Assembly: GCA_963802385.1 (NCBI GenBank)
Contig: CAWDIO010000020.1
Location: 12,422 to 76,421 of the forward strand
Length of the DNA stretch: 64,000 nucleotides
Source of the DNA: an uncultured Acidimicrobiales bacterium
GTDB taxonomy: Bacteria; Actinomycetota; Acidimicrobiia; Acidimicrobiales; VFJN01
Direction: 5' to 3'
Shown here piece by piece: positions 1 to 64,000 of this stretch. The notes beneath the pieces were generated by a model. The model saw nothing but the letters and a program-made list of their open reading frames with translations. It did no database searches and was not told the origin of the DNA. Made by a program: the position numbers and the translations under genes. Every line of letters starts with the position of its first letter. The stretch's first letter is position 1.

Positions 1-663
1 TTCGCCATCCTCGGCCCGTCCGAGAACTGCACCGGCGACCCGGCCCGGCGCTCGGGCAACGAGTACATCTTCCAGATGCTCGCCATGCAGAACATCGAGT
101 CGCTCAACGGCATGGGCGTGCGCAAGATCGTCACCCAGTGCCCCCACTGCTTCAACACGCTGTCCAACGAGTACCCGCAGCTGGGCGGCAACTACGAGGT
201 CGTGCACCACAGCCAGTTCCTGGAGTGGCTGATCTCCGAGGGCCACCTCGACATGAGCGACGCCAAGCTGGAGGAGCGGGTCGTCTACCACGACTCCTGC
301 TACCTGGGCCGCCACAACGACATCTACCTGGCTCCGCGCAAGGTCATCGGCAGCCTGGGCGGCATCGAGGTCGTCGAGGCCGGCCGCAACGGCACCAAGG
401 GCATGTGCTGCGGCGCGGGCGGCGCCCGCATGTGGATGGAGGAGACCATCGGCAAGAAGGTCAACGACGAGCGCAGCCAGGAGCTCATCGCCACCGGCGC
501 CAGCCGCATCGCCGTCGCCTGCCCCTTCTGCTACATCATGATCGACGACGGCACCAAGGCCGCGGGCAAGGAGGAGGACGAGGTCAAGGTGGCCGACATC
601 TCCATGCACCTGCTCGAAGCCCTGGAAGCCCGCGACGCCGCCGCCCTCACCGGGCAGGACTGA
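1..663 (+). CDS. (Fe-S)-binding oxidoreductase subunit, C-terminal part with two CCG cysteine-rich domains (5' end outside window)
   Basis: Frame 1 is open from base 1 to TGA 661-663. The translation carries CPHCFNT...YHDSCYLGR and CCGAGG...ACPFCY motifs typical of paired CCG domains (HdrD/GlcF/LutA-like). Confidence 0.8.
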   Translation, partial: FAILGPSENCTGDPARRSGNEYIFQMLAMQNIESLNGMGVRKIVTQCPHCFNTLSNEYPQLGGNYEVVHHSQFLEWLISEGHLDMSDAKLEERVVYHDSCYLGRHNDIYLAPRKVIGSLGGIEVVEAGRNGTKGMCCGAGGARMWMEETIGKKVNDERSQELIATGASRIAVACPFCYIMIDDGTKAAGKEEDEVKVADISMHLLEALEARDAAALTGQD

Positions 664-671
664 CCGCGAGG

Positions 672-768
672 CGAGGCAATAGCGGTCGCGGCGCTGGTCC
701 CGAGGCTATAGGGGTCGGGGGCCGACCACCATTGCCTCGAGAGCACCGGCGTGACCCCTATTGCCTCG
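672..768 (+). repeat. 97-bp nested-palindrome intergenic repeat, copy A
   Basis: CGAGGCAATAGCGGTC..CGAGGCTATAGGGGTCGGGGGCCGACCACCATTGCCTCG..GACCCCTATTGCCTCG. The same architecture and length occur at 23567, 29619 and 53468. Begins 8 nt after a stop codon. Confidence 0.9.
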
Positions 769-840
769 GGGCAACCGCCCGGGCCCACCCGCTCGCGGCG
801 GCTGCTAGACCAAGGGCGTCCGGATCACGAGGGGGAGACG

Positions 841-1392
841 ATGACCGATAGCTCGCGCCCGCCGCTGCCGTACGACTTCCTGCCCGAGGTGCCGTCGTTC
901 ACGGTGACCAGCGACGACGTGGCCGACGGGGCGCCGCTGGACGAGGCGCACGTGGCCGACGCCAACTACGGGCTGGGGGGACAGAACGTGTCGCCGCACC
1001 TGCGGTGGGAGGGGTTCCCGCCCGAGACCCGCAGCTTCGCCGTCACGGTGTACGACCCCGACGCGCCCACCGGCAGCGGGTTCTGGCACTGGGTGCTGTT
1101 CGACATCCCGGCCGGCACCACGGAGCTGCCCCGGGGCGCGGGGTCGGGCGACAAGGCGGGGCTGCCCGAGGGTGCGGTCCACGCCCGCAACGACGTGGGC
1201 GGGCGCGAGTACGTGGGCGCCTTCCCGCCTGCGGGGCACGGGCCGCACCGCTACGTGGTCGCGGTGCACGCCCTGGACGTCGACAAGCTGGGCCCGGACG
1301 AGAACGCCTCGCCCGCCTACGTCGGCTTCAACCTGGGCGGCCACACGCTGGCCCGGGCCGTGATCATGCCCACCTACGAGGTCCCGGGCTAG
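841..1392 (+). CDS. YbhB/YbcL family PEBP (Raf kinase inhibitor-like) protein
   Basis: ATG 841 is preceded by GAGGGGGAG. The translation contains [21 protein letters not shown] and [13 protein letters not shown], the PEBP signature segments. The upstream part of ORF 751-1392 overlaps the repeat and is unlikely to be coding. Confidence 0.8.
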
Positions 1393-1394
1393 GC

Positions 1395-2249
1395 GTGGGG
1401 ACGGTCGCCACCGACTTCGCCGACGGCATCCTCACCGTCACGCTGGACCGGCCGGATCGGCTCAACGCCTTCACGCCCGAGATGCAGCACGACCTCATCG
1501 CCGCCTTCGACCAGGCGGACGAGGACCGCTCGGTGCGCTGCGTGGTCGTCACCGGGCGGGGCCGGGGGTTCTGCGCCGGGGCCGACCTGGCCGGGGGCGG
1601 GGACACCTTCGCCGTCCGGTCCAGCAACGGCGGTGGCGAGCCGGATGGCCGGCGGCGCGACGGCGGGGGGATGGTGAGCCTGCGCATCTTCGCCTGCACC
1701 AAGCCCGTCATCGCCGCCATCAACGGGCCGGCGGTGGGGGTGGGCGTGACCATGACCCTGCCCATGGACATCCGGCTGGCGGCCGAGTCCGCCCGCTTCG
1801 GGTTCGTGTTCGCCCGCCGGGGACTGGTGCCGGAGGCGGCCTCGTCCTGGTTCCTGCCCCGGGTGGTGGGCATCAGCCGGGCCACCGAGTGGTGCTACAC
1901 CGGCCGGGTGTTCGGGGCCGACGAGGCCCTGGCCGCCGGACTGGTCCGGTCCGTCCATCCCGACGGCGAGCTGCTGGACGCGGCCTACGCCCTGGCGGGC
2001 GAGATCGCGGCATCGACCTCGCCGGTGTCGGTCACGCTGACCCGCCAGATGCTGTGGCACATGCTGGGCGAGCCCCACCCCATGGCCGCCCACCGGATCG
2101 ACTCCGCCGCCATCGAGACGCTGGGGCAGGGGCCCGACGCGCGGGAGGGTGTGACGTCGTTCCTGGAGAAGCGCCGGCCGGCCTTCCCCAGCAAGGTGCC
2201 CGACGACCTGCCGGACTTCACGCCCTGGTGGGAGGAGCCCGAGTTCTAG
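1395..2249 (+). CDS. enoyl-CoA hydratase/isomerase (crotonase) family protein
   Basis: GTG 1395 is in the frame of ORF 1005-2249. The homologous part starts VGTVATDFADGILTVTLDRPDRLNAF and carries VVVTGRGRGFCAGADL and INGPAVGVG crotonase motifs. Confidence 0.85.
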   Translation: MGTVATDFADGILTVTLDRPDRLNAFTPEMQHDLIAAFDQADEDRSVRCVVVTGRGRGFCAGADLAGGGDTFAVRSSNGGGEPDGRRRDGGGMVSLRIFACTKPVIAAINGPAVGVGVTMTLPMDIRLAAESARFGFVFARRGLVPEAASSWFLPRVVGISRATEWCYTGRVFGADEALAAGLVRSVHPDGELLDAAYALAGEIAASTSPVSVTLTRQMLWHMLGEPHPMAAHRIDSAAIETLGQGPDAREGVTSFLEKRRPAFPSKVPDDLPDFTPWWEEPEF

Positions 2250-2260
2250 ACCCCCCGGGA

Positions 2261-2650
2261 TCAGCCCGCCGAGGCGTCGAACTCCTTCACCAGCTTCTTC
2301 GGCGCCTGGCAGCGCCAGGCGTCGGTGACCAGCTCGGCCAGCTCGTCCACCTCGACCGCGGCCAGCCGGACCAGCACGGCCGGGAAGCCGTTGTAGTGCG
2401 GCTCGGTGAAGAACTTGTCGGGGTCCGAGGCCAGCAGCATCTCCTTCTCGCCCAGGTTCGCCACCCGTAGCGCCAGCACGTCGGGGTTGTGGACCCGGGG
2501 CTTGCCGGGCGTGACCCGCTCGGCCCACGCCCAGACGAAGCCCTTGTCCTTCTTGCCTGCCCGCACCGCGAAGGCGAAGGGGTGGTCGGTCTCCTCCGTC
2601 ACCTCGGGCAGGGACAGCGCGATGCGCCGCACGTCGCTCTGGTCGGCCAC
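2261..2650 (-). CDS. MmcQ/YjbR family DNA-binding protein
   Basis: 129-aa ORF. The N-terminal RRIALSLPEVTEE...FAFAVRAGKK pattern and the size resemble the MmcQ/YjbR family. Last gene of a minus-strand operon. Confidence 0.6.
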   Translation of the reverse strand: MADQSDVRRIALSLPEVTEETDHPFAFAVRAGKKDKGFVWAWAERVTPGKPRVHNPDVLALRVANLGEKEMLLASDPDKFFTEPHYNGFPAVLVRLAAVEVDELAELVTDAWRCQAPKKLVKEFDASAG

Positions 2651-2653
2651 ACC

Positions 2654-3325
2654 TCAGATGCTGCCACGCCCCGCCAGCAGCTCGTTGCCGCGCAGGTAGT
2701 GGACCTTGGTCTCGGTGCCCGAGCGCCGCAGCGGGCCCCGCACCAGGACCGACAGCTCCCGGATGTCGACCACCGGGGCCCCGGCCAGCCGCACGATCAG
2801 GTCGTCGGCCTGCATGCCCGCCTGGTCGGCGAACCCGCCGGGGACCACGTTCGCCACCACCAGCCCGGCCGGCGTCTCCACCACGTCGCAGCCGATGCCG
2901 CCCCAGGGGACCAGGTGGCGGCCCATGGCCACGCCCCGCTCCAGGTAGAGGGCCACGTCGGCCACGATCGGCCACCAGCCCGCCGCCAGCCAGGAGCGCG
3001 CCTGGTCGAAGCCGGCGCCGAAGCCGGTCTGGATCAGGGTGATGCGGGTGCCGGTGGCCTCGTCCTCCAGGCGGACCACGATCTCGGTGTCGATGCACGG
3101 CTCGCGGGCCTTGCGGGCCCGCAGGCTCTCGCCCGGGACCACCTCGATGTCGTCCGCGGGCGCCTCCCAGCCCGGCATCCAGCGCTGGCCCGGCTCGGGC
3201 GGCGGCAGCACGTCCGCGGCGGGCGTGGCCGACGCCAGCAGCTCCCACACCTTGTCCCTCGGCGTGCGCACCACGAACGTCGCCTCGAAGCCGTCGTCGC
3301 GGGGCCTGTCCTCGATCTGCATCAC
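2654..3325 (-). CDS. SRPBCC (AHSA1-like) domain protein fused to a C-terminal PDZ domain
   Basis: The N-terminal 130 aa look like an Aha1/SRPBCC fold protein, the usual ArsR partner. The C-terminal GLVVANVVPGGFADQAGMQADDLIVRLAG is a PDZ core. ATGA overlap with the ArsR gene at 3322-3325. Confidence 0.65.
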   Translation of the reverse strand: MMQIEDRPRDDGFEATFVVRTPRDKVWELLASATPAADVLPPPEPGQRWMPGWEAPADDIEVVPGESLRARKAREPCIDTEIVVRLEDEATGTRITLIQTGFGAGFDQARSWLAAGWWPIVADVALYLERGVAMGRHLVPWGGIGCDVVETPAGLVVANVVPGGFADQAGMQADDLIVRLAGAPVVDIRELSVLVRGPLRRSGTETKVHYLRGNELLAGRGSI

Positions 3326-3909
3326 CCATCCTCCCGGTCGGGGTAGACCGCCAGGGCCACCCGGAACGCCTCACCCGTACGCCCGCCGTAGCGGGCCAGC
3401 AGCGGCTTGAGCGCCGCCATGTACTCCTCCAGGAACGCCGCCCGGGCCGCGGCGTCGGGGAAGCTCACCTCCGCCTCCACCGCGGCCGCGGGCACCTCGT
3501 CGCCGTCGAACGCGGCCCGGTCGAGCAGGCCGACGGCGTCACGCTGCAGCCGCTCGCCCAGCGTGACCAGGTGCTCCAGGGGCAGCTGCGAGCGCAGCGC
3601 CGCCACCCGGCGGTCGTCGCTCCAGGCCAGCCGGGGCGACACCACGAAGGTGCCGCCCACCGACTGGTAGAGCTGCTCCACGAAGTTGCCCGTCCGTCGC
3701 TCGCCCGCCGGGCGGATCAGCCCGGCGTCGAGCAGCGCCCGCACGTGATAGTTGACCCGCTGGCGGGTCTCGCCGATCTCCCGGGCCACCCCCGACGCCG
3801 AGTTGGGCGTGCGCAGGGCGTCGAGGATCGCCACCCGCATGGGGTGGGCGAGCGCCGACACCTGGTCCGGGTCGTCCACCACCGTCACCCGGGGTGCGGT
3901 GACCTTCAT
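3322..3909 (-). CDS. ArsR/SmtB family transcriptional regulator
   Basis: Start MKVTAPRV at 3909. HTH segment HPMRVAILDAL...VAREIGETRQRVNYHVRALLDAGLI. The ATG overlaps the TGA of the upstream VOC gene. Confidence 0.8.
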   Translation of the reverse strand: MKVTAPRVTVVDDPDQVSALAHPMRVAILDALRTPNSASGVAREIGETRQRVNYHVRALLDAGLIRPAGERRTGNFVEQLYQSVGGTFVVSPRLAWSDDRRVAALRSQLPLEHLVTLGERLQRDAVGLLDRAAFDGDEVPAAAVEAEVSFPDAAARAAFLEEYMAALKPLLARYGGRTGEAFRVALAVYPDREDG

Positions 3910-4270
3910 GCCGGCTGGGCGAACGTGAGGCGGTTGCCGTCGAGTGTCGACGACGCTGAACTGGCGCAGGCCCCACGGCTTGGTCTCCAGCGGCTCCTGG
4001 GGATGGATCACGCCCCTGGGGCTCCAGCTCGGCGTGGAGGGTGTCGACCCCGTGGGTGGTGATCCGGACGCTGACGTCGCCGGCGGCGGCGTTGACCACG
4101 CCGTCGAGGTGGAGCTCGACGCCCAGGCGGGCCACGCCCGCGTAGTCGGGGCCCGCCTCGAAGGCGAGCTCGAAGCCCAGCTTGTCCCGGTAGAAGGCGA
4201 TCGCCTCCGGGGTGCTCGTCACCGGGATCACGGGGACCACGGCGGTGAACTTGACATCGTCTGTTGTCAT
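3906..4270 (-). pseudogene. VOC/glyoxalase-bleomycin resistance family protein, two frameshifts
   Basis: N-terminal part MTTDDVKFTAVVPVIPV...FYRDKLGFE in one frame, VIHPQEPLETKPWGLRQFSVVD in a second, DGNRLTFAQPA-stop in a third. The first break coincides with an extra G in a G run near 4010. Confidence 0.7.
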
Positions 4271-4335
4271 GTACGAATTCTTTGTCCAGAAAGCGAATTC
4301 CTGTCAAGGGTCGATCGCGGGCAGGCTCGGCGACC

Positions 4336-4674
4336 GTGACCGACCCCGTGACCGAGACCGAGACCCAGACCGACGAGCCGTTCACGCTGGCGTTCCTGGG
4401 CTACGCCCCCGACGCCGGGCGTGCCGGCCGCCCATGCCTACGAGGACGCGGTGCTACCCCTGCTGGCCGACCACGGCGCCCGGGTCGTGTACCGCGGCAT
4501 GCCGGGCCGCAGGGAGAGGACGAGGCGCTCCCACTGGAGGTGCACCTGCTGTGGTTCCCCGGGCGGGCGGCGCTCGGCGCCTACCTGGCCGACGACCGCC
4601 GGGCGGCGCTCCGGGCCGAGTACGGCGACGTGTTCAGCCGCACCGAGCTGGTCGCGGTGGAGGAGCGGGGCTAA
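4336..4674 (+). pseudogene. small alpha/beta-barrel-like hypothetical protein (DUF1330/EthD-like guess), two frameshifts
   Basis: A continuous sense reading FTLAFLGYAPDAG / AHAYEDAVLPLLADHGARVVYRG / PLEVHLLWFPGRAALGAYLADDRRAALRAEYGDVF needs frames 1-2-1. GTG 4336 is a possible start. Confidence 0.4.
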
Positions 4675-5612
4675 GAGGCCAGCCGGCCGGAGCGGTAGTC
4701 GCGGGGGCTGACGCCGTGGACCCGCTTGAACGCGGTGCTGAGGGCGAAGGGCGTGGCGTAGCCGACCTGGGCGGCCACCGAGCCCACGGTCGCCCCGGGC
4801 TCCCGCAGCAGGTCGGCGGCCAGGGCCAGGCGCCAGCCGGTGAGGAAGCGCCATCGGCGGCTCGCCGACCAGCTCGGTGAAGTGCCGGGCGAGCGCGGCC
4901 CGTGACACCCCGCACTCCGACGCCAGCGAGGCCACCGTCCAGGGGTGGGCGGGGTTGTTGTGCAGCAGCCGCAGGGCATGGCCCACGACCGGGTCGGCAT
5001 GGGCCCGGTACCAGGCCGGGGCCTCGGCCTCGGGCCGGGCCAGCCACGAGCGCAGGACCGCCACGGTCAGCAGGTCGAGCAGCCGGTCGAGCACCAGGAC
5101 TGGCCCGGCTCGTCCCGGCCGATCTCCTTCTCCAGCACCGCCACCAGCGGCGAGTCCCACTCGTCCCGCCGCAGGATGGCCAGCGGCGGCAGGGCCGACA
5201 CCAGCCGGCGCGACACCTCGCTGTCCAGCGGGTAGGTCCCCACCAGCATCACCACCGGCCCGTCGGGGTCGTTGCCCCAGCCGCGCACGCCCAGGCTCAT
5301 GGCGTCGTCCAGATGCTCGCCCCAGGGGGTGACGCACACCTGGCCGGGGAGGCAGATCGCCAGCGGCTCCCGGCCCGGGGTGTCGGCGAACGTGTAGGGG
5401 TCGGGCCCCCGCAGCACGGCCACGTCGCCGGGGGCCAGCGGGACCGGCTCGGCGCCGTCGAAGCACACCCAGGCCTCGCCCGTCACCATGGCCACCAGCG
5501 ACAGCGGGGCCTCGTCCGCGATGCGGATCGACCAGGGCGAGCGCATCACCACCCGCAGGAGGAAGGCGTCGCGGGCCCGGGGGCCGTCCAGCAGTCCGCT
5601 GAGGGCGTCCAT
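4671..5612 (-). pseudogene. AraC family transcriptional regulator with N-terminal cupin domain, two frameshifts
   Basis: Three ORF pieces: cupin part MDALSGLLDGP...VAMVTGEAWV, middle HPWTVASLASECGVSRAALARHFTELVGEPPMA, C-terminal VGYATPFALSTAFKRVHGVSPRDYR (AraC HTH). Confidence 0.75.
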
Positions 5613-5692
5613 GCGCGAAGTGTAGACGCACAGACATGAAGTTGGGCCTTTCGCCCATGGCTCGTCTCATATGGGCGGGTTCTACTGGCGGC

Positions 5693-6194
5693 ATGACCAC
5701 CATCACCCAGACAGATGACCGGCTGCGGGAGCAGGTGACCAGAGGCCCTGGCCCGCCGGTCGTTCTGCGTCCTCGCCACCGCCTCGCCCGAGGGCGAGCC
5801 CCACGCCGTGGGCGTGCTCTACGCCGCCGACGGCACCACCCTCTACGTCCACACCTTCCGCGACACCCGCAAGGCCCGCAACGTGGCCGCCAACCCGCAC
5901 GTGGCCGTGTGCGTCCCGGTCCGCCGCCTCCCGGTGGGGCCGGCCATGGCCGTGCAGTTCCGGGGCCGGGCCGCGATCGTCGAGCACGACGACCCCGAGG
6001 TCGTCCGCCTGATCGGGGAGGGCCGGCTGAAGAAGATCCTGGTCGACGGCGCGCTCGACGACCCGAGGGGCTGCTTCCTGCGCATCACCCCCGGCGACCG
6101 CGTGTCGACGTACGGGATCGGCATGCCCGTGCGCCAGGTGCTGCGCGACCCGCTCAGCGCCATCGGCGGCGTCAGATTGACGTCAGAAAGTTGA
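5693..6194 (+). CDS. pyridoxamine 5'-phosphate oxidase family protein (one frameshift near 5740-5760)
   Basis: ATG 5693 (MTTITQTDDRLREQ) is in frame 2. Frame 0 continues RSFCVLATASPEGEPHAVGVLYAADGTTLYVHT, a typical PPOX-like FMN-binding split barrel. Confidence 0.65.
6171..6190 (+). promoter_or_regulatory. direct repeat GTCAGA-n5-GTCAGAAAG (11-bp register), candidate operator
   Basis: GTCAGATTGACGTCAGAAAG. GTCAGA occurs at 6171 and 6182. A near-identical site lies at 7066-7085 upstream of amt. Confidence 0.4.
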
Positions 6195-6230
6195 CACGCT
6201 CGTTCAACGAGCGGCGCGACTTCCCGAAAC

Positions 6231-6802
6231 ATGCCGTGCGTACCGTCGTCCCCGATGGCAGTGGCGATGAGCAGACCAGCGCGGCTGAGCCGCGGGGGGG
6301 ACCTCGACGTGGCGGTGGTGTCGTGGCCCAGCGAGGCCGGCCGCCGTGACGACCTGGCCCGCGGGGCCGGGCCCGGCTGCTCGTGGTCGAGGAGCGCCAC
6401 GACCCGCCGGCCAGATGTGGGACGCCCTCGAGGACTGGGTGCGCCGCGGGGTCGACCCGGTCGAGGTCTACGTCCGCCGCGAGCGCCTGCGCCGCCAGCA
6501 GGCGCAGCGGGCGCCGGCCGTGCTCGACGAGGACGGCCTGCTGCGCCGGGGCGACCGCTGGGTGGCGGTCTCGCCGCTGGAGCGCCGGGTGCTGGAGCCG
6601 CTGCTGGCCCGGGCCGAGGCGACTCGGTCAGCCGGGCCGAGCTGCTGGCCGCCGTGCTGCCCGGGCGCGGTGACCGACGACCGCCGCACGCTCGACCGCA
6701 TCGTGCGCCGGGTGCGCGCTGCGGGTCGCCCCGCTGGGCATGACGGTCCAGGTGGTCCGGGGCTGCGGGTTCGTGCTGGAGACCGGCCTCCTGCCGGACT
6801 AG
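6231..6802 (+). pseudogene. winged-helix (OmpR/PhoB C-terminal type) regulator, about five frameshifts
   Basis: A sense reading requires hopping frames: LLVVEERHDPPA / DALEDWVRRGVDPVEVYVRRERL...RWVAVSPLERRVLEPLLARA / SVSRAELLAAVLPG / VTDDRRTLDRIVRRVRA / VAPLGMTVQVVRGCGFVLETGLLPD, then TAG 6800-6802. Confidence 0.4.
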
Positions 6803-7044
6803 GCGCTGCGCTGCTGCTCGCGCCGCAGGTCGCGGTAGAGCAGGTAGGCCCGAACCATGGCGGTGAGGGCGATGGCGAACATCAGCGCCTTGCCCGCGGG
6901 CGCCTCGACGACCGCCACCATCACCAGCGCCACCAAGATCACGACGCCGATCAAGGCGAGGCCGATGCGCACCTTGGCGACGCTGCGTTCCTGCGGGGTC
7001 TCGTCCGGCATGGCGGACAGTGTGGCAGCCGGTCCCGGTCCCAT
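6799..7044 (-). CDS. small membrane protein (hypothetical)
   Basis: 81-aa ORF with two hydrophobic spans (IGLALIGVVILVALVMVAVV, ALMFAIALTAMVRAYLL). The start could instead be MPDETPQ at 7011. Confidence 0.4.
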   Translation of the reverse strand: MGPGPAATLSAMPDETPQERSVAKVRIGLALIGVVILVALVMVAVVEAPAGKALMFAIALTAMVRAYLLYRDLRREQQRSA

Positions 7045-7065
7045 CGCAAACCGCCGCAGGCCCGT

Positions 7066-7085
7066 GTCAGATAGAGGTCAGAAAG
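7066..7085 (+). promoter_or_regulatory. direct repeat GTCAGA-n5-GTCAGAAAG, candidate nitrogen-regulator operator upstream of amt
   Basis: GTCAGATAGAGGTCAGAAAG in a relatively AT-rich 200-bp leader. A further GTCAGA lies at 7195 and GTCTGAAAG at 7230. The AAAGGA Shine-Dalgarno lies 9 nt before ATG 7251. Confidence 0.4.
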
Positions 7086-7250
7086 CTGGCGCCGGAGCGG
7101 AAGACGGTGGGCACAAAGCCGCCAGGAGATCGAACACGGCGGTTCATCAATGCGACATGGACGCGTGACAGACCGTCCATACGTTCACGATCAGGTCAGA
7201 CAACGGGGTCGGGCCTCTCTCTCGGGAACGTCTGAAAGGAACGCGTACCC

Positions 7251-8969
7251 ATGTCCTTTGGCCCTCGTCACCATGCGAGAGCCGGCATGTCGCTCGGGCG
7301 GAAGGTGGGGATCGGGCTGGCTGTAGCCGGTACCGCCATCCTCATGACGCCCACGATCGCCGGCGCGCAGGACGTCGATCCCGCCGAGGCCGTCAACACC
7401 CTCGCTCAGCAGACCAACCTGCTGTGGGTCGTGCTCGGCGCCGTCCTCGTCATCTTCATGCAGGCCGGCTTCGCGCTGGTCGAGACCGGGTTCTGCCGTG
7501 CGAAGCACGCGGCGCACGTGGTGTCGACCAACTTCGCGATCTTCGGCCTCGGCTTCGTCGCCTACTTCCTGGTCGGCTACGCCTTCATGTTCGGCGGCTA
7601 CGCCGTGCCGCTCATCGGCTACAACACCCCGGTCGGGGACGCGCTGATCGGTAGCGGTAGCTGGGTCTTCCTCTACCAGGGCGGCTTCGCCTTGTCGGGC
7701 GACGCGATCCAGACCGCCGGTGCCGCCTCAGTGTTCGGGTTCTTCCTCTACATGGTGGCCTTCATGGACACCACGGCCACCATCCCCACCGGGGCCATGG
7801 CCGAGCGCTGGAAGTGGAAGGCGTTCGTGGGCTGGGGCCTGTTCTGCGGTGCCATCTTCTACCCGCTGTTCGGGGCGTGGACCTGGGGCGGCGGCTGGCT
7901 GTCCCAGACCTGGGACAGCATGGGCCTCGGCGCCGGCTACGTCGACTTCGCCGGATCCGGCGTGGTCCACACGATGGGCGGCGTCGCCGGCCTGGCCGGT
8001 GCCCTGGTTCTCGGGCCCCGCATCGGCAAGTACAACGCGGACGGCTCGTCCAACACGCTGCCCGGCCATCACCTGCCGATGGCCACGCTGGGCTGCTTCA
8101 TCCTGCTGTTCGGCTGGTTCGGCTTCAACGCCGCGTCGACCTTCGCGGTGACCGACGTGCAGTTCGCCACGGTCGCAGCCAACACCGCCCTCGCCGCCGC
8201 CTTCGGCGCCGTCGTGGCGATGTTCGTGATGATGATCAGGACGAGCAAGCCGGACCCGGGCATGATGGTCAACGGCATGCTGGCCGGCCTGGTCGCCATC
8301 ACGGCGCCCTGCGCCTTCGTCAGCCCGGCCTATGCCGCCCTCATCGGCGGCATCGCCGGTGTGATCGTCATCTACGCCGCCGAGTTCATCGACCGGAAGA
8401 TGCATGTCGACGACCCGGTGGGCGCCATCGCCGTCCACGGCGTGTGCGGCAGCTTCGGCGTCCTCGCCGTCGGCCTGTTCGCCAACGGCAGCTATGGCGG
8501 GGGCTGGAACGGCTCCGACGTCACGGCTGTCGAGGGCGTGGTCAAGGGCGAGTTCGGCCAGCTCGGCGCCCAGGCGCTGGGTGTGCTGGTGCTGTGGACC
8601 GTGATGTTCGGCTTCGCCTACGCCTTCTTCAAGATCCAGAACGCGGTCATGAAGGGCGGCATCCGGCCGCCGGCCGAAGAGGAGCTCGCGGGCATCGACC
8701 TGCCCGAGATGGGGGTCCTCGCCTACCCCGACTTCCAGATGATCGACCTGGTCGCCGCCGGCAACGGCGACGGCGACGGCAGCTCCACCAGCGACGAGAC
8801 GAACCGTCACGGAGCCGGTCTGACCTCGCCGCACCCACCACGCATGACGACACCGGGCGGGCACGGTCCCACCGTGCCCGCCCGGTGCGCGTCCCGGATC
8901 GGATCACCTGACACCACGAGCGGGCCATGGACGTCGCCGAAGTACTCCGCAACATCCTCGTCGTACTGA
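7251..8969 (+). CDS. amt: ammonium transporter (Amt family), 3' tail doubtful
   Basis: Signal-like N-terminus followed by FMQAGFALVETGF, GFNAAS and the C-terminal AGIDLPEMGVLAYPDF typical of Amt. The last ~60 codons are low-complexity and run through a strong hairpin, so the true stop may lie upstream. Confidence 0.85.
   Translation: MSFGPRHHARAGMSLGRKVGIGLAVAGTAILMTPTIAGAQDVDPAEAVNTLAQQTNLLWVVLGAVLVIFMQAGFALVETGFCRAKHAAHVVSTNFAIFGLGFVAYFLVGYAFMFGGYAVPLIGYNTPVGDALIGSGSWVFLYQGGFALSGDAIQTAGAASVFGFFLYMVAFMDTTATIPTGAMAERWKWKAFVGWGLFCGAIFYPLFGAWTWGGGWLSQTWDSMGLGAGYVDFAGSGVVHTMGGVAGLAGALVLGPRIGKYNADGSSNTLPGHHLPMATLGCFILLFGWFGFNAASTFAVTDVQFATVAANTALAAAFGAVVAMFVMMIRTSKPDPGMMVNGMLAGLVAITAPCAFVSPAYAALIGGIAGVIVIYAAEFIDRKMHVDDPVGAIAVHGVCGSFGVLAVGLFANGSYGGGWNGSDVTAVEGVVKGEFGQLGAQALGVLVLWTVMFGFAYAFFKIQNAVMKGGIRPPAEEELAGIDLPEMGVLAYPDFQMIDLVAAGNGDGDGSSTSDETNRHGAGLTSPHPPRMTTPGGHGPTVPARCASRIGSPDTTSGPWTSPKYSATSSSY
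8851..8887 (+). terminator. 17-bp perfect stem / 3-nt loop hairpin (possible intrinsic terminator after amt)
   Basis: CACCGGGCGGGCACGGT-CCC-ACCGTGCCCGCCCGGTG, read directly from the sequence. No T tract follows. It sits inside the nominal amt ORF tail, 40 nt before ATG 8927. Confidence 0.45.
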
Positions 8970-11645
8970 TCGCCGCCAAGCTGGCGGCCGAGCTGGCCGA
9001 GCGGGCCGGCATCCCGGCCGTGGTGGGCGAGATCGTGGCCGGCATCCTGATCGGCCCCTCGGTCCTCGGCATGGTCGAGAGCGGCGACGAGGTGCTGCGC
9101 ACGCTGGGCGAGATCGGCGTCATCCTCCTGCTGCTCGACGTCGGCCTGGAGATGGACCTGGTCGAGCTGGGCCGGGTGGGCCGGGCCTCGTTCCTGGTGG
9201 CCATCGTGGGCGTGATCACGCCCCTGGTGCTGGGCCTGGGGGCCATGGAGGCCTTCGTCACCGACGACTTCAACGTGGCCCTGTTCGTGGGGGCGGCGCT
9301 CACCGCCACCAGCGTCGGGCATCACCGCCCGGGTGTTCAGCGACCTGCGGGCCATGGCCACCACCGAGGCCCGGGTCGTCCTGGGCGCGGCGGTGGCCGA
9401 CGACGTGATGGGCCTGGTGGTGCTCACCGTCGTGGTCCGCCTGGTGACCGAGGGCTCGGTGTCCCTCGTCTCGGTGGCCGGGATCGTCCTCGGGGCGGTC
9501 GCCTTCCTCGTGGTCGGCGTGTTCGTGGGCATGCGGGTGGCGCCGCCGCTGTTCCGGCTGGTCGAGCAGGTGTCGCGCTCGACGGGGACGCTGGTGGCGC
9601 TGGCCCTGGCCTTCACGCTGGCCTTCGCCGAGCTGGCCGACGCCGCCCGCCTGGCGCCCATCGTGGGGGCGTTCGTGGCCGGCATCGCCCTCAACCGCAG
9701 CGACCAGTCCGACCGCATCCGCCGGGAGCTGACCCCGGTCGGCCACCTGTTCATCCCCGTCTTCTTCCTCCAGATCGGCATCGACGCCGACATCACCTCG
9801 TTCGGGCAGGCGTCGGTGCTACGGGACGCGGCCATCCTCCTGGCGGTGGCGGTGGTGGGGAAGCTGGTGTCGCCGCTGGGCGCCATCGGCACCCCGGGCG
9901 ACAAGACGCTCATCGGGCTGGGCATGCTGCCCCGGGGCGAGGTCGGCCTGATCTTCGCCACCATCGGCCTGGCCAACGGCGTGCTGAACGACGACCTCTA
10001 CGCCGCCCTGCTGCTGGTGGTGCTGGTCACCACCCTGGCCACGCCCCAGCTGCTCAAGCACCGCTACGGCCGGCTGCGGGCCCGCGCCCGTCCCACCGGG
10101 CCGCCGCCCGGGACCCCGGCGCCGCCCGGCGGCTGGCTCGACGTGGTGGACGACGAGGTGCGGCTGCGGGCCACGCCCCCGCTCGACCAGGCGCTCCCGG
10201 TGGCCCTGGCCGCCGCGGTGGCGGTGGGACGGAACCGTCCGGGCGAGGACCTGCTCGACTGGCTGGCCGGGCTGCCGGCGGACGAGCCCGCCTGGAACGC
10301 CACCGCCCGGGAGCGGCTGCTGGACGTGGTGGAGCGGGGCAACGCCCGGGGCTGGCGCTTCCTCGACACCACCGGGGTCCTGGACCGGGCCCTGCCCGAG
10401 CTGGCCGGAGCGCTGCGGCGCCGCCACGAAGAGCCGTTCACCATCGATCCGCTCCAGGCCTACCGGTTCGTGGCCATGGAGCGCCTGCGGCGGCTCGACG
10501 CCGACGACCCGGTGGCGCTGGAGATCCGCGCCCTCGACGGGGTCGACCGGCTGTTCTTCGCCGTCCTGCTGAGCGAGGCGCCGGACGGCGCCGCCGCGCT
10601 GGCGGACCGCATCGGCCTGGCCGGGGAGGACGCCGCGGTGGTGCTCGACACCGTGCGCGACCGCGACCTGCTGTGGTCGGCCGCCCGCCAGCCCGGGGCG
10701 CTGGGCGAGGAGAAGGTGCTCCAGGTCGCCTCCCACCTGGGGACGCCCGAGCGCGCCCGCCTGCTCTACACGGTGAGCGCGCTGCGGGCCGAGGGCCGGG
10801 AGCGCTGGGAGCTGGTCCGGCTGCGCGACCTGCACGAGCTGATCCAGGCCGCCCTCGACCACCCCGAGCTGACCGGGCCCGACGCCCGCGGCCTGGCCGA
10901 CCTGCGCCGCCTGGAGGCGGTCGCCCGCGTGGCCGACGACCCCGCCCTCATCGAGCGGGTGGGACGGGCCCCGCTGGCCTACGTGCTGCGCCAGCCGTCC
11001 GAGGCCATCGCCCGCCACGCCCGGCTGGTCCATCCCCGCCCGGGACGGGCCGAGGCCCGGGTGCGCACCGGGCCCGCGGGCGACGGGCGCTGGTGGATCG
11101 ACGTGGCCGCCCGCGACCGGCCGGCGCTGCTGGCGACCGTCACCGGCGTGCTGGCCCGGGCGGGCCTGGACGTGCGCGACGCGGTGGTGGCCACCTGGGA
11201 CGACAGCGCCGCCCTCGAGACCTTCACCGTGCGCGCCGCCGGCGAGCCGGACGCGACCGCCCTCGGCGCGGCGGTGGCGGCCGGCCTCGGGAGCCGCACC
11301 GCTCTCGCAGCCGCTGCCCGACGCCGAGGCCGGCTTCGACCACCAGGCCTCGCCCTGGCACAGCGTGTGCGAGGTGCGCTCGCTGGACCGGCCCGGCCTG
11401 CTCCACGACGTGGCCGCCGCCTTCGCCGCCGCCGGGGTCGACGTGCTGGCCGCCGACGGTCAGCGCCGAGGACGCCCTGGTCATCGACCGCTTCGAGGTG
11501 GTCGACCGGCAACGGCGCCAAGCTCGGTCCCGCGCACGAGCAGGCCGTGCGCCGCTTCCTGCGCGAGGGCGTCACGCCCAGGCGGCGCTTCGGGCGCCGT
11601 CAGGGGGCCAGGCGCTCGGCGAGCCAGGCCAGTGCCAGCGGGTAG
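8927..11645 (+). pseudogene. CPA2 (Kef-type) cation:proton antiporter fused to a GlnD-like C-terminal region with degenerate HD and two ACT domains, about four frameshifts
   Basis: N-terminal GEIVAGILIGPSVLG and multiple TM spans (Na+/H+ exchanger family). After residue ~400 come GWRFLDTTGVLDRALPELAG, then two ACT-like units (WWIDVAARDRPALLATVTGVLARAGLDV and CEVRSLDRPGLLHDVAAAFAAAGVDV). Frame changes near 9320, 11290, 11455 and 11510. The 3' end is uncertain. Confidence 0.65.
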
Positions 11646-12637
11646 CGGTAGTCGATGCCCCCGTGGGCGGCGGGGAACAGCTCGAAGCGCATGCGCTCGC
11701 CGGGCAGGCCCGCGGCCAGCAGGGCGTCACGGAAGGCCGTGGCCCCGAGGTCGAGGAACCACTCGTCGCGGGTGCCGGCGTCGATCCACACCGCCTTGAG
11801 GTCCCGGGCCACCTCGGGCCGGGCCGCGGCGATGCGCACCGGGTCGTAGGCCAGCCACCGCTCCCACACGTCGGGGACCAGGGCCCCGGTGGCGGGGTCG
11901 AAGGGCAGGCGGACGGTGCCGTCCTCGTCGGCCGAGTAGGCGGCGGCGTAGGCCCAGATCTCCACCAGCTCGCCGTCGGTCTCCTTCGACAGCGGCACCC
12001 GGGACCCGAAGTCGGCCCAGAAGCGGTCGTAGGAGCCGCCGTAGTCGTCCCGCAGGGAACGCACCAGCGGCGGGAAGCTGGGGAGGTGGCACGCCTCCCA
12101 CAGCGCGTCGCCCGCGTGGGTGGCGAGCGCGCCGAACAGGTCCGGCCGCCACAGGGCCGTGACCATGGCGCCGTAGCCGCCGCTGGACTTGCCCATGACC
12201 GCCCGGTGCGCCGGGTCGTCCAGCGTCCGGTAGTGGCGGTCGACCCAGCCCACCACGTCCCGGCACAGGTAGGTGTGGTAGCGGCCGATGGCGGGCGAGT
12301 CGACGAACTGGCTGCCGCCCAGCGTGGTCCAGGCATCCACGTACACCACGATCACCGGCGGGCACGACCCCGACGAGAGCGTGGCGTCGGCCGTCTCGAT
12401 GAACGGCTGGCGGAACGGCGTGCGGTTGCGCCACATGGCCACGTGCCCGGTGAAGCCCATCAGCACGTACACCGTGGGATAGCGATCGGTCCCGCCCTCG
12501 TAGCCGGGCGGGGTGTACACCCAGAGCGGTCGCTCGTGGGCGTCGCCCAGCGGGTTGCCCCGCAGGGCCTCGCTGTCGACGACGCGCTCGTCGAGCCGCC
12601 CGGCCAGGGGTGCCGACCAGGGCAGCCCGATGTTCAT
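11600..12637 (-). CDS. putative esterase family alpha/beta hydrolase (esterase D / enterochelin esterase-like)
   Basis: Start MNIGLPW at 12637. PTVYVLMGFTGH and the nucleophile elbow GKSSGGYGA. The upstream part of ORF 11600-12892 is low-complexity. Confidence 0.75.
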   Translation of the reverse strand: MNIGLPWSAPLAGRLDERVVDSEALRGNPLGDAHERPLWVYTPPGYEGGTDRYPTVYVLMGFTGHVAMWRNRTPFRQPFIETADATLSSGSCPPVIVVYVDAWTTLGGSQFVDSPAIGRYHTYLCRDVVGWVDRHYRTLDDPAHRAVMGKSSGGYGAMVTALWRPDLFGALATHAGDALWEACHLPSFPPLVRSLRDDYGGSYDRFWADFGSRVPLSKETDGELVEIWAYAAAYSADEDGTVRLPFDPATGALVPDVWERWLAYDPVRIAAARPEVARDLKAVWIDAGTRDEWFLDLGATAFRDALLAAGLPGERMRFELFPAAHGGIDYRYPLALAWLAERLAP

Positions 12638-12713
12638 CCGCCTGACCCTAACGGGGCGGATTGCGGTACCGCTCGCGGGGTAGTCCTGCGGCGACGGACT
12701 GGAGGAGGCCGGG

Positions 12714-13652
12714 ATGCTGCGAGCCGACCAACCGAGCCACGGGCGCTGGCCGTTCGGCCGCGTCGCCACCATCCTGGCGGCGGTCGGCCTGGTGGTGGTC
12801 GTGGTGGCCATCGGGCGGGTCGCCAACCTGTTCGACCTGCCCGGCTGGCTCGACGGTGGGCGCAGCGACCCCGCGCCCCGGGGCGACGTCATCTACGAGG
12901 GCCAGACCGCCCGCAGCGCGTCGGAGCGCTTCCTCATCGACGTGGGCGACGGCGAGGCGATCGTGTCGGTGATGGCCAAGCAGAACTGGGACCGCCACGG
13001 CTGGCTCATCAACGGCGACTTCCAGTCCACCAACGGCACGTCCAGCGTGGCCGACCCGGCCAACCGGGACGTGCCCGCCAAGCTGCACGTGGCGGTCGAC
13101 TACTGCGCCGGCGGCGTCATCTCCACCAGCGGCGACGACGACGGGCCGGCCGTGACCTTCGACATGGGCGATCTGTTCGTGTGCGGCACCACGCTCACGC
13201 ACACGGCCGACAACGACGCCGCCTTCAAGCAGGACGACACGCCGAACGACTTCCACGGCCAGTTCGTGAGCTTCGTGTCGGGCGCGGCGGAGATCGCGGC
13301 CGCGGCCTCGCCCTGCCCCACCGACCAGCTCGAGCAGTTCCGCTCCCGGGAGTTCACCGCCTACGTGCGCGACCAGCTGGCCGACCAGCTCGGCGTGCCG
13401 GCGGCCGACATCGAGGTGGTGGCCCCCACCGTCGGGGCCAGCGACGAGGACACCCAGGCCGCGCTGGACGACCGCCTCACCAGCTTCCTGGAGCGGCGCG
13501 ACCCCGAGCACCCGGACCGCACCTACGAGGCGCTGTCGATCCAGTACCTCAGCGGCGAGGGCACGGCCGTCACCGACTCGTGCTACCGGGATCCGGGCGC
13601 CACCGACCTGGACGACATCAACGACGTCGCCCTGCCCGATGACAGTGATTGA
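12714..13652 (+). CDS. membrane-anchored hypothetical protein
   Basis: 312-aa ORF with one N-terminal TM (VATILAAVGLVVVVVAIG), then an acidic, Cys-containing soluble domain. No family recognised. Confidence 0.55.
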   Translation: MLRADQPSHGRWPFGRVATILAAVGLVVVVVAIGRVANLFDLPGWLDGGRSDPAPRGDVIYEGQTARSASERFLIDVGDGEAIVSVMAKQNWDRHGWLINGDFQSTNGTSSVADPANRDVPAKLHVAVDYCAGGVISTSGDDDGPAVTFDMGDLFVCGTTLTHTADNDAAFKQDDTPNDFHGQFVSFVSGAAEIAAAASPCPTDQLEQFRSREFTAYVRDQLADQLGVPAADIEVVAPTVGASDEDTQAALDDRLTSFLERRDPEHPDRTYEALSIQYLSGEGTAVTDSCYRDPGATDLDDINDVALPDDSD

Positions 13653-13664
13653 GTTGGGACCGGG

Positions 13665-13967
13665 CTAGCCGGTCATCTTCTCCATGGCGGCCTTGGCCCG
13701 GCGGGCCGCGGTGCGCCGCTTCCACATCTTGAGCTTCCAGTGGCGCCGCCTGCGGGTCGACGGACGGACCCGCTCGGGATCGTGGTGCCGCTCGGAGCGG
13801 AACGCCACACCGGGCTCGATCACGTCGTCGGGCTCGGTACCGCCGTGGATCTGGCCGGTGACATCGGCCAGGGCGGTGTTGACCCGGTGACGCTCCGAAC
13901 GAGCCTGGACCCGGCGCTGCTCGTGATGCGGTAGGACCACTTCACTGGTGCGGTGACGGTTGCTCAT
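13665..13967 (-). CDS. small basic hypothetical protein
   Basis: ATG 13967 (MSNRHRTSEV...). 100 aa, Arg/His-rich with a K/R-rich C-terminus. No family recognised. Confidence 0.4.
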   Translation of the reverse strand: MSNRHRTSEVVLPHHEQRRVQARSERHRVNTALADVTGQIHGGTEPDDVIEPGVAFRSERHHDPERVRPSTRRRRHWKLKMWKRRTAARRAKAAMEKMTG

Positions 13968-14077
13968 CAATGCCCTCTCTCGAAAGAGCCGACACTTCCT
14001 TGCTGCCGTGCCTGAGACCGTAGCCCGGGGCCGCCCCGGCTGTCTCGGGGAGATCCCATGTTGGGCCAAAAGTCCCT

Positions 14078-14518
14078 GTGACCAGGAGGAGGGTCCCACT
14101 TGGGCAGATCGGGCCGGGACCGCGTAGCCTTTCGCTCGTGCAAACCACGGCGACTGCGACCCGGCCCGCGGCCGACGTCGCGATGCGCCGGCTGCTCCGC
14201 ATCCCCGACGGGCCCGCGGCCCCCGAGGGAGCGGCCCAGCGGGCCTTCTCGACGTCGATCATGGTGTCGGCGACGCGCTGCATCCTGACCTATGTGGTCC
14301 TGCCGTTCGTGGCACCGGTGCTGGGGTTCGCGGCGGGCGTGGGGCCCGTCATCGGCATCCCCATCGGCGTCGCCGCCATCGTCTGCAACGTGCTGACGAT
14401 CCGGCGGTTCTGGGCGGCCGACCACCGCTGGCGCTGGGCCTACACGGCCCTGTCCCTGACCGTGATCTCGCTGCTGGTGGTGCTGATGGTCAAGGACCTC
14501 GCCAGCGTGCTCTCCTAG
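14078..14518 (+). CDS. small integral membrane protein (hypothetical), start uncertain
   Basis: Three hydrophobic spans in the C-terminal 100 aa (ILTYVVLPFVAPVLGF, IGIPIGVAAIVCNVL, ALSLTVISLLVVLMV). Followed 3 nt later by the YbaN-like gene. Confidence 0.5.
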   Translation: MTRRRVPLGQIGPGPRSLSLVQTTATATRPAADVAMRRLLRIPDGPAAPEGAAQRAFSTSIMVSATRCILTYVVLPFVAPVLGFAAGVGPVIGIPIGVAAIVCNVLTIRRFWAADHRWRWAYTALSLTVISLLVVLMVKDLASVLS

Positions 14519-14521
14519 GGC

Positions 14522-15019
14522 GTGCTCCGGCGCGCCCTCTTCCTCACCATCGGGTGCCTGGCGGTGGTGGCGGGCACCATCGGGATCATCGTGCCGGGCC
14601 TGCCGACGACCGGTTTCTTCGTGCTCGCCGCGGCCTGCTTCGCCCGGTCGAGCCCCCGCTTCGAGCGTTGGGTGCTGGACCTGCCCACGGTCGGGCCGCT
14701 GGTCCGCGACTACCGCGCCGGGCTGGGCATGCCCCGGCGGGCCAAGGTCGTGGCCATCACCATGATGGTGGTGGCGTGCAGCCTGAGCGCGTGGGCGGTG
14801 GGGGCGCCCATCGGGGCGGCCATCCTGCTGGCCGGCGCCATCGGCACCTGGTACGTCGGCTGGCGGGTCCCCACCCGCGAGGCCGTGGTGGAGAGCCGGT
14901 CCGGCGTAGTCAGCTCTCATAAGCCGCCGCCTGGCCGGCCACCAGCGACAGGATGTCGCCCATGGCGACGTTGGCGTCGATCACGTGGAGGCCCCAGCCG
15001 CCGGGGATGTCGCCGTTGA
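14522..15019 (+). CDS. YbaN (DUF454) family inner membrane protein, 3' end uncertain
   Basis: GTG start. LFLTIGCLAVVAGTIGIIVPGLPTTGFFVLAAACFARSSPRFERW is the characteristic DUF454 N-terminus. The last ~35 codons overlap the convergent lipoprotein gene and look non-coding. Confidence 0.7.
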   Translation: MLRRALFLTIGCLAVVAGTIGIIVPGLPTTGFFVLAAACFARSSPRFERWVLDLPTVGPLVRDYRAGLGMPRRAKVVAITMMVVACSLSAWAVGAPIGAAILLAGAIGTWYVGWRVPTREAVVESRSGVVSSHKPPPGRPPATGCRPWRRWRRSRGGPSRRGCRR

Positions 15020-16142
15020 TGTCGTCGACACGGGGATCGGCCGGGTCGCCGTTGACCGTCAGCGCCAGGTAGGTGAACTGGCCGTCGCTGACGCACTCGC
15101 CGTCCAGCAGGTCGGGGAACGTGGCCCAGGGGGTCTCGATGTCGGCCGTGCGGGCCGGGTCCGCGAACGGCTGGAGCGTGCCGCCCAGCAGCCCGCTCGG
15201 CTGCCCGTCGACCAGGAAGTAGGGGTGCAGCGGGGCGGGGCCGCCCGACAGGTCGGCCGGGTTGACGCACGCCGCGGGACCGACGTCGTTGGTGCGGCCG
15301 AAGAACGCCATGCCCGATGGCGGGTCCGAGGCCCGGAAGGTCGAGTACGACACCACGCAGCCGGTCTCGTCGTCGGCCTGGCACAGCGGGACGTTGTCGA
15401 AGTCGCCCCCGACCGCCTCACCCTCGGGCACGTGCACCGTCGAGCCGAGGATGTAGGCGGCCACCAGCCGGTCGCGCAGCAGGGGCTCGTCGTCGATCTC
15501 GTCCTCGATCAGGCGCTCCAGCAGCCCGGCGCCCTGGGAGTGGCCGATGAGCACGAAGCCGCGGCCGTCGCTGTCGTTGGCGATGTAGGACTTGAAGGCG
15601 TCGACCACGTCGCCGTAGGCCACGGCCCGGGGATCGGTGCCCGGCGCCGCGGCCGGACCGCCGCCCCCGATCATGCTCAGCGTGAGCTGGCGGTAGACGG
15701 GGGCGAACATGCGGCAGGACGAGGTGAGGCGGGCGGCCTGGTTGTAGACGGTGTTGATCTCCTCGGCCTCGGCGGGCACGAGGTCGCTGTTGGGGCCGGG
15801 GTCGCCGCTCACCGTGGGATAGACGTAGAAGCAGTCGATGCCGGGGTCCTCGGCCACCTCGTGCTCGACGACCTCGGTGGAGCCGTCGGCCGCCACCGAG
15901 GTGGCGTCGAGGTCGCGGGCGCACACGTCGTCCTCGATGCCGGGCTTGCATAGCCAGTTGGCGTCGTCCGCGTAGATCTCGCTGGTGTGGCCCTCGTAGC
16001 CCTCGGGCAGCGCTACGGCCTCGGTGGTCGTGGTGGTGCCCTCGGCCTCGTCGCCGCTCGCCTGGTCGTCGTCGCCGCCGGAGCAGGCCGCCGCCAGCAA
16101 CGCCAGGGCCAGGAGGGTCGCGGCCGTGGGTCGTGCTCTCAT
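14910..16142 (-). CDS. DUF3089-like alpha/beta hydrolase lipoprotein, paralogue 1
   Basis: Lipobox LLAAACSGG, DCFYVYPTV and the nucleophile elbow GFVLIGHSQGA. ATG 16142 overlaps the TGA of the upstream paralogue (ATGA). Confidence 0.75.
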   Translation of the reverse strand: MRARPTAATLLALALLAAACSGGDDDQASGDEAEGTTTTTEAVALPEGYEGHTSEIYADDANWLCKPGIEDDVCARDLDATSVAADGSTEVVEHEVAEDPGIDCFYVYPTVSGDPGPNSDLVPAEAEEINTVYNQAARLTSSCRMFAPVYRQLTLSMIGGGGPAAAPGTDPRAVAYGDVVDAFKSYIANDSDGRGFVLIGHSQGAGLLERLIEDEIDDEPLLRDRLVAAYILGSTVHVPEGEAVGGDFDNVPLCQADDETGCVVSYSTFRASDPPSGMAFFGRTNDVGPAACVNPADLSGGPAPLHPYFLVDGQPSGLLGGTLQPFADPARTADIETPWATFPDLLDGECVSDGQFTYLALTVNGDPADPRVDDINGDIPGGWGLHVIDANVAMGDILSLVAGQAAAYES

Positions 16143-17362
16143 CCCAGGTAGGCCTCGGCCTGGCTGGCGACCAGCTGCTCGATGTCGCCCATGGCGACGT
16201 TGACGTCGATCAGGTGCATGCCCCACCCACCGGGCAGGTCGCCCCGGATGTCGTCGGTGCGGGGATCGGCCGGGTCGCCGTTCACGGTCAAGGACAGCCA
16301 GGTGTAGCCCTCCTGGCTCGTGCACTCGCCCTCGACGAAGTCGGGGTAGGTGACGAACGGCGTGGTCACCTCCGCGGTCCGGGCCGGGTCGGCGAAGGGC
16401 TGGGAGTTGGCGGCGAGGAAGAACGGGTGCAGCATCCCCTCGCCACCCGACAGCGCGGCCGGGTTGACGCACGCCGCGGGGCCGGTCTGGTTGCTGCGGC
16501 CGAACAGCCCGTTGGGGAAGGGCGGCTGGCTGGCCCGGTACGACTCGTAGGACACCACGCAGCCGGTCTCGTCGTCGGCCTGGCACAGCGGGATGTTGTC
16601 GAGGTCGCCCCCCACCACCTCGCCCTCGGGCACGTGGAGCGGGAAGCCGAGCAGGTAGGCGGCCACCAGCCGGCCGCGCAGCAGGGGCTCGTCGTCGATC
16701 TCGTCCTGGATGAGGCGGGACAGGATCCCGGCGCCCTGGGAGTGGCCGATGAGCACGAAGCCGCGGCCGTCGCTGTCGTTGGCGATGTAGGACCTGAAGG
16801 CGTCGACCACGTCGTCGTACGCCATGCCGAAGGGCGAGACGCCGGGCGCGGGCTCGGGGCCGCCCCCGCCGATCATGGCCAGCGTGACCTGGCGGTACAT
16901 CGGCGCGAACATGCGGCAGGTCGAGTTGAGCCGGGCGGCCTGGTTGTAGACGACGTTGGTCTCCTCGTTCCCGACCACCATGTCGCTGTTGGTGCCCGGG
17001 TCGCGGGACACCGTGGGGTAGACGTAGAAGCAGTCGATGCCGGGGTCCTCGGCCGGCTCGTGCGCCATCACCTCCATCGACCCGTCGGGTGCCACCGCGG
17101 TGGCGTCGAGGGCCTGCGAGCAGGCATCGTCGGCGTCGGGCCGGCACAGCCAGTTGGCGTCGTCGCCGTAGACCGCACTGGTGTAGCCCTCGTAGTCGGC
17201 GGGCAGGGCCACGGGCTCGGTGGTCGTGGTGGTGGCGGCCGCCTGGTCGCCCTCGTCACCGGCCTGGTCGTCGCCGCCCCCACCGGAGCAGGCCGCGAGG
17301 ATCAGCGCCAGGGCGACCGCCGTGCGAGCGGCATGGTGCCCGACGTGGTGCACTACCCCCAT
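16139..17362 (-). CDS. DUF3089-like alpha/beta hydrolase lipoprotein, paralogue 2
   Basis: Lipobox LILAACSGG and the same motifs as paralogue 1, with high similarity along the whole length by eye. Confidence 0.75.
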   Translation of the reverse strand: MGVVHHVGHHAARTAVALALILAACSGGGGDDQAGDEGDQAAATTTTTEPVALPADYEGYTSAVYGDDANWLCRPDADDACSQALDATAVAPDGSMEVMAHEPAEDPGIDCFYVYPTVSRDPGTNSDMVVGNEETNVVYNQAARLNSTCRMFAPMYRQVTLAMIGGGGPEPAPGVSPFGMAYDDVVDAFRSYIANDSDGRGFVLIGHSQGAGILSRLIQDEIDDEPLLRGRLVAAYLLGFPLHVPEGEVVGGDLDNIPLCQADDETGCVVSYESYRASQPPFPNGLFGRSNQTGPAACVNPAALSGGEGMLHPFFLAANSQPFADPARTAEVTTPFVTYPDFVEGECTSQEGYTWLSLTVNGDPADPRTDDIRGDLPGGWGMHLIDVNVAMGDIEQLVASQAEAYLG

Positions 17363-17416
17363 GCTTTCCCCCTTCTCAGTTCCCGAACGCTACTCCGAGT
17401 AAGGCAGGCTGTTCCT

Positions 17417-18386
17417 ATGCGTATCGTCATCTACGGTGCGGGTGCCGTCGGGGGCGTCATCGGCGGGCGGTTGTTCCAAGCGGGCCACGATGTGACCCTC
17501 ATCGCGCGGGGCGAGCACCTGCGCGTGCTCCAGGAACGGGGGCTGACCCTGGCCTCGCCACTGGGGTCGGACACGCTCCCCGTCCCCGCGGTGGGCGGGC
17601 CCGCCGAGGCCGGGCTGGCGGCGGGCGACGCCGTCGTGCTGGCCATGAAGAGCCAGCACACCGAGGCGGCGCTGGCCGACCTGGTGCGGGCGGCCCCGCC
17701 GGGCGTGGCGGTGGTGTGCGCCCAGAACGGGGTGGACAACGAGCGCCGGGCGCTGCGGTCGTTCCCCGACGTGTACGGGGTCTCGGTCATGCTCCCCGCC
17801 ACCCACCTGGAGCCGGGCGTGGTCCTGTCGCACTCGGCCGGGCTCACCGGGCTGCTCGACCTGGGGCGCTACCCGTCCGGCGTCGACGACACGGCGCGGG
17901 CCCTGGCCGAGGCGTTCAGCGAGGCGACCTTCGCCTCGGAGGCCCGGGCCGACATCATGCGCTGGAAGTACCGCAAGCTGCTGCTCAACCTGGGCAACGC
18001 GGTGGAGGCCGTGTGCGGGGGCGAGGCGCGGCGCGGCCCGCTCTACGGCCTGGTCATGGAGGAGGGCGCCGCGGCCCTGGCCGCCGCGGGCATCGACGTG
18101 GTGTCCGGCGGCCGAGGACCAGGAGCGGCGGGGCGACCACCTCCGGCTGCGGCCCATCGAGGGCGCCCGGCGGGAGGGCGGCTCGTCATGGCAGAGCCTG
18201 GCCCGGGGCCAGGGCTCGATCGAGGCCGACTACCTCAACGGCGAGATCGTCCTGCTGGGCCGCCTCCACGGGGTGCCCACCCCCGCCAACGAGCTGTTCC
18301 AGCAGCTGGCCGGCCAGTTCGCCGCCGAGGGCCGCCCGCCCGGCTCGCTCACCGCGGACGAGATCATGGCCCGCCTGGGCGGGTGA
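17417..18386 (+). CDS. 2-dehydropantoate 2-reductase (ApbA/PanE family), one frameshift near 18110
   Basis: MRIVIYGAGAVGGVIGGRL Rossmann start. After the break the reading ERRGDHLRLRPIEG...SSWQSLARGQGSIEADYLNGEIVLLGRLHGVPTPANE matches the PanE C-terminal domain. TGA 18384-18386. Confidence 0.75.
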
Positions 18387-19623
18387 CCTCGGCCAGGCGG
18401 CGGGTGAGGTAGGCGCGCTCCGGGGCGGTGCGGGCGCGGGCCAGGGCGGTGCGGTAGTCGGCGGCCGCCTCGTCGGCGCGGCCCAGGCGGCGCAGGAAGT
18501 CGGCCCGGGTGGCGGGCAGCTGGTGGCCGCGGGCCAGGCGGGGATCGTCCGCCACCGCGTCGACCACCGCCAGGCCGGCCTCGGGGCCGTCGGCGAAGGA
18601 GACCGCCACCGCGCGGTTCAGCTCCACCACGGGCGACGGGGCCCGCCCGGCCAGCTCGGCGTACAGGGCGGCGATGCGGGACCAGTCCGTCGCCGGCCAC
18701 GACGCGGCGCGGGCGTGCTCGGCCGCGATGGCCGCCTGGAGGCGGTACGGCCCCGGTGTCCCGAGGCGCCACGCCCGGTCGAGCTGGGCCAGGCCCTCGG
18801 CGATGCGGTCGCGGTCCCAGCGGCCGCGGTCCTGGTCCTCCAGCAGGACCAGGTCGCCCGAGGCGGACACGCGGGCGGCGCGCCGGCTGTCCTGCAGCAG
18901 CACCAGGGCCAGGAGGCCCCGGGCCTCGGGCTCGTCGGGCATGAGCCCGACCACCAGCCGGGCCAGGCGCACGCCCTCGTCGCACAGCTCGCGGCGGATG
19001 AGCGCGTCGCCGCCGGTGGCCGCGTAGCCCTCGGTGAACACCAGGTAGACGCAGGCCAGCACCGACGGCAGCCGCTCGGGCAGCAGGTGGGCGGGCGGCA
19101 CCCGGAACGGGATCCCCGCCGTGCGGATCTTGGCCTTGGCCCGGCTCAGGCGCTGCGCCACCGTCGCCTCGGGCTGGAGGAAGGCCCGGGCGATCTCGGC
19201 CGTCTGGAGCCCGCACACCAGCCGCAGCGTCAGGCCCACCTGGGCCGCCGGCGCCAGCGCCGGGTGGCAGCAGGTGAAGATGAGGCGCAGCTGGTCGTCG
19301 TCCACGGGTTCCACCTCGGGGTCCTCGGGCGGCGGCGCGGGGGAGAGCGGCGCCGCCGCCCGCTCGCGGCTGTCCCTGTCGACCTCGCGGCGGGCGCGGT
19401 CGATGGCCCGGTTGCGGGCGGTGGTGGTGATCCACGCCCCGGGCCGGTCGGGGACGCCCCGCTCCGGCCAGGTGCGCAGCGCCTCCACGAACGCCTCCTG
19501 CACGGCGTCCTCGGCCGCGCCCAGGTCGCCGAGCAGCCGGGCGAGCGTGGCCAGCGCCCGCCCGGACTCCTCGCGGAACGCCCGCTCGACCGCGTCCGGG
19601 GTGGAGCTCAGCCCCGCTCCCAC
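18364..19623 (-). CDS. ECF-type RNA polymerase sigma factor with long C-terminal extension (the type paired with YciI proteins)
   Basis: Region 2 AVQEAFVEALRTWP...WITTTARNRAIDRAR and region 4 LRLVCGLQTAEIARAFLQPEATVAQRLSRAK, then a ~230-aa helical extension. GTG 19623 overlaps the end of the YciI gene. Confidence 0.8.
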   Translation of the reverse strand: MGAGLSSTPDAVERAFREESGRALATLARLLGDLGAAEDAVQEAFVEALRTWPERGVPDRPGAWITTTARNRAIDRARREVDRDSRERAAAPLSPAPPPEDPEVEPVDDDQLRLIFTCCHPALAPAAQVGLTLRLVCGLQTAEIARAFLQPEATVAQRLSRAKAKIRTAGIPFRVPPAHLLPERLPSVLACVYLVFTEGYAATGGDALIRRELCDEGVRLARLVVGLMPDEPEARGLLALVLLQDSRRAARVSASGDLVLLEDQDRGRWDRDRIAEGLAQLDRAWRLGTPGPYRLQAAIAAEHARAASWPATDWSRIAALYAELAGRAPSPVVELNRAVAVSFADGPEAGLAVVDAVADDPRLARGHQLPATRADFLRRLGRADEAAADYRTALARARTAPERAYLTRRLAEVTRPGGP

Positions 19624-20318
19624 ACCGGCCGGACCTCGACCGCGTTCTCGGACGGGACGGGGATGCGCCCGGCCAGCGCGACCGCCGCGTCGCGGTCGGC
19701 CGCCTGGACCATGTACAGGCACCCGGCCACGTCGGCCGCCTCGCCCAGTGAGCCGTCGGTGACGATCACCTCGCCGTCTCTCACCTGCACGGTGGTGGCC
19801 ATGGTGGTGGGGTGGAGGGCCGCCCCGCCCAGCACCGCAGCGCCCGCGTCGGCCACGAAGGCGCGATGCGCCACGGCCGCCTCGTCCCACTCGGGGGTGC
19901 CGGGGGTGGTGGCCTCCTTGCCGTAGGCCATGGCCAGGAAGCGCTGGCCCGTGACCGCCGGGTCGTCGGCGTTGGGGTACCAGCCCACCAGCGGGCGCAG
20001 CGCGATCCAGCCGTTGGACGCGGCGGGGATCTCCCGAGCCAGCTCGATGGCATCGTCGAGGGTGTCGGTCTCCAACACGTAGAACCCGCCGATGGCCTCG
20101 ATCGTCTCGGCGAACGGCCCATCCGTGACCAGCGGGGCGCCGTCGCCGTGGCGGATGGTCGCCGCGGTCCCGGCCTCCAGCAGGGCGGCGCCGCCCCGGA
20201 TGGCTCCCGCGGCCCGCTCGCCGAAGCGGGCGTAGCCGGCGGAGCGGGCCTCGAACGCGGGGGTGCCGGGCTCGGGGTCCGTGGACGGGTCGGTCCCCAA
20301 CAGTGCGAGGTACTGCAT
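19608..20318 (-). CDS. tandem YciI (DGPF) domain protein
   Basis: Two YciI-like halves. The first has VTDGPFAETIEAIGGFYVLE. Conserved partner immediately upstream of the ECF sigma gene. Confidence 0.75.
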   Translation of the reverse strand: MQYLALLGTDPSTDPEPGTPAFEARSAGYARFGERAAGAIRGGAALLEAGTAATIRHGDGAPLVTDGPFAETIEAIGGFYVLETDTLDDAIELAREIPAASNGWIALRPLVGWYPNADDPAVTGQRFLAMAYGKEATTPGTPEWDEAAVAHRAFVADAGAAVLGGAALHPTTMATTVQVRDGEVIVTDGSLGEAADVAGCLYMVQAADRDAAVALAGRIPVPSENAVEVRPVWERG

Positions 20319-20501
20319 CGTGCCTCCGTTTCGTGCCGGGCGGCGGTCGCCCGGTCACCTATGACGACGAGCGGGGACCGCGCCCTTCGACAGAAATCTG
20401 CATCCCGGGCGACGAGGACTCCGAACTTCTATAGGCAAAGATTGGGGATAGTCTGACGCTCGGGGGTAAGACCGCGGCTCAGGCCTGCGCGCGGAGGCGG
20501 C

Positions 20502-23500
20502 ATGGAGTCACCAGGCGGAACTCCCACCTACGAGGGCGACCATGACGTGCTGGGCGGTGTCGTGCCCCGTGCCCGCATGCGACCGCCCCAGGTGCGGGCG
20601 CTGCCGCGTGAGCGGTTGCTGCGGTCGCTGGCCACGGCAGGCGACCACCGGCTGGTCCTCATCACCGGACCGGCCGGTTGCGGCAAGACCACCCTGCTGG
20701 CCCAGTACACCGCGGGCCTGACCGTCCCCACCGCCTGGTACCGCCTCGACGCCGGGGACCGGCGCGAGGCCACCCTGCTGGGCCATCTGGCCCTGGCCCT
20801 GACCAGCGTGGTCGAGCCCGTGGACCCCGGCGTGGGGGCGGCGTGGTCGTCCGCCGAGCAGGCCGCCGAGGCGCTGGAGCGGGTGACGGCCGAGCGGGTG
20901 GTGCTGGCGCTGGACGACCTGCACGAGGTGGCGGGCACGCCCGCCGAGGCGGCCCTCGGACGGCTGGTCGAGCTGGCGCCCCCGTGGCTGGTGGTGGCCG
21001 CCACCTGCCGCCAGGCCCCCGCCTGGAACCTGTCGCGGCTGCGGGTGTCGGGCGAGCTGGGCGAGATCGGGGCCGACGACCTGCGCTTCCGGTCATGGGA
21101 GGTCGAGCGGCTGTTCGCCGACCTGTACGGCGAGCCCCTGCCGCCCGCCGACCTCGCCCGCCTGGCCCGGGGCCTGGAGGGATGGGCCGCGGGCCTCCAG
21201 CTGTTCCACCTGGCCACCCGGGGCAAGCACACCAGCGAGCGGCGCCGGGCGGTGGCCGCGCTGCCCGCCCGCTCCAAGCTCATCCGCGAGTACCTGTCGG
21301 GCAACGTGCTGGACGAGCTGCCCGACGAGCAGCGCGACTTCCTCATCGACACCAGCGTGCTCGGGCGGCTCAGCCCGGCGCTGTGCAACAGCCTGCGCGA
21401 GCGCCACGACGCCCTGCGGCTCCTGACCGAGCTGGAGGCGCGCCAGGTGTTCGTGACCCGGCTGGACGAAGACGAGCCCGTCTACCGCTACCACGAGGTG
21501 TTCCGCGCCTACCTGGAGACCCGGTTGGTGGAGCGGGAAGGCGAGCCCCAGGCCAAGGAGTGGGGCCGGCGGGCCGCGGCCCTGCTGGAGGACGGCGGCT
21601 GGGTGATGGACGCCCTGCGGGCCTACTGCTGGTCGGGCGATTGGGCCTCGGTGGGCCGGGTGGTGGCCACCGGGGGCGCCGAGCTGGCCGACGACGAGAA
21701 GTCGTGGCTGGACTGGCTGCCCGCCGGGCTGGTGGAGGAGGACCCCTGGGTCATGATGGCCGCCGCCCGCCGCGCCGCGGCCAGCGGGCGCCTCGCCACC
21801 GCCCTCGACCTCTACCAACGGGCGGAGACCCTGGCGGTGGGCACCGCGGCCCGCGACATCTGTCGCCGGGAGCGGGCCGAGATCGTGGCCTGGCTCGACC
21901 CGGCGGCGCCCGAGCCGTCGGGGTGGGCCGGCCGGCTGCGGGCGGTGGTGCGCACCCGCCCGGTCCAGGTCATCCCGGAGCGGCCCGGCGCCGCGCCGGC
22001 GCTGGGCGGCAGCATCGTGGGCGCGGCGGTCGTGGCCGGTGCGTCCGCACCCGACGAGGACGATCCCGCGCTCCCCGGCGGGGCGGGCGAGGTGGTGGGC
22101 GAGGCGCTGGTGGCGGCGGTGGGTGCCGCCCTCGCCGGGCGGCTCACCGAGGCGTCACAGCTGTTCGGGGGCCTGGCCGACGACCCCGAGGTGCCGCTGC
22201 CCACCGCGGCGGCGGCCCGCCTGGCGCTCACCGCGGTGCACGTGCTGGCGGCGCGGCCCATCGGGGGCGAGGCGGACGACCTGGCCGAGCTGGTCGAGCT
22301 GGTCGAGCTGGCCGACATGCCCTGGCTGTCGGCGCTGGCCCGGGCCGCGGCGGGGCTGGCCGGCGGCGACGACGGCTGGCACCGGGCCCTGGAGGTGGCG
22401 GGCGAGTGCGAGGCCCAGGGCGACCCCTGGGGCGGCGTGGCCGGCCGGTTCTTCGCCGTGCTCGGGTCGCTGGCGACCGGGGGCGCCCCGGTGGGCGAGC
22501 TGGTCGGCCTGTGCGACCGGCTGCGGCGCCTGGAGGCGGGCGCGGTGGAGTGCTGGTGCCGCGCCTGGCTGGCCACCGCCATGGCCCGCGCGGGCGACAG
22601 CCGGGCCCTGGAGGTGGCCCGGGCGGCCGAGCGGGACGCGGCCGTGGCCGAGGTGCCGGGCGCCCAGGTGTGGGCGATCATGGTCGAGGCCGAGCTGGCC
22701 TCGGACGACGAGGCCCGCGAGCTGATGGCGCGGGCCGAGGCCCTGCGCTACCGCTGGGGCGTCGACGTGCCGGTCCTGCCCGCGGGCGTCTCGGTGGTGG
22801 CGGTGGCGCCGCGGCCGGTGCGGGACAGCGGCCCGGGACTGCGGGTGCGCTGCCTGGGCGGGTTCCAGGTCGAGCTGGACGGACGGCCGGTCGACGTCTC
22901 GGCGGTCAAGCCCCGGGCGCGCTCGGCGCTGCACCTGCTGGCCGCCCAGGGCGGCCGCCCGGTCCACGCGGAGAGCATGGTCGAGGCGCTGTGGCCCGAC
23001 CTCGACGCCGCCTCGGGCAAGCGCAACCTGCAGGTGGCGGTGTCCTCGGTGCGGCGGCTGCTGGACGACCATCGCCCCGGGGGCGGCGCGCTGGTCCGCC
23101 GGGACGGCCCCGCCTACGTGCTGGCGCTGCCCGACGTGGCCTGCGCGGACGTGGCGGTGTTCGCTGCGGCCCGCGACGAGGCCCGGGAGGCGGCGCGCTC
23201 AGGCGACGAGGCGATGGTCCTCGACGCGGGCGACCGGGCGCTGGTGGCGTACGGGGGCGACCTGCTGCCCGAGGAGGGCCCGGCCGACTGGGTGGTCGAG
23301 CTGCGGCGGCAGGCGGCGGCGGATGCCACCGAGGTGGCGCTGCTGGTGGCGGAGACGGCGCTCGGCGTGGGCAGCCACGACGTGGCGGCGGCGGCCTGCG
23401 CCCGAGGGCTCGACATCGATCGCTACCACGACGGGCTGTGGCGCCTCCTGGTCGACGCCCAGGAGCGCACCGGCGACCTCGCCGCGGCCACCCGCAGCAA

Positions 23501-23558
23501 CGAGCGCTACCACGCCATGCTGCGGGAGCTGGGAGTGTCGAACGAAGCCCTGGCCTGA
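20502..23558 (+). CDS. MalT-like STAND ATPase fused to a C-terminal SARP module (OmpR-type wHTH + BTAD)
   Basis: Uninterrupted 1018-aa ORF. Walker A ITGPAGCGKTTLL, Walker B VVLALDDLHEV, and the MalT-type GWAAGLQLF and REYLSGNVLDELPDEQRDFLIDTSVL. The C-terminal LRVRCLGGFQVELDGRPV...ALWPD...NLQVAVSSVRRLL plus BTAD helices end in YHAMLRELGV. Confidence 0.8.
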   Translation: MESPGGTPTYEGDHDVLGGVVPRARMRPPQVRALPRERLLRSLATAGDHRLVLITGPAGCGKTTLLAQYTAGLTVPTAWYRLDAGDRREATLLGHLALALTSVVEPVDPGVGAAWSSAEQAAEALERVTAERVVLALDDLHEVAGTPAEAALGRLVELAPPWLVVAATCRQAPAWNLSRLRVSGELGEIGADDLRFRSWEVERLFADLYGEPLPPADLARLARGLEGWAAGLQLFHLATRGKHTSERRRAVAALPARSKLIREYLSGNVLDELPDEQRDFLIDTSVLGRLSPALCNSLRERHDALRLLTELEARQVFVTRLDEDEPVYRYHEVFRAYLETRLVEREGEPQAKEWGRRAAALLEDGGWVMDALRAYCWSGDWASVGRVVATGGAELADDEKSWLDWLPAGLVEEDPWVMMAAARRAAASGRLATALDLYQRAETLAVGTAARDICRRERAEIVAWLDPAAPEPSGWAGRLRAVVRTRPVQVIPERPGAAPALGGSIVGAAVVAGASAPDEDDPALPGGAGEVVGEALVAAVGAALAGRLTEASQLFGGLADDPEVPLPTAAAARLALTAVHVLAARPIGGEADDLAELVELVELADMPWLSALARAAAGLAGGDDGWHRALEVAGECEAQGDPWGGVAGRFFAVLGSLATGGAPVGELVGLCDRLRRLEAGAVECWCRAWLATAMARAGDSRALEVARAAERDAAVAEVPGAQVWAIMVEAELASDDEARELMARAEALRYRWGVDVPVLPAGVSVVAVAPRPVRDSGPGLRVRCLGGFQVELDGRPVDVSAVKPRARSALHLLAAQGGRPVHAESMVEALWPDLDAASGKRNLQVAVSSVRRLLDDHRPGGGALVRRDGPAYVLALPDVACADVAVFAAARDEAREAARSGDEAMVLDAGDRALVAYGGDLLPEEGPADWVVELRRQAAADATEVALLVAETALGVGSHDVAAAACARGLDIDRYHDGLWRLLVDAQERTGDLAAATRSNERYHAMLRELGVSNEALA

Positions 23559-23566
23559 CCCGCCGG

Positions 23567-23663
23567 CGAGGCAATAGCGGCCGCTGCGGCTGTCACGAGG
23601 CACTAGCGCCCGGGGGCCGACCCCTATTGCCTCGAGACCCGCCGGCCGACCCCTATTGCCTCG
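23567..23663 (+). repeat. 97-bp nested-palindrome intergenic repeat, copy B
   Basis: CGAGGCAATAGCGGCC..ACGAGGCACTAGCGCCCGGGGGCCGACCCCTATTGCCTCG..GACCCCTATTGCCTCG. Begins 8 nt after stop 23556-23558. Confidence 0.9.
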
Positions 23664-23720
23664 GGCGCCAACTGGACCCGTCGGGCTGACCGTGAGGGGC
23701 GGCCGGGGGAGCTGGGCGGG

Positions 23721-24353
23721 TCAGATGAGGCCCTGGCGCAGCGCGTAGGCCACTGCGTGCGAGCGGTTGCGCAGCTGCAGCCGGCTGGTCACGTCGTGGA
23801 TGATGTTCTTCACCGTGCGCTCGGAGTACGACAGGTTGTCGGCGATCTCCGAGGTGTCCCAGCCGTCGGCCACCAGCTTGAGCACCTTGACCTCGCGGTC
23901 GGTGAGCCCGCCGAAGGTGAGGCCCCGAGGGTGCAGCACCTGGCGCTGGAGCCGGCCGATCTGCTGGAGCAGGCGGCCGAGCAGGTCGGGGGGCACGGTG
24001 CCGTCGCCCGCGGCGGCGGCCTGGATGGCGGGGACGAGCCGCTCGGGCACGGCGTCGGCGCGGCGCAGCAGGCCGCAGGCGCCGGCCTCGGTCACGGTGA
24101 GGACGGCGGCGTCGTCGAGCCGGCCCGCCACCACCAGGACCCGCTGGACGCCGGAGCGGCCCAGGGCGCGGATGGACTGGGCCGCAGCCTCGTCGACCTC
24201 GTCGACGACCACGATGGCGACGGTGTCGTCGCCGGGGGCGCCTGCGTCGTGCAGGCGGACCTCGATGCCGGGCTGCCCCCGGAGCTGAGCCTCGACACCC
24301 GAGCAGGACACGGGATCGTCGGCGTGGACGAGGACAGGGATGCGAACGGACAC
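23721..24353 (-). CDS. LuxR/NarL-family regulator with receiver-like N-terminal domain
   Basis: C-terminal LTDREVKVLKLVADGWDTSEIADNLSYSERTVKNIIHDV (LuxR HTH). The N-terminal 120 aa are receiver-like (IPVLVHADD...IVVVDEVDE). Confidence 0.8.
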   Translation of the reverse strand: MSVRIPVLVHADDPVSCSGVEAQLRGQPGIEVRLHDAGAPGDDTVAIVVVDEVDEAAAQSIRALGRSGVQRVLVVAGRLDDAAVLTVTEAGACGLLRRADAVPERLVPAIQAAAAGDGTVPPDLLGRLLQQIGRLQRQVLHPRGLTFGGLTDREVKVLKLVADGWDTSEIADNLSYSERTVKNIIHDVTSRLQLRNRSHAVAYALRQGLI

Positions 24354-24482
24354 CGGGTCTCCATTCTCTCGATCGGCTTTCCCCGGCCGTGCCCGATGAC
24401 TGTGCCATCCGTGCCTTCACGGGCACTCAACGTCCGCTCAACGGGCACGCCCGAGGGCCAGGAGTCCCGCCCGATCGGGCAA

Positions 24483-26920
24483 TCAGGACCGAGTGAGCGT
24501 GAGGGGCCAGCCGGCCGCGGCGTCGCCGTCGACGCCCACCGCCACCGTGCCCGCGGCCGCCCGGACCAGCGCGCGGACCTGCTGGTCGCCGGGTCCGGCG
24601 CCCAGGCTGTCGGCCTCCCGGTCGAGCGGCTGCCAGCGGCCGAGGGCGTCGGGGGCGGCCAGCCACAGCGCCGTCTCGGCGCCCGCGGGGTCGCCGGGCA
24701 GCCCGGGCCGGGAGCCGGCCGCCACCACCGCCCCGTCCTCCAGCACCGCCAGGCCCCACACGCTGGGGACCCCGGTGTCGTCCGAGGGGTGGCCGTCGGC
24801 CTCGGTCCAGGTGGACAGGTCGGGTGAGGTCCAGACCGCCGGGGTCATCTGGGCCCCGCGCATCTGGCGCCCCAGCGCGAGCCAGTGCCCGTCGGCCAGG
24901 CGGACCAGCCGGTGCAGCTCCTGGCGCCCGGGACCGCCCAGCCCGGCGGTGGCGGCCCGCCGCCAGGTCTGCGCCGTCGTCCGAGCGCCAGATGCCCCCG
25001 TCGCCGTCGTCGCCGTCGTCGTTGAGGTCGCGGCCCACGGCCACCAGCCCCGCCCCGTCGGCCACCACGTCGTGCAGCGCGGCGGCGCCCTCCAGGCCCG
25101 TGGCGGCGACCGGCTCCCAGCCGCCGGGCGAGCCGTCGGGCGAGCGCCACACCGCGGCCTGGGTCGGGACGCCGGCCTCGTCCTCGCCGCCGGTCCAGCC
25201 CACGGCCACCAGGCCGGTGGGCCCGGCGGTGACGCCCGCGGCCGTCCCCGACTCGCCGGTCCAAGCCGGGGACCAGGTGGCGCCGGCGTCGAGCGACTCC
25301 CAGGCCGCGGGCCGGCTGCCGCCCGCGGAGCCCACCGCCACCAGGTGCGAGCCGTCGAGCGCGGTGGCGCCCAGCATGGCCTCGGGGGCCGCGGCCACCG
25401 GGACCGCGCCCCCGGTCAGCCGGGCGGTGCCCGCGGCCTCGGCGGCCACCTCGGTCGTGGACGGGCCGTCGCCGGTGGCCGGGGGTCCCGACGAGCCGCC
25501 GCCCGAGGCGGGGCCCCAGGCCACCACCGCGGCCAGCACCGCCGCCACCACGGCCGCGGCCGCCACCGCCGACACGAGCACCCGGCTCTGCTCCCGGCGG
25601 CCGTGGCCGTCGTCGCCGCCGATGCGGACCACCAGCTTGTCGTCCCGGTCGGTGAGGGTGAGCGAGGCCATAGGCAGGTGCCGGGACCGGGGCAGGCGGA
25701 TGTCGCTGGGGGCGGTCAGCTCGGCCCGGTCGAGGTCGACCGCGATGGCGACCGGGGCGTCGGGCTCGGCGGGCTCCGCGGGGTCGGCGGGCACGAGCAC
25801 CGGCGGCATGAGCACCGGCGGCGGCGGGGGCGCGGCCGGGGCCTCCGCCCGGCCCTCCAGGCGAGCCGCGGCCGCGATGGCGGCACCGAGGCACACCGCG
25901 TACTTGGGGTGGGCGTCCACCACCACCGGCCGGCCCAGCTCGCCGGTCACCAGCTCCGCCACCAGCGGCATGCGGCTGGCCCCGCCCACCAGCAGCACCG
26001 CGTCGAGCTCGTCCGGCGCCACGTCGGCGGAGGCGCAGGTCTGGCGGACCAGGTCGACGGTGCGCAGCACCACCGGCGCCACCATGCGCTCGAACTCGCC
26101 GCGCGAGATCAGCACCTCGCCCGAGCACCCGGGCAGGACCACGGGCACGGTGGCCTGGGTGTCGGACGACAGCGCCTCCTTGGCGTCCACCGCCGCCGCC
26201 CGCACCTGGAACAGGGCGGACAGGCCCACCGGGTCGTCGTCGTCCACCTCCGGCCAGCGCGGCCCCATGGACCGCACCACGTGGTCCAGCACCATCTCGT
26301 CCATGTCGACGCCGCCCAGCCGGTCGTCGCCCCGGGGCGAGCCGATGACCTCGAACGACGTGGCCGTCTTGCGCAGCAGCGTGGCGTCGAAGGTGCCGCC
26401 GCCCAGGTCGTACACGGCGATGAGGGCCCCGGCCGGGACCCGCTGCTGGGAGGCGTAGTAGAGGCCGGCCGCCACCGGCTCGGGCAGCAGGCCGGCGCGG
26501 GGCAGCCCGGCGGCCGCGGCCGCGTCGGCCAGCAACGTGAGCCGGTGCTGGCCCCAGGAGGCGGGATGGGTCAGCACCGCATAGTCGGGCGGGCCGCCCT
26601 CCCGTTCGGCCACCTTGCCGGCCACCCACCGGACCACCTGGGCGGTGAGCTCCGCCGCGCTCGAAGTGCCGGTCCCCCAGCACCACGGGGACGTAGTCGC
26701 CCACCCGGCGCTTGAACTCGCGCACCACCCGCAGGGGCTCGGTCAGGGCCCGGCGCACCGCGGCCTCGCCCACCAGCATGACCCCGTCCTCCCGCAGGAA
26801 CAGGACCGACGGCACGGTGGCGGCCCGGTCGCCCAGCGCCACCGTCGCGGCCCGACCGTCGCGCCAGGTGGCCGCCGCGCTGAAGGTGGTGCCGACGTCG
26901 ATGCCGACGGCGTAGCTCAC
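24483..26920 (-). pseudogene. Hsp70-family (actin-like ATPase) protein with Pro-rich linker, TM helix and C-terminal beta-propeller-like repeats; two frameshifts
   Basis: N-terminal MSYAVGIDVGTTFSAAA, DLGGGTFD, LLVGGASRMPLV (Hsp70 phosphate/adenosine motifs). TM VLVSAVAAAAVVAAVLAAVVAWG. The C-terminal part has repeated xLVAVG...AAVWRSPDG..W units. Frame breaks near 26650 and 24975. Confidence 0.7.
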
Positions 26921-27351
26921 GGCAGGCTGTCGTCGAGCGGGTCGCCCGGCGCGTAGCCGCCCAGCCCGCGGGAGCCGCCCAGCCCGGTGGAGCCGTCGAG
27001 CCCGGTGGAGCCCTCAAGCCCAGTGGAGAGGTGCCCGTCGGACGACAGCGGCGGCATGCCCTGGCGCCACCACGCGTCCGTGCGGAACGCCTCGTCGAGC
27101 CCGGGATCGTCGGCGGTGAAGCCTCGCTGCGCCAGCTCCGCGAACCACTGGTCACGCTTGGAGTCCGGTAGCCCCGACCCGCACCACGGGCAGTGGCTGA
27201 TGGGCGCGGCGTCCAGCCCGCCCTCGCGGACCAGGCAATATTCGTCGAACACCGTGTCGTAGACGACGTGACGTCCCGGGGCGGCAGCGGCCGCCGGAAC
27301 ATCGCCTACTTCGAGGTGGCGGCGCATCTCGTCGCAGCAATGTTCACGCAT
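26917..27351 (-). CDS. Cys-containing hypothetical protein coupled to the Hsp70-like gene
   Basis: ATG 27351 (MREHCCDEMRRH...HCPWCGSGLP). C-terminal STGL(E/D)GSTGL repeats. Its stop overlaps the Hsp70 ATG (ATGA at 26917-26920). Confidence 0.5.
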   Translation of the reverse strand: MREHCCDEMRRHLEVGDVPAAAAAPGRHVVYDTVFDEYCLVREGGLDAAPISHCPWCGSGLPDSKRDQWFAELAQRGFTADDPGLDEAFRTDAWWRQGMPPLSSDGHLSTGLEGSTGLDGSTGLGGSRGLGGYAPGDPLDDSLP

Positions 27352-27463
27352 TCCGGTGTCGAGCGTGCCCCCCGACACGCCGGATCGCCCCGGGAGATTC
27401 CCCGGTTCCGAACCGGGAATTCGCCTGGTGTGACGCTCGGGTAACCCGGGCCATGCTGGCACG

Positions 27464-28447
27464 ATGGATCCCTCTGGTAACGGCGCCGCGGGGCAGGTCG
27501 AGTGGTTCGCCGACCGCTACGAAACCCTGGCCCGCAACGTCGAGACGTTCATCCGGGGCAAGCCCGAGGTCGTCCGGGCCGCCCTGGTGTGCATGTTCGC
27601 CGAGGGGCACCTCCTCATCGAGGACGTGCCCGGCGTCGGCAAGACCTCCCTGGCCAAGGCCGTGGCCAGCTCGATCGGCGCCTCCATGCGCCGCATCCAG
27701 TTCACCCCCGACCTGCTGCCCACCGACGTGACGGGAGTGCAGGTCTACGACGACCGCACCCGCCAGTTCGAGTTCCGGCCCGGCCCGGTGTTCTCCAACG
27801 TCGTGCTGGCCGACGAGATCAACCGGGCCTCGCCCAAGACCCAGTCGGCGCTCCTGGAGGTCATGGACGAGCGGCAGGTCACGATGGACGGCACCACCTA
27901 CCCCGTCGCCCATCCCTTCATGGTCATGGCCACGTCCAACCCGGTTGAGCACGAAGGCGTCTACCGGCTCCCCGAGGCCCAGCTGGACCGCTTCCTCATG
28001 CGCATCGAGGTGGGCTACCCGGCGGCGGCGGCCGAGCGGGAGATCATGGAGAACCGCATCCGCGGCTACGCCCCCGAGCAGCTCAGCTCCGTGCTGACGG
28101 TGGACGAGATGCGCCAGATGATGATGGTCGCCCACCAGGTCTACGTGGCGCCGGTGCTCCAGGAGTACATCGTGGCCGTGGTGTCGGCCACCCGGCGCAT
28201 GCCCGAGCTGCGGTTGGGCGTGAGCCCCCGCGGCAGCCTGGGCGTGGCCATCGCCGCACAGGCCGTCGCCGCGGCCAGCGGGCGCCCGTTCGTGACCGCC
28301 CAGGACGTCAAGCAGGTCACCCCCAACGTGCTGGCCCACCGCATGATCCTGCGGCCCGAGGCCCAGCTCCAGGGGCACACGCCGGAAGCGCTGCTGGACA
28401 CGATCCTGTCGGCCGTCCCCGTGCCCCAGGACCGGGCCCGGGTCTGA
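27464..28447 (+). CDS. MoxR-family AAA+ ATPase
   Basis: Walker A EDVPGVGKT, Walker B/sensor VVLADEINRASPKTQSALLEVMDERQVT, and PEAQLDRF. Confidence 0.9.
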   Translation: MDPSGNGAAGQVEWFADRYETLARNVETFIRGKPEVVRAALVCMFAEGHLLIEDVPGVGKTSLAKAVASSIGASMRRIQFTPDLLPTDVTGVQVYDDRTRQFEFRPGPVFSNVVLADEINRASPKTQSALLEVMDERQVTMDGTTYPVAHPFMVMATSNPVEHEGVYRLPEAQLDRFLMRIEVGYPAAAAEREIMENRIRGYAPEQLSSVLTVDEMRQMMMVAHQVYVAPVLQEYIVAVVSATRRMPELRLGVSPRGSLGVAIAAQAVAAASGRPFVTAQDVKQVTPNVLAHRMILRPEAQLQGHTPEALLDTILSAVPVPQDRARV

Positions 28448-28454
28448 GGACGCC

Positions 28455-29600
28455 GTGCTCACGGGGTCGGGGAAGGCCGCCGCCCTCGCGGGCCCGCTGC
28501 TGCTGGCGGTGGGGGCCGCGGTCCACTGGCCGGAGCTGATGGCGCTCGGCGTCGGCTGCCTGCTGGCCCTGGCCGCCTCCCTGTGGTGGCTGCTGCGCCG
28601 GCCCGAGCTGGTCGCCACCCGCGAGATCACCCCGCCCCGGGTCCGGGAGGGCGAGCGGGCGGTGGCCGTGCTGAGCCTGCTCAACGCCGGAGCGCACCGC
28701 AGCCCGCCCATGCTGGCCACCGAGCGGGTCGGCCGGCGGCGGGTCGGGGTGCGGCTGCCGAGCCTGCCCCGCGGCGGGTCGACCACCGTCACCTACGACC
28801 TGCCCACCGACCAGCGCGGGCTGCACCTGGTCGGCCCGCTCACCCTGGCCCGCTCCGACCCGCTGCGCCTGGTGCTGGTGGCCCGGGACCACGGGACCCG
28901 CTCGGTGCTGGCCGTCCATCCGCGGGTCCACGCGGTCGAGCCGGTCCCCACCGGCCGGGCCCGGGACATGGACGGGCCCACCTCGCTGGCCTCGCCCCAG
29001 GGCGGCATCGCCTTCCACTCCCTGCGCGAGTACGTGCCGGGCGACGACCTCCGCCTCATCCACTGGCGCTCGACGGCGCGGACCGGCCACCTGATGGTGC
29101 GGCACAACGTGGTGCCCAACGAGCCGCGCATGATGGTGGTGCTCGACACCAGCGCCTCGCCCTACACCCGCGAGTCGTTCGAGGACGCGGTGCGGGTGGC
29201 GGCCTCGCTGTGCGTGGCCGCGTTCGAGGCCGGATTTCCGCTGCGCTTCGCCACCACCGGCGGCGTCAGCGCCCTGTGCGAGCGGGGCACCGACGCGGGT
29301 GCCGCGGTCCTCGACCTGCTGGCCGGGGTGGAGGCGTCGCTCGACGATCCCGGCCTGCCGGCGCTGGTGAACATGGTCCCCGACGACGACGGCGTGTCCC
29401 TGGGAGTGGTCACGGGCCAGCCCGGGGGCGGCGAGCTGCGGGCGGTCACCGCGGTGCGGAACCGCTTCGACATGGTCAGCCTGGTCCAGGTGGGTGAGCT
29501 GTACGACCGCGCCCCCACCGCGGTGGCGGGCGCCTACGTGGTCAACTGCCGCACCAGCGAGGACTTCGCCCGCGTCTGGAACGGCGGCGTCCGCCGCTAG
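28455..29600 (+). CDS. DUF58 domain protein (vWA-like MoxR partner)
   Basis: GTG start 7 nt after the moxR stop. Two N-terminal TM spans. Signature LREYVPGDDLRLIHWRSTARTGHLMVR. Confidence 0.85.
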   Translation: MLTGSGKAAALAGPLLLAVGAAVHWPELMALGVGCLLALAASLWWLLRRPELVATREITPPRVREGERAVAVLSLLNAGAHRSPPMLATERVGRRRVGVRLPSLPRGGSTTVTYDLPTDQRGLHLVGPLTLARSDPLRLVLVARDHGTRSVLAVHPRVHAVEPVPTGRARDMDGPTSLASPQGGIAFHSLREYVPGDDLRLIHWRSTARTGHLMVRHNVVPNEPRMMVVLDTSASPYTRESFEDAVRVAASLCVAAFEAGFPLRFATTGGVSALCERGTDAGAAVLDLLAGVEASLDDPGLPALVNMVPDDDGVSLGVVTGQPGGGELRAVTAVRNRFDMVSLVQVGELYDRAPTAVAGAYVVNCRTSEDFARVWNGGVRR

Positions 29601-29618
29601 CGATCGAAGGGCACAGCC

Positions 29619-29715
29619 CGAGGCAATAGCGGCCGAACGGCAACTGTCGAGGCAATAGGGGTCGGCCCCCGACCACCGGTGCCTCCGGCCGGCGGCGCCG
29701 ACCCCTATTGCCTCA
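29619..29715 (+). repeat. 97-bp nested-palindrome intergenic repeat, copy C
   Basis: CGAGGCAATAGCGGCC..CGAGGCAATAGGGGTCGGCCCCCGACCACCGGTGCCTCC..GACCCCTATTGCCTCA. Lies between the convergent DUF58 and LAL genes. Confidence 0.9.
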
Positions 29716-29728
29716 CGACCCGGTCGGT

Positions 29729-32516
29729 TCAGGCGGCCGTCGAGTTCGACAGGATGATCGCGGCCAGCTGGGTCCGGTTGCGGACGCCCAGCTTGCGGTA
29801 GATGCCCTGGAGGTGGAAGTCCACCGTCTTGACGCTGACGAACAGCTGCTCGGCGGCCTGGCGGTTGGACAGCCCGTGGCCCACGGCCAGGGCCACCCGG
29901 AGCTCGGCTTCGGTGAGCCGGGAGGCCAGCGAGCGGGTGCGGGAGCCGGCCTCACCCCGGGCCGTGGAGGCGCGCTCGCTCCAGGAGCGGGCGCCCAGGC
30001 GATCGAAGTGCGACCGGGCGGTGGCCAGGTCGCGGGCACCCGCGGCCTCCTGGCCCTCGGCCAGGCGGTGCTCGCCCCGCATCAGCAGCGTGCGGGCCTC
30101 CTCGAACGCGGCGTTGATGGAGTGGAAGCCCTCGAGCGCGGCGGCGAAGCGCTCCTCGGCGGGCGGGCCCTGGCCCAGCAGCGCGCCGCACCGGTGGGCG
30201 GCCGCCGTCGGCCAGATGCGACCGGTGCGGTCCGCCTGGCCCTGGAGGACCTCGTACTGGTAGAGGGCGTCGGTCACCCGCCCGGCCCGCGCCAGTGCCT
30301 CGATGCAGTCCGCCTGCCACCACAGCCAGCCCGGCTCGACCACGATGTTGGCGTCGGCCACCAGGTCGAAGGCATCGGCCGCCTCGTCGAAGCGGCCGGC
30401 GCCCAGGTGCAGCAGGCCCTTCGCCGTGACCGCGCACACGCCGAGCTGGGCCAGACCCAGCCGCGCCGACGCGTCGATGGCCTGCTCGGCGTGGTCGAGG
30501 CACTCGTTGTCGTGGCCCATGCTGGCCTCGATCCGGGCCAGCACGGCGTAGGCCAGGGGTATGAGGTGGCCCTGCCCCACCGCCCGCTGCAGGGAGATGA
30601 GCTGGCTCATCTCGGCCAGCGCATCGGCCCACCAGCCGACCCGCCACAGGCCCTCGATCAGCGCCAGGCGCGAGAAGATCGACCGCCCCGCCAGCCCGGC
30701 GGCGTCGCTCTGGTGGATCATCTTGCGCAGCATGTCGATGGCCGACTGGGCGTTGTCGCAGATCAGCTGGGCGAGGGCGCAGAGCTGGATCACGCCCTCG
30801 GCGGCGTCGGTGTGCTTCCCCGGCTCGTAGAGCTCGATCGCCATCTGACCGATGGGCAGCACCCGCTCGCCGATGGCCTCGGCGCTGCCGAGGAACAGCT
30901 CGACCACCGCGGCTGGCCGCGGCCGCCCCCAGCTGGAGCTGGGGGTCGCCCGCCTCGGCCGCGTGCTTGGCCGCCTGCTGGGCGTTGCCCAACGCGCCGG
31001 GCAGGTCGAGGGCCAGGAAGCGCGACCCGGTGGCGCACAGATGCAGGACCGCCGCCAGCGTGGGGTCCAGGTCCCGCACGGCCCGGGCGTGGAGCTCGAA
31101 GCGGGGGGTGGCGACCGCCGGGCCCAGCACCCAGACCTCCGCCTGGCCCAGCACGGCGGCCATCTTGGCCTTCGCCACCGGGTCGTCGATCGTCTCGATG
31201 ACCGGGCTCAGCGTGGCCTGGGCCTTGTGGTGGTCGCCCGAGGTGTACTGGGCGTAGCCCGTCATGATCGTGCGCTCGGCGTAGGCCGCCGGGTCGGTGG
31301 TGAGCCGGGCCGACTGCTCGAGCGCCAGAGCCGCGGCCGGGAGCGCGCCGCGGCGCATCGCCTCCATGCCCAGGTCGAACATGCGGGCGGCCACCGCGTC
31401 GTCCGGTCCCACCACGCTCTCGGACAGGTGCCACAGGGCGCGGTCGTGGCGCCCGGCGTCGGTGGCCGCCTCGGCCAGCGCCCGGTGCAGGCCCCGCTGG
31501 CAGCCGACGTCCAGCAGGTGCAGCACCGCGGCCCGGACCAGCGGATGGCGCCAGTGGACCTTGCCGTCCACCAGCTCGATCACGCCCGCGGTCTCGGCCG
31601 GCGCCAGGTCGTCGAGCCTGCCGCCCACCCGCGCCAGCGTGGTGCCCACCATGGCCACGTCGTCGTCGGCCTCCAGCGCGGCGACGCCCAGCGCCGTCAG
31701 CGTGGCCGCCGGCAGCTGGGCCAGCTGGGCCCCGAACGAGTCGACCAGCCGCTCGCCGATGGGCAGGATCGCCGGCAGGGGCGAGGCGCCGGTGCGCTGG
31801 CCGGGGTGGAGCGCCCGCCCGGCCTCGATGAGGGCCAGGGGATTTCCCCGGGTGAGCTCCCAGCACTGGGTGGCGACCGCCTGGTCGACCCCCGCCTCGC
31901 CCAGCAGGCCGACCGCCGCCTCCTGGGGCAGGCCCCCGAGGACCAGCCGGTCGAAGTCGGTGCGGTCGAGCAGGCAGGGCAGGCCGGTCCGGTGGGCGAA
32001 CAGGAAGCCGACCCGGTCGGCCTCGCAGCGGTGGGCCACGAAGACCAGCGACTCCAGGCTCGACTGGTCGATCCACTGGGCGTCGTCCACCGCCACCAGG
32101 ACCGGCGCCTCCTCGGCCGCGGCCGACACCAGCGCCAGCGTGGCGCCGTGCACGGCCAGCAGCCGGCCCTCGGCCTCTACCAGGCCCAACGCTCCCCGGA
32201 GGGCCCGCGCCTGGCTGGGGTCGAGCTGGTCCAGCCGGTCCAGCAGCGGGCGGACCACGGCCGACAGGCCGCTGAACGCGAGCCCCTTCTCGAACTCGAC
32301 CCCGGTGGCCCGCAGCACGGTGAACCCGCGGCGGCGGGCGTCGCGGATCGTCCAGTCCACGAGGGCGGACTTGCCCAGGCCCGCCTCGCCGGAGAGGACG
32401 GTGACCTGCGAGCTGGCGGAGGCCACGGCGTCGAGCATGCGACCCAGCGAGGCGAGCTCCTCGTCCCGCCCGACCGGTTGTTCCACCGTGGTGATCGTCC
32501 GCTGCTCGATGACCAT
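29729..32516 (-). CDS. LAL-type (large ATP-binding LuxR family) transcriptional regulator, one frameshift near 30900
   Basis: N-terminal Walker A LSGEAGLGKSAL, Walker B VLVAVDDAQWID, a long TPR-like middle, and C-terminal LTEAELRVALAVGHGLSNRQAAEQLFVSVKTVDFHLQGIYRKLGV (LuxR HTH). Confidence 0.8.
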
Positions 32517-32606
32517 CGCTGAGCCCCCACCCTAGGTGATCGGCAGCGGTGACCTACCGCGCGTCCCCGGGTCGCTTCAGGGGTCGATCGTACGCCAACT
32601 GCGACA

Positions 32607-32619
32607 CTCTGTAACAGAG
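32607..32619. promoter_or_regulatory. palindrome CTCTGT-A-ACAGAG in the divergent LAL / transglutaminase intergenic region
   Basis: Perfect 6-bp arms. It is embedded in the least GC-rich part of the 255-bp intergenic region, with further ACAG/CTGT words nearby. Confidence 0.3.
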
Positions 32620-32771
32620 CGGATTACAGCACTTGTGCAAACCAGGCATTCACCCGGTGCACATCTTCTGTACCCCGTCGCACCATGGCGGCCGGCTGGT
32701 GTGAGCGTCGGACCATACCCCCTTCGGCCTCCACCGGCCCCCTCCTTCAGAACTCACCGGATCGGCGGAAG

Positions 32772-35141
32772 ATGCAGTCCACCCAGGAGCGCACAACCGA
32801 GATCGCGCTGTGCTGCGCACTCACCTGCGTCGCAGGTGCGGTGTACGCGGACTACTTCTCGGGCTGGCGCTTCCTGGTGCCGGTGATCGCCGGCGCGGTT
32901 CCCGCCGCGCTGGTCATCTCCGCCACTGCGGCCCGGGGCTGGCGGCCCGGCCGCAGTGCGGCTCTCGCCCTGGTGCTCATGCCCGTGGCGGGCGCGGCGC
33001 TCATCTACGCCGTGCCCGACGCGGGCGTGGCCGGCATCGGCGAGGCGCTGGCCACCTTCCGGGGCGGCGTCACCGAGGGCTGGTCGGCCATGCTCAACGC
33101 GGGCCTGCCGGCCGACCTGCGGGGCGAGCTGGTGGTGACGCCCTTCGTGCTGAGCTGGCTCGCCTGTGCGGCCTCCGCCCTCCTGGCCGTCCACACCGAG
33201 GGGCCCATCGTCCCCCTCGGCCCTCCCACCCTGGCGCTGGTGGCGGCGCTGGCGCTCACCGGGTCCCACGCCCGGCACCAGCTCGCCGTCGCCCTCGCCT
33301 TCCTGCTCGTTGCGCTCGTGCTGATGCTGGTGCGGGCCAACCGCGTGGTCTCCGCTGCCCTGACCGAGGCCCTCGGCAGCCCCGGCAGCTCCCCCGATGG
33401 CAGCGGGGACCGCGCCAGCTCGCCGAACGCGGCCCGGCTCCACACCCCGGCCGGCCGGGTCGCGTTCGGTGTACCTCTCGTCGTGGGGATCGCGGTTGCG
33501 AGCCCGCTGGCCGCCGGCGCCCTCCCGCCTGCGCGTGGCGACCGGCTGGACCCCCGCGATCTCCGCGGCGAGCGACTCCAGATCGACGATGCGCTGAGCC
33601 CCCTCGTCCTGCTGAAGTCCCAGCTCAAGGCGGAGCCACCCCAGCCGCTGTTCCGCATCACGATCGAGGTCGGCGGAGATGCGCCCGATCGGGTGCGGAC
33701 GGCGGCGCTGGACACCTACGACGGCGCCCTGTGGACCACGACGGGCGACTACCGGCGAGCGGGGAGCGAGCTGCCCGGCGACGCGGTGCTGGGGCACCTG
33801 CCGCCCGGCGCCAGGGTCCGCCAGAGCATCACGATCCTGGGGCTGGAGGGACCGTTCCTCCCCGCCGCCGGTCGTCCGTTCCGCCTCGACGGCGACCTCG
33901 ACGAGGCCGTCATGGGCTTCGACCCCACGGCCGGCACGCTGGTGTCGGCCCGCACCCACCTGAGGGGCCTGAGCTACGACGTGGAGAGCGCGGTCGTGGC
34001 CCCCAGCGACGACGAGCTGGCCGCCACCACCCCGGGCTCCGACCCGGCGCTCGACTCGCTGCGGGCCACGCCGCCGAACCTGCCCGCCAACCTGGCGACG
34101 CTGGCCCAGGCGTGGACGGCCGAGGCGCCGTCCCGGGTGGGTGAGCTGCTGGCGCTGCGCGACGGGCTGCGGTCGATCCGCTACGACGACTCGGTCGACG
34201 CCGAGCCCGGCCACAACTACGACGCCCTGGAGCGTGTGCTGCTGGGCGACGAGACCGAGCGCGAGGGCTACGCCGAGCAGTTCGCGGCGGCCTTCGCGGT
34301 GCTGGCCCGCACCCGCGGCTTCCCCGCCCGGGTGGCGACCGGCTACCTGCTGCCCGAGCCCGGCCCCGACGGCGTCATCACCGTCACCGAGGCCGATGCC
34401 CACGCCTGGCCCGAGGTCTACTTCGACGACCTGGGCTGGGTCCCGATCGAGGCCACCGGGAGCCGGAGCGAGTCCGCTCCCGAGCCCGACGACGTCCAGG
34501 CGCCCCCCGGGCGGCCCAGCAACGCACCGAGCGACGCCTCCCAGGCGAGCCCGCCGGTGCCGCCGGCCGTGGTCGAGGCGACCGTGGACGGCGACAGCGA
34601 AGGCAGCGGCGGGGGTGTGATGGCCCCCGCCGCGGCCGGAGGGATCGCGGCCTTCGTCGCCTCCGCCGGCCTCTTCGCCCTCCCCGCGGCCGCCAAGCGC
34701 TGGCGCCGCTCCCGGCGGCGCCGGGCGGCCTCCGCCTCGGCCCGGGTGGTCGGCGCCTGGCGCGAGACCCTCGACCGGCTCGTGGAGCTGGGCATGCCGG
34801 TCGCTCCCTCCCTCACCGCCTCCGAGGTCGCCGCCCGTGCCCGGGACCGGTTCCCGCAGGGCGCCGCGGCCGTGGGCCAGCTGGTCCCGCTGGTGGCGGT
34901 GGCGGTGTACGCCCCCTTCGAGCCCGAAGGTGCGGCGGCAGATCACGCCTGGCGACTCGCCAGCGACGCCCGGTCATCCCTACGGCGAGGGATCGGCCCT
35001 GGGCGCCGGCTGCGGGCCATGGTGGACCCCCGGCCGTTGCTCGGCCCTGGCCGCCAGGTTCGGCGTGCCGACCGTGTGCAGACCGCAACCCCCACCGCGG
35101 TAGCCACGGTCGGCGACGCCGGTCCCCATGAGGTCTTGTAG
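32772..35141 (+). CDS. transglutaminase-like membrane protein (TgpA/DUF3488-type), catalytic Cys position occupied by Ala
   Basis: Six or more N-terminal TM spans. Core GYAEQFAAAFAVLARTRGFPARVATGY...DAHAWPEVYFDDLGWVPIEAT. A C-terminal TM plus DUF4129-like tail. Uninterrupted ORF. Confidence 0.8.
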   Translation: MQSTQERTTEIALCCALTCVAGAVYADYFSGWRFLVPVIAGAVPAALVISATAARGWRPGRSAALALVLMPVAGAALIYAVPDAGVAGIGEALATFRGGVTEGWSAMLNAGLPADLRGELVVTPFVLSWLACAASALLAVHTEGPIVPLGPPTLALVAALALTGSHARHQLAVALAFLLVALVLMLVRANRVVSAALTEALGSPGSSPDGSGDRASSPNAARLHTPAGRVAFGVPLVVGIAVASPLAAGALPPARGDRLDPRDLRGERLQIDDALSPLVLLKSQLKAEPPQPLFRITIEVGGDAPDRVRTAALDTYDGALWTTTGDYRRAGSELPGDAVLGHLPPGARVRQSITILGLEGPFLPAAGRPFRLDGDLDEAVMGFDPTAGTLVSARTHLRGLSYDVESAVVAPSDDELAATTPGSDPALDSLRATPPNLPANLATLAQAWTAEAPSRVGELLALRDGLRSIRYDDSVDAEPGHNYDALERVLLGDETEREGYAEQFAAAFAVLARTRGFPARVATGYLLPEPGPDGVITVTEADAHAWPEVYFDDLGWVPIEATGSRSESAPEPDDVQAPPGRPSNAPSDASQASPPVPPAVVEATVDGDSEGSGGGVMAPAAAGGIAAFVASAGLFALPAAAKRWRRSRRRRAASASARVVGAWRETLDRLVELGMPVAPSLTASEVAARARDRFPQGAAAVGQLVPLVAVAVYAPFEPEGAAADHAWRLASDARSSLRRGIGPGRRLRAMVDPRPLLGPGRQVRRADRVQTATPTAVATVGDAGPHEVL

Positions 35142-38068
35142 GTGGCCCGGCCGAGCGGCCGCCCTCGGGCGGCCGCACTGCAGTTCGGCGCGGCGCTGGT
35201 GGTGTGCTCAGTGCTGGGAATCGCAGTGGCACAGGGCGAGGCGGACCCTCCGGCCGAGCTCGACCTGCGGGGTGGCGGCGCCTGGGTGGCGTCCTCGACG
35301 GTGGGCCAGCTCACGCTGATCGACGGCGGCACCGCCGAGGTGGCGGCCCGGGTCAAGGTGGCGGAGACCGCCACCGACCTGGGTGCCGTCCAGTCCGGCT
35401 CCGTGGGCTACGCCCTCGACCGGGCGCAGGGGACCGTGCGGCGGGTGGACCCGGCCACGTTCGTGGCCGCGGCGCCGGTCGAGGTCATCGAGGGCGCCCG
35501 CGGCGACCTGTCGGCCCACCCCAGCGGCGACGTGGTCTACGTGGTGGACCACGAGCGGGGCCGGGTGGCGGTGGCCGACGCGGGGTCGCTGTCGGGCCTG
35601 CGCGGCGAGGTGCAGTCGCTGGCCGAGGCGGTCGCCTCCAGCGTGGTCGACGAGGCGGGCCGGCTGTGGGCGCTGGGCGCCACCACCGGCGACCTCACCT
35701 GGTTCGACGGCACCGAACGCAACGCCCGGCGGGGCGTGGTGGCCGACCCGGCGGGCGCCGAGCTGGTGGTGGTGGACGGCCGGGCGGCGGTGGTCGAGCG
35801 CTCCGGCCGGGTGGTGCGCACCCTGGGCGGCGACGGCGGGTTCCTGGCCGAGTCGTGTCTGGAGATCGAGCCGACCGACCGCTCCGTGCGGGTGGCGGGC
35901 TCGGACGGCCGGCGGCGCCTGTACGTGGTCTCGGGCGACGACGGGGTGCTGCGGGTCAGCGACCTGGCCTCCGGCGACTGCGGCGCGGTCGTGGTCGACA
36001 TCGCCGTCCCCGGCTCCGACCTGGGCACCCCCCAGGAGGCGCGGGGCCGGGTGTTCATCCCGGACTACACGCGTGGCACGGTCGTCATCGTCGACCTGGA
36101 GTCGCGCGAGGTGACCCGCACCGGCGAGCTGGTGGCGCCCGGCACGGAGTTCGAGCTGTTCGACAAGGACGGCATCGTCTTCTACAACGACCCGGGCAGC
36201 GAGCGGGCGGGCGTGGTGCGCATCGACGGCACGTTCGACTCGGTGCGGAAGTTCGACCCCGACCGCCCCGGCAGCGGGGTGGTGCCCGAGGACGGCCGCG
36301 ACCAGCCGGCGGGGACCGGCGAGGGCGGGCTGGGCGGGTCCGATCCCGGCGGCGGGGACGAGCAGGCCGAGGCGCCGGACCCGCCGGGCGGCGACGACCA
36401 GCAGGACCAGCCCGGCGAGGACGGCGGCGACGAGCAGGACGAACAGGACGAGCCGGATCCGGGGGACACCCCGGACCCGGGGGCCACGGAGCCGGAGGGC
36501 GCGGGACCGTCAGCCACGCCCGATCCCGGCTCCGTGCCCCCTGGATCCCGGCGGGCCCATCGTGCCCGGCAATCCCGTGCCGGGCACCCAGCTGCAGATC
36601 GTGGCCTCGGCGCTGGCGGCCGAGATCGGCGGGTCGATCGACATGTCGGTGCGCGCGGTGGCCGAGGGCGAGACGGTCGCCGACGCGACCTGGGACTTCG
36701 GTGACGGCGGCACCGACCGCGGCACGCGCACGTCCCACGCCTGGGATGCGGCGGGAACCTTCCGCGTCCGGGTCCAGGGCACCCTGGGCTCGGGCGCGAC
36801 GGCCACCGGGGTCGCGGACTTCGTGGTGCGGCCCCCGACCCCGGTGGCCCTGCGGGCCGACTTCAGCTTCACCCCCAACAGCGGGATCGAGACCTACACG
36901 CCGGTGACCTTCACCGACCTGTCGCAGGGCGGCCCCACCTCCTGGAGCTGGACGTTCGAGCGGGCCCTCGGGCCCGGAACCTCGGCCCTGCCCTCGCCGC
37001 CCGCCCAGCAGTGGGGGATCGCCGACACGTTCACCGTCACGCTGGTGGTGCGGCGGGGCAGCGAGAGCGACACCGTCACCCGCACCGTCACCGTGAACGA
37101 CCCGCCCCCACAGGCGCCCGCGGTCATGGACATCGTGTCGACCGAGGGCCCGCCCTACGACGACCAGACCGCCTACACGTTCTTCGCCCACCATGTGGCC
37201 AACCCCGTCGACACGTGCGTCTACACGTTCCAGGGGACCAACGTCGACTGCGTGCTCGTCCCGAGCCACGGGACCACGATGCTGCAGGGCACCCACCGCT
37301 TCCCGGCGGGACGCCACACCATCCGGCTCACCGTCACCGGGCCCGGGGGCATCACCACCCGCACGCTGACCATCGACGTGGTCGCCCTCACCCCGCCCGT
37401 CGCCCGCATCACGGTCACCGGGGCGATGGACAACGGCGGGACCTGGTCGTCCACCGAGGGCATGCCGGTCACGTTCGACGGCAGCGGCAGCACAGGCACG
37501 TTCACCCAGCTGGACTGGCGCGACCTGGTCACCGGGGCCACCGCCACCGGCCCCACCTGGACACCCGCGCTCGAGCGTGGGCCGCCACACCATCCGGCTC
37601 ACGGCCGTGTCGCCGCGGATGGGCGACGCCACCCGTGACGTCATCATCGACGTCTCGCCCGCCGACACCACCCCGCCCGACGGCTCGCCGTCGATGGTCG
37701 ACCCCTTCCCGGTGGCGCACACGACGTTCAGGGCCACGGCGGACGACCCCGAGAGCGGGATCACCCGGGTCGAGCTCTACGGGCGGTTCCACGGGGCCTG
37801 CCTCCCGCCGGGGGTGTACGACCCGGCTGGCCCCCCCGACCAGGGCGGTGTTCCGGTCAACCTCGATTTCGAGACCACGCCGTTCGCCGTCGGAACGGGC
37901 GGCCAGCTCGTGCCGGACGGAGGGACCGGCGTGACCTTCACCGCGGGGCTGGACCTCTGCACCGGAGGGCTCGACTACGTGCCGCCCATGCGGATCGAGG
38001 TGTGGGCCGTCGTCACCAACGGCGCCGGCCTGAGCTTCCGCACCGGGCTCTTCATGCTGATGACGTAA
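35142..38068 (+). pseudogene. secreted/membrane-anchored beta-propeller + acidic Pro-rich linker + PKD-repeat protein, tandem copy 1 (two frameshifts)
   Basis: GTG directly after the TGase stop. Signal/anchor AALQFGAALVVCSVLGIAVAQG. A ~330-aa propeller-like head, a D/E/P/G linker, then PKD-type units (WDFGDGGTD, FSFTP...VTFTDLS...SWSWTF). Frame breaks at the C run ~36536-36541 and at a G run ~37575. TAA 38066-38068. Confidence 0.7.
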
Positions 38069-38079
38069 GAGGTCACGCC

Positions 38080-41044
38080 ATGCGCGGCAACCACCGGACA
38101 TTGGGGCTGAAGCTGGGGGCGGGGGTGGTGGCGTGCTCGGTGCTGGGTGCCGCTGGTGGCGCAGGGTGACGCGGCGCCGCCCACCGAGCTGGACCTGCGG
38201 GGCGGCGGGGCGTGGGTGGCGTCGTCGACGGTGGGTCAGCTCACGCTGATCGACGGGGGCACGGCCGAGGTGGCGGCGCGGGTCCAGGTGGCGGACGACG
38301 CCGACCGAGCTGGGGGCGGTGCAGTCGGGCGTCGTGGGCTACGCGCTCGATCTCGGCCAGGGACCGTGCGCCGGGTGGACCCGGCCACGTTCGTGGCCGC
38401 CGGCGCCGGTGGAGATCATCGAGGGCGCCCGCAGCGAGCTGTCCCTGCACCCCAGCGGCGACGGTGATGTACGTGGTGGACCAACAGCGGGGCAAGGTGG
38501 CGGTCACCGACGGCACGTCGCTGTCGGGGCTGAAGGGCGAGGTGCAGTCGCTGGCCGAGCCGGTCGGCTCCAGCGTGGTGGACGGGGCCGGCCGGCTGTG
38601 GACGCTGGGCGCGGGGACCGGCGACCTCGTCTGGTTCGACGGCACCGAGCGCCACGCCCGCCGGGCGGTGGCCGAGGACCCCCGCGACACCGAGCTGGTG
38701 GTGATCGACGGCCAGCCCGCGCTGGTGGACCGGGCCACCCGGCTGGTGCGCACCGTGGGCGACGACGGCGGGCTTCCGGGCCCGGTCCGTGCCTGGACAT
38801 CGACCCGGCGGACCGCTCGGTGCGGGTGGCGGGCTCGGACAAGGCCCGGCGGCTGCTGGTGGTGTCGGGCGACGACGGCGTGCTGCGGGTGAGCGACCTC
38901 GGCTCGGGGGAGTGCGGCGAGGTGGTGGTGGACGTGGCCGACCCGGACTCCGACCTGGGCGCGCCCCAGGAGTCCCAGGGCCGGGTGTTCATCCCCAACT
39001 ACACGACGGGCAAGGTCGTCATCGTCGATCTGGAGACCCGGGAGGCCAAGCCCACCGGCGAGCTGGTGGCGCCGGGCACGGAGTTCGAGCTGTTCGAGCG
39101 GGACGGCATCGTGTTCTACAACGACCCCGGCAGCGAGCGCGCCGGCGTGGTCCGGGTGGACGGCACGTTCTCCGAGGTCGAGAAGTACGACCCCGAGCGC
39201 CCGGGCGCGGGCCTGGTGCCCGAGGCCGGCCGCGACCAGGCGCCGGTCCCCGACCTGGCCGCCCCCGGCAACGGCGAGGGCATCGACGAAGGCGCCCTCG
39301 GCGGCCCCGACCAGGGCGGCGGCCCGGACGAGGTGGCCGACGGTCCCGATGCCGAAGAGGTCGACGGTCCGGCGGACGAGGCCCCCTCCGAGCTGGGCGG
39401 CGACGGGTCGACGGACCCCGTCCCCGGGACCGGTCCTCCGGGCGGCGAGCCACCGACCGGTGGTCCGGGCCCCGTCACCCCGCCGCCCGGAGGTGGCGGC
39501 GGTGGGCCGACGCAGCCATCGCCGGGGGTGCGCATCGACATCGTCACTTCGGCGCTTTCCGCGGAAGGTGAACGAGCCGTTGCGGTTGGAGGCGCGGCCA
39601 CGGGATCCCGACGACGAGATCAGCGACGTCTCGTGGGCCTTCGGTGACGGTGAATCCGATACCGGCACCGTGACGTCGCACGCCTGGGATGCAGCCGACG
39701 ACTACGAGGTCACGGTCAACGCAGTGCTCAACGGCACCGACCCGGTCGGCACCGCCACCGAGATCCACATCCTGCCCCGGGCGCCCGAGCCGCCGGTGGC
39801 CGACTTCACGTTCACCCCCACCACCGCGGAGACCAACCAACCCGTGATGTTCACCGACCGGAGCGATCCGGTGCCGACGTCCTGGGAGTGGACCTTCGAC
39901 GGCGCCACGGGCAGCGGCACCTAGCTCGTGCCCAACCCGCCCGCCCAGACCTGGGACCAGCCCGGCCGGTACACCGTCACCCTGCGGGTCGAGCGCGGCG
40001 GCCTCGAGGACACCATCGAGCGGACCGTCACGATCGAACGGCCCCCGCCCACCGCCCCGGTGGTGACCGAGATCCGCTCCAATCCCGATGGCCCGTACAA
40101 CCAGCGCACCTCCTACGAGTTCCTGGCCACCGTGACCAGCGGCCCGGCCACCCCTTGCCGCTTCGTCATCGACGGCACCGCCCAGCGCCTGCGCCCCACG
40201 CTCCGGCGGCGTGGTCGCCTCACCGGCGCGGACCTTCCCCCAGGGCGGCGCCCACCGCATCCAGCTCGTCGTGGGTGACCCCGCGGCCGAGACCACCCGC
40301 GAGCTCGACATCACCGTCCAGGTCCTCCAGGCCCCCCAGGCATCCATCGCCGTCAGCGGCGCCGCCGGGTCCGGCGGCAACTACACGGCGGTGGCCGGCG
40401 ACAACCTCACCTTCGACAGCGGGGGCAGCACCGGCGCCATCGAGACCTGGACCTGGCGCGACGACGCCACCGGCAACACCCTCCAAGGGCCCGTGTGGAA
40501 CACGGCCCTCCAACAACCCGGACCCCACCGCATCACCCTCACCGTCGACCACTCCGTCATGGGCAGCGACACCGCCGAGGTGACGGTCACCATCACCGCC
40601 CGCGACGCCACCGCCCCGGTGGTGGAGACGCCGTGGACCCTCTTCTACGGGCCGACGTACCAGGCCGAGGCCCGGTCGACGCGACCCGGAGACCGGCATC
40701 GTCAGCATCGAGCTCTACGGCTCGATCTTCGGCGACTGCCTGAGCAACGGCACGGTGGTGGGCAGCTACAGCATCGGCGGCGGAGGTCTCATCTCCCGTG
40801 GCACGATGGGCAACGGGCTGGACATCGACAGTGAGGGCTGGACGCGGATGGCGCCGATATCTGCCCACCGGCTGTCCCGAGGGCACCAACGACCTGACCT
40901 TCGACATCACGCTGTGGTCGGTGTCGACGAACGGCCACGGCCTCGACCACCCGCAGCGACGACCTACCGAAGCCCGTCGACGGCGACCGGACTCACCCTT
41001 TCGCGCCTGGGCTGTTCATGGTGATGACAAGAGGGATCGACGCG
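38080..41044 (+). pseudogene. beta-propeller + PKD-repeat gene, tandem copy 2, heavily disrupted
   Basis: ATG 38080 with AAGAGG 8 nt upstream. Collinear with copy 1, but a sense reading needs about 11 frame changes plus an in-frame TAG at 39922-39924. The terminal stop is missing, so the reading runs into copy 3. Confidence 0.7.
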
Positions 41045-43976
41045 ATGAGCGCTGACCGCAGCACGACGGGTTTGAAGCTGGGGGCGGGGCTCGTCGTGTG
41101 CGCGGTGCTGGGCGCCCTGGTGGCGCGGGGCGATGCCGCGCCGCCCGCCGAGCTGGCCCTGCGGGGCGGCGGGGCGTGGGTGGCGTCCTCCACAGTGGGC
41201 CAGCTCACGCTGATCGACGGGGGCACGGCGGAGGTGGCGGCGCGGGTCCTGGTGGCGGAGGGCACGACCGAGCTCGGTGCCGTCCAGTCCGGCAACGTGG
41301 GCTACGCGCTCGGACCTCGCCCGGGGCACCGTGCGCCGGGTCGATCCGGCCACGTTCGTGGCCGGGTCGCCGGTCGAGGTGATCGAGGGCGCCCGCCGCG
41401 ACCTCACGCTGCACCCGAGCGACGACCTCATGTACGTGGTCGACCACGAGCGGGGCAAGGTTGCGGTCACCGACGGCCCGGTCCCTGTCGGGCCTGAAGG
41501 GTGAGGTGCAGTCGCTGGCCGAGCCGGTGAGCTCCAGCGTGGTGGACGGGTCGGGCCGGCTGTGGACGCTGGGTCAGGAGACCGGCGACCTCGTCTGGTT
41601 CGACGGCACGGAGCGCCACGTCCGCCGGGCGGTGGTGCACGACCCGGGCGACACCGAGCTGGTGGTGATCGACGGCCAGCCCGCGCTGGTGGACCGGGCC
41701 ACGTGCCTGGTGCGCACGGTGGGCGACGACGGCGGGTTCCGGGCCCGGTCCTGTCTCGACATCGACCCGGCGGATCGTTCGGTGCGGGTGGCGGGCTCGG
41801 AGGGGGCGCGGCGGCTGTTGGTGGTGTCGGGCGACGACGGGGTGCTGCGGGTGAGCGACCTGGGCTCGGGGGAGTGCGGCGAGGTCGTCGTGGACGTGGC
41901 CGACCCGGACTCGGACCTGGGCGCGCCCGAGGAGTCCCAGGGCAAGGTGTTCATCCCCAACTACACGACGGGCACGGTCGTGATCGTGGACCTGGAGACC
42001 CGGGAGCGCGCCAGACCACCGGCAAGCTGGTGGAGCCGGGCACCGAGTTCGAGCTGTTCGAACGGGACGGCATCGTGTTCTACAACGACCCGAGCAGCGA
42101 GCGGGCCGGTGTGGTGCGGGTGGACGGCACCTTCGCCGAAGTGGAGAAGTACGACGCCGACCGCCCGGGCGCGGGCGTGGTGCCCGAGGGCGGGCGGGAC
42201 CAGGCCCCGGTCCCGGACCTGGCCGCCCCCGGCCGCGGCCAGGGGACCGACGAGGGCGCCCTGGGCGGCCCCGACCAGGGCGGGGGCCCCGACGAGGTCA
42301 CGGACGGGCCCGACGCCGAGGAGGGCGACGGTCCTGCGGAGTCCCCGCCCAGCGAGCTCGGCGGGGACCGGTCGGCGGAGCCCGTCCCCGACTCCGGTCC
42401 CCCGGGCGTCCTGCCGGACCCGACCCCCGGACCCCTGACCCCGGCACCCCCGACCCGGGAACACCGGCACCGGCAACCCGGTGCCGGCCGACGGGATCGA
42501 CTTCACGGTCGACCAGGCCGCGGCCGACATCGACGAGGAGGTCCGCTTCACCGCCTTCGCCACGGATCCCGACGACCGGCTGAGCGACGTCTCCTGGCAG
42601 TTCTCCCTCGACGACGTTCCGGCCGGCGAGGCCACCGGCAACCCGCTCGACCACTCCTTCGCCGACGCCGGCACCTATGAGGTCAGCGTCCAGGGCACGC
42701 TGCGCTCGGGCTCGGAGCCGGCCCGGACCGTGTCCATCGTCCACAGCTTCCGGGTCCTGGACCCCACCGTGGAGCTGGTGGCCGATTTCTCCGGCCCGCC
42801 GACGGCCGAGACCGGCCAGCCGGTCACCTTCACCAACCTGTCGACCGGCGCCACCCGGTACTCCTGGAGGTTCGAGGGCGCCCGACGCCCCGACACCTCG
42901 ACCCAGCGCACGCCGCCCCAGCAGTTCTGGGAGACCGCCGGAACCTACACGGTGACGCTGGAGGTGCGAGCGCGGCAACGAGCGGCGGCAGCAGAGCCAG
43001 GACATCGTCATCAGCGACCCCCTGCCCGACCTGCCGGTCGTCGGCCCCATCACCCCCAGCCCGGCAGGACCGTACGACACGACCATGACCATCACGTTCA
43101 GGGCCGACCTCACCGCCGACCCCTGGGACGAGTGCTGCTTCACCATCGAGGGGGCACGGGTCGACTGCGACCCGACGCCGATCGCCGGCGGCACCCGGTT
43201 CTCGGCCAGCCACCGCTTCACCACCGAAGGCAGCAAGACCATCACGCTGACCGTCCGCAACGCGGTGCGGCTCCGCGAGCCCCAGCCCGCTGGTCATCGA
43301 CGTCGACCGAGCTGACGCCTCCGACCGTGGCGATCGAGGTGACCTCGGGCGCCGATCTCGACGCCGGCGTGTGGGTGACGGACGACCACAGGCGGTGACG
43401 TTCGACGGTGGCAGCAGCCGGGGCGACTTCGACCGCTACTTGTGGCGCGACGAGTCGACCGGCGCCACCTCCAGCGGGCCGGTCTGGACGGTCACCCTCG
43501 ACGGCGGCCAGCACATGATCACGCTCACGGTGGTGTCCGACCGGCAGGGCGGAATCCAGAACTCGGCCTCGGTGCCCGTGGACGTCCTCATCGCGGAGCA
43601 GGCACCCCCCGAGGTTGGGGCGATCCTCGGACAGCACGCCTGCCGAGGGGTTGGGGGGCCGGGCGTTCCACCCGTTTGTGACCCCATCGCGAGGATCCAG
43701 CTCTTCGGCCGGTTCGAGGGGGCGTGCGTCGACGAGAAACGGGGTGGAGACGCCCTTCGACGTCGACCGGCGGGGAGCCACCCCGCTGGCCGAGGCCGTA
43801 CCGTCCGAGCTCCCCGGCCCCGCCCCGGACGGGGACGGGTCACCTTCTTCACCGGCTACGACTTCTGTCCTGCCGGCGACCAGTTCGGCCCGGCCATGGA
43901 TGTCGAGGTGTGGGCGGTCGCCTACACCGACCGGGCGGGCCAGCGGGGCGAGAGCGAGCACATCATCAGGCCGTGA
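41045..43976 (+). pseudogene. beta-propeller + PKD-repeat gene, tandem copy 3, heavily disrupted
   Basis: ATG 41045 (MSADRSTTGLKLGAGLVVCAVLG). Collinear with copies 1 and 2. About 9 frame changes are needed. TGA 43974-43976. Confidence 0.7.
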
Positions 43977-44643
43977 AGCGGTAGCCCATCCCCGGCTCGG
44001 TCACGATGTAGCGGGGCTGGGCCGGGTTGGGCTCCAGCTTGCGGCGCAGGTTGGCCAGGTGGACCCGCAGGTAGTTGCTCTCCTCGCCGTAGGCGGGGCC
44101 CCACACCTCCCGCAGCAGGTGCCCGCGGGTCACCAGCCGGCCGGCGTTGCGCGCCAGCACCTCCAGCAGCCCCCACTCGGTCGGGGTCAGCCGGATGGCG
44201 CGCCCGTCCCGGCCCGTGACCCGGCGATCGGCCAGGTCGATGCGGAAGTCGTCGGTCTCGACCACCGGGGCCTCGGGCGCGGGCGAGGTGCGGCGCAGCG
44301 CGGCGCCCAGGCGGGCGAGCAGCTCGGCCATGCCGAACGGCTTGGACACGTAGTCGTCGGCGCCCGCGTCCAGGGCGACCACCTTGTCCTCCTCGGAGCC
44401 CCGGGCGGAGAGGATGATGATCGGCACCGCGCTCCAGCCCCGCAGCCCGCGGACCACCTCGATGCCGTCGATGCCCGGCAGGCCGAGGTCGAGGATCACC
44501 ACGTCGGGATGGTGCCGGGCCGCGAGCTGGAGCGCCTGCTCGCCGGTCGAGGCCAGCAGCACGTCGTAGTCGCGGACCCGCAGGTTGGCGGACAGGGCCC
44601 GCTGGATCGGGGGCTCGTCGTCGACGACCAGCACGGCGGTCAC
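43966..44643 (-). CDS. OmpR-family response regulator, KdpE-like paralogue
   Basis: GTG 44643. VLVVDDEPPIQRAL...VILDLGLPGIDG...ILSARG...DAGADDYVSKPF receiver plus the LTPTEWGLLEVL...YLRVHLANLRRKLEP...EPGMGYRF wHTH. Very similar to the kdpE at 48077. Confidence 0.85.
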   Translation of the reverse strand: MTAVLVVDDEPPIQRALSANLRVRDYDVLLASTGEQALQLAARHHPDVVILDLGLPGIDGIEVVRGLRGWSAVPIIILSARGSEEDKVVALDAGADDYVSKPFGMAELLARLGAALRRTSPAPEAPVVETDDFRIDLADRRVTGRDGRAIRLTPTEWGLLEVLARNAGRLVTRGHLLREVWGPAYGEESNYLRVHLANLRRKLEPNPAQPRYIVTEPGMGYRFTA

Positions 44644-44657
44644 GACGCCCGCTCGAC

Positions 44658-44717
44658 CTAACTCGCCGCGAGGCCGAAGAATCCGATGGTGACGAGGACG
44701 AAGAGGATGTCCTTCAT
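44658..44717 (-). CDS. 19-codon hydrophobic micro-ORF (MKDILFVLVTIGFFGLAAS), speculative
   Basis: Its ATG overlaps the TGA of the USP-like gene (ATGA). A single TM-length hydrophobic peptide that ends 14 nt before the response-regulator start. Confidence 0.25.
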   Translation of the reverse strand: MKDILFVLVTIGFFGLAAS

Positions 44718-45127
44718 GTGCTGCTCCCGGCCGGGGTGGGGACGGGGACGAGGATGCTGATGACGCGGGGATCGCCGTCGACGCGCGCCGCGATGCGCTC
44801 GGCGGTGCCGTCGTGGAGCAGCCGGTGCCAGCTGGTGGAGGGCAGCAGGCGCCCGGCCACCACGACCACGTCGGCGGCCCCCCGGCGCAGCTCGTTCCGC
44901 ACATGCGCCGCCACGGCGGCGGCGACGTCGCTGCCGTCCACGATGACCAGGGGCTCGGGGTGCTCGGCCGCCATCCAGCGCAGGCCGAGGGCGTGGGCCC
45001 GCCGGGCGTCGGTGGCCACGTGCACCGCGACGTGGCGTGCGGCCCGGGTCCGGCGGGCGACCTCGAGCGCGGCGGTGGCCCGCCGGTCGAGGATGCCCAC
45101 GGGCACGACGACCACGCGCTCGCTCAC
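44714..45127 (-). CDS. universal stress protein-like (adenine nucleotide alpha-hydrolase fold) protein
   Basis: GTG 45127 overlaps the OB-fold gene stop (GTGA). RVVVVPVGILD...HVAVHVATD...ADVVVVAG pattern. Confidence 0.55.
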   Translation of the reverse strand: MSERVVVVPVGILDRRATAALEVARRTRAARHVAVHVATDARRAHALGLRWMAAEHPEPLVIVDGSDVAAAVAAHVRNELRRGAADVVVVAGRLLPSTSWHRLLHDGTAERIAARVDGDPRVISILVPVPTPAGSST

Positions 45128-45454
45128 GGCTCGATCCAGATCAGCGGGTTCATGAGCACCGGCCGCCCGTAGCGGCGCACGGCCACGCCCTCCGCGGTCA
45201 GCCGGTGTCCGGGCTCGACGCCCGCGATGTGACGGCGCCCGAAGAAGACCGCCTCCAGCGAGCCCGTGCGCGTCCCGCAGCTCCACCTCCAGCACGGGCC
45301 CGCCGGGCCACTGGCGTGGGCGGGCCGCGGTGACGGTCCCCCGCACCGCGGCGCGCTGCCGGCAGCGCAGCGACCCGATGGGCATGACGTCGGCCGGCGG
45401 GTTGACGGTGTCATCCCACGGGCGGGACGGCGCTCCGGTGGACGGTTCGTTCAT
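45124..45454 (-). CDS. OB-fold nucleic-acid-binding domain protein, one frameshift near 45270
   Basis: MNEPSTGAPSRPWDD...IGSLRCRQRAAVRGTVTAARPRQWPGGPVLEVELRD, then in another frame GSLEAVFFGRRHIAGVEPGHRLTAEGVAVRRYGRPVLMNPLIWIEP. Confidence 0.6.
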
Positions 45455-45503
45455 GTCCCCGTCGTACCGCCGGGCCCCGCGCCCCACCATGGCCTTCACT
45501 GGG

Positions 45504-45536
45504 TCTTAGTGCGCCTGAGCAGGTTCTTAGCGCGTC
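45504..45536 (+). promoter_or_regulatory. direct repeat TCTTAG(T/C)GCG spaced 21 bp in the divergent OB-fold / kdpD intergenic region
   Basis: TCTTAGTGCGCctgagcaggtTCTTAGCGCGT. It lies 29 nt upstream of the kdpD GTG and is a candidate response-regulator site. Confidence 0.3.
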
Positions 45537-45564
45537 CTTCACGCCTCAGCGATGATGGAACCCG

Positions 45565-48080
45565 GTGACCGCCAGCGACCCAGCCCCCGGCAGCCTGCGC
45601 ATCTACCTGGGCGCGGCCCCGGGCGTCGGCAAGACCTTCGCCATGCTCAGCGAGGGGCGCCGCCGCCGGGAGCGGGGCACCGACGTGGTGATCGGCTTCA
45701 TCGAGGCCCACGGGCGGGCCCCCACCGCGGAGCAGTCGGCCGGGCTGCCCGTGGTGCCCCGCCGGATGGTCGAGCACCGCGGCGCCCGCCTGCCGGAGAT
45801 GGACCTCGACGCGGTGCTGGCCCGCCGGCCGGAGGTGGCGCTGGTGGACGAGCTGGCCCACACCAACGCGCCCGGGTCCCGCCACGACAAGCGCTGGCAG
45901 GACGTGCGCGCCCTGCTCGACGCGGGCATCGACGTCGTCACGACGCTCAACGTCCAGCACCTGGAGTCCCTGACCGACGTCGTCGAGCGGATCACGGGCG
46001 TACGCCCCACCGAGACGGTCCCCGACGAGGTGGTCCGGGCCGCCGACCAGATCGAGCTGGTGGACATGACCCCCGAGGCGCTGCGGCGGCGCCTGGCCCA
46101 CGGCAACATCTACCCGGCCGAGAGCATCGACGCCGCCCTGGCCAACTACTTCCGGCTCGGCAACCTGGCCGCGCTCCGGGAGCTGGCGCTGCTGTGGGTC
46201 GCCGACCGGGTGGACGACGAGCTGGAGGGCTACCGCGCCCGCCACCACATCACCGAGCCGTGGGAGACCCGCGAGCGGGTGGTGGTGGCGGTCACCGGGG
46301 CGCCCAGCGCCGCCCAGCTCATCCGGCGCGCCGCCCGCATCGCCCAGCGCACCCGCAGCGAGCTGGTGGGCGTGCACGTCCGCACCGACGACGGCCTGGC
46401 CGGCGGGGGCGACGGCGTGGAGGAGCAGCGCCGCCTGGTCGAGGAGGTGGGCGGCACCTACCACGAGACCGCGGGCAACGACGTGGCCGCCGCGCTGGTC
46501 GACTTCGCCCGGGCCGAGAACGCCACCCAGATCGTGCTGGGCGCCAGCCACCGCTCGCGGCTGGCCGAGCTGGCGCGGGGCTCGGTCATCAACCGGGTGG
46601 TGCGGCTGTCGGGGCCGATCGACGTGCTGGTCATCTCGGCCGATGCCGAGGAGGGCGCCCGCGGCGTGCCCCCGGTGCGCCGCCATCCCGCGGCGCTCGA
46701 GCCCCGCCGGCGCCTGCTGGGCTGGCTGCTGGCCGCGGGCGGCCTGACCGTGCTCAGCACGGTGCTGTCCCACACCCGCGAGCACGTGAGCCTGCCCAGC
46801 ATCCTGCTGCTCTACCTGCTGCTGGTGGTGCTGGTGGCCACCGTGGGCGGCCTGGCCCCGGCACTGGTGACCGCGGTGGTGGGGTTCCTGCTGGTGAACC
46901 GCCTGTTCACCCCGCCCATCCACACCTGGTCCATCGCCGAGCCCGAGAACCTGCTCGCCCTGGTGGTGTTCCTGGCCGTGGCCGTGGTGGTGAGCGCGCT
47001 GGTGGCGGCGGCCGCCCGCCGCTCGGCCGAGGCGGCCCGGGCCGCGGCCGAGGCCGAGACGCTGGCCGGGCTGGCCGGCAGCGTGGTCGAGCCCGACCCG
47101 CTGCCGGTGCTGGTCGACCACCTGCGCCGCACGTTCGGCCTCCGGGGCGCGGCCCTGCTGCGCCACACCGACGAGGGCTGGCAGGTGGAGGCCGCCGTCG
47201 GGGCCCGAGCCGCCCACCGTGCCCGGCGGACGCGGACCAGACCCGGCCCCTGGGCGGCGGGCTGGTCCTCGCGCTGCGGGGCGGCGGCCTGGCGGCCGAG
47301 GACCTGCGGGTGCTCAACGCCTTCGTGGCCCAGCTGGCGGCGGCCATCGACCGGCGCCGGGTGGGCGCCCAGGCGGCCCAGGCCGCGGCGCTGGCCGAGG
47401 CCGACGAGCTGCGCAGCGCCCTGCTCCAGGCCGTCTCCCACGACCTGCGGACCCCGCTGGCCGGGATCAAGGCGTCGGCCAGCAGCCTGCGCCAGCCCGA
47501 CGTCGAGTGGTCGGACACCGACCGCGACGAGTTCCTCCGCACCATCGAGGACGAGACCGACCGCCTGACCGCGCTGGTGGTCAACCTGCTGGACATGAGC
47601 CGCATCCAGGCGGGCGCGGTCGTGCCCGCCTCCCGCCCGGTGGGCCTGGAGGAGGTGGTCCCCGCGGCGGTGGCGGGCCTGGGGCCGCGGGCGCAGATCG
47701 TGGACGTCGCGGTGCCCGAGTCGCTCCCGGCGGTGGACGCCGACCCGGCCCTGCTGGAGCGGGTGGTCGCCAACCTGGTGGACAACGCGGTGGCCCACTC
47801 ACCCTTCGACGCCCCGGTCCGGGTCGAGGCCGGAGAGGTGGGCGACCGCGTGCTGGTCCGGGTGATCGACCGCGGGCCCGGCATCCCCGCGTCCGAGCGC
47901 GAGCGGGTGTTCCAGCCCTTCCAGCGCACCGGCGACGCCAGCCGCTCCCGCGGCGCGGGCGTGGGCCTGGGCCTGGCCGTGGCCCGTGGCTTCACCCGCG
48001 CCATGGGCGGCGAGCTGGTGGTGGACGACACCCCGGGCGGCGGCACCACCATGGTCCTCGACCTGGCGGTGGCCCGGTGA
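45565..48080 (+). CDS. kdpD: sensor histidine kinase KdpD, one frameshift near 47210
   Basis: KdpD N-terminal domain LRIYLGAAPGVGKTFAML...ELAHTN, a USP domain, four TM spans, H-box AVSHDLRTPLAGI, and HATPase DRGPGIP...GVGLGLAVARG. Confidence 0.9.
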
Positions 48081-48766
48081 CCGGGAGCCGCGTGCTCGTG
48101 GTGGACGACGAGCCGCCCATCCTCCGCGCCCTCGGGACCAACCTCCGGGTCCGGGACTACACCGTCGACCTGGCCGCCACCGGCGAGGAGGCCCTGGCGC
48201 TGGCGGCCCGCCACCGGCCGGACGCGGTCATCCTCGACCTGGGCCTGCCCGGGATGTCGGGCATCGAGGTGGTGGAGGGCCTGCGGGGCTGGTCCAGCGT
48301 GCCGATCATCATCCTCTCGGCCCGGGGCGCCGAGCACGACAAGGTGGCGGCCCTCGACGCCGGGGCCGACGACTACGTCACCAAGCCCTTCGGCATGGAC
48401 GAGCTGCTGGCCCGGCTGCGGGCCGCGCTGCGCCGCAACGCCCCCGCCCCCGAGAGCGCCCTGGTGGAGACCGACGACTTCACCGTGGACCTGGCGGCCA
48501 AGAAGGTGCGCAAGCCGGCGGGCGAGGTCCGGCTCACGCCCACCGAGTGGGGCCTGGTCGAGGCGCTGGTGCGCAACGCGGGCCGGCTGGTCTCCCAGCG
48601 CCAGCTGCTCCAGGACGTCTGGGGCCCCCAGTACGGCGAGGAGACCAACTACCTGCGGGTCCACATGGCCCACATCCGCCGCAAGCTGGAGCCCGTCCCC
48701 TCCCAGCCCCGCTACTTCGTCACCGAGCCCGGCATGGGCTACCGCTTCGAGGGCGCCCACGCCTGA
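48077..48766 (+). CDS. kdpE: response regulator KdpE
   Basis: GTG 48077 overlaps the kdpD TGA. OmpR-family receiver plus wHTH (LTPTEWGLVEAL...YLRVHMAHIRRKLEP...EPGMGYRF). Confidence 0.9.
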   Translation: MTGSRVLVVDDEPPILRALGTNLRVRDYTVDLAATGEEALALAARHRPDAVILDLGLPGMSGIEVVEGLRGWSSVPIIILSARGAEHDKVAALDAGADDYVTKPFGMDELLARLRAALRRNAPAPESALVETDDFTVDLAAKKVRKPAGEVRLTPTEWGLVEALVRNAGRLVSQRQLLQDVWGPQYGEETNYLRVHMAHIRRKLEPVPSQPRYFVTEPGMGYRFEGAHA

Positions 48767-48778
48767 TCCGCGCTCGGA

Positions 48779-49168
48779 ATGCTCCCGCAGGCAAGGAGCA
48801 CACCGGAGCAGAGGAGATGGCCGGTGAACCTCATCCAAGCGAGCACGCTCCTGCTGCAACAGCAGGAGCCGGGCGCGGCCGACCCCGCGGCCCGGAACCC
48901 GGGCGACATGCTCAACGACTTCTTCGCGTCCAACCCGTGGCTCACCGCGCTCATGGCCGGCGTGGGGGTGGTCCTGGTCCTGTGGGTGATCCTGCGGGCC
49001 GTCTGGCAGGCCAGGGAGGAAGGCAGCGGCCGGGCCGGGCTCACCGCGGTGCGGGGCGCCCTGCTGGCCATGCTGCTGTTCATCCCCAGCCTGATCGGTG
49101 AGATCGCCAGCGTCGCCTACACCGGGGTGACGGCCGTGGCCGACTGGTTCTTCAACCTGCTCGGCTGA
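48779..49168 (+). CDS. small two-TM protein, VirB2/TrbC-pilin-like topology (start uncertain)
   Basis: Two hydrophobic helices (WLTALMAGVGVVLVLWVIL and ALLAMLLFIPSLIGEIA) joined by a charged loop. Alternative starts are ATG 48908, or ATG 48817 (good SD) in another frame. Confidence 0.4.
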   Translation: MLPQARSTPEQRRWPVNLIQASTLLLQQQEPGAADPAARNPGDMLNDFFASNPWLTALMAGVGVVLVLWVILRAVWQAREEGSGRAGLTAVRGALLAMLLFIPSLIGEIASVAYTGVTAVADWFFNLLG

Positions 49169-49195
49169 CCCGGGAGGACCGAGAAGGGAGGACCT

Positions 49196-49657
49196 GTGCC
49201 CGGCACCGGCCCGACCATGGTCTGCTTCAGCGAGGCGACCCGCAAGCCGCCGTGGCGTATCCGCCGCGGCGCGATCAACATCCCCGTGCGCCAGGCCGCC
49301 GGCTTCATCGCCGGTGCCCTCGTGGCCGCCCCGCTGGGGGCGGCCCTGACCGCGCTGGCCGGTTCGTGGACCTTCCTGACCGGCGCCTGCGCCCTGGGCG
49401 CCGTGGCCGGCGCCCTGGCCGTCACCGCCCGGCCCGGCGGCGAGCCGCTGCCCCACTACCTGTGGCGGGCGCTGTGGGCCCGCCGCGCCCGGGTCGAGTA
49501 CCGGGGCCGCAAGGGCCGGCTCTACGTGGGCCTGTGCCCGGTCCCCACCGACGAGATCTCCCGCGGCGACACGGTGCTGCTGCGGTCCTCGGCGGTCGAG
49601 GTCAACCCGCGGCTGGTGGGCGAGCGGGGAGAGATGCTGGACCGGAGGCGCCCGTGA
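49196..49657 (+). CDS. PrgI/TcpE (VirB3-like) family candidate, small membrane protein
   Basis: GTG 49196 after GAAGGGAGGA. The basic N-terminus, then two adjacent TM helices, then GGEPLPHYLWRALWARRARV resemble the PrgI-family layout. Confidence 0.4.
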   Translation: MPGTGPTMVCFSEATRKPPWRIRRGAINIPVRQAAGFIAGALVAAPLGAALTALAGSWTFLTGACALGAVAGALAVTARPGGEPLPHYLWRALWARRARVEYRGRKGRLYVGLCPVPTDEISRGDTVLLRSSAVEVNPRLVGERGEMLDRRRP

Positions 49658-52420
49658 GCCGCTCCCGGCTACGCCTCGGGCTCTGGGCACTGGCGCTGGC
49701 GGTGCTGGTCCTGCTCGGCGTGGCGTCGCCTCTCGGGGCCTCGCCCGACGGGCCGTCGGGCCTCGCCGCGCCGGTCCAGTCCGTCGGGCGCGCGGCGGCC
49801 AACCCGTGCGTGGGCGACGCGGTCCAGGGGATCGGGGAGTGGGACTGCCTGCCCTTCTACCGCTGGGCCAACGAGGCCGACAGCTTCACCTCCAACTTCG
49901 GCGCCACCGAGATCGGCGCGGCCAACGTGATGCAGCCGCTGGTCACCTTCCTCTACGGCATGGCCGGGCTGATGTGGCGCCTGCTCCAGTGGGTGACCCG
50001 CACCGCGCTGGCCTTCGACCTGTTCAACCGGCGCGACGGCGGCAGCAGCACCCCGATCGCCCTCCAGCCCATCGACGCCGGGTTCGCGGCGGCCGCCGAC
50101 ATCGTGCTGTCGGGGATCGGGCTGGCGGTGCTGGCCGTGGCCGCTCTGGTGGTGGTGGGCCGCGCCGCCCGCAACAGCGACACGCCGCTGCGGGACCTGG
50201 CCCGGCCCTTCCTGTGCTTCGCGGTGCTGCTGGTGCTCCTCGCCCGGTCGGCCCCCGACGGCGGGGGCGGGGCGCAGGCCGGCAGCCCGGCGTGGCTGGC
50301 CGAGCGGGGCGTGGGCATGTCCAACCTCATCGCCGACCAGATCAGCCAGGCTGCGCCGCGCCAGTCCCCGGGGGACACGCCCGACAACCTGCTCGACTGC
50401 GGCTACTACGTGAACGCGCTGCGCCAGTCGTTCGAGGAGGACGGCGACTACAGCGAGGACCTGGTGGGCTCGGTGGCGTTCCAGCCCCACCTGGCGTCGC
50501 TGATGTCGTCGCTGTGGGAGTCCGCCTACCTGGACCTGTGGATCGAGGCACAGTTCGGCAGCGACCCGGACCTGTCCCGGCGGGCCTACTGCCGGCTGCT
50601 GGAGGACAAGGCCGAGGTGGCGCCGTCCGACCAGGCCGCCATCCAGCAGGCGGCGGTGGCCGCCGAGGGCGCCTCCCTGCCCACGCCCGGCACCCAGGGC
50701 TCGGCCCCGTTCGGCCGCTTCAACGACACCAAGGACTTCCGCCGGGGGATGGTGGCGTGGGCCGTGTGCGGCTACTACCCCGACCGCTCGGGGCTGAAGG
50801 AGGAGGCCGGCGGGGCGCTGCGGGCCGGGTCGGGCTCGGGCTTCGCGGTGAACCCCGAGTTCCGGCTCATGTGGAACCTGGGCTCGCCGCCCTCGGAGGC
50901 GGCCGAGGGCACCTGCTCGGACTGGTGGGGCACCGACGGCAGCGGCACCACCAAGCCCGATCCCCGGGGCACCAAGTGGGGCGTGCGCGACGGCGACGGC
51001 CCCTTCCAGTTCGGCACCGGCGACGACATCACCGAGGCGTTCACCGTCTACGACGAGGAGCAGGTGGCCGAGGTGGCGGGGGCGGGCTTCACCGGGATGC
51101 TGGCCCCCTACGAGGACGCCGACCGCGAGAACCTGCCCGCGGGCCGGGAGTGGGTGTTCGCCCTCAACGGCCACAGCCTGACCGGCGCGGTGCCCCATGC
51201 CTTCCTCGCCATCGTCATCGCCGCCGTGTACCTGTGGGCGGTGGGCGGGCTGGCGCTGGGGACGCTGGTGGCCCAGTTCCTCACCGTGCTGGTGTGCGTG
51301 GCGCTGCCGCTGCTGCTGGTGGTGGGCATGTGGCCCAGCGAGGCCGCGGGCCGCATCTTCACCCGCTACCTCAAGATCGGCGCGGGCTCGCTGTTCGCCA
51401 AGGCCGTGTTCGTGTCGCTGCTGGCAGTGCTGCTCACCATCATCAGCGTCATCTCCCGGCTGGGCGAGCTGACCGGGGCGTTCGACGCGGCCGCGGGCGG
51501 GGGCGCCGGCTTCGGGGCCACCATGCTCCAGGCGGCGGCGCCGCTGGTCGCCATCATCGCCATGCGCTGGGCGCTCAAGGACCTGGGCCTGGGCAACGTG
51601 TTCAGCCTGCGCGGCGCCATGGGAGTCACCGGGCGGCTGGCCCGCGGTGCGGGCACCCAGGGCTCGATCGCCGTGCGGGGCGCGGGCGCGGCCGCCTGCG
51701 GGCGCCGCGCTCGCCACCCGCCGCCGGCTGGAGGACCGGCGCCTGTCCCGCCACGCCCGCCGCGCCGCCGCCCGGGGCACCGGGGACGGGACCGCCGCGG
51801 GCGACGGCGAGGGGGCCGCCGCGGGCGACGCCGCCGCCGCGGGCACGGCCGGGGACGGTCCCGACGATCCGGGCGCGATCGGCGATGGCTCCGGCACCGG
51901 CTCCGGCGGGGAGGGTGCCGGTGTCCCGGCCCTGCCCCCGGGCTCGGCGCCCCGCCGCCGGGCCGCGGCGCTGCTCGACGGCGTGGTGGCCGGGGCCCTG
52001 GCCGCGGGCCAGCGGGCCACCGCGCCCCTGGCCGGGGCCGTGTTCGCCTGCTCGCGTGAGGGATCGGGCCGGCGCCGCCACCTGCCCCGGGTGATCCCGC
52101 GCCACCACGGGCGGGCGCCCAGCGCCGACGACCTGGCCGGCCTGGGCGACGAGCACGTGGCCGGCCGGCACGCCCGCCACGTCGAGACGGTCGTGGCCGC
52201 CGGCAACGGTGCCGACCCGGCCCGCTCGGCCCGCCACCCGGACGTCCGGGCCGGCTCGTCCATCACCGGCCGTCGGGTGGGGACCGACGGCAAGGTGGTG
52301 GGCCTCACCGCGTCGGGCCTGTCCGTGCCCCTGACCACCCCCGGCTGGAGCCGGCGTGACGGGCAGCGCCTCGTCACGCCGTCCGGCTACCGCGACCCAG
52401 CCGCTGCGAGGACCTCATGA
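49654..52420 (+). CDS. large polytopic membrane protein, VirB6/TrbL-like candidate with disordered Gly/Ala/Asp-rich tail (one frameshift near 51700)
   Basis: GTG 49654 (GGAGG upstream, GTGA overlap with the previous gene). Signal peptide, about 7 TM spans around a ~400-aa soluble insert, and a low-complexity C-terminus. The stop overlaps the next ATG (ATGA). Confidence 0.4.
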
Positions 52421-53454
52421 TTGAGCCCACCACCCGGCCGGTCATCCGACCCGGCGACCTGCTGAACGTGTACGACTACCAGGAGATCCGCTACGAGTTC
52501 GCAGCGGGGGCCGGCCTGCGGCCGGACCAGGTCCTGATGACGCCCTACGGCTACCCGCCGCTGCCCCGGCCGCCGCTGGGGGCGCCGGACGGCACCGGGC
52601 GCCTGCCCGCCAACCTGGCCCTGGAGTTCGCCGGGCACCCGGTGTTCTGGCTCGACGACGCCACCAAGCGCCAGCGGCCCGACGAGCACGACGACGCCTT
52701 CGCCATCCGCCTGTTCCTCGAGCTGGTCGACCGGGGCTACCTGCGGGAGGACGACGGCTGGCTGCGCAACCCCCTGGTGGCCACCGGCCTCGACGTGCGC
52801 AAGGAGGCCGACCGGGAGCGGCTGCTGCGCTACCAGGGCGGCGACTGGGACCCCGTGCTGTGTGACGTGGCCATCCCGCCCAACCCCGACACCGAGCCCG
52901 GGTGGATCGCCCGCCGCGCCGAGCAGGTCCACGAGGAGCACGCCGCCGCCTACCAGGAGCTCATCGAGGTGTACCGCGACGTGGTGCGGGCCGCCCTGGC
53001 CGACGCCCGCGACACGCTGCGGGAGGCCGACTTCGCGGCCGAGTCGCAACGGCTGGTGGAGGCGGCCGAGGTGCTGCGGGCCACGGCCGCCGCGGGCGGC
53101 GACGCCCGCCCGGCCCGGGCCGCGTTCGACGACGCCTACCGCTGGCTGCTGGCCCGCATGGCCCAGATCGACGACGCCCGCACGGTGCTCCTGGTGGAGA
53201 TCGACCGCCGCGCCAACCTGGACGCCCCCCGGGGCGCGGCGTCGTACGCCGATGACGTCCGCATGGCCCACGGCGCCCGCTGCGCCGCCCTGGAGCCCTA
53301 CATGGCGGCCGTCTACCACGCCCCCGCCGACGAGCTGCGCCTCCGGGCCCTCCTCCTCGCGCTCCGCGACGCCTACCACGAAGCCCTGGCCACCGGCCGA
53401 AACACCCTCACCCGCGCCGAGCGGGTCCTCGGCGACGTCCTCGACACCGCCTGA
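52417..53454 (+). CDS. hypothetical protein, mostly helical, last gene of the four-gene module
   Basis: Uninterrupted 345-aa ORF, translationally coupled to the upstream gene. No family recognised. Confidence 0.55.
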   Translation: MIEPTTRPVIRPGDLLNVYDYQEIRYEFAAGAGLRPDQVLMTPYGYPPLPRPPLGAPDGTGRLPANLALEFAGHPVFWLDDATKRQRPDEHDDAFAIRLFLELVDRGYLREDDGWLRNPLVATGLDVRKEADRERLLRYQGGDWDPVLCDVAIPPNPDTEPGWIARRAEQVHEEHAAAYQELIEVYRDVVRAALADARDTLREADFAAESQRLVEAAEVLRATAAAGGDARPARAAFDDAYRWLLARMAQIDDARTVLLVEIDRRANLDAPRGAASYADDVRMAHGARCAALEPYMAAVYHAPADELRLRALLLALRDAYHEALATGRNTLTRAERVLGDVLDTA

Positions 53455-53467
53455 CCGACCAGCAAGG

Positions 53468-53564
53468 CGAGGCAATAGGGGCCGCCGGGCGGCACCGGAG
53501 GCAATAGGGGCCGGGGGCCGACCGCGATTGCCTCGAGAGCGCCGGCGTGACCCCTATTGCCTCG
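53468..53564 (+). repeat. 97-bp nested-palindrome intergenic repeat, copy D
   Basis: CGAGGCAATAGGGGCC..CGGAGGCAATAGGGGCCGGGGGCCGACCGCGATTGCCTCG..GACCCCTATTGCCTCG. Begins 13 nt after stop 53452-53454. Confidence 0.9.
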
Positions 53565-53659
53565 CCTTCCCGGTCGGTCCGGGGGACGTGACCGGCTAAG
53601 GCTTCGCCGGGTTCGGGGGAGCGCGGGTACCGTGGACCGGCTCGTCAGGAGGCCCCTTC

Positions 53660-55430
53660 ATGTCCCCACGGTTCTTCGCAGGGGTGGCGTGGCCTTACGC
53701 CAACGGCCCCCGCCACATCGGCCACGTGGCCGGCTTCGGCGTCCCCTCGGACATCTGGGCGCGGCTGGGCGCGCATGGCGGGCCACGACGTGCTGATGGT
53801 GTCGGGCACCGACGAGCACGGCACGCCCATCACGGTCGAGGCCGAGGCCGAGGGGCTGACCCCCCGCGAGCTGGTCGACCGCAACAACGCCCTGATCGTC
53901 GACGACCTGGTGGGCCTCGGCCTGTCCTACGACCTGTTCACCCGCACCACCACGCCCAACCACTACCGGGTGACGCAGGAGCTGTTCCGGGGCCTGTACG
54001 CCACCGGCGGGATCGTCGAGGTCCAGCAGCAGGCCGCCTTCGCCGCCTCCGACGGCCGCTCGCTGCCGGACCGCTACGTCGAGGGCACCTGCCCCATCTG
54101 CGGCTACGAGTCGGCCCGGGGCGACCAGTGCGACAACTGCGGCAACCAGCTCGACCCCGAGGACCTCATCGAGCCCCGCTCCAAGGTCGACGGCCTGCCG
54201 CCGGTGTTCAAGGTGACGACCCAGTACGCCCTCGACCTGCCGCGCTACGCCGGGCTGCTGCGGTCGTGGCTGGAGGCCCAGGACGACTGGCGCCCCAACG
54301 TCCGGGCGCTCAGCCTCGGGCTGCTGGACGACGCCCGGGTGCGGGCCATCACCCGCGACATCGGCTGGGGCGTGCCGGTGCCCCTGCCCGAGTGGGAGGA
54401 CGACCCGCTCAAGCGGATCTACGTGTGGTTCGACGCGGTGATCGGCTACCTGTCGGCGTCCATCGAGTGGGCCGAGCTGTCCGGTGACCCCGAGGCGTGG
54501 GACCGCTGGTGGCACGATCCCGGGTCCCGCCACGCCTACTTCATGGGCAAGGACAACATCGTGTTCCACTCGTTCCTGTGGCCGGCGATGCTGGCGGGCT
54601 ACGACGGACCGCTGTGCGACCGGCCCGACGGCGAGCACGTGCCCCTGCACCGGCCCGACGACGTGGTGGCCAGCGAGTTCCTGACCATGGAGGGCCGCAA
54701 GTTCTCGTCCTCGCGCCGGGTGGTGATCTACGTGCGGGACGTCCTCGAGCGCTACGGCCCCGACCCGCTGCGCTTCTCCCTGACCGCGGGCGCGCCCGAG
54801 TCGGGCGACGCCGACTTCACCTGGGCCGAGTTCGTGCGCCGCAACAACGACGAGCTGGTGGCGACCTGGGGCAACCTGGTCCAGCGGGTGTGCGCCATGC
54901 TGCGCCGCCAGGGCGGCGCGGTGCCGGAGCGCACCCGCATCCCCGAGGGCGGCGACGAGCTGCTGGCCCGGGTGACCGGCGGCTTCGGGTCGGTGGGCGA
55001 GCTCATCGAGCGCTACAAGTTCAAGGCCGCGCTCCACGAGGTGATGGCGCTGGCCCAGGAGGTCAACGCCTTCGTCTCCCAGCACGAGCCCTGGAAGGTG
55101 GTCAAGACCGACCCCGAGGCTGCGCTCGGCATCCTGTCGGTGGCCTACGACGCGATCTGCGACCTCAACGTCATGTTCACCCCGTTCCTGCCCCACGGCA
55201 CCCAGCGGGTGTGGGACAACCTCGGCGTGGCCGTGACGGTCCCGCTGCCGGCGGAGTCCGAGGTGGGCGAGGGCGAGGAGCGCCACCGGGTCATCCGCAC
55301 CGAGGGCTCGTGGCAGCCGTGGGCGTCCGTCCGGGTCGACCCGGGCACCCCGCTGGGCGAGGCCTCGACGCTGTTCGCCAAGATCGACGTCGAGGTGGTC
55401 GAGCAGGAGCTGGCCCGCCTCGCCGGCTGA
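53660..55430 (+). CDS. metG: methionine--tRNA ligase, one frameshift near 53765
   Basis: HIGH motif (PRHIGHVAG), zinc knuckle [18 protein letters not shown], and a KMSKS-equivalent KFSSSR. The N-terminal 35 codons are in a different frame from the rest. Confidence 0.9.
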
Positions 55431-55433
55431 CCG

Positions 55434-56072
55434 TCAGGCGGCCACGGCCTCCTCGGGGGCGCCGTCCTCGGCCGCGTACTCGTCGAGCAGCTCGTGCTCG
55501 CGGTCGCGGTGGGGGAAGCAGAGCCAGACGAGGACCATGCCACCGATGATGGCGACGATCCCCGCGGCGAAGGCCCAGTTCGACCCGTCGAGGAAGGACT
55601 GGCGGGCGGCGGCGATGATCTGGTCGGCGTACTGGGGCTGCTGCTCGGCCAGGTTGGCGGCGCTGCCGAACGACTTCTCGAGCTGGGACTGCACCCCGTC
55701 GGTGAGCGCCGTGGCGTTGGGCGCCCCCGCCACCACGCTCGCCATGGCGGACGTGTAGCCCGCGGCCAGCAGCGCCCCCAGGATCGACTGCATCACCGCG
55801 CCGCCCAGGTCGCGCTGGAGGTCGGCGGTGCCCGACGCCATGCCCGCCCGGGTCACGGGGGTGGAGGCGGTCAGCGAGCGGGAAGCGGGCGTGCCGGCGG
55901 TGCCGACGCCGATGCCGATGAAGGCGTAGGCGAGGCCGACGTGCCAGTACGGGCTGTGCTCGTCCCACAGGACCAGCATGGTCACGAACCCCAAGAGCAC
56001 CGCGGCGGACCCGCAACGTGTCGACGCCCCGCCCCGGAGCACGTGAGTCAGGTGCCGCACCGGGAACAACAC
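55434..56072 (-). pseudogene. C-terminal fragment of a DHA2-type MFS transporter
   Basis: Only the last ~4 TM spans are present (VGLAYAFIGIGVGTAGTP...AFAAGIVAIIGGMVLVWL). No upstream continuation in any frame. A VOC-like N-terminal fragment (VTIEDIQ...RDAEASAAWYVRVL) lies just upstream at about 56100-56200. Confidence 0.6.
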
Positions 56073-56279
56073 CTAGCCGGGATCGGCGCACGCGCTCGAA
56101 GCCACAGCACGCGCACGTACCAGGCCGCGCTCGCCTCCGCATCGCGCACCGTGAGCCCATTGGATGTCCTCGATCGTCACGTGCTCAGCCTTGCCGTTCG
56201 GCCGGTGGCTCGCCCGGCCTGCGGCGGCGCGTGGAGGCGTTTGGCGGGCCCGGGGAGGTCGTGCCTAGCGTGCCCGGCC

Positions 56280-64000: not shown

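Follow-up and report, generated by a model that had tools for sequence, protein, structure and literature searches.

A tandem array of three propeller-PKD genes behind a MoxR-DUF58-transglutaminase triad in an uncultured Acidimicrobiales bacterium

The window, a stretch of 64,000 nucleotides from an uncultured Acidimicrobiales bacterium, carries a real tandem array of three gene copies (c1, c2 and c3) encoding beta-propeller/PKD proteins, located directly behind a MoxR-DUF58-transglutaminase triad. We regard as fairly probable a joint reading in which three true paralogs follow the triad, the propeller proteins cooperate with the transglutaminase, c2 is a mosaic, and the many frame breaks in the array are errors.

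Organization of the locus and its conservation in relatives

The first gene of the operon encodes an MRP-like MoxR-type AAA+ ATPase (27464..28447, plus strand; Pfam AAA_3 with 214 bits, and AAA_lid_2) that is 97% identical at the amino acid level to its ortholog in the related locus L001 and free of frameshifts. It is followed by a DUF58 protein, a vWA-like MoxR partner (28455..29600, plus strand; Pfam DUF58 with 49 bits, cutoff 23.4), which is also intact in the alignment to L001. The third member is a TgpA-like membrane transglutaminase with the Pfam domains TgpA_N, Transglut_core and DUF4129 (32685..35141, plus strand); the alignment with its homologs begins at 32772. The first-pass annotation linked the array to this triad, and the physical linkage holds; the triad itself is not contiguous, since a minus-strand AAA_16/GerE regulator of the large LuxR type (29732..32516; Pfam AAA_16) lies between the DUF58 and transglutaminase genes and splits the triad throughout the Acidimicrobiales set. 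Orthologs of this regulator have 929-931 aa and possess GerE; the window gene has a single +1 frame break near 30911 in a frameshift-aware alignment.

As previously annotated, no spacer separates the transglutaminase gene from c1: the TAG stop codon abuts the GTG start. This TAG/GTG contact is kept in five loci, and the junction tgtag/GTG is conserved in L001, L004, L005 and L006. At the other end of the array, an OmpR-type response regulator (43966..44643, minus strand; Pfam Response_reg and Trans_reg_C) is convergent to c3, and the 3' ends of the two genes overlap by 11 nt, as much as in L006. This overlap is the native boundary of copy B, as in L006 and L004. The window regulator is 92% identical to that of L006 (207/225 residues) and frameshift-free.

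Homologs of the array genes in Acidimicrobiales are full-length, intact proteins of 920-980 aa. The gene order MoxR, DUF58, AAA_16-GerE, transglutaminase, copy A, copy B is shared by L001, L002 and L004-L006; in L006, a short-read assembly, neither A (876 aa) nor B (975 aa) is broken. The first-pass annotation had called for a survey of copy number in related genomes. Judging from their sequences, relatives normally have two paralogs, A and B, beside the triad, and, of 51 related loci, none of those with sufficient downstream sequence has three heads. Among 45 surveyed genome loci, 28 have a transglutaminase gene immediately upstream of the head gene, including those of Amycolatopsis, Lentzea, Catenulispora, Kibdelosporangium, Actinocrispum, Streptomyces echinatus, Frankia and Parafrankia. 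The triad with one or two propeller-PKD genes thus occurs both in Acidimicrobiales MAGs and in cultured Actinomycetota, and the propeller-PKD genes are a widespread, uncurated extension of the actinobacterial MoxR-DUF58-transglutaminase operon. Conserved gene order and start/stop coupling suggest a functional link between the array and the triad.

Architecture and origin of the three copies

The three encoded proteins share one layout: a signal or anchor at the N-terminus, then a beta-propeller, an acidic disordered linker of ~100 aa, and four to five PKD/Ig-like domains; Pfam and the structure models agree with the architecture proposed in the first-pass annotation, acidic Pro/Gly linker included. 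In c1 the signal or anchor lies at ~35142-35260, and the structure models place the propeller at ~35274-36250 and the linker at ~36250-36580 (all plus strand), followed by about five PKD/Ig-like domains, seen as PKD Pfam matches and in the models, to 38065. The head is modeled (pLDDT 86) as a high-confidence beta-propeller with 7-8 blades, and its top Foldseek matches are all beta-propellers. In the full-length model, residues 376-479 form the disordered linker and residues 480-965 the Ig-like domains. As the earlier description of an unrecognized family implied, the head is matched by no Pfam or NCBIfam model, and the YVTN, lactonase and PQQ models of these collections stay below threshold on it; a search with a head profile gave weak matches to the YVTN family (E = 1e-8 to 1e-3). 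The tails of homologs carry PASTA, InlB-B-repeat, beta-helix, TSP3 or cadherin domains, all of them extracytoplasmic modules, and the best explanation of the PKD/Ig-like units is that they are beta-sandwich domains of extracytoplasmic proteins.

The copies are collinear and start at 35142, 38080 and 41045, with periods of 2938 and 2965, exactly as first annotated. Across the whole head (~1.1 kb), c2 and c3 are 90% identical, c1 and c2 83.5%, and c1 and c3 81.5%, whereas the tails of the three copies share 38-68%. The high similarity of c2 and c3 earlier noted by eye is genuine (153/164, or 93%, in register), but that alignment was 12 nt out of register. The strong divergence of the tails, also noted earlier, is accompanied by a difference in omega after frame correction, about 0.5-0.75 in tails against about 0.25 in heads; heads are conserved and tails fast-evolving.

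Copy c1 (35142..38068, plus strand) shares 85% nucleotide identity with L004_A over its full length, with 775 of 968 residues identical in a frameshift-aware alignment; the best homolog of the reconstructed protein is 79% identical over 100% of its length. Copy c3 (41045..43976, plus strand) has 728 of 975 residues identical to the intact L006_B. By sequence comparison we assign c1 as the ortholog of copy A and c3 as the ortholog of copy B. Copy c2 (38080..41044, plus strand) appears to be an additional mosaic that combines a B-type head with a third type of tail: columns 500-1200 of its head alignment are 94-99% identical to L004_B, and the nearest relative of its tail is the second copy of L002 and L012, at 46-47% amino acid identity. 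A recent triplication of a single gene does not fit two copies orthologous to distinct conserved paralogs and a mosaic third.

The c1/c2 junction reads ATGACGTAAGAGG and the c2/c3 junction ATGACAAGAGG. As the first-pass annotation stated, this change removes the TAA, so that c2 lacks a stop codon and is in frame with, and reads into, the c3 ATG. The reported in-frame TAG of c2 is likewise present (39922-39924), at a position occupied by Ser or Thr in homologs.

Frame breaks and rival explanations

Copy c1 contains two breaks (~36543 and ~37573), both +1, one in a clear homopolymer (a C5 run) and the other adjoining a GGG run. The earlier count for c1 is therefore right and its placement of both breaks at homopolymers half right, while its counts of about 11 for c2 and about 9 for c3 are somewhat low: c2 has 12 breaks, 11 of them +1, and c3 has 10 to 12. 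Once corrected, c3 has no stops in 975 codons. The flanks show 4 breaks per 17.1 kb (three scored +1, one +2), a density indistinguishable from that of c1 (P = 0.15) and exceeded ~17-fold in c2 and c3 (Poisson P = 1e-11 and 3e-9, respectively). The excess is limited to c2-c3, the adjacent response regulator having no break in 0.68 kb, and homopolymer content is equal across c1, c2, c3 and the transglutaminase gene. Single-base insertions make up the majority of c2 and c3 breaks, many of them outside homopolymers. In the head alignment, the private indels are six insertions and one deletion in c2 and four inserted bases in c3; the remaining eight heads have no internal ones.

The dense breaks in c2 and c3 are probably errors in the consensus of a metagenome assembled from long reads, and the same probably holds for the TAG and the lost TAA of c2; the error-dense stretch may be of locally poor quality and possibly strain-variable. 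The alternative that c2 and c3 are true pseudogenes, distal copies that became dispensable after expansion of the array and are now decaying, draws on the uneven break counts, on the TAG and missing stop codon of c2, and on L004, where copy B has six breaks, three of them near c3 positions. We consider it unlikely. The signature of relaxed constraint is absent: omega of the corrected heads is 0.255 in c2 and 0.238 in c3, as between L004_B and L006_B (0.237); tail omega is 0.62 in c3 and 0.66 in L004_B; and private amino acid changes, 6 in c2 and 11 in c3, are not in excess of those in orthologs (5-15). If indels arise at one tenth of the substitution frequency, an assumed value, the seven indels in the 1.2-kb c2 head predict ~40-100 extra amino acid changes, and six are observed. 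Both corrected copies retain the conserved head motifs of the family where inspected by eye, the predominant 1-nt insertions also occur in the conserved flanks, and B is intact in the short-read L006. In L004, an independent assembly in which +1 breaks also predominate, a single break in the 10 kb upstream gives way to six in B, and the burst runs on into the response regulator (two) and the KdpD-like kinase gene kdpD (six and a stop). The graded decay seen in the first-pass annotation is thus not upheld as biology. MFD 'contig_N' MAGs, taken here to be nanopore assemblies, are the source of related loci; L004 and L002 share one ENA assembly, ERZ25039531.

Some observations nevertheless speak against errors. 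One is the sharp restriction of the ~17-fold excess to c2-c3, with the response regulator next to them unaffected. Breaks of c3 lie within 2 codons of three of the six L004_B breaks (codons 741/742, 756 and 927/929), a coincidence with a chance of about 0.002 by hand arithmetic, and at codon 741/742 the window and L004 assemblies have in common one additional base following AAC. Either the changes are real and shared, or the error is systematic and depends on sequence context. The TAG and a 2-nt deletion also differ from the dominant +1 error type of the assembly. An adjacent insertion and deletion could make a TAG, however, so it is not proof against error, contrary to the earlier statement that no indel error could create it.

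It is less likely still that assembly created the third copy, with the second copies of two strains or populations (one with a c2-like and one with a B tail) threaded in tandem and a true genome of A plus one other. The lack of three-headed relatives fits such an artefact, as does the second position being taken by a relative of the c2 tail in L002 and L012 and by the c3 type in L004, L006 and L009. Low or mixed coverage would also lead one to expect dense errors where they lie, in c2-c3, and the head patch of c2 is closer to L004_B (94-99%) than are long collinear blocks of the window and L004 (85-88%). Yet this patch spans ~700 nt, below typical long-read length, and the c2 tail, at most 46-47% identical to every other sequence found, was not copied from a known co-occurring population. 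Moreover, the 3' end of c2 (GLFMVMT and AAGAGG) specifically resembles that of c1 (GLFMLMT and AAGAGG), whereas the A orthologs of relatives terminate in LLFT or FLFT, so the junctions look like products of recombination within the genome. Functional breaks, through programmed frameshifting or phase variation, deserve hardly any credence. Phase variation classically targets surface-protein genes, in which the breaks concentrate, but known recoding mechanisms cannot decode 10-12 scattered breaks per gene, and housekeeping flank genes show the same break type. The sites lie mostly outside repeats and long homopolymers, no slippery motif is apparent around them by eye, and the only three arrays detected by Tandem Repeats Finder, short and low-scoring, do not coincide with them. 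We consider this explanation effectively refuted.

Under the preferred reading, with three real paralogs, a mosaic c2 and erroneous breaks, c2 would have been generated or retained via recombination between conserved heads. The propeller, beside the N-terminal anchor, would be the constant, membrane-proximal part of the protein, and the Ig-like tails its distal, environment-facing, fast-evolving part. The membrane transglutaminase may cooperate with, process or cross-link the propeller, with MoxR and DUF58 acting as a putative ATP-driven chaperone and adaptor.

Relation to known systems

The description of the system as new stands in part: the propeller-PKD partner was not found in literature searches, but the triad is familiar, and its combination with a surface Ig-like protein has been described as the PFNA cluster (PMC8430577). 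The three-gene operon of MoxR (MRP), DUF58/vWA and a YebA/TgpA-like transglutaminase is credited in PMC6803598 to Snider & Houry 2006 and Wong & Houry 2012, and appears in Zhang & Aravind 2012 (PMC3495828), who proposed that, close to the membrane, substrates are brought in by the vWA protein, unfolded by MoxR and cut by the TGL domain. The window has an AAA_3 MoxR, DUF58 and a multi-TM transglutaminase in the identical order; it differs in the minus-strand AAA_16-GerE gene that splits the triad in Acidimicrobiales and in the downstream, stop-to-start coupled genes for exported propeller-PKD proteins, one to three across the window and 28 of the 45 actinobacterial loci surveyed.

The YVTN beta-propeller followed by PKD in an archaeal S-layer/cell-surface protein of Methanosarcina mazei (1L0Q) resembles the window proteins in domain order. 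It is the second-best Foldseek match (E = 1.7e-11, TM-score 0.44), with identity of only ~14% and a window head below the YVTN, lactonase and PQQ thresholds. We know of no MoxR or transglutaminase context for this protein.

MoxR-vWA-beta-propeller ternary conflict systems (Kaur, Burroughs, Iyer & Aravind 2020, PMC7159879; Pfam PF20030 bpMoxR) likewise bring together genes for MoxR, a beta-propeller protein and a partner of the vWA type. However, the MoxR encoded in the window belongs to the classical AAA_3 type (PF20030 scores a weak 33 bits against 214), its DUF58 partner is plain and lacks effector domains, the operon includes a membrane transglutaminase, and the propeller protein carries a signal/anchor and extracytoplasmic modules. 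The defining VMAP, iSTAND or FtsH third components and effector-laden vWA proteins are absent.

The closest described analog is the bifidobacterial PFNA cluster, pkb2-fn3-aaa-atp-duf58-tgm (PMC8430577, PMC6803598). A head profile search returned no named bifidobacterial proteins. The window cluster has no Ser/Thr kinase gene beside it; its surface gene lies downstream of tgm rather than upstream of the ATPase gene, is tandemly multiplied, and encodes a beta-propeller head with PKD domains instead of FN3. Both clusters are actinobacterial and combine MoxR, DUF58 and transglutaminase with a large protein, secreted or anchored, that is built from Ig-like domains (FN3 in PFNA), and in PFNA the surface protein and tgm show fast, species-specific evolution (PMC6803598).

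Organization of the array and architecture of the encoded proteins

Repeat finding and a three-way MAFFT alignment resolved three collinear units in the window (72-80% G+C), c1 (35142-38068), c2 (38080-41044) and c3 (41045-43976), with start-to-start spacings of 2938 and 2965 nt. The heads, the N-terminal β-propeller parts of the genes, are similar over ∼1.1 kb (89.8% identity for c2-c3, 83.5% for c1-c2 and 81.5% for c1-c3), and beyond approximately column 1300 of the alignment identity drops to 38-68% in all pairs. Three collinear copies with similar heads and divergent tails had been described in the first-pass annotation from the sequence alone, and this observation is largely confirmed; the c2-c3 head stretch that it had aligned by eye was 12 nt out of register, and in register 153/164 bases match (93%). 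The transglutaminase (TGase) ORF at 32685-35141 ends with a TAG stop directly adjoining the GTG start of c1. The sequence at the c1/c2 junction is ...CTGATGACGTAAGAGG...ATG; that at the c2/c3 junction, ...GTGATGACAAGAGG...ATG, has no stop codon, so that the c2 frame runs on into the c3 ATG. No relevant feature came out of the Rfam, tRNA and tandem-repeat scans.

The c1 tail (ORF 36562-37638) matches the Pfam PKD models PKD_4 (56.4 bits, cutoff 27) and PKD (55.3 bits, cutoff 23.5) in two stretches, and the tail of P0001, an orthologue of c1, likewise scores above the gathering thresholds of PF00801/PF18911. The window head has no Pfam match, and the NCBIfam scan gave no match whatever; without a significant model in either collection, the head is not a member of the curated YVTN or lactonase-type propeller families. 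A PQQ_2 match was seen in one cultured homologue only and is sub-threshold, and the head profile search reached YVTN proteins only at E = 1e-8 to 1e-3. The frame-corrected c1 protein used as a query retrieved 52 homologues, the best being 79% identical over 100% of the query. Most of the full-length ones are 920-980 aa long and labelled 'PKD repeat protein', and those with named sources are Acidimicrobiales MAGs.

The AlphaFold2 model of the c1 head (47 sequences; pLDDT 85.8, pTM 0.80) is all-β with ∼30 strands. All 50 matches listed by Foldseek against the PDB are propeller-containing proteins or complexes with one (TMq up to 0.63), the top ones among those listed being NirF, cd1 nitrite reductase, BamB, AztD and virginiamycin B lyase (Vgb); the second match is 1L0Q, an archaeal S-layer protein that combines a YVTN propeller with PKD. 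By its model, the head is a β-propeller, a toroid of four-stranded blades. The full-length P0001 model comprises a low-confidence hydrophobic N-terminus (residues 1-39), the propeller (45-370), a disordered acidic Pro/Gly linker (376-479) and approximately five Ig-like β-sandwich domains (480-965). The tail modules are extracytoplasmic, and the structural description in the first-pass annotation, with its propeller-like head, acidic linker and PKD-type units, was correct.

A head-only phmmer scan against 1.84 billion cluster representatives found 832 proteins at E <= 1e-3, of which 258 reach E <= 1e-30, and in almost all of them the head begins 30-70 residues from the N-terminus. The same head carries alternative tails, among them thrombospondin-3 repeats (TSP3), cadherin-like domains or InlB-B-repeats, and in cultured actinomycetes PKD plus PASTA, InlB-B-repeat or right-handed β-helix. 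The head thus represents a sizeable family that no curated model covers and that could qualify for definition as a new domain family. Since head paralogues occur away from any MoxR-DUF58-TGase genes in the same genomes (L003/L013, L019, L024-L026, L030 and L034 among the fetched loci), the family is not strictly tied to that operon. Family members on metagenome contigs have the head joined to other tails (TSP3, cadherin-like).

Conserved linkage to the MoxR-DUF58-transglutaminase operon

The genes upstream of c1 encode a MoxR ATPase (AAA_3 214 bits, AAA_lid_2 72.5 bits in Pfam), a DUF58 protein (28455-29600, starting 7 nt past the moxR stop; DUF58 49 bits) and, on the same strand as duf58, a multi-TM TGase with TgpA_N, Transglut_core and DUF4129 domains (32685-35141). 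In all its sequence-level features this triad is an MRP-type MoxR-DUF58-transglutaminase operon. The duf58 and TGase genes are split in the window by a minus-strand regulator gene and are contiguous in cultured Actinomycetota. The intervening gene (29732-32516) encodes a large AAA_16 + GerE (LuxR-type) regulator; it is found in all close Acidimicrobiales loci and is absent from the cultured Actinomycetota loci. A +1 break near 30911 reduces it to 854 of ∼929 aa in the ORF list.

The window gene order, with propeller-PKD genes after the triad, recurs in five metagenomic contigs. Among the 51 related loci fetched for comparison (L-numbered), the short-read contig L006 carries an intact tandem of the two paralogues that are widespread in relatives, A (876 aa) and B (975 aa), with a convergent response regulator after them, and the L001 and L005 contigs stop inside, or just past the start of, the second copy. 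Scanning one genome per GTDB species with the head profile yielded 45 loci. A TGase homologue lies directly upstream of the head gene in 28 of these, usually preceded by DUF58 and MoxR; they include Amycolatopsis, Lentzea, Catenulispora, Kibdelosporangium, Actinocrispum, Streptomyces echinatus, Parafrankia, Frankia and Actinophytocola. Within the fetched stretches, approximately eleven loci contain two heads and no surveyed locus contains three. The tgtag/GTG stop/start abutment is kept in the window, L001, L004, L005 and L006. Judged by gene order, the link between the propeller-PKD genes and the triad is real and old, and the operon association claimed in the first-pass annotation is supported by this conserved order and by the abutment. 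The same two features make co-transcription of, and functional interaction between, the triad and the propeller-PKD genes putative.

The surroundings of the array are partly conserved as well. Divergent from moxR, an HSP70-like gene (orthologue 807 aa; +1 break near 26662) and a DUF6980 gene occupy 25042-27378 on the minus strand, a pairing that recurs upstream of moxR in most Acidimicrobiales loci. Copy B of L004 and L006 is followed by a convergent response regulator and a KdpD-like kinase gene, in L004 also by kdpC, kdpB and kdpA fragments. Comparing window 43966-46100 with L004 12938-22182, we found the window regulator directly joined to sequence matching L004 20716-22182; therefore, the kdpD-kdpCBA block is missing and the KdpE-like regulator is orphaned. 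No KdpD remnant was detected beside the response regulator (44.6-45.6 kb). The ∼0.9 kb between this regulator and the next plus-strand gene (44651-45555) has no recognisable gene, and a 261-aa minus-strand ORF within it has no Pfam match. Further downstream, a histidine kinase/response regulator pair (46894-48760; break near 47207 in the kinase gene) is flanked by two plus-strand genes for conserved proteins with no Pfam or NCBIfam match, of ∼450 aa (45555-46892) and ∼914 aa (49657-52417; break near 51697). L002 has this gene set as well, after its second propeller-PKD gene.

Origin of the copies and nature of the frame breaks

The c1 gene is 85% identical to L004_A, copy A of L004, over its full length, and c3 is 84% identical to L004_B and 82% to L006_B, again over full lengths. 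The c2 head is 87-89% identical to B-type heads. A local tblastn search against the fetched loci found no close relative of the c2 tail, the nearest being the second copy of L002/L012 (46-47% aa identity); querying the database with the reconstructed c2 tail brought up mostly generic PKD proteins and no family members. By BLASTN, two blocks are collinear between L004 and the window (L004 1675-11384 and window 29733-39450; L004 9992-13619 and window 41035-44648); therefore, the window has an extra segment consisting of the c2 tail and the c3 head relative to L004.

The c2 head is itself mosaic, because in columns 500-1200 it is 94-99% identical to the L004_B head (85-94% for c3), compared with 85-88% in the long collinear window-L004 blocks. 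The patch corresponds to window 38580-39330 and L004 10500-11250, L004 representing another population. It is indicative of recent recombination or gene conversion over ∼700 nt. In its last seven codons (GLFMVMT vs GLFMLMT) and its ribosome-binding region (AAGAGG), c2 is close to c1 and unlike the A orthologues elsewhere, which end with ...LLFT. Together, the collinearity, the mosaic head and the c1-like end of c2 indicate unequal or homologous recombination at conserved heads and junctions, by which whole copies would be gained or lost between lineages; three copies may be the ancestral or the derived condition. As a whole, the array is a paralogue expansion of an ordinary kind, shaped by recombination. 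The tails evolve faster than the heads in every lineage (NG86 omega ∼0.46-0.76 and 0.24-0.31, respectively, values that serve for comparison between lineages and not as absolute estimates, given a low dS of ∼0.3 that probably reflects extreme GC3 codon bias).

We located frame breaks with a frameshift-aware protein-to-DNA aligner written for the purpose and guided by intact orthologues. The flanking conserved genes have four breaks in 17.1 kb (26662, 30911, 47207 and 51697; three scored +1 and one +2). The c1 gene (2.9 kb) does not differ from them, with two +1 breaks at ∼36543 and ∼37573 (P = 0.15); c2 (3.0 kb) has 12 breaks, 11 of them +1, plus a TAG at 39922-39924 (P = 1e-11), and c3 (2.9 kb) has 10, seven scored +1 and three +2 (P = 3e-9), and probably one further compensated pair. 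At the sequence level, this concentration of breaks in c2 and c3 is genuine. Private indels in a ten-sequence head alignment are confined to c2 (six insertions, one deletion) and c3 (four inserted bases), and many fall outside homopolymers. Homopolymer content is equal in c1, c2, c3 and the TGase gene, and no shared motif, methylation-type site or long homopolymer was apparent by eye at the break sites. The in-frame TAG of c2 is present as reported in the first-pass annotation, which had taken it as proof against indel error; it can arise by one substitution, or by an insertion and a deletion next to each other (ACC[T]AG(C)CTC), and is compatible with error.

The breaks had been read as graded decay of the copies. 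If c2 and c3 were pseudogenes, relaxed constraint should be visible at the level of substitutions, and it is not. Private codon changes in the heads (synonymous/nonsynonymous) number 4/5 in c2 and 13/3 in c3, compared with 9/2 in L004_B, 20/12 in L006_B and 20/9 in L005_B; private amino-acid changes (6 in c2, 11 in c3 and 5-15 in the orthologues) show no excess. Compared between lineages, omega is the same as in orthologues for the heads (0.255 in c2 and 0.238 in c3; 0.237 for L004_B vs L006_B) and similar for the tails (0.62 for c3 vs 0.66 for L004_B). The corrected c3 has no stop in 975 codons, with 728/975 identities to L006_B, and alignments show the conserved head motifs kept in c2 and c3. 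On our assumption that indels are about one tenth as frequent as substitutions, seven neutral indels in the 1.2-kb c2 head should be accompanied by dozens of amino-acid changes, which are absent. The pattern of private indels, many outside homopolymers, and the equal homopolymer content also speak against decay. An independent assembly, L004, shows the same break behaviour: a single break over 10 kb spanning duf58 to copy A, followed by six in copy B, two in the response regulator and six in kdpD, which also has a stop; most of the breaks are +1, and the burst runs on into flanking genes. L004 and L002 come from the same ENA assembly; we take related loci, 'MFD...' MAGs whose contigs are named in Flye style, to be nanopore assemblies.

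The apparent decay is thus most likely an artefact of assembly, and this reading is most economical if sequence beyond copy A is strain-variable and covered by thin or mixed reads, and for that reason poorly polished. Two observations do not fit this reading tidily. The window burst ends before the response regulator (no breaks in 0.68 kb), and three of the six L004_B breaks lie within two codons of c3 breaks (estimated chance ∼0.002), with an extra base after AAC at codon 741/742 common to both. The near-coincidence points to systematic error that depends on sequence context, or to a few indels that are real and shared. The close break pairs are window 43262, 43308 and 43832 vs L004 12241, 12282 and 12796. 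Frameshift clusters in long-read MAGs can mimic pseudogene decay, and weighing indel load against substitution-level constraint separates error from decay without reads.

Proposed role and comparison with known systems

MoxR-DUF58-transglutaminase operons are very common in prokaryotes and their function is still conjectural (PMC3495828, PMC12067865). In the model proposed by Zhang and Aravind, substrates recruited by the vWA protein are unfolded by MoxR and cleaved by the transglutaminase-like domain (PMC3495828); MoxR proteins are regarded by others as chaperones (cited in PMC6803598 and PMC12067865). The established features of the present system are its domain architecture, extracytoplasmic tails, conserved order, stop/start coupling and constant-head/variable-tail pattern. 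The N-terminal anchor would set the propeller beside the membrane, where the TgpA-like enzyme sits, with the linker and the Ig-like domains pointing outward, and the propeller-PKD proteins may be a dedicated client or partner of the MoxR-DUF58-TGase module. It can be tentatively speculated, as a possible and still rather doubtful scenario, that the Actinomycetota MoxR-DUF58-TgpA module is not a free-standing chaperone/protease triad and would instead be a biogenesis or anchoring machine for a dedicated, uncurated surface-protein family, the propeller being a constant handle that the TGase recognises, processes or cross-links, and head-to-head recombination of the tandem paralogues shuffling tails and altering copy number from strain to strain. 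Proteins of the family in question carry a propeller at the N-terminus, then a flexible acidic linker, and end in exchangeable tails, Ig-like or of other types; at 50% identity the family has ∼830 cluster representatives. If this were true, the long-unexplained triad would gain a concrete client. The co-encoded exported protein, stop-to-start coupled with the TGase gene, is a testable candidate client or partner, and cultured carriers are at hand (Amycolatopsis, Lentzea, Catenulispora, Streptomyces echinatus and Frankia). Worth keeping are the conserved four-part operon and the uncurated propeller family.

Literature searches for MoxR, DUF58 and β-propeller together found no paper. Among described systems with a surface protein, the bifidobacterial PFNA cluster (pkb2-fn3-aaa-atp-duf58-tgm; PMC8430577, PMC6803598) comes nearest as an analogue, and the window locus does not belong to it. 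PFNA has the Ser/Thr kinase gene pkb2 and an FN3 gene upstream of aaa-atp-duf58-tgm, and the window has neither; upstream of moxR it carries the minus-strand DUF6980 and HSP70-like genes, and its surface genes are downstream of tgm, unlike those of PFNA. The surface domains (FN3 in PFNA vs propeller and PKD in the window) and the copy number also differ.

The MoxR-vWA-β-propeller conflict systems (PMC7159879) were considered and rejected, as the window MoxR scores 33 bits with PF20030 vs 214 bits with AAA_3. These ternary systems consist of a bpMoxR-type ATPase, a vWA protein with effector domains and a propeller protein as the third component, whereas the window DUF58 protein carries no further domain and the window propeller protein, unlike that of the conflict systems, has an N-terminal hydrophobic segment and extracytoplasmic tail modules.

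Follow-up and report, generated by a model that had tools for sequence, protein, structure and literature searches.

A candidate type IV secretion-like membrane module at one end of a conserved chromosomal locus in an uncultured Acidimicrobiales bacterium

The 64,000-nucleotide stretch of DNA analyzed here (the window) carries, downstream of kdpE, the four same-strand genes G1 to G4 (Table 1); the ORF list and the third-codon-position GC profile confirm them where the initial annotation had placed them. The tight translational coupling proposed for this block holds for G2/G3, which share a GTGA overlap between the G2 stop and the G3 start (GTG 49654), and for G3/G4, which share an ATGA overlap (52417), but not for G1/G2, which are separated by a 27-nt spacer. 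As described, metG follows the block, at 53775; a dispersed REP/MITE-like hairpin, whose core GAGGCAATAGGGG is present in 127 copies in the genome, adjoins the G4 stop at the boundary with the inserted metG segment.

Table 1. Features of the module and its surroundings within the window
Feature	Positions	Strand	Description
G1	48824..49168	+	Small membrane protein, two hydrophobic helices; 114 aa when started at GTG 48824 (likely start); opens the module
G2	49196..49657	+	PrgI/TcpE-like (VirB3-like) two-TM hairpin, 153 aa
G3	49654..52420	+	Polytopic membrane protein, VirB6/TrbL-like; frame-broken, about 921 aa when read through the break
G4	52417..53454	+	Soluble 345-aa protein; start overlaps the G3 stop (52420) in ATGA
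Dispersed palindromic repeat	53455..53577	.	REP/MITE-like hairpin; fold -93 kcal/mol, z -6.3
p168	57271..57777	+	Single-TM protein, TM at 29-47; stop overlaps the G5 start
G5	57774..60986	+	TM-anchored 1070-aa multidomain peptidoglycan hydrolase
m518	62434..63982	-	Conserved protein of ~515 aa; next conserved locus member after G5

The G1 ORF opens at ATG 48779 (129 aa), and GTG 48824 is the likely start, since GAGGAG lies 8 nt upstream of it and orthologues are conserved from about residues 15-18. In the numbering of the 129-aa ORF, hydropathy places the two TM helices at 57-75 and 94-112. Orthologues are found in every locus, including a Euzebya plasmid and the L025, L026, and L028 sequences; the topology resembles a pilin or TcpD/ConC, and no family can be assigned. 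An earlier assignment to VirB2/TrbC was not borne out, as Pfam matches were inconsistent and only one of 11 members matched T4SS_pilin (E 0.035). G2, preceded by a Shine-Dalgarno sequence (GGGAGG, 5 nt upstream), has predicted TM helices at 37-55 and 60-78 and a strongly conserved C-terminal region of ~55 residues (EYRGRKGRLYVGLCPVP...). PrgI (PF12666) is the first-ranked Pfam match for all seven G2 orthologues (best E 0.0022) and for the Euzebya protein in this position (E 0.026, with TcpE at E 0.04), which upholds the proposed PrgI/TcpE (VirB3-like) identity, with every match in the family (E 0.002-0.03) falling under the Pfam cut-off of 27 bits. An hhalign comparison of G2 with one Priestia VirB3-position protein found nothing.

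In a hydropathy scan, the N-terminus of G3 is signal-like and the protein has about 6-8 TM spans, a Cys-containing loop of ~320 residues, and a C-terminal TM bundle followed by a low-complexity tail, matching the signal peptide, TM spans, soluble insert, and tail described previously. A profile search retrieved 501 protein clusters. Among 41 sampled family members, 24 match NCBIfam CD3337/EF1877 (best 5e-8) and six match Pfam TrbL/VirB6 (best 1.5e-5), both collinearly in the N-terminal and C-terminal TM regions, and hhalign pairs G3 with a VirB6-like “type IV secretion system protein” of a Priestia plasmid (76% probability, E 2.3e-5). The window's own G3 reaches CD3337/EF1877 at just E 8.9; the link to VirB6 is thus transitive, and as such supports a VirB6/TrbL-like protein as first suggested. 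Four Cys residues (C252, C316, C375, and C424) are invariant over the 41 divergent members; the AlphaFold model of G3 is poor (pLDDT 43).

A G3 of ~920 residues, as originally described, is intact in relatives but is not one open frame in the window. Third-position GC and ORFs reveal a +1 shift of the coding frame at about 51697, and a DNA alignment with six relatives traces it to one extra T at 51697. As assembled, G3 is an 801-aa ORF (49654-52059) in which read-through out of frame accounts for the last ~120 codons, and the true tail continues in the next frame to 52420; five relatives have an intact single ORF of 914-989 residues, and database homologues span 874-990 residues. An error of long-read assembly is the probable cause of the break. 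The genome is 73% “complete” in 24 contigs, which is typical of indel-ridden long-read metagenome-assembled genomes, and in other long-read assemblies the same genes are broken at different positions.

G4 matches nothing in Pfam or NCBIfam. Its AlphaFold model (pLDDT 90, pTM 0.72) shows an N-terminal α/β domain and a C-terminal bundle of long helices, for which a Foldseek search of the PDB returned just generic helical bundles (best E 1.3) and no known fold; orthologues come after G3 in Euzebya, L025, L026, and L028. Further downstream, p168 has orthologues in L002 and L013 and no Pfam match; in the distant relative L025 the hydrolase gene is preceded by a 169-aa gene, close to p168 in size but without detectable sequence similarity to it. 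G5 comprises a GDSL/SGNH esterase, an SLT_2-like transglycosylase segment, and a VanY/M15 carboxypeptidase (Pfam VanY 5e-10 and Lipase_GDSL_2 1e-6, with SLT_2 weak and seen in the L001 orthologue), and finds VanY/LdcB matches in the PDB. Relatives of G5, with M23 or SLT_2+VanY as the last domain set, lie immediately behind G4 in L001, G018, G007, L025, L026, and Euzebya, and sequence features suggest that G5 is the wall-opening part of the module, in the role of VirB1/PrgK/CwlT. The m518 gene is syntenic by tblastn with G018 and G007, is frame-broken near 62755 as assembled here, and matches neither Pfam nor NCBIfam.

G1-G4 form one end of a conserved chromosomal locus of ~37 kb, of which the window holds the first part only; outside the window, past G5, it also includes a Tad pilus cluster, a LysM protein, and two ATPases, one TcpF/VirB4-like and one ParA-like. 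Neither VirB4 nor VirD4 is encoded in the window, as noted initially, but the accompanying statement that the block has no ATPase is true of the window only: the TcpF/VirB4-like ATPase belongs to the same locus, at a distance of 26 kb downstream from G4 and 15.7 kb beyond the end of the window. This protein matches Pfam AAA_10 (1.4e-19), NCBIfam TcpF (1.6e-19 over 414 residues), and VirB4 models, has no match among PDB sequences, and is coupled with a 540-aa partner (p540). In G000, G010, G018, and G007 the ATPase gene shares contig and strand with the block and lies 22-32 kb downstream of it; in G004 it is on a separate short contig. Wherever sufficient sequence is available, it is part of the same locus; five of five carriers of the block have it, versus none of three non-carriers (G002, G016, and G008). 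The locus as a whole is accessory, occurring in 9 of the 19 genomes available for the genus, and G1-G4, as part of it, are not a stand-alone four-gene complex.

A related cluster, all of whose genes are annotated as hypothetical or ATP-binding, is carried by the Euzebya pacifica megaplasmid pEDY32-46I (NZ_CP031166.1; about 514-542 kb), which MOB-suite classifies as non-mobilizable. Here homologues of G1, G3 (26% identity), G4 (36%), and part of G5 occur in the same order, as do p540, the VirB4-like ATPase (47% identity), and the ParA-like ATPase. Unlike the locus described here, this cluster is plasmid-borne, lacks the Tad genes, has a hydrolase annotated as an M23 “DD-metalloendopeptidase,” and contains NERD and an intein-bearing FtsK/SpoIIIE-like ATPase upstream of G1. 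NERD and FtsK_SpoIIIE also immediately precede the module on the metagenomic contigs L026 and L028, and conjugative ancestry of the module is therefore probable. No such NERD-linked coupling ATPase is found near the locus in this genus.

These relationships bear on whether G1-G5 might instead remodel peptidoglycan or the envelope, with the likeness to PrgI and VirB6 being hydrophobic-helix noise and the ATPase an unrelated neighbor. The fact that proteins from the window itself match T4SS families directly only below threshold, the lack of a known fold in G4, the unusual size of G5 for a wall hydrolase, and the lack of a VirB4-like gene within 10 kb in L026 and L028 would fit such a complex. 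We consider it improbable, however, as two independent libraries and hhalign tie the G3 family to VirB6-type proteins, every G2 orthologue ranks PrgI first, the ATPase follows the block from carrier to carrier, and FtsK-type translocases, ParA, and ParB adjoin the module on the megaplasmid and metagenomic contigs.

The initial annotation had offered two options, the membrane remnant of a decayed conjugative element or a stand-alone membrane complex, and neither fits well. Decay would mean that an old conjugative element became immobilized and lost its coupling ATPase, relaxase, and integrase, that G1-G4 are dead, and that the G3 frameshift is real; the absence of those three functions from the locus, the break at 51697, the interspersed metG, SDR, and SpoU methylase genes, and the lack of the locus in about half of the genus, near-complete genomes included, are in keeping with this. 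Against it, synteny persists across 65-70% amino acid identity: some 25 genes retain both arrangement and intact frames in G018, G007, and L001 at 65-88% identity, and synteny between G000, G018, and G007 is full. Values of dN/dS are 0.2-0.45 for G1-G4 and 0.29-0.45 for the G3 tail behind the break, where third-position GC is maintained at 0.93-0.97, and the scattered positions of breaks in other assemblies point the same way. Judged by these sequence comparisons the locus is under purifying selection, and we regard decay as unlikely, albeit the most serious of the alternatives.

No T4CP of either kind (PF02534 or PF12696) is matched genome-wide, PF01580 matches only FtsK and an EccC-like protein, no VirB8-like component was recognized, and the contig, mapped up to an RDD gene, has no T4CP, Pfam-recognizable relaxase, or integrase in the locus; the window itself has no Phage_integrase match, in line with the earlier statement that it lacks an integrase. 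A DNA-transfer function would thus be short of its usual parts. An ordinary complete integrative conjugative element with its remaining parts beyond the window might be suspected from the VirB4-like ATPase and ParA-like gene just past the window, the accessory distribution, and a tRNA-Ser with a weak integrase fragment at C20:115.2-115.8 kb. This fragment lies 16 kb past the locus and points away from it, flanks differ between subclades, and housekeeping genes reside within the locus; together with the missing T4CP, relaxase, and integrase, these findings make such an element very improbable.

Compared with the monoderm MPF_FA/MPF_FATA systems (pCW3 Tcp, ICEBs1 Con, pCF10 Prg, and the Priestia pB2.3 cluster), the locus shares component set and order: a small two-TM VirB3-like protein (PrgI/TcpE/ConD), a polytopic VirB6-like protein of ~800-1000 residues (PrgH/TcpH/ConG), a membrane-anchored multidomain peptidoglycan hydrolase (PrgK/TcpG/CwlT), and a TcpF-like VirB4-family ATPase. 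The VirB3-like, VirB6-like, hydrolase order is collinear with the classical Priestia plasmid T4SS, with VirB4 displaced. In contrast to these systems, all similarities are remote, with no protein at a curated family cut-off; VirB4 lies 26 kb from VirB3 and is paired with the 540-aa protein; a VirB8-like protein, relaxase, and T4CP were not found in this genus; the ectodomain of G3 is large and contains conserved cysteines; nothing in those systems corresponds to G4; G5 combines SGNH, SLT, and VanY domains rather than muramidase or CHAP/NlpC; and the locus is chromosomal, with an embedded Tad cluster and interspersed housekeeping genes. In plasmid-borne relatives of the module an FtsK-like coupling ATPase is also present, comparable to TcpA of pCW3 (PMC12857230; Guglielmini 2012, PMC3548315). 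Patescibacteria carry chromosomal T4SSs with an MPF_FATA-related VirB4, VirB3/PrgI, and VirB6, mostly without relaxase and thought to be co-opted for a role other than plasmid conjugation (Microb Genom 2025, PMC12102498). The likeness to this chromosomal set is one of parts, and the present locus differs in belonging to a free-living, high-GC member of another phylum, in having no T4CP at all, and in its giant hydrolase and Tad cluster. Archaeal Ced/Ted DNA import uses small two-TM proteins together with a VirB4/HerA-like ATPase and a VirB6-like polytopic protein, has neither relaxase nor T4CP, and is functionally tied to Ups type IV pili, filaments that draw cells into contact; the analogy extends to the parts alone, without sequence evidence of a specific relationship.

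We therefore favor, with reasonable though far from complete confidence, a reading in which G1-G4 are the cytoplasmic-membrane subassembly of a monoderm (Gram-positive-type) T4SS-like machine encoded by the ~37-kb locus, which by its gene content would be a variant without a coupling protein, linked to a Tad pilus. With gene order, homologies, linkage, and distribution as observations, we infer subunit roles, activity, and substrate. G3 would form the membrane translocon, its Cys-containing ectodomain probably projecting into the wall, and the G2 hairpin would tether a hexameric VirB4/TcpF-like ATPase to it. G5 would open peptidoglycan locally, as PrgK, CwlT, and TcpG do, and G1 and G4 may be accessory subunits specific to this family. 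Contact between cells may be supplied by the Tad pilus, whose genes are situated between G5 and the ATPase; these genes may also be mere neighbors, as they are missing from the Euzebya version. Candidate activities are export of protein and an exchange of DNA that does without a dedicated T4CP, between which sequence cannot choose. The module would derive from a plasmid-type conjugation system whose TcpA/TraB-like FtsK/SpoIIIE coupling ATPase was lost in this genus, and since the genus keeps the remaining parts under purifying selection, the machine is probably still in use.

The four-gene block that follows kdpE, G1 to G4, and the peptidoglycan hydrolase gene G5 downstream of it very probably encode components of the type IV secretion system (T4SS) kind. 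An ORF list and a third-codon-position GC (GC3) profile bear out the gene order and the GTGA and ATGA overlaps described in the initial annotation, but its ~920-aa gene, G3, is not a single ORF in this assembly, since the coding frame shifts by +1 near position 51697. A DNA alignment with six relatives reveals one surplus T in this G3 (GCCGCC[T]GCGGGC); five relatives retain a single intact ORF, and database homologues, labeled as "Acidimicrobiales bacterium" MAGs, are 874 to 990 aa long. The tail past the break still has a GC3 of 0.93 to 0.97 and a dN/dS of 0.29 to 0.45 (versus 0.21 to 0.29 for the head), and close relatives assembled from long reads (L002, L027, and G007) have the same genes broken at other positions, which points to consensus indel errors and not to pseudogenes. 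Taken together, these features suggest that the break in G3 is probably an assembly error. The source genome (4.8 Mb, 24 contigs, ~75% GC) has a marker-gene completeness of only 73% despite its few contigs, and several of its genes contain single frame breaks, a pattern typical of long-read metagenome assemblies. Further breaks of this kind in conserved genes fall in kdpD, in m518 (a gene on the opposite strand downstream of G5), and in p540, which encodes a 540-aa partner of the VirB4-like ATPase described below.

Coordinates of the features discussed (window positions unless a contig or locus is named; C20 is the contig that holds the window, at 12422-76421)
Feature	Position	Strand	Remarks
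KdpE-like regulator	43966-44904	-	
Frame break in kdpD	~47200		
KdpE-like regulator	48083-48766	+	
G1	ORF from 48779; likely start GTG 48824	+	behind GAGGAG; ORF list and GC3 profile
G2	49196-49657	+	GGGAGG upstream; 27-nt spacer after G1
G3	start GTG 49654	+	GTGA overlap with G2 stop
G4	ATG 52417, end 53454	+	ATGA overlap with preceding gene
Stable hairpin	53455-53577		directly 3' of G4 stop
G5	57774-60986	+	peptidoglycan hydrolase, 1070 aa
191-aa protein	61068-61643	+	no family
SpoU-type methylase	61619-62272	-	
Frame break in m518	~62755		
Tad genes	66.2-72.3 kb, window-equivalent		
Frame break in p540	C20 ~91668		
VirB4-like ATPase	C20:92109-94544 (window terms 79688-82123)		15.7 kb past window end
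ParA/MinD-like ATPase with intein	C20:94577-98298; L021:13601-16126 (G018)		downstream of VirB4-like gene
tRNA-Ser(tga)	C20:115216-115301		
Tyrosine-recombinase fragment	C20:115546-115788		weak; opposite strand to the tRNA
Euzebya FtsK-like ATPase	L029:1356-6644		intein splicing and LAGLIDADG domains
Conventional VirB4/VirD4 pair	G002:C1:2.947-2.954 Mb; G016:C1:489-497 kb; G018:C16:35-43 kb; G007:C28; G008:C17		VirB4: AAA_10 E 1e-54 to 1e-58

G2 is a 153-aa protein with a basic N terminus and a two-TM hairpin (helices 37-55 and 60-78), a topology that fits VirB3. Its top Pfam match is PrgI (PF12666; 16.3 bits, E = 0.015), which covers residues 28 to 96 against positions 16 to 82 of the 91-position model. 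PrgI is the first-ranked family in all eight G2 orthologues, the counterpart on the Euzebya megaplasmid pEDY32-46I included (best orthologue E = 0.0022), with neither G2, nor any orthologue, nor the Euzebya protein reaching the gathering threshold of 27 bits. The Euzebya protein scores 15.5 bits against PrgI (E = 0.026) and 14.8 bits against TcpE (PF12648; E = 0.04), and the proposed kinship of G2 with PrgI/TcpE, the VirB3 analogues, holds as remote homology. A G2 profile searched against PDB sequences gave nothing meaningful, and hhalign found no match to the VirB3-position protein of a Priestia plasmid, the diversity being very low on both sides. G2 is not adjacent to virB4: 26 kb separate it from the VirB4-like gene downstream, and it is p540, not G2, that overlaps the latter.

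The window copy of G3 has no Pfam match and hits NCBIfam NF046089 (CD3337/EF1877 mobilome membrane protein) only at E = 8.9 (residues 517-602); precomputed Pfam annotation is likewise empty for all close homologues. A profile built from 24 G3 homologues retrieves 501 clusters from a 1.8-billion-protein library, 365 of which fall below 1e-10. Among 41 sampled members (profile E 1e-22 to 1e-68), 24 match NF046089 (best 5e-8, all below the 120-bit cut-off) and six match Pfam TrbL/VirB6 (PF04610; best 1.5e-5), and these matches are collinear in the N-terminal and C-terminal TM regions. The family profile also aligns by hhalign with a Priestia plasmid protein annotated as "type IV secretion system protein" (76% probability, E = 2.3e-5). 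The VirB6/TrbL-like character first proposed for G3 is thus upheld, as remote homology through intermediates, and the gene is linked to those for the hydrolase and the VirB4-like ATPase. G3 has about six to eight hydrophobic spans and a 320-aa loop, and the four loop cysteines, invariant across the 41 divergent members, suggest a disulfide-bonded ectodomain. An AlphaFold2 model of the intact relative P0004, built with 24 close sequences, has a pLDDT of 43 and is too poor for a fold search.

G1 is kept in the module, but no family was found for it. VirB2/TrbC (PF04956) gives no match and T4SS_pilin (PF18895) is matched by one of 11 orthologues at E = 0.035, so the earlier designation of G1 as VirB2-like is not sustained; the protein resembles a pilin in topology only, with a leader, two hydrophobic helices, and a short basic loop. 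The model of G4 is confident (pLDDT 90) and combines an alpha/beta domain with a long-helix bundle. In a Foldseek search of the PDB, nothing beyond generic helical bundles was retrieved (best E = 1.3), and the predicted fold resembles nothing solved.

G5 carries GDSL/SGNH, SLT_2-like, and VanY domains, and in L001, G018, and G007, which are more distant within the genus, its homologue directly follows G4. In the subclade of the window, metG, an MFS fragment, and an SDR gene are inserted between G4 and G5, and the junction with the metG segment is marked by a palindromic repeat. This ~120-nt hairpin is very stable (-93 kcal/mol, z -6.3); its core, GAGGCAATAGGGG, is present 127 times in the source genome, which marks it as a palindromic element of the dispersed REP/MITE-like kind. 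The genes for a 191-aa protein and a SpoU-type methylase, the latter called from a precomputed Pfam match at the syntenic position in L002, are confined to this subclade, where they separate G5 from m518, and represent another lineage-specific insertion within the locus.

Mapping of the G018 genes onto the source contig and G007 gives a conserved order that runs from G1-G5 through m518 (opposite strand), p208, p311, CpaB (SAF), p209, TadA (T2SSE), and TadB and TadC (T2SSF) and continues with TadE, p137, TadG, a 1091-aa LysM protein, m229, p540, the overlapping VirB4-like gene, a ParA/MinD-like gene with an intein, and RDD (p and m numbers denote approximate lengths in residues). In the G018 copy, the Tad set matches T2SSE (1.4e-20), T2SSF (3e-10 and 1e-3), SAF (4e-5), TadE (1e-4), and Tad (3.5e-6), and its genes are syntenic in the source genome; a Flp pilin and a prepilin peptidase were not identified in the set. 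The VirB4-like protein, 818 aa in G018 and aligned over 812 residues in the source genome, matches Pfam AAA_10 at 70.8 bits (cut-off 27.5; 1.4e-19), NCBIfam TcpF at E = 1.6e-19 (residues 386-799, 414 residues, below the 1100-bit cut-off of the model), and, more weakly, VirB4_plasma (3e-8) and VirB4_CagE (0.002), with no phmmer match in the PDB. The AAA_10 gene lies 22 to 32 kb downstream of G3 on the same contig and strand in four genomes (the source genome, G010, G018, and G007) and on a separate short contig in G004; it occurs in none of three good genomes without the G1-G4 block. Judged by sequence, the locus has the signature subunit of a T4SS, a VirB4-family ATPase, outside the window. 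The initial annotation, largely right in what it observed and in the remote families of G2 and G3, overlooked the frameshift, and its statement that there is no VirB4 ATPase is correct for the window but dissolves beyond it on the same contig.

The coupling protein is a different matter. Its absence, already remarked for the window, holds across the assembled part of the genome as searched: neither PF02534 nor PF12696 is matched in the source genome (only 73% complete by marker genes) or in G010. PF01580 in the source genome is confined to FtsK and an EccC-like multi-domain protein, both also present in non-carriers, and tblastn with the NERD and FtsK-like proteins of relatives finds nothing further, whether there or at the G018 locus. 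The Pfam and NCBIfam matches of the locus proteins, several of which have no annotation, include no relaxase family. The locus contains no integrase; the sole integrase-like fragment on the contig is weak and lies at 115.5 kb of C20, 16 kb beyond the locus, and tRNA scans at the locus ends give no convincing attachment site. A tRNA-Ser(tga) gene precedes that fragment, and the two may mark the boundary of a different integrated element. Six further genomes of the genus carry, at another site, a second, conventional pair of VirB4 and VirD4-type genes ~7 kb apart; the pair was not found in the source genome or in G010 and is unrelated to the G1-G5 locus. Upstream, two KdpE-like response regulators, about 72 to 77% identical to each other (tblastn against relatives), flank kdpD divergently. 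The gap from the end of kdpE to the G1 start is only 12 to 57 nt, and G1-G4 may therefore be co-transcribed with kdpDE in this subclade; a scan between 48.5 and 53.8 kb, uninformative at 75% GC, returned no sigma-70 promoter or intrinsic terminator patterns.

Relatives outside the genus suggest where the module came from. A homologue of the VirB4-like ATPase (47% identical) is encoded on the Euzebya pacifica megaplasmid pEDY32-46I, together with homologues of G1, G3, G4, part of G5, p540, and a ParA-like gene in the same order. Directly upstream of the Euzebya G1 are a NERD-domain gene and a gene for a 1762-aa FtsK/SpoIIIE ATPase with an intein and LAGLIDADG elements; with the intein of the ParA/MinD-like ATPase, inteins recur in the ATPases of the module. 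Two distant metagenomic relatives (L026 and L028) likewise have NERD and FtsK_SpoIIIE genes just before the module and ParA or ParB nearby, and a third (L025) has G1-G2-G3-G4, a 169-aa gene, and an M23+VanY hydrolase. Judging by these neighborhoods, the module appears to derive from a conjugation unit of the plasmid type whose coupling motor was FtsK-like (TcpA/TraB-like). Guglielmini et al. (2012, PMC3548315) placed the TcpA homologues then known exclusively in Firmicutes and TraB exclusively in Actinobacteria, which makes a VirB4 plus FtsK-like system in Actinomycetota at least unusual.

Within the genus, nine of 19 genomes carry G3; elsewhere in the order, it is absent from all 12 other families. 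Single-protein searches of limited sensitivity recovered no further carrier from 300 other genomes in the class and only two marginal matches from 400 genomes in the phylum; among plasmids, tblastn finds Euzebya only. The flanks vary by subclade (kdpDE in that of the window; SnoaL, DUF402, and 2OG-oxygenase genes in L001), and lineage-specific genes (metG; SpoU; DUF1152 and GntR) lie inside the locus. This restricted distribution, the varying flanks, and the internal genes argue for an old, accessory, chromosomally embedded locus and against a freshly integrated element.

The succession of small TM protein, VirB3-like protein, VirB6-like protein, a protein without assignment, and hydrolase is collinear with Gram-positive T4SS clusters such as that of Priestia pB2.3 (VirB3-position protein, VirB4, x, VirB6-like, x, transglycosylase/C40 hydrolase), with the difference that VirB4 has moved away. 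On balance we favor the view that G1-G4, with G5, would form the functional core, in membrane and wall, of a T4SS-like machine that has no coupling protein and whose motor lies beyond the window. What it would carry, and what the Tad pilus would do, we can only infer. One speculative and rather unlikely scenario, drawn by analogy, is a functioning chromosomal machine, a T4SS without coupling protein or relaxase paired with its own Tad pilus, that would parallel, in bacteria, the archaeal Ups-pilus/Ced arrangement: the pilus would join cells and the channel would exchange or import chromosomal DNA or deliver proteins to neighbors, with G4, p540, m518, and the LysM giant as new family-specific subunits. 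T4SSs that lack T4CPs have precedents, as do type IV pili that assist transfer (reviewed in PMC12857230), and Patescibacteria have relaxase-poor chromosomal T4SSs (PMC12102498).

Since its parts are recognizably T4SS, the locus extends known biology and adds no new principle; its interest lies in an undescribed actinobacterial T4SS variant, new subunit families, and the Tad linkage. To our knowledge, monoderm T4SSs come nearly all from Firmicutes plasmids and ICEs, and the textbook view of Actinomycetota is one of TraB-type dsDNA transfer and a few VirD4-type ICEs. The module is coherent and apparently undescribed, with ~500 VirB6-like clusters at 50% identity and close homologues that carry no Pfam domain; nearly all of the few G3-family members inspected are metagenomic. 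Its plasmid form unites an FtsK-type translocase with parts resembling VirB3, VirB6, and VirB4; in one Acidimicrobiales genus, selection maintains a version that has no coupling protein and is tied to a Tad pilus. The G3, G4, and p540 families could extend CONJscan-type models, the Euzebya megaplasmid being now typed as non-mobilizable, and the locus is a test case for the role that a T4SS has after the loss of its DNA-coupling motor.
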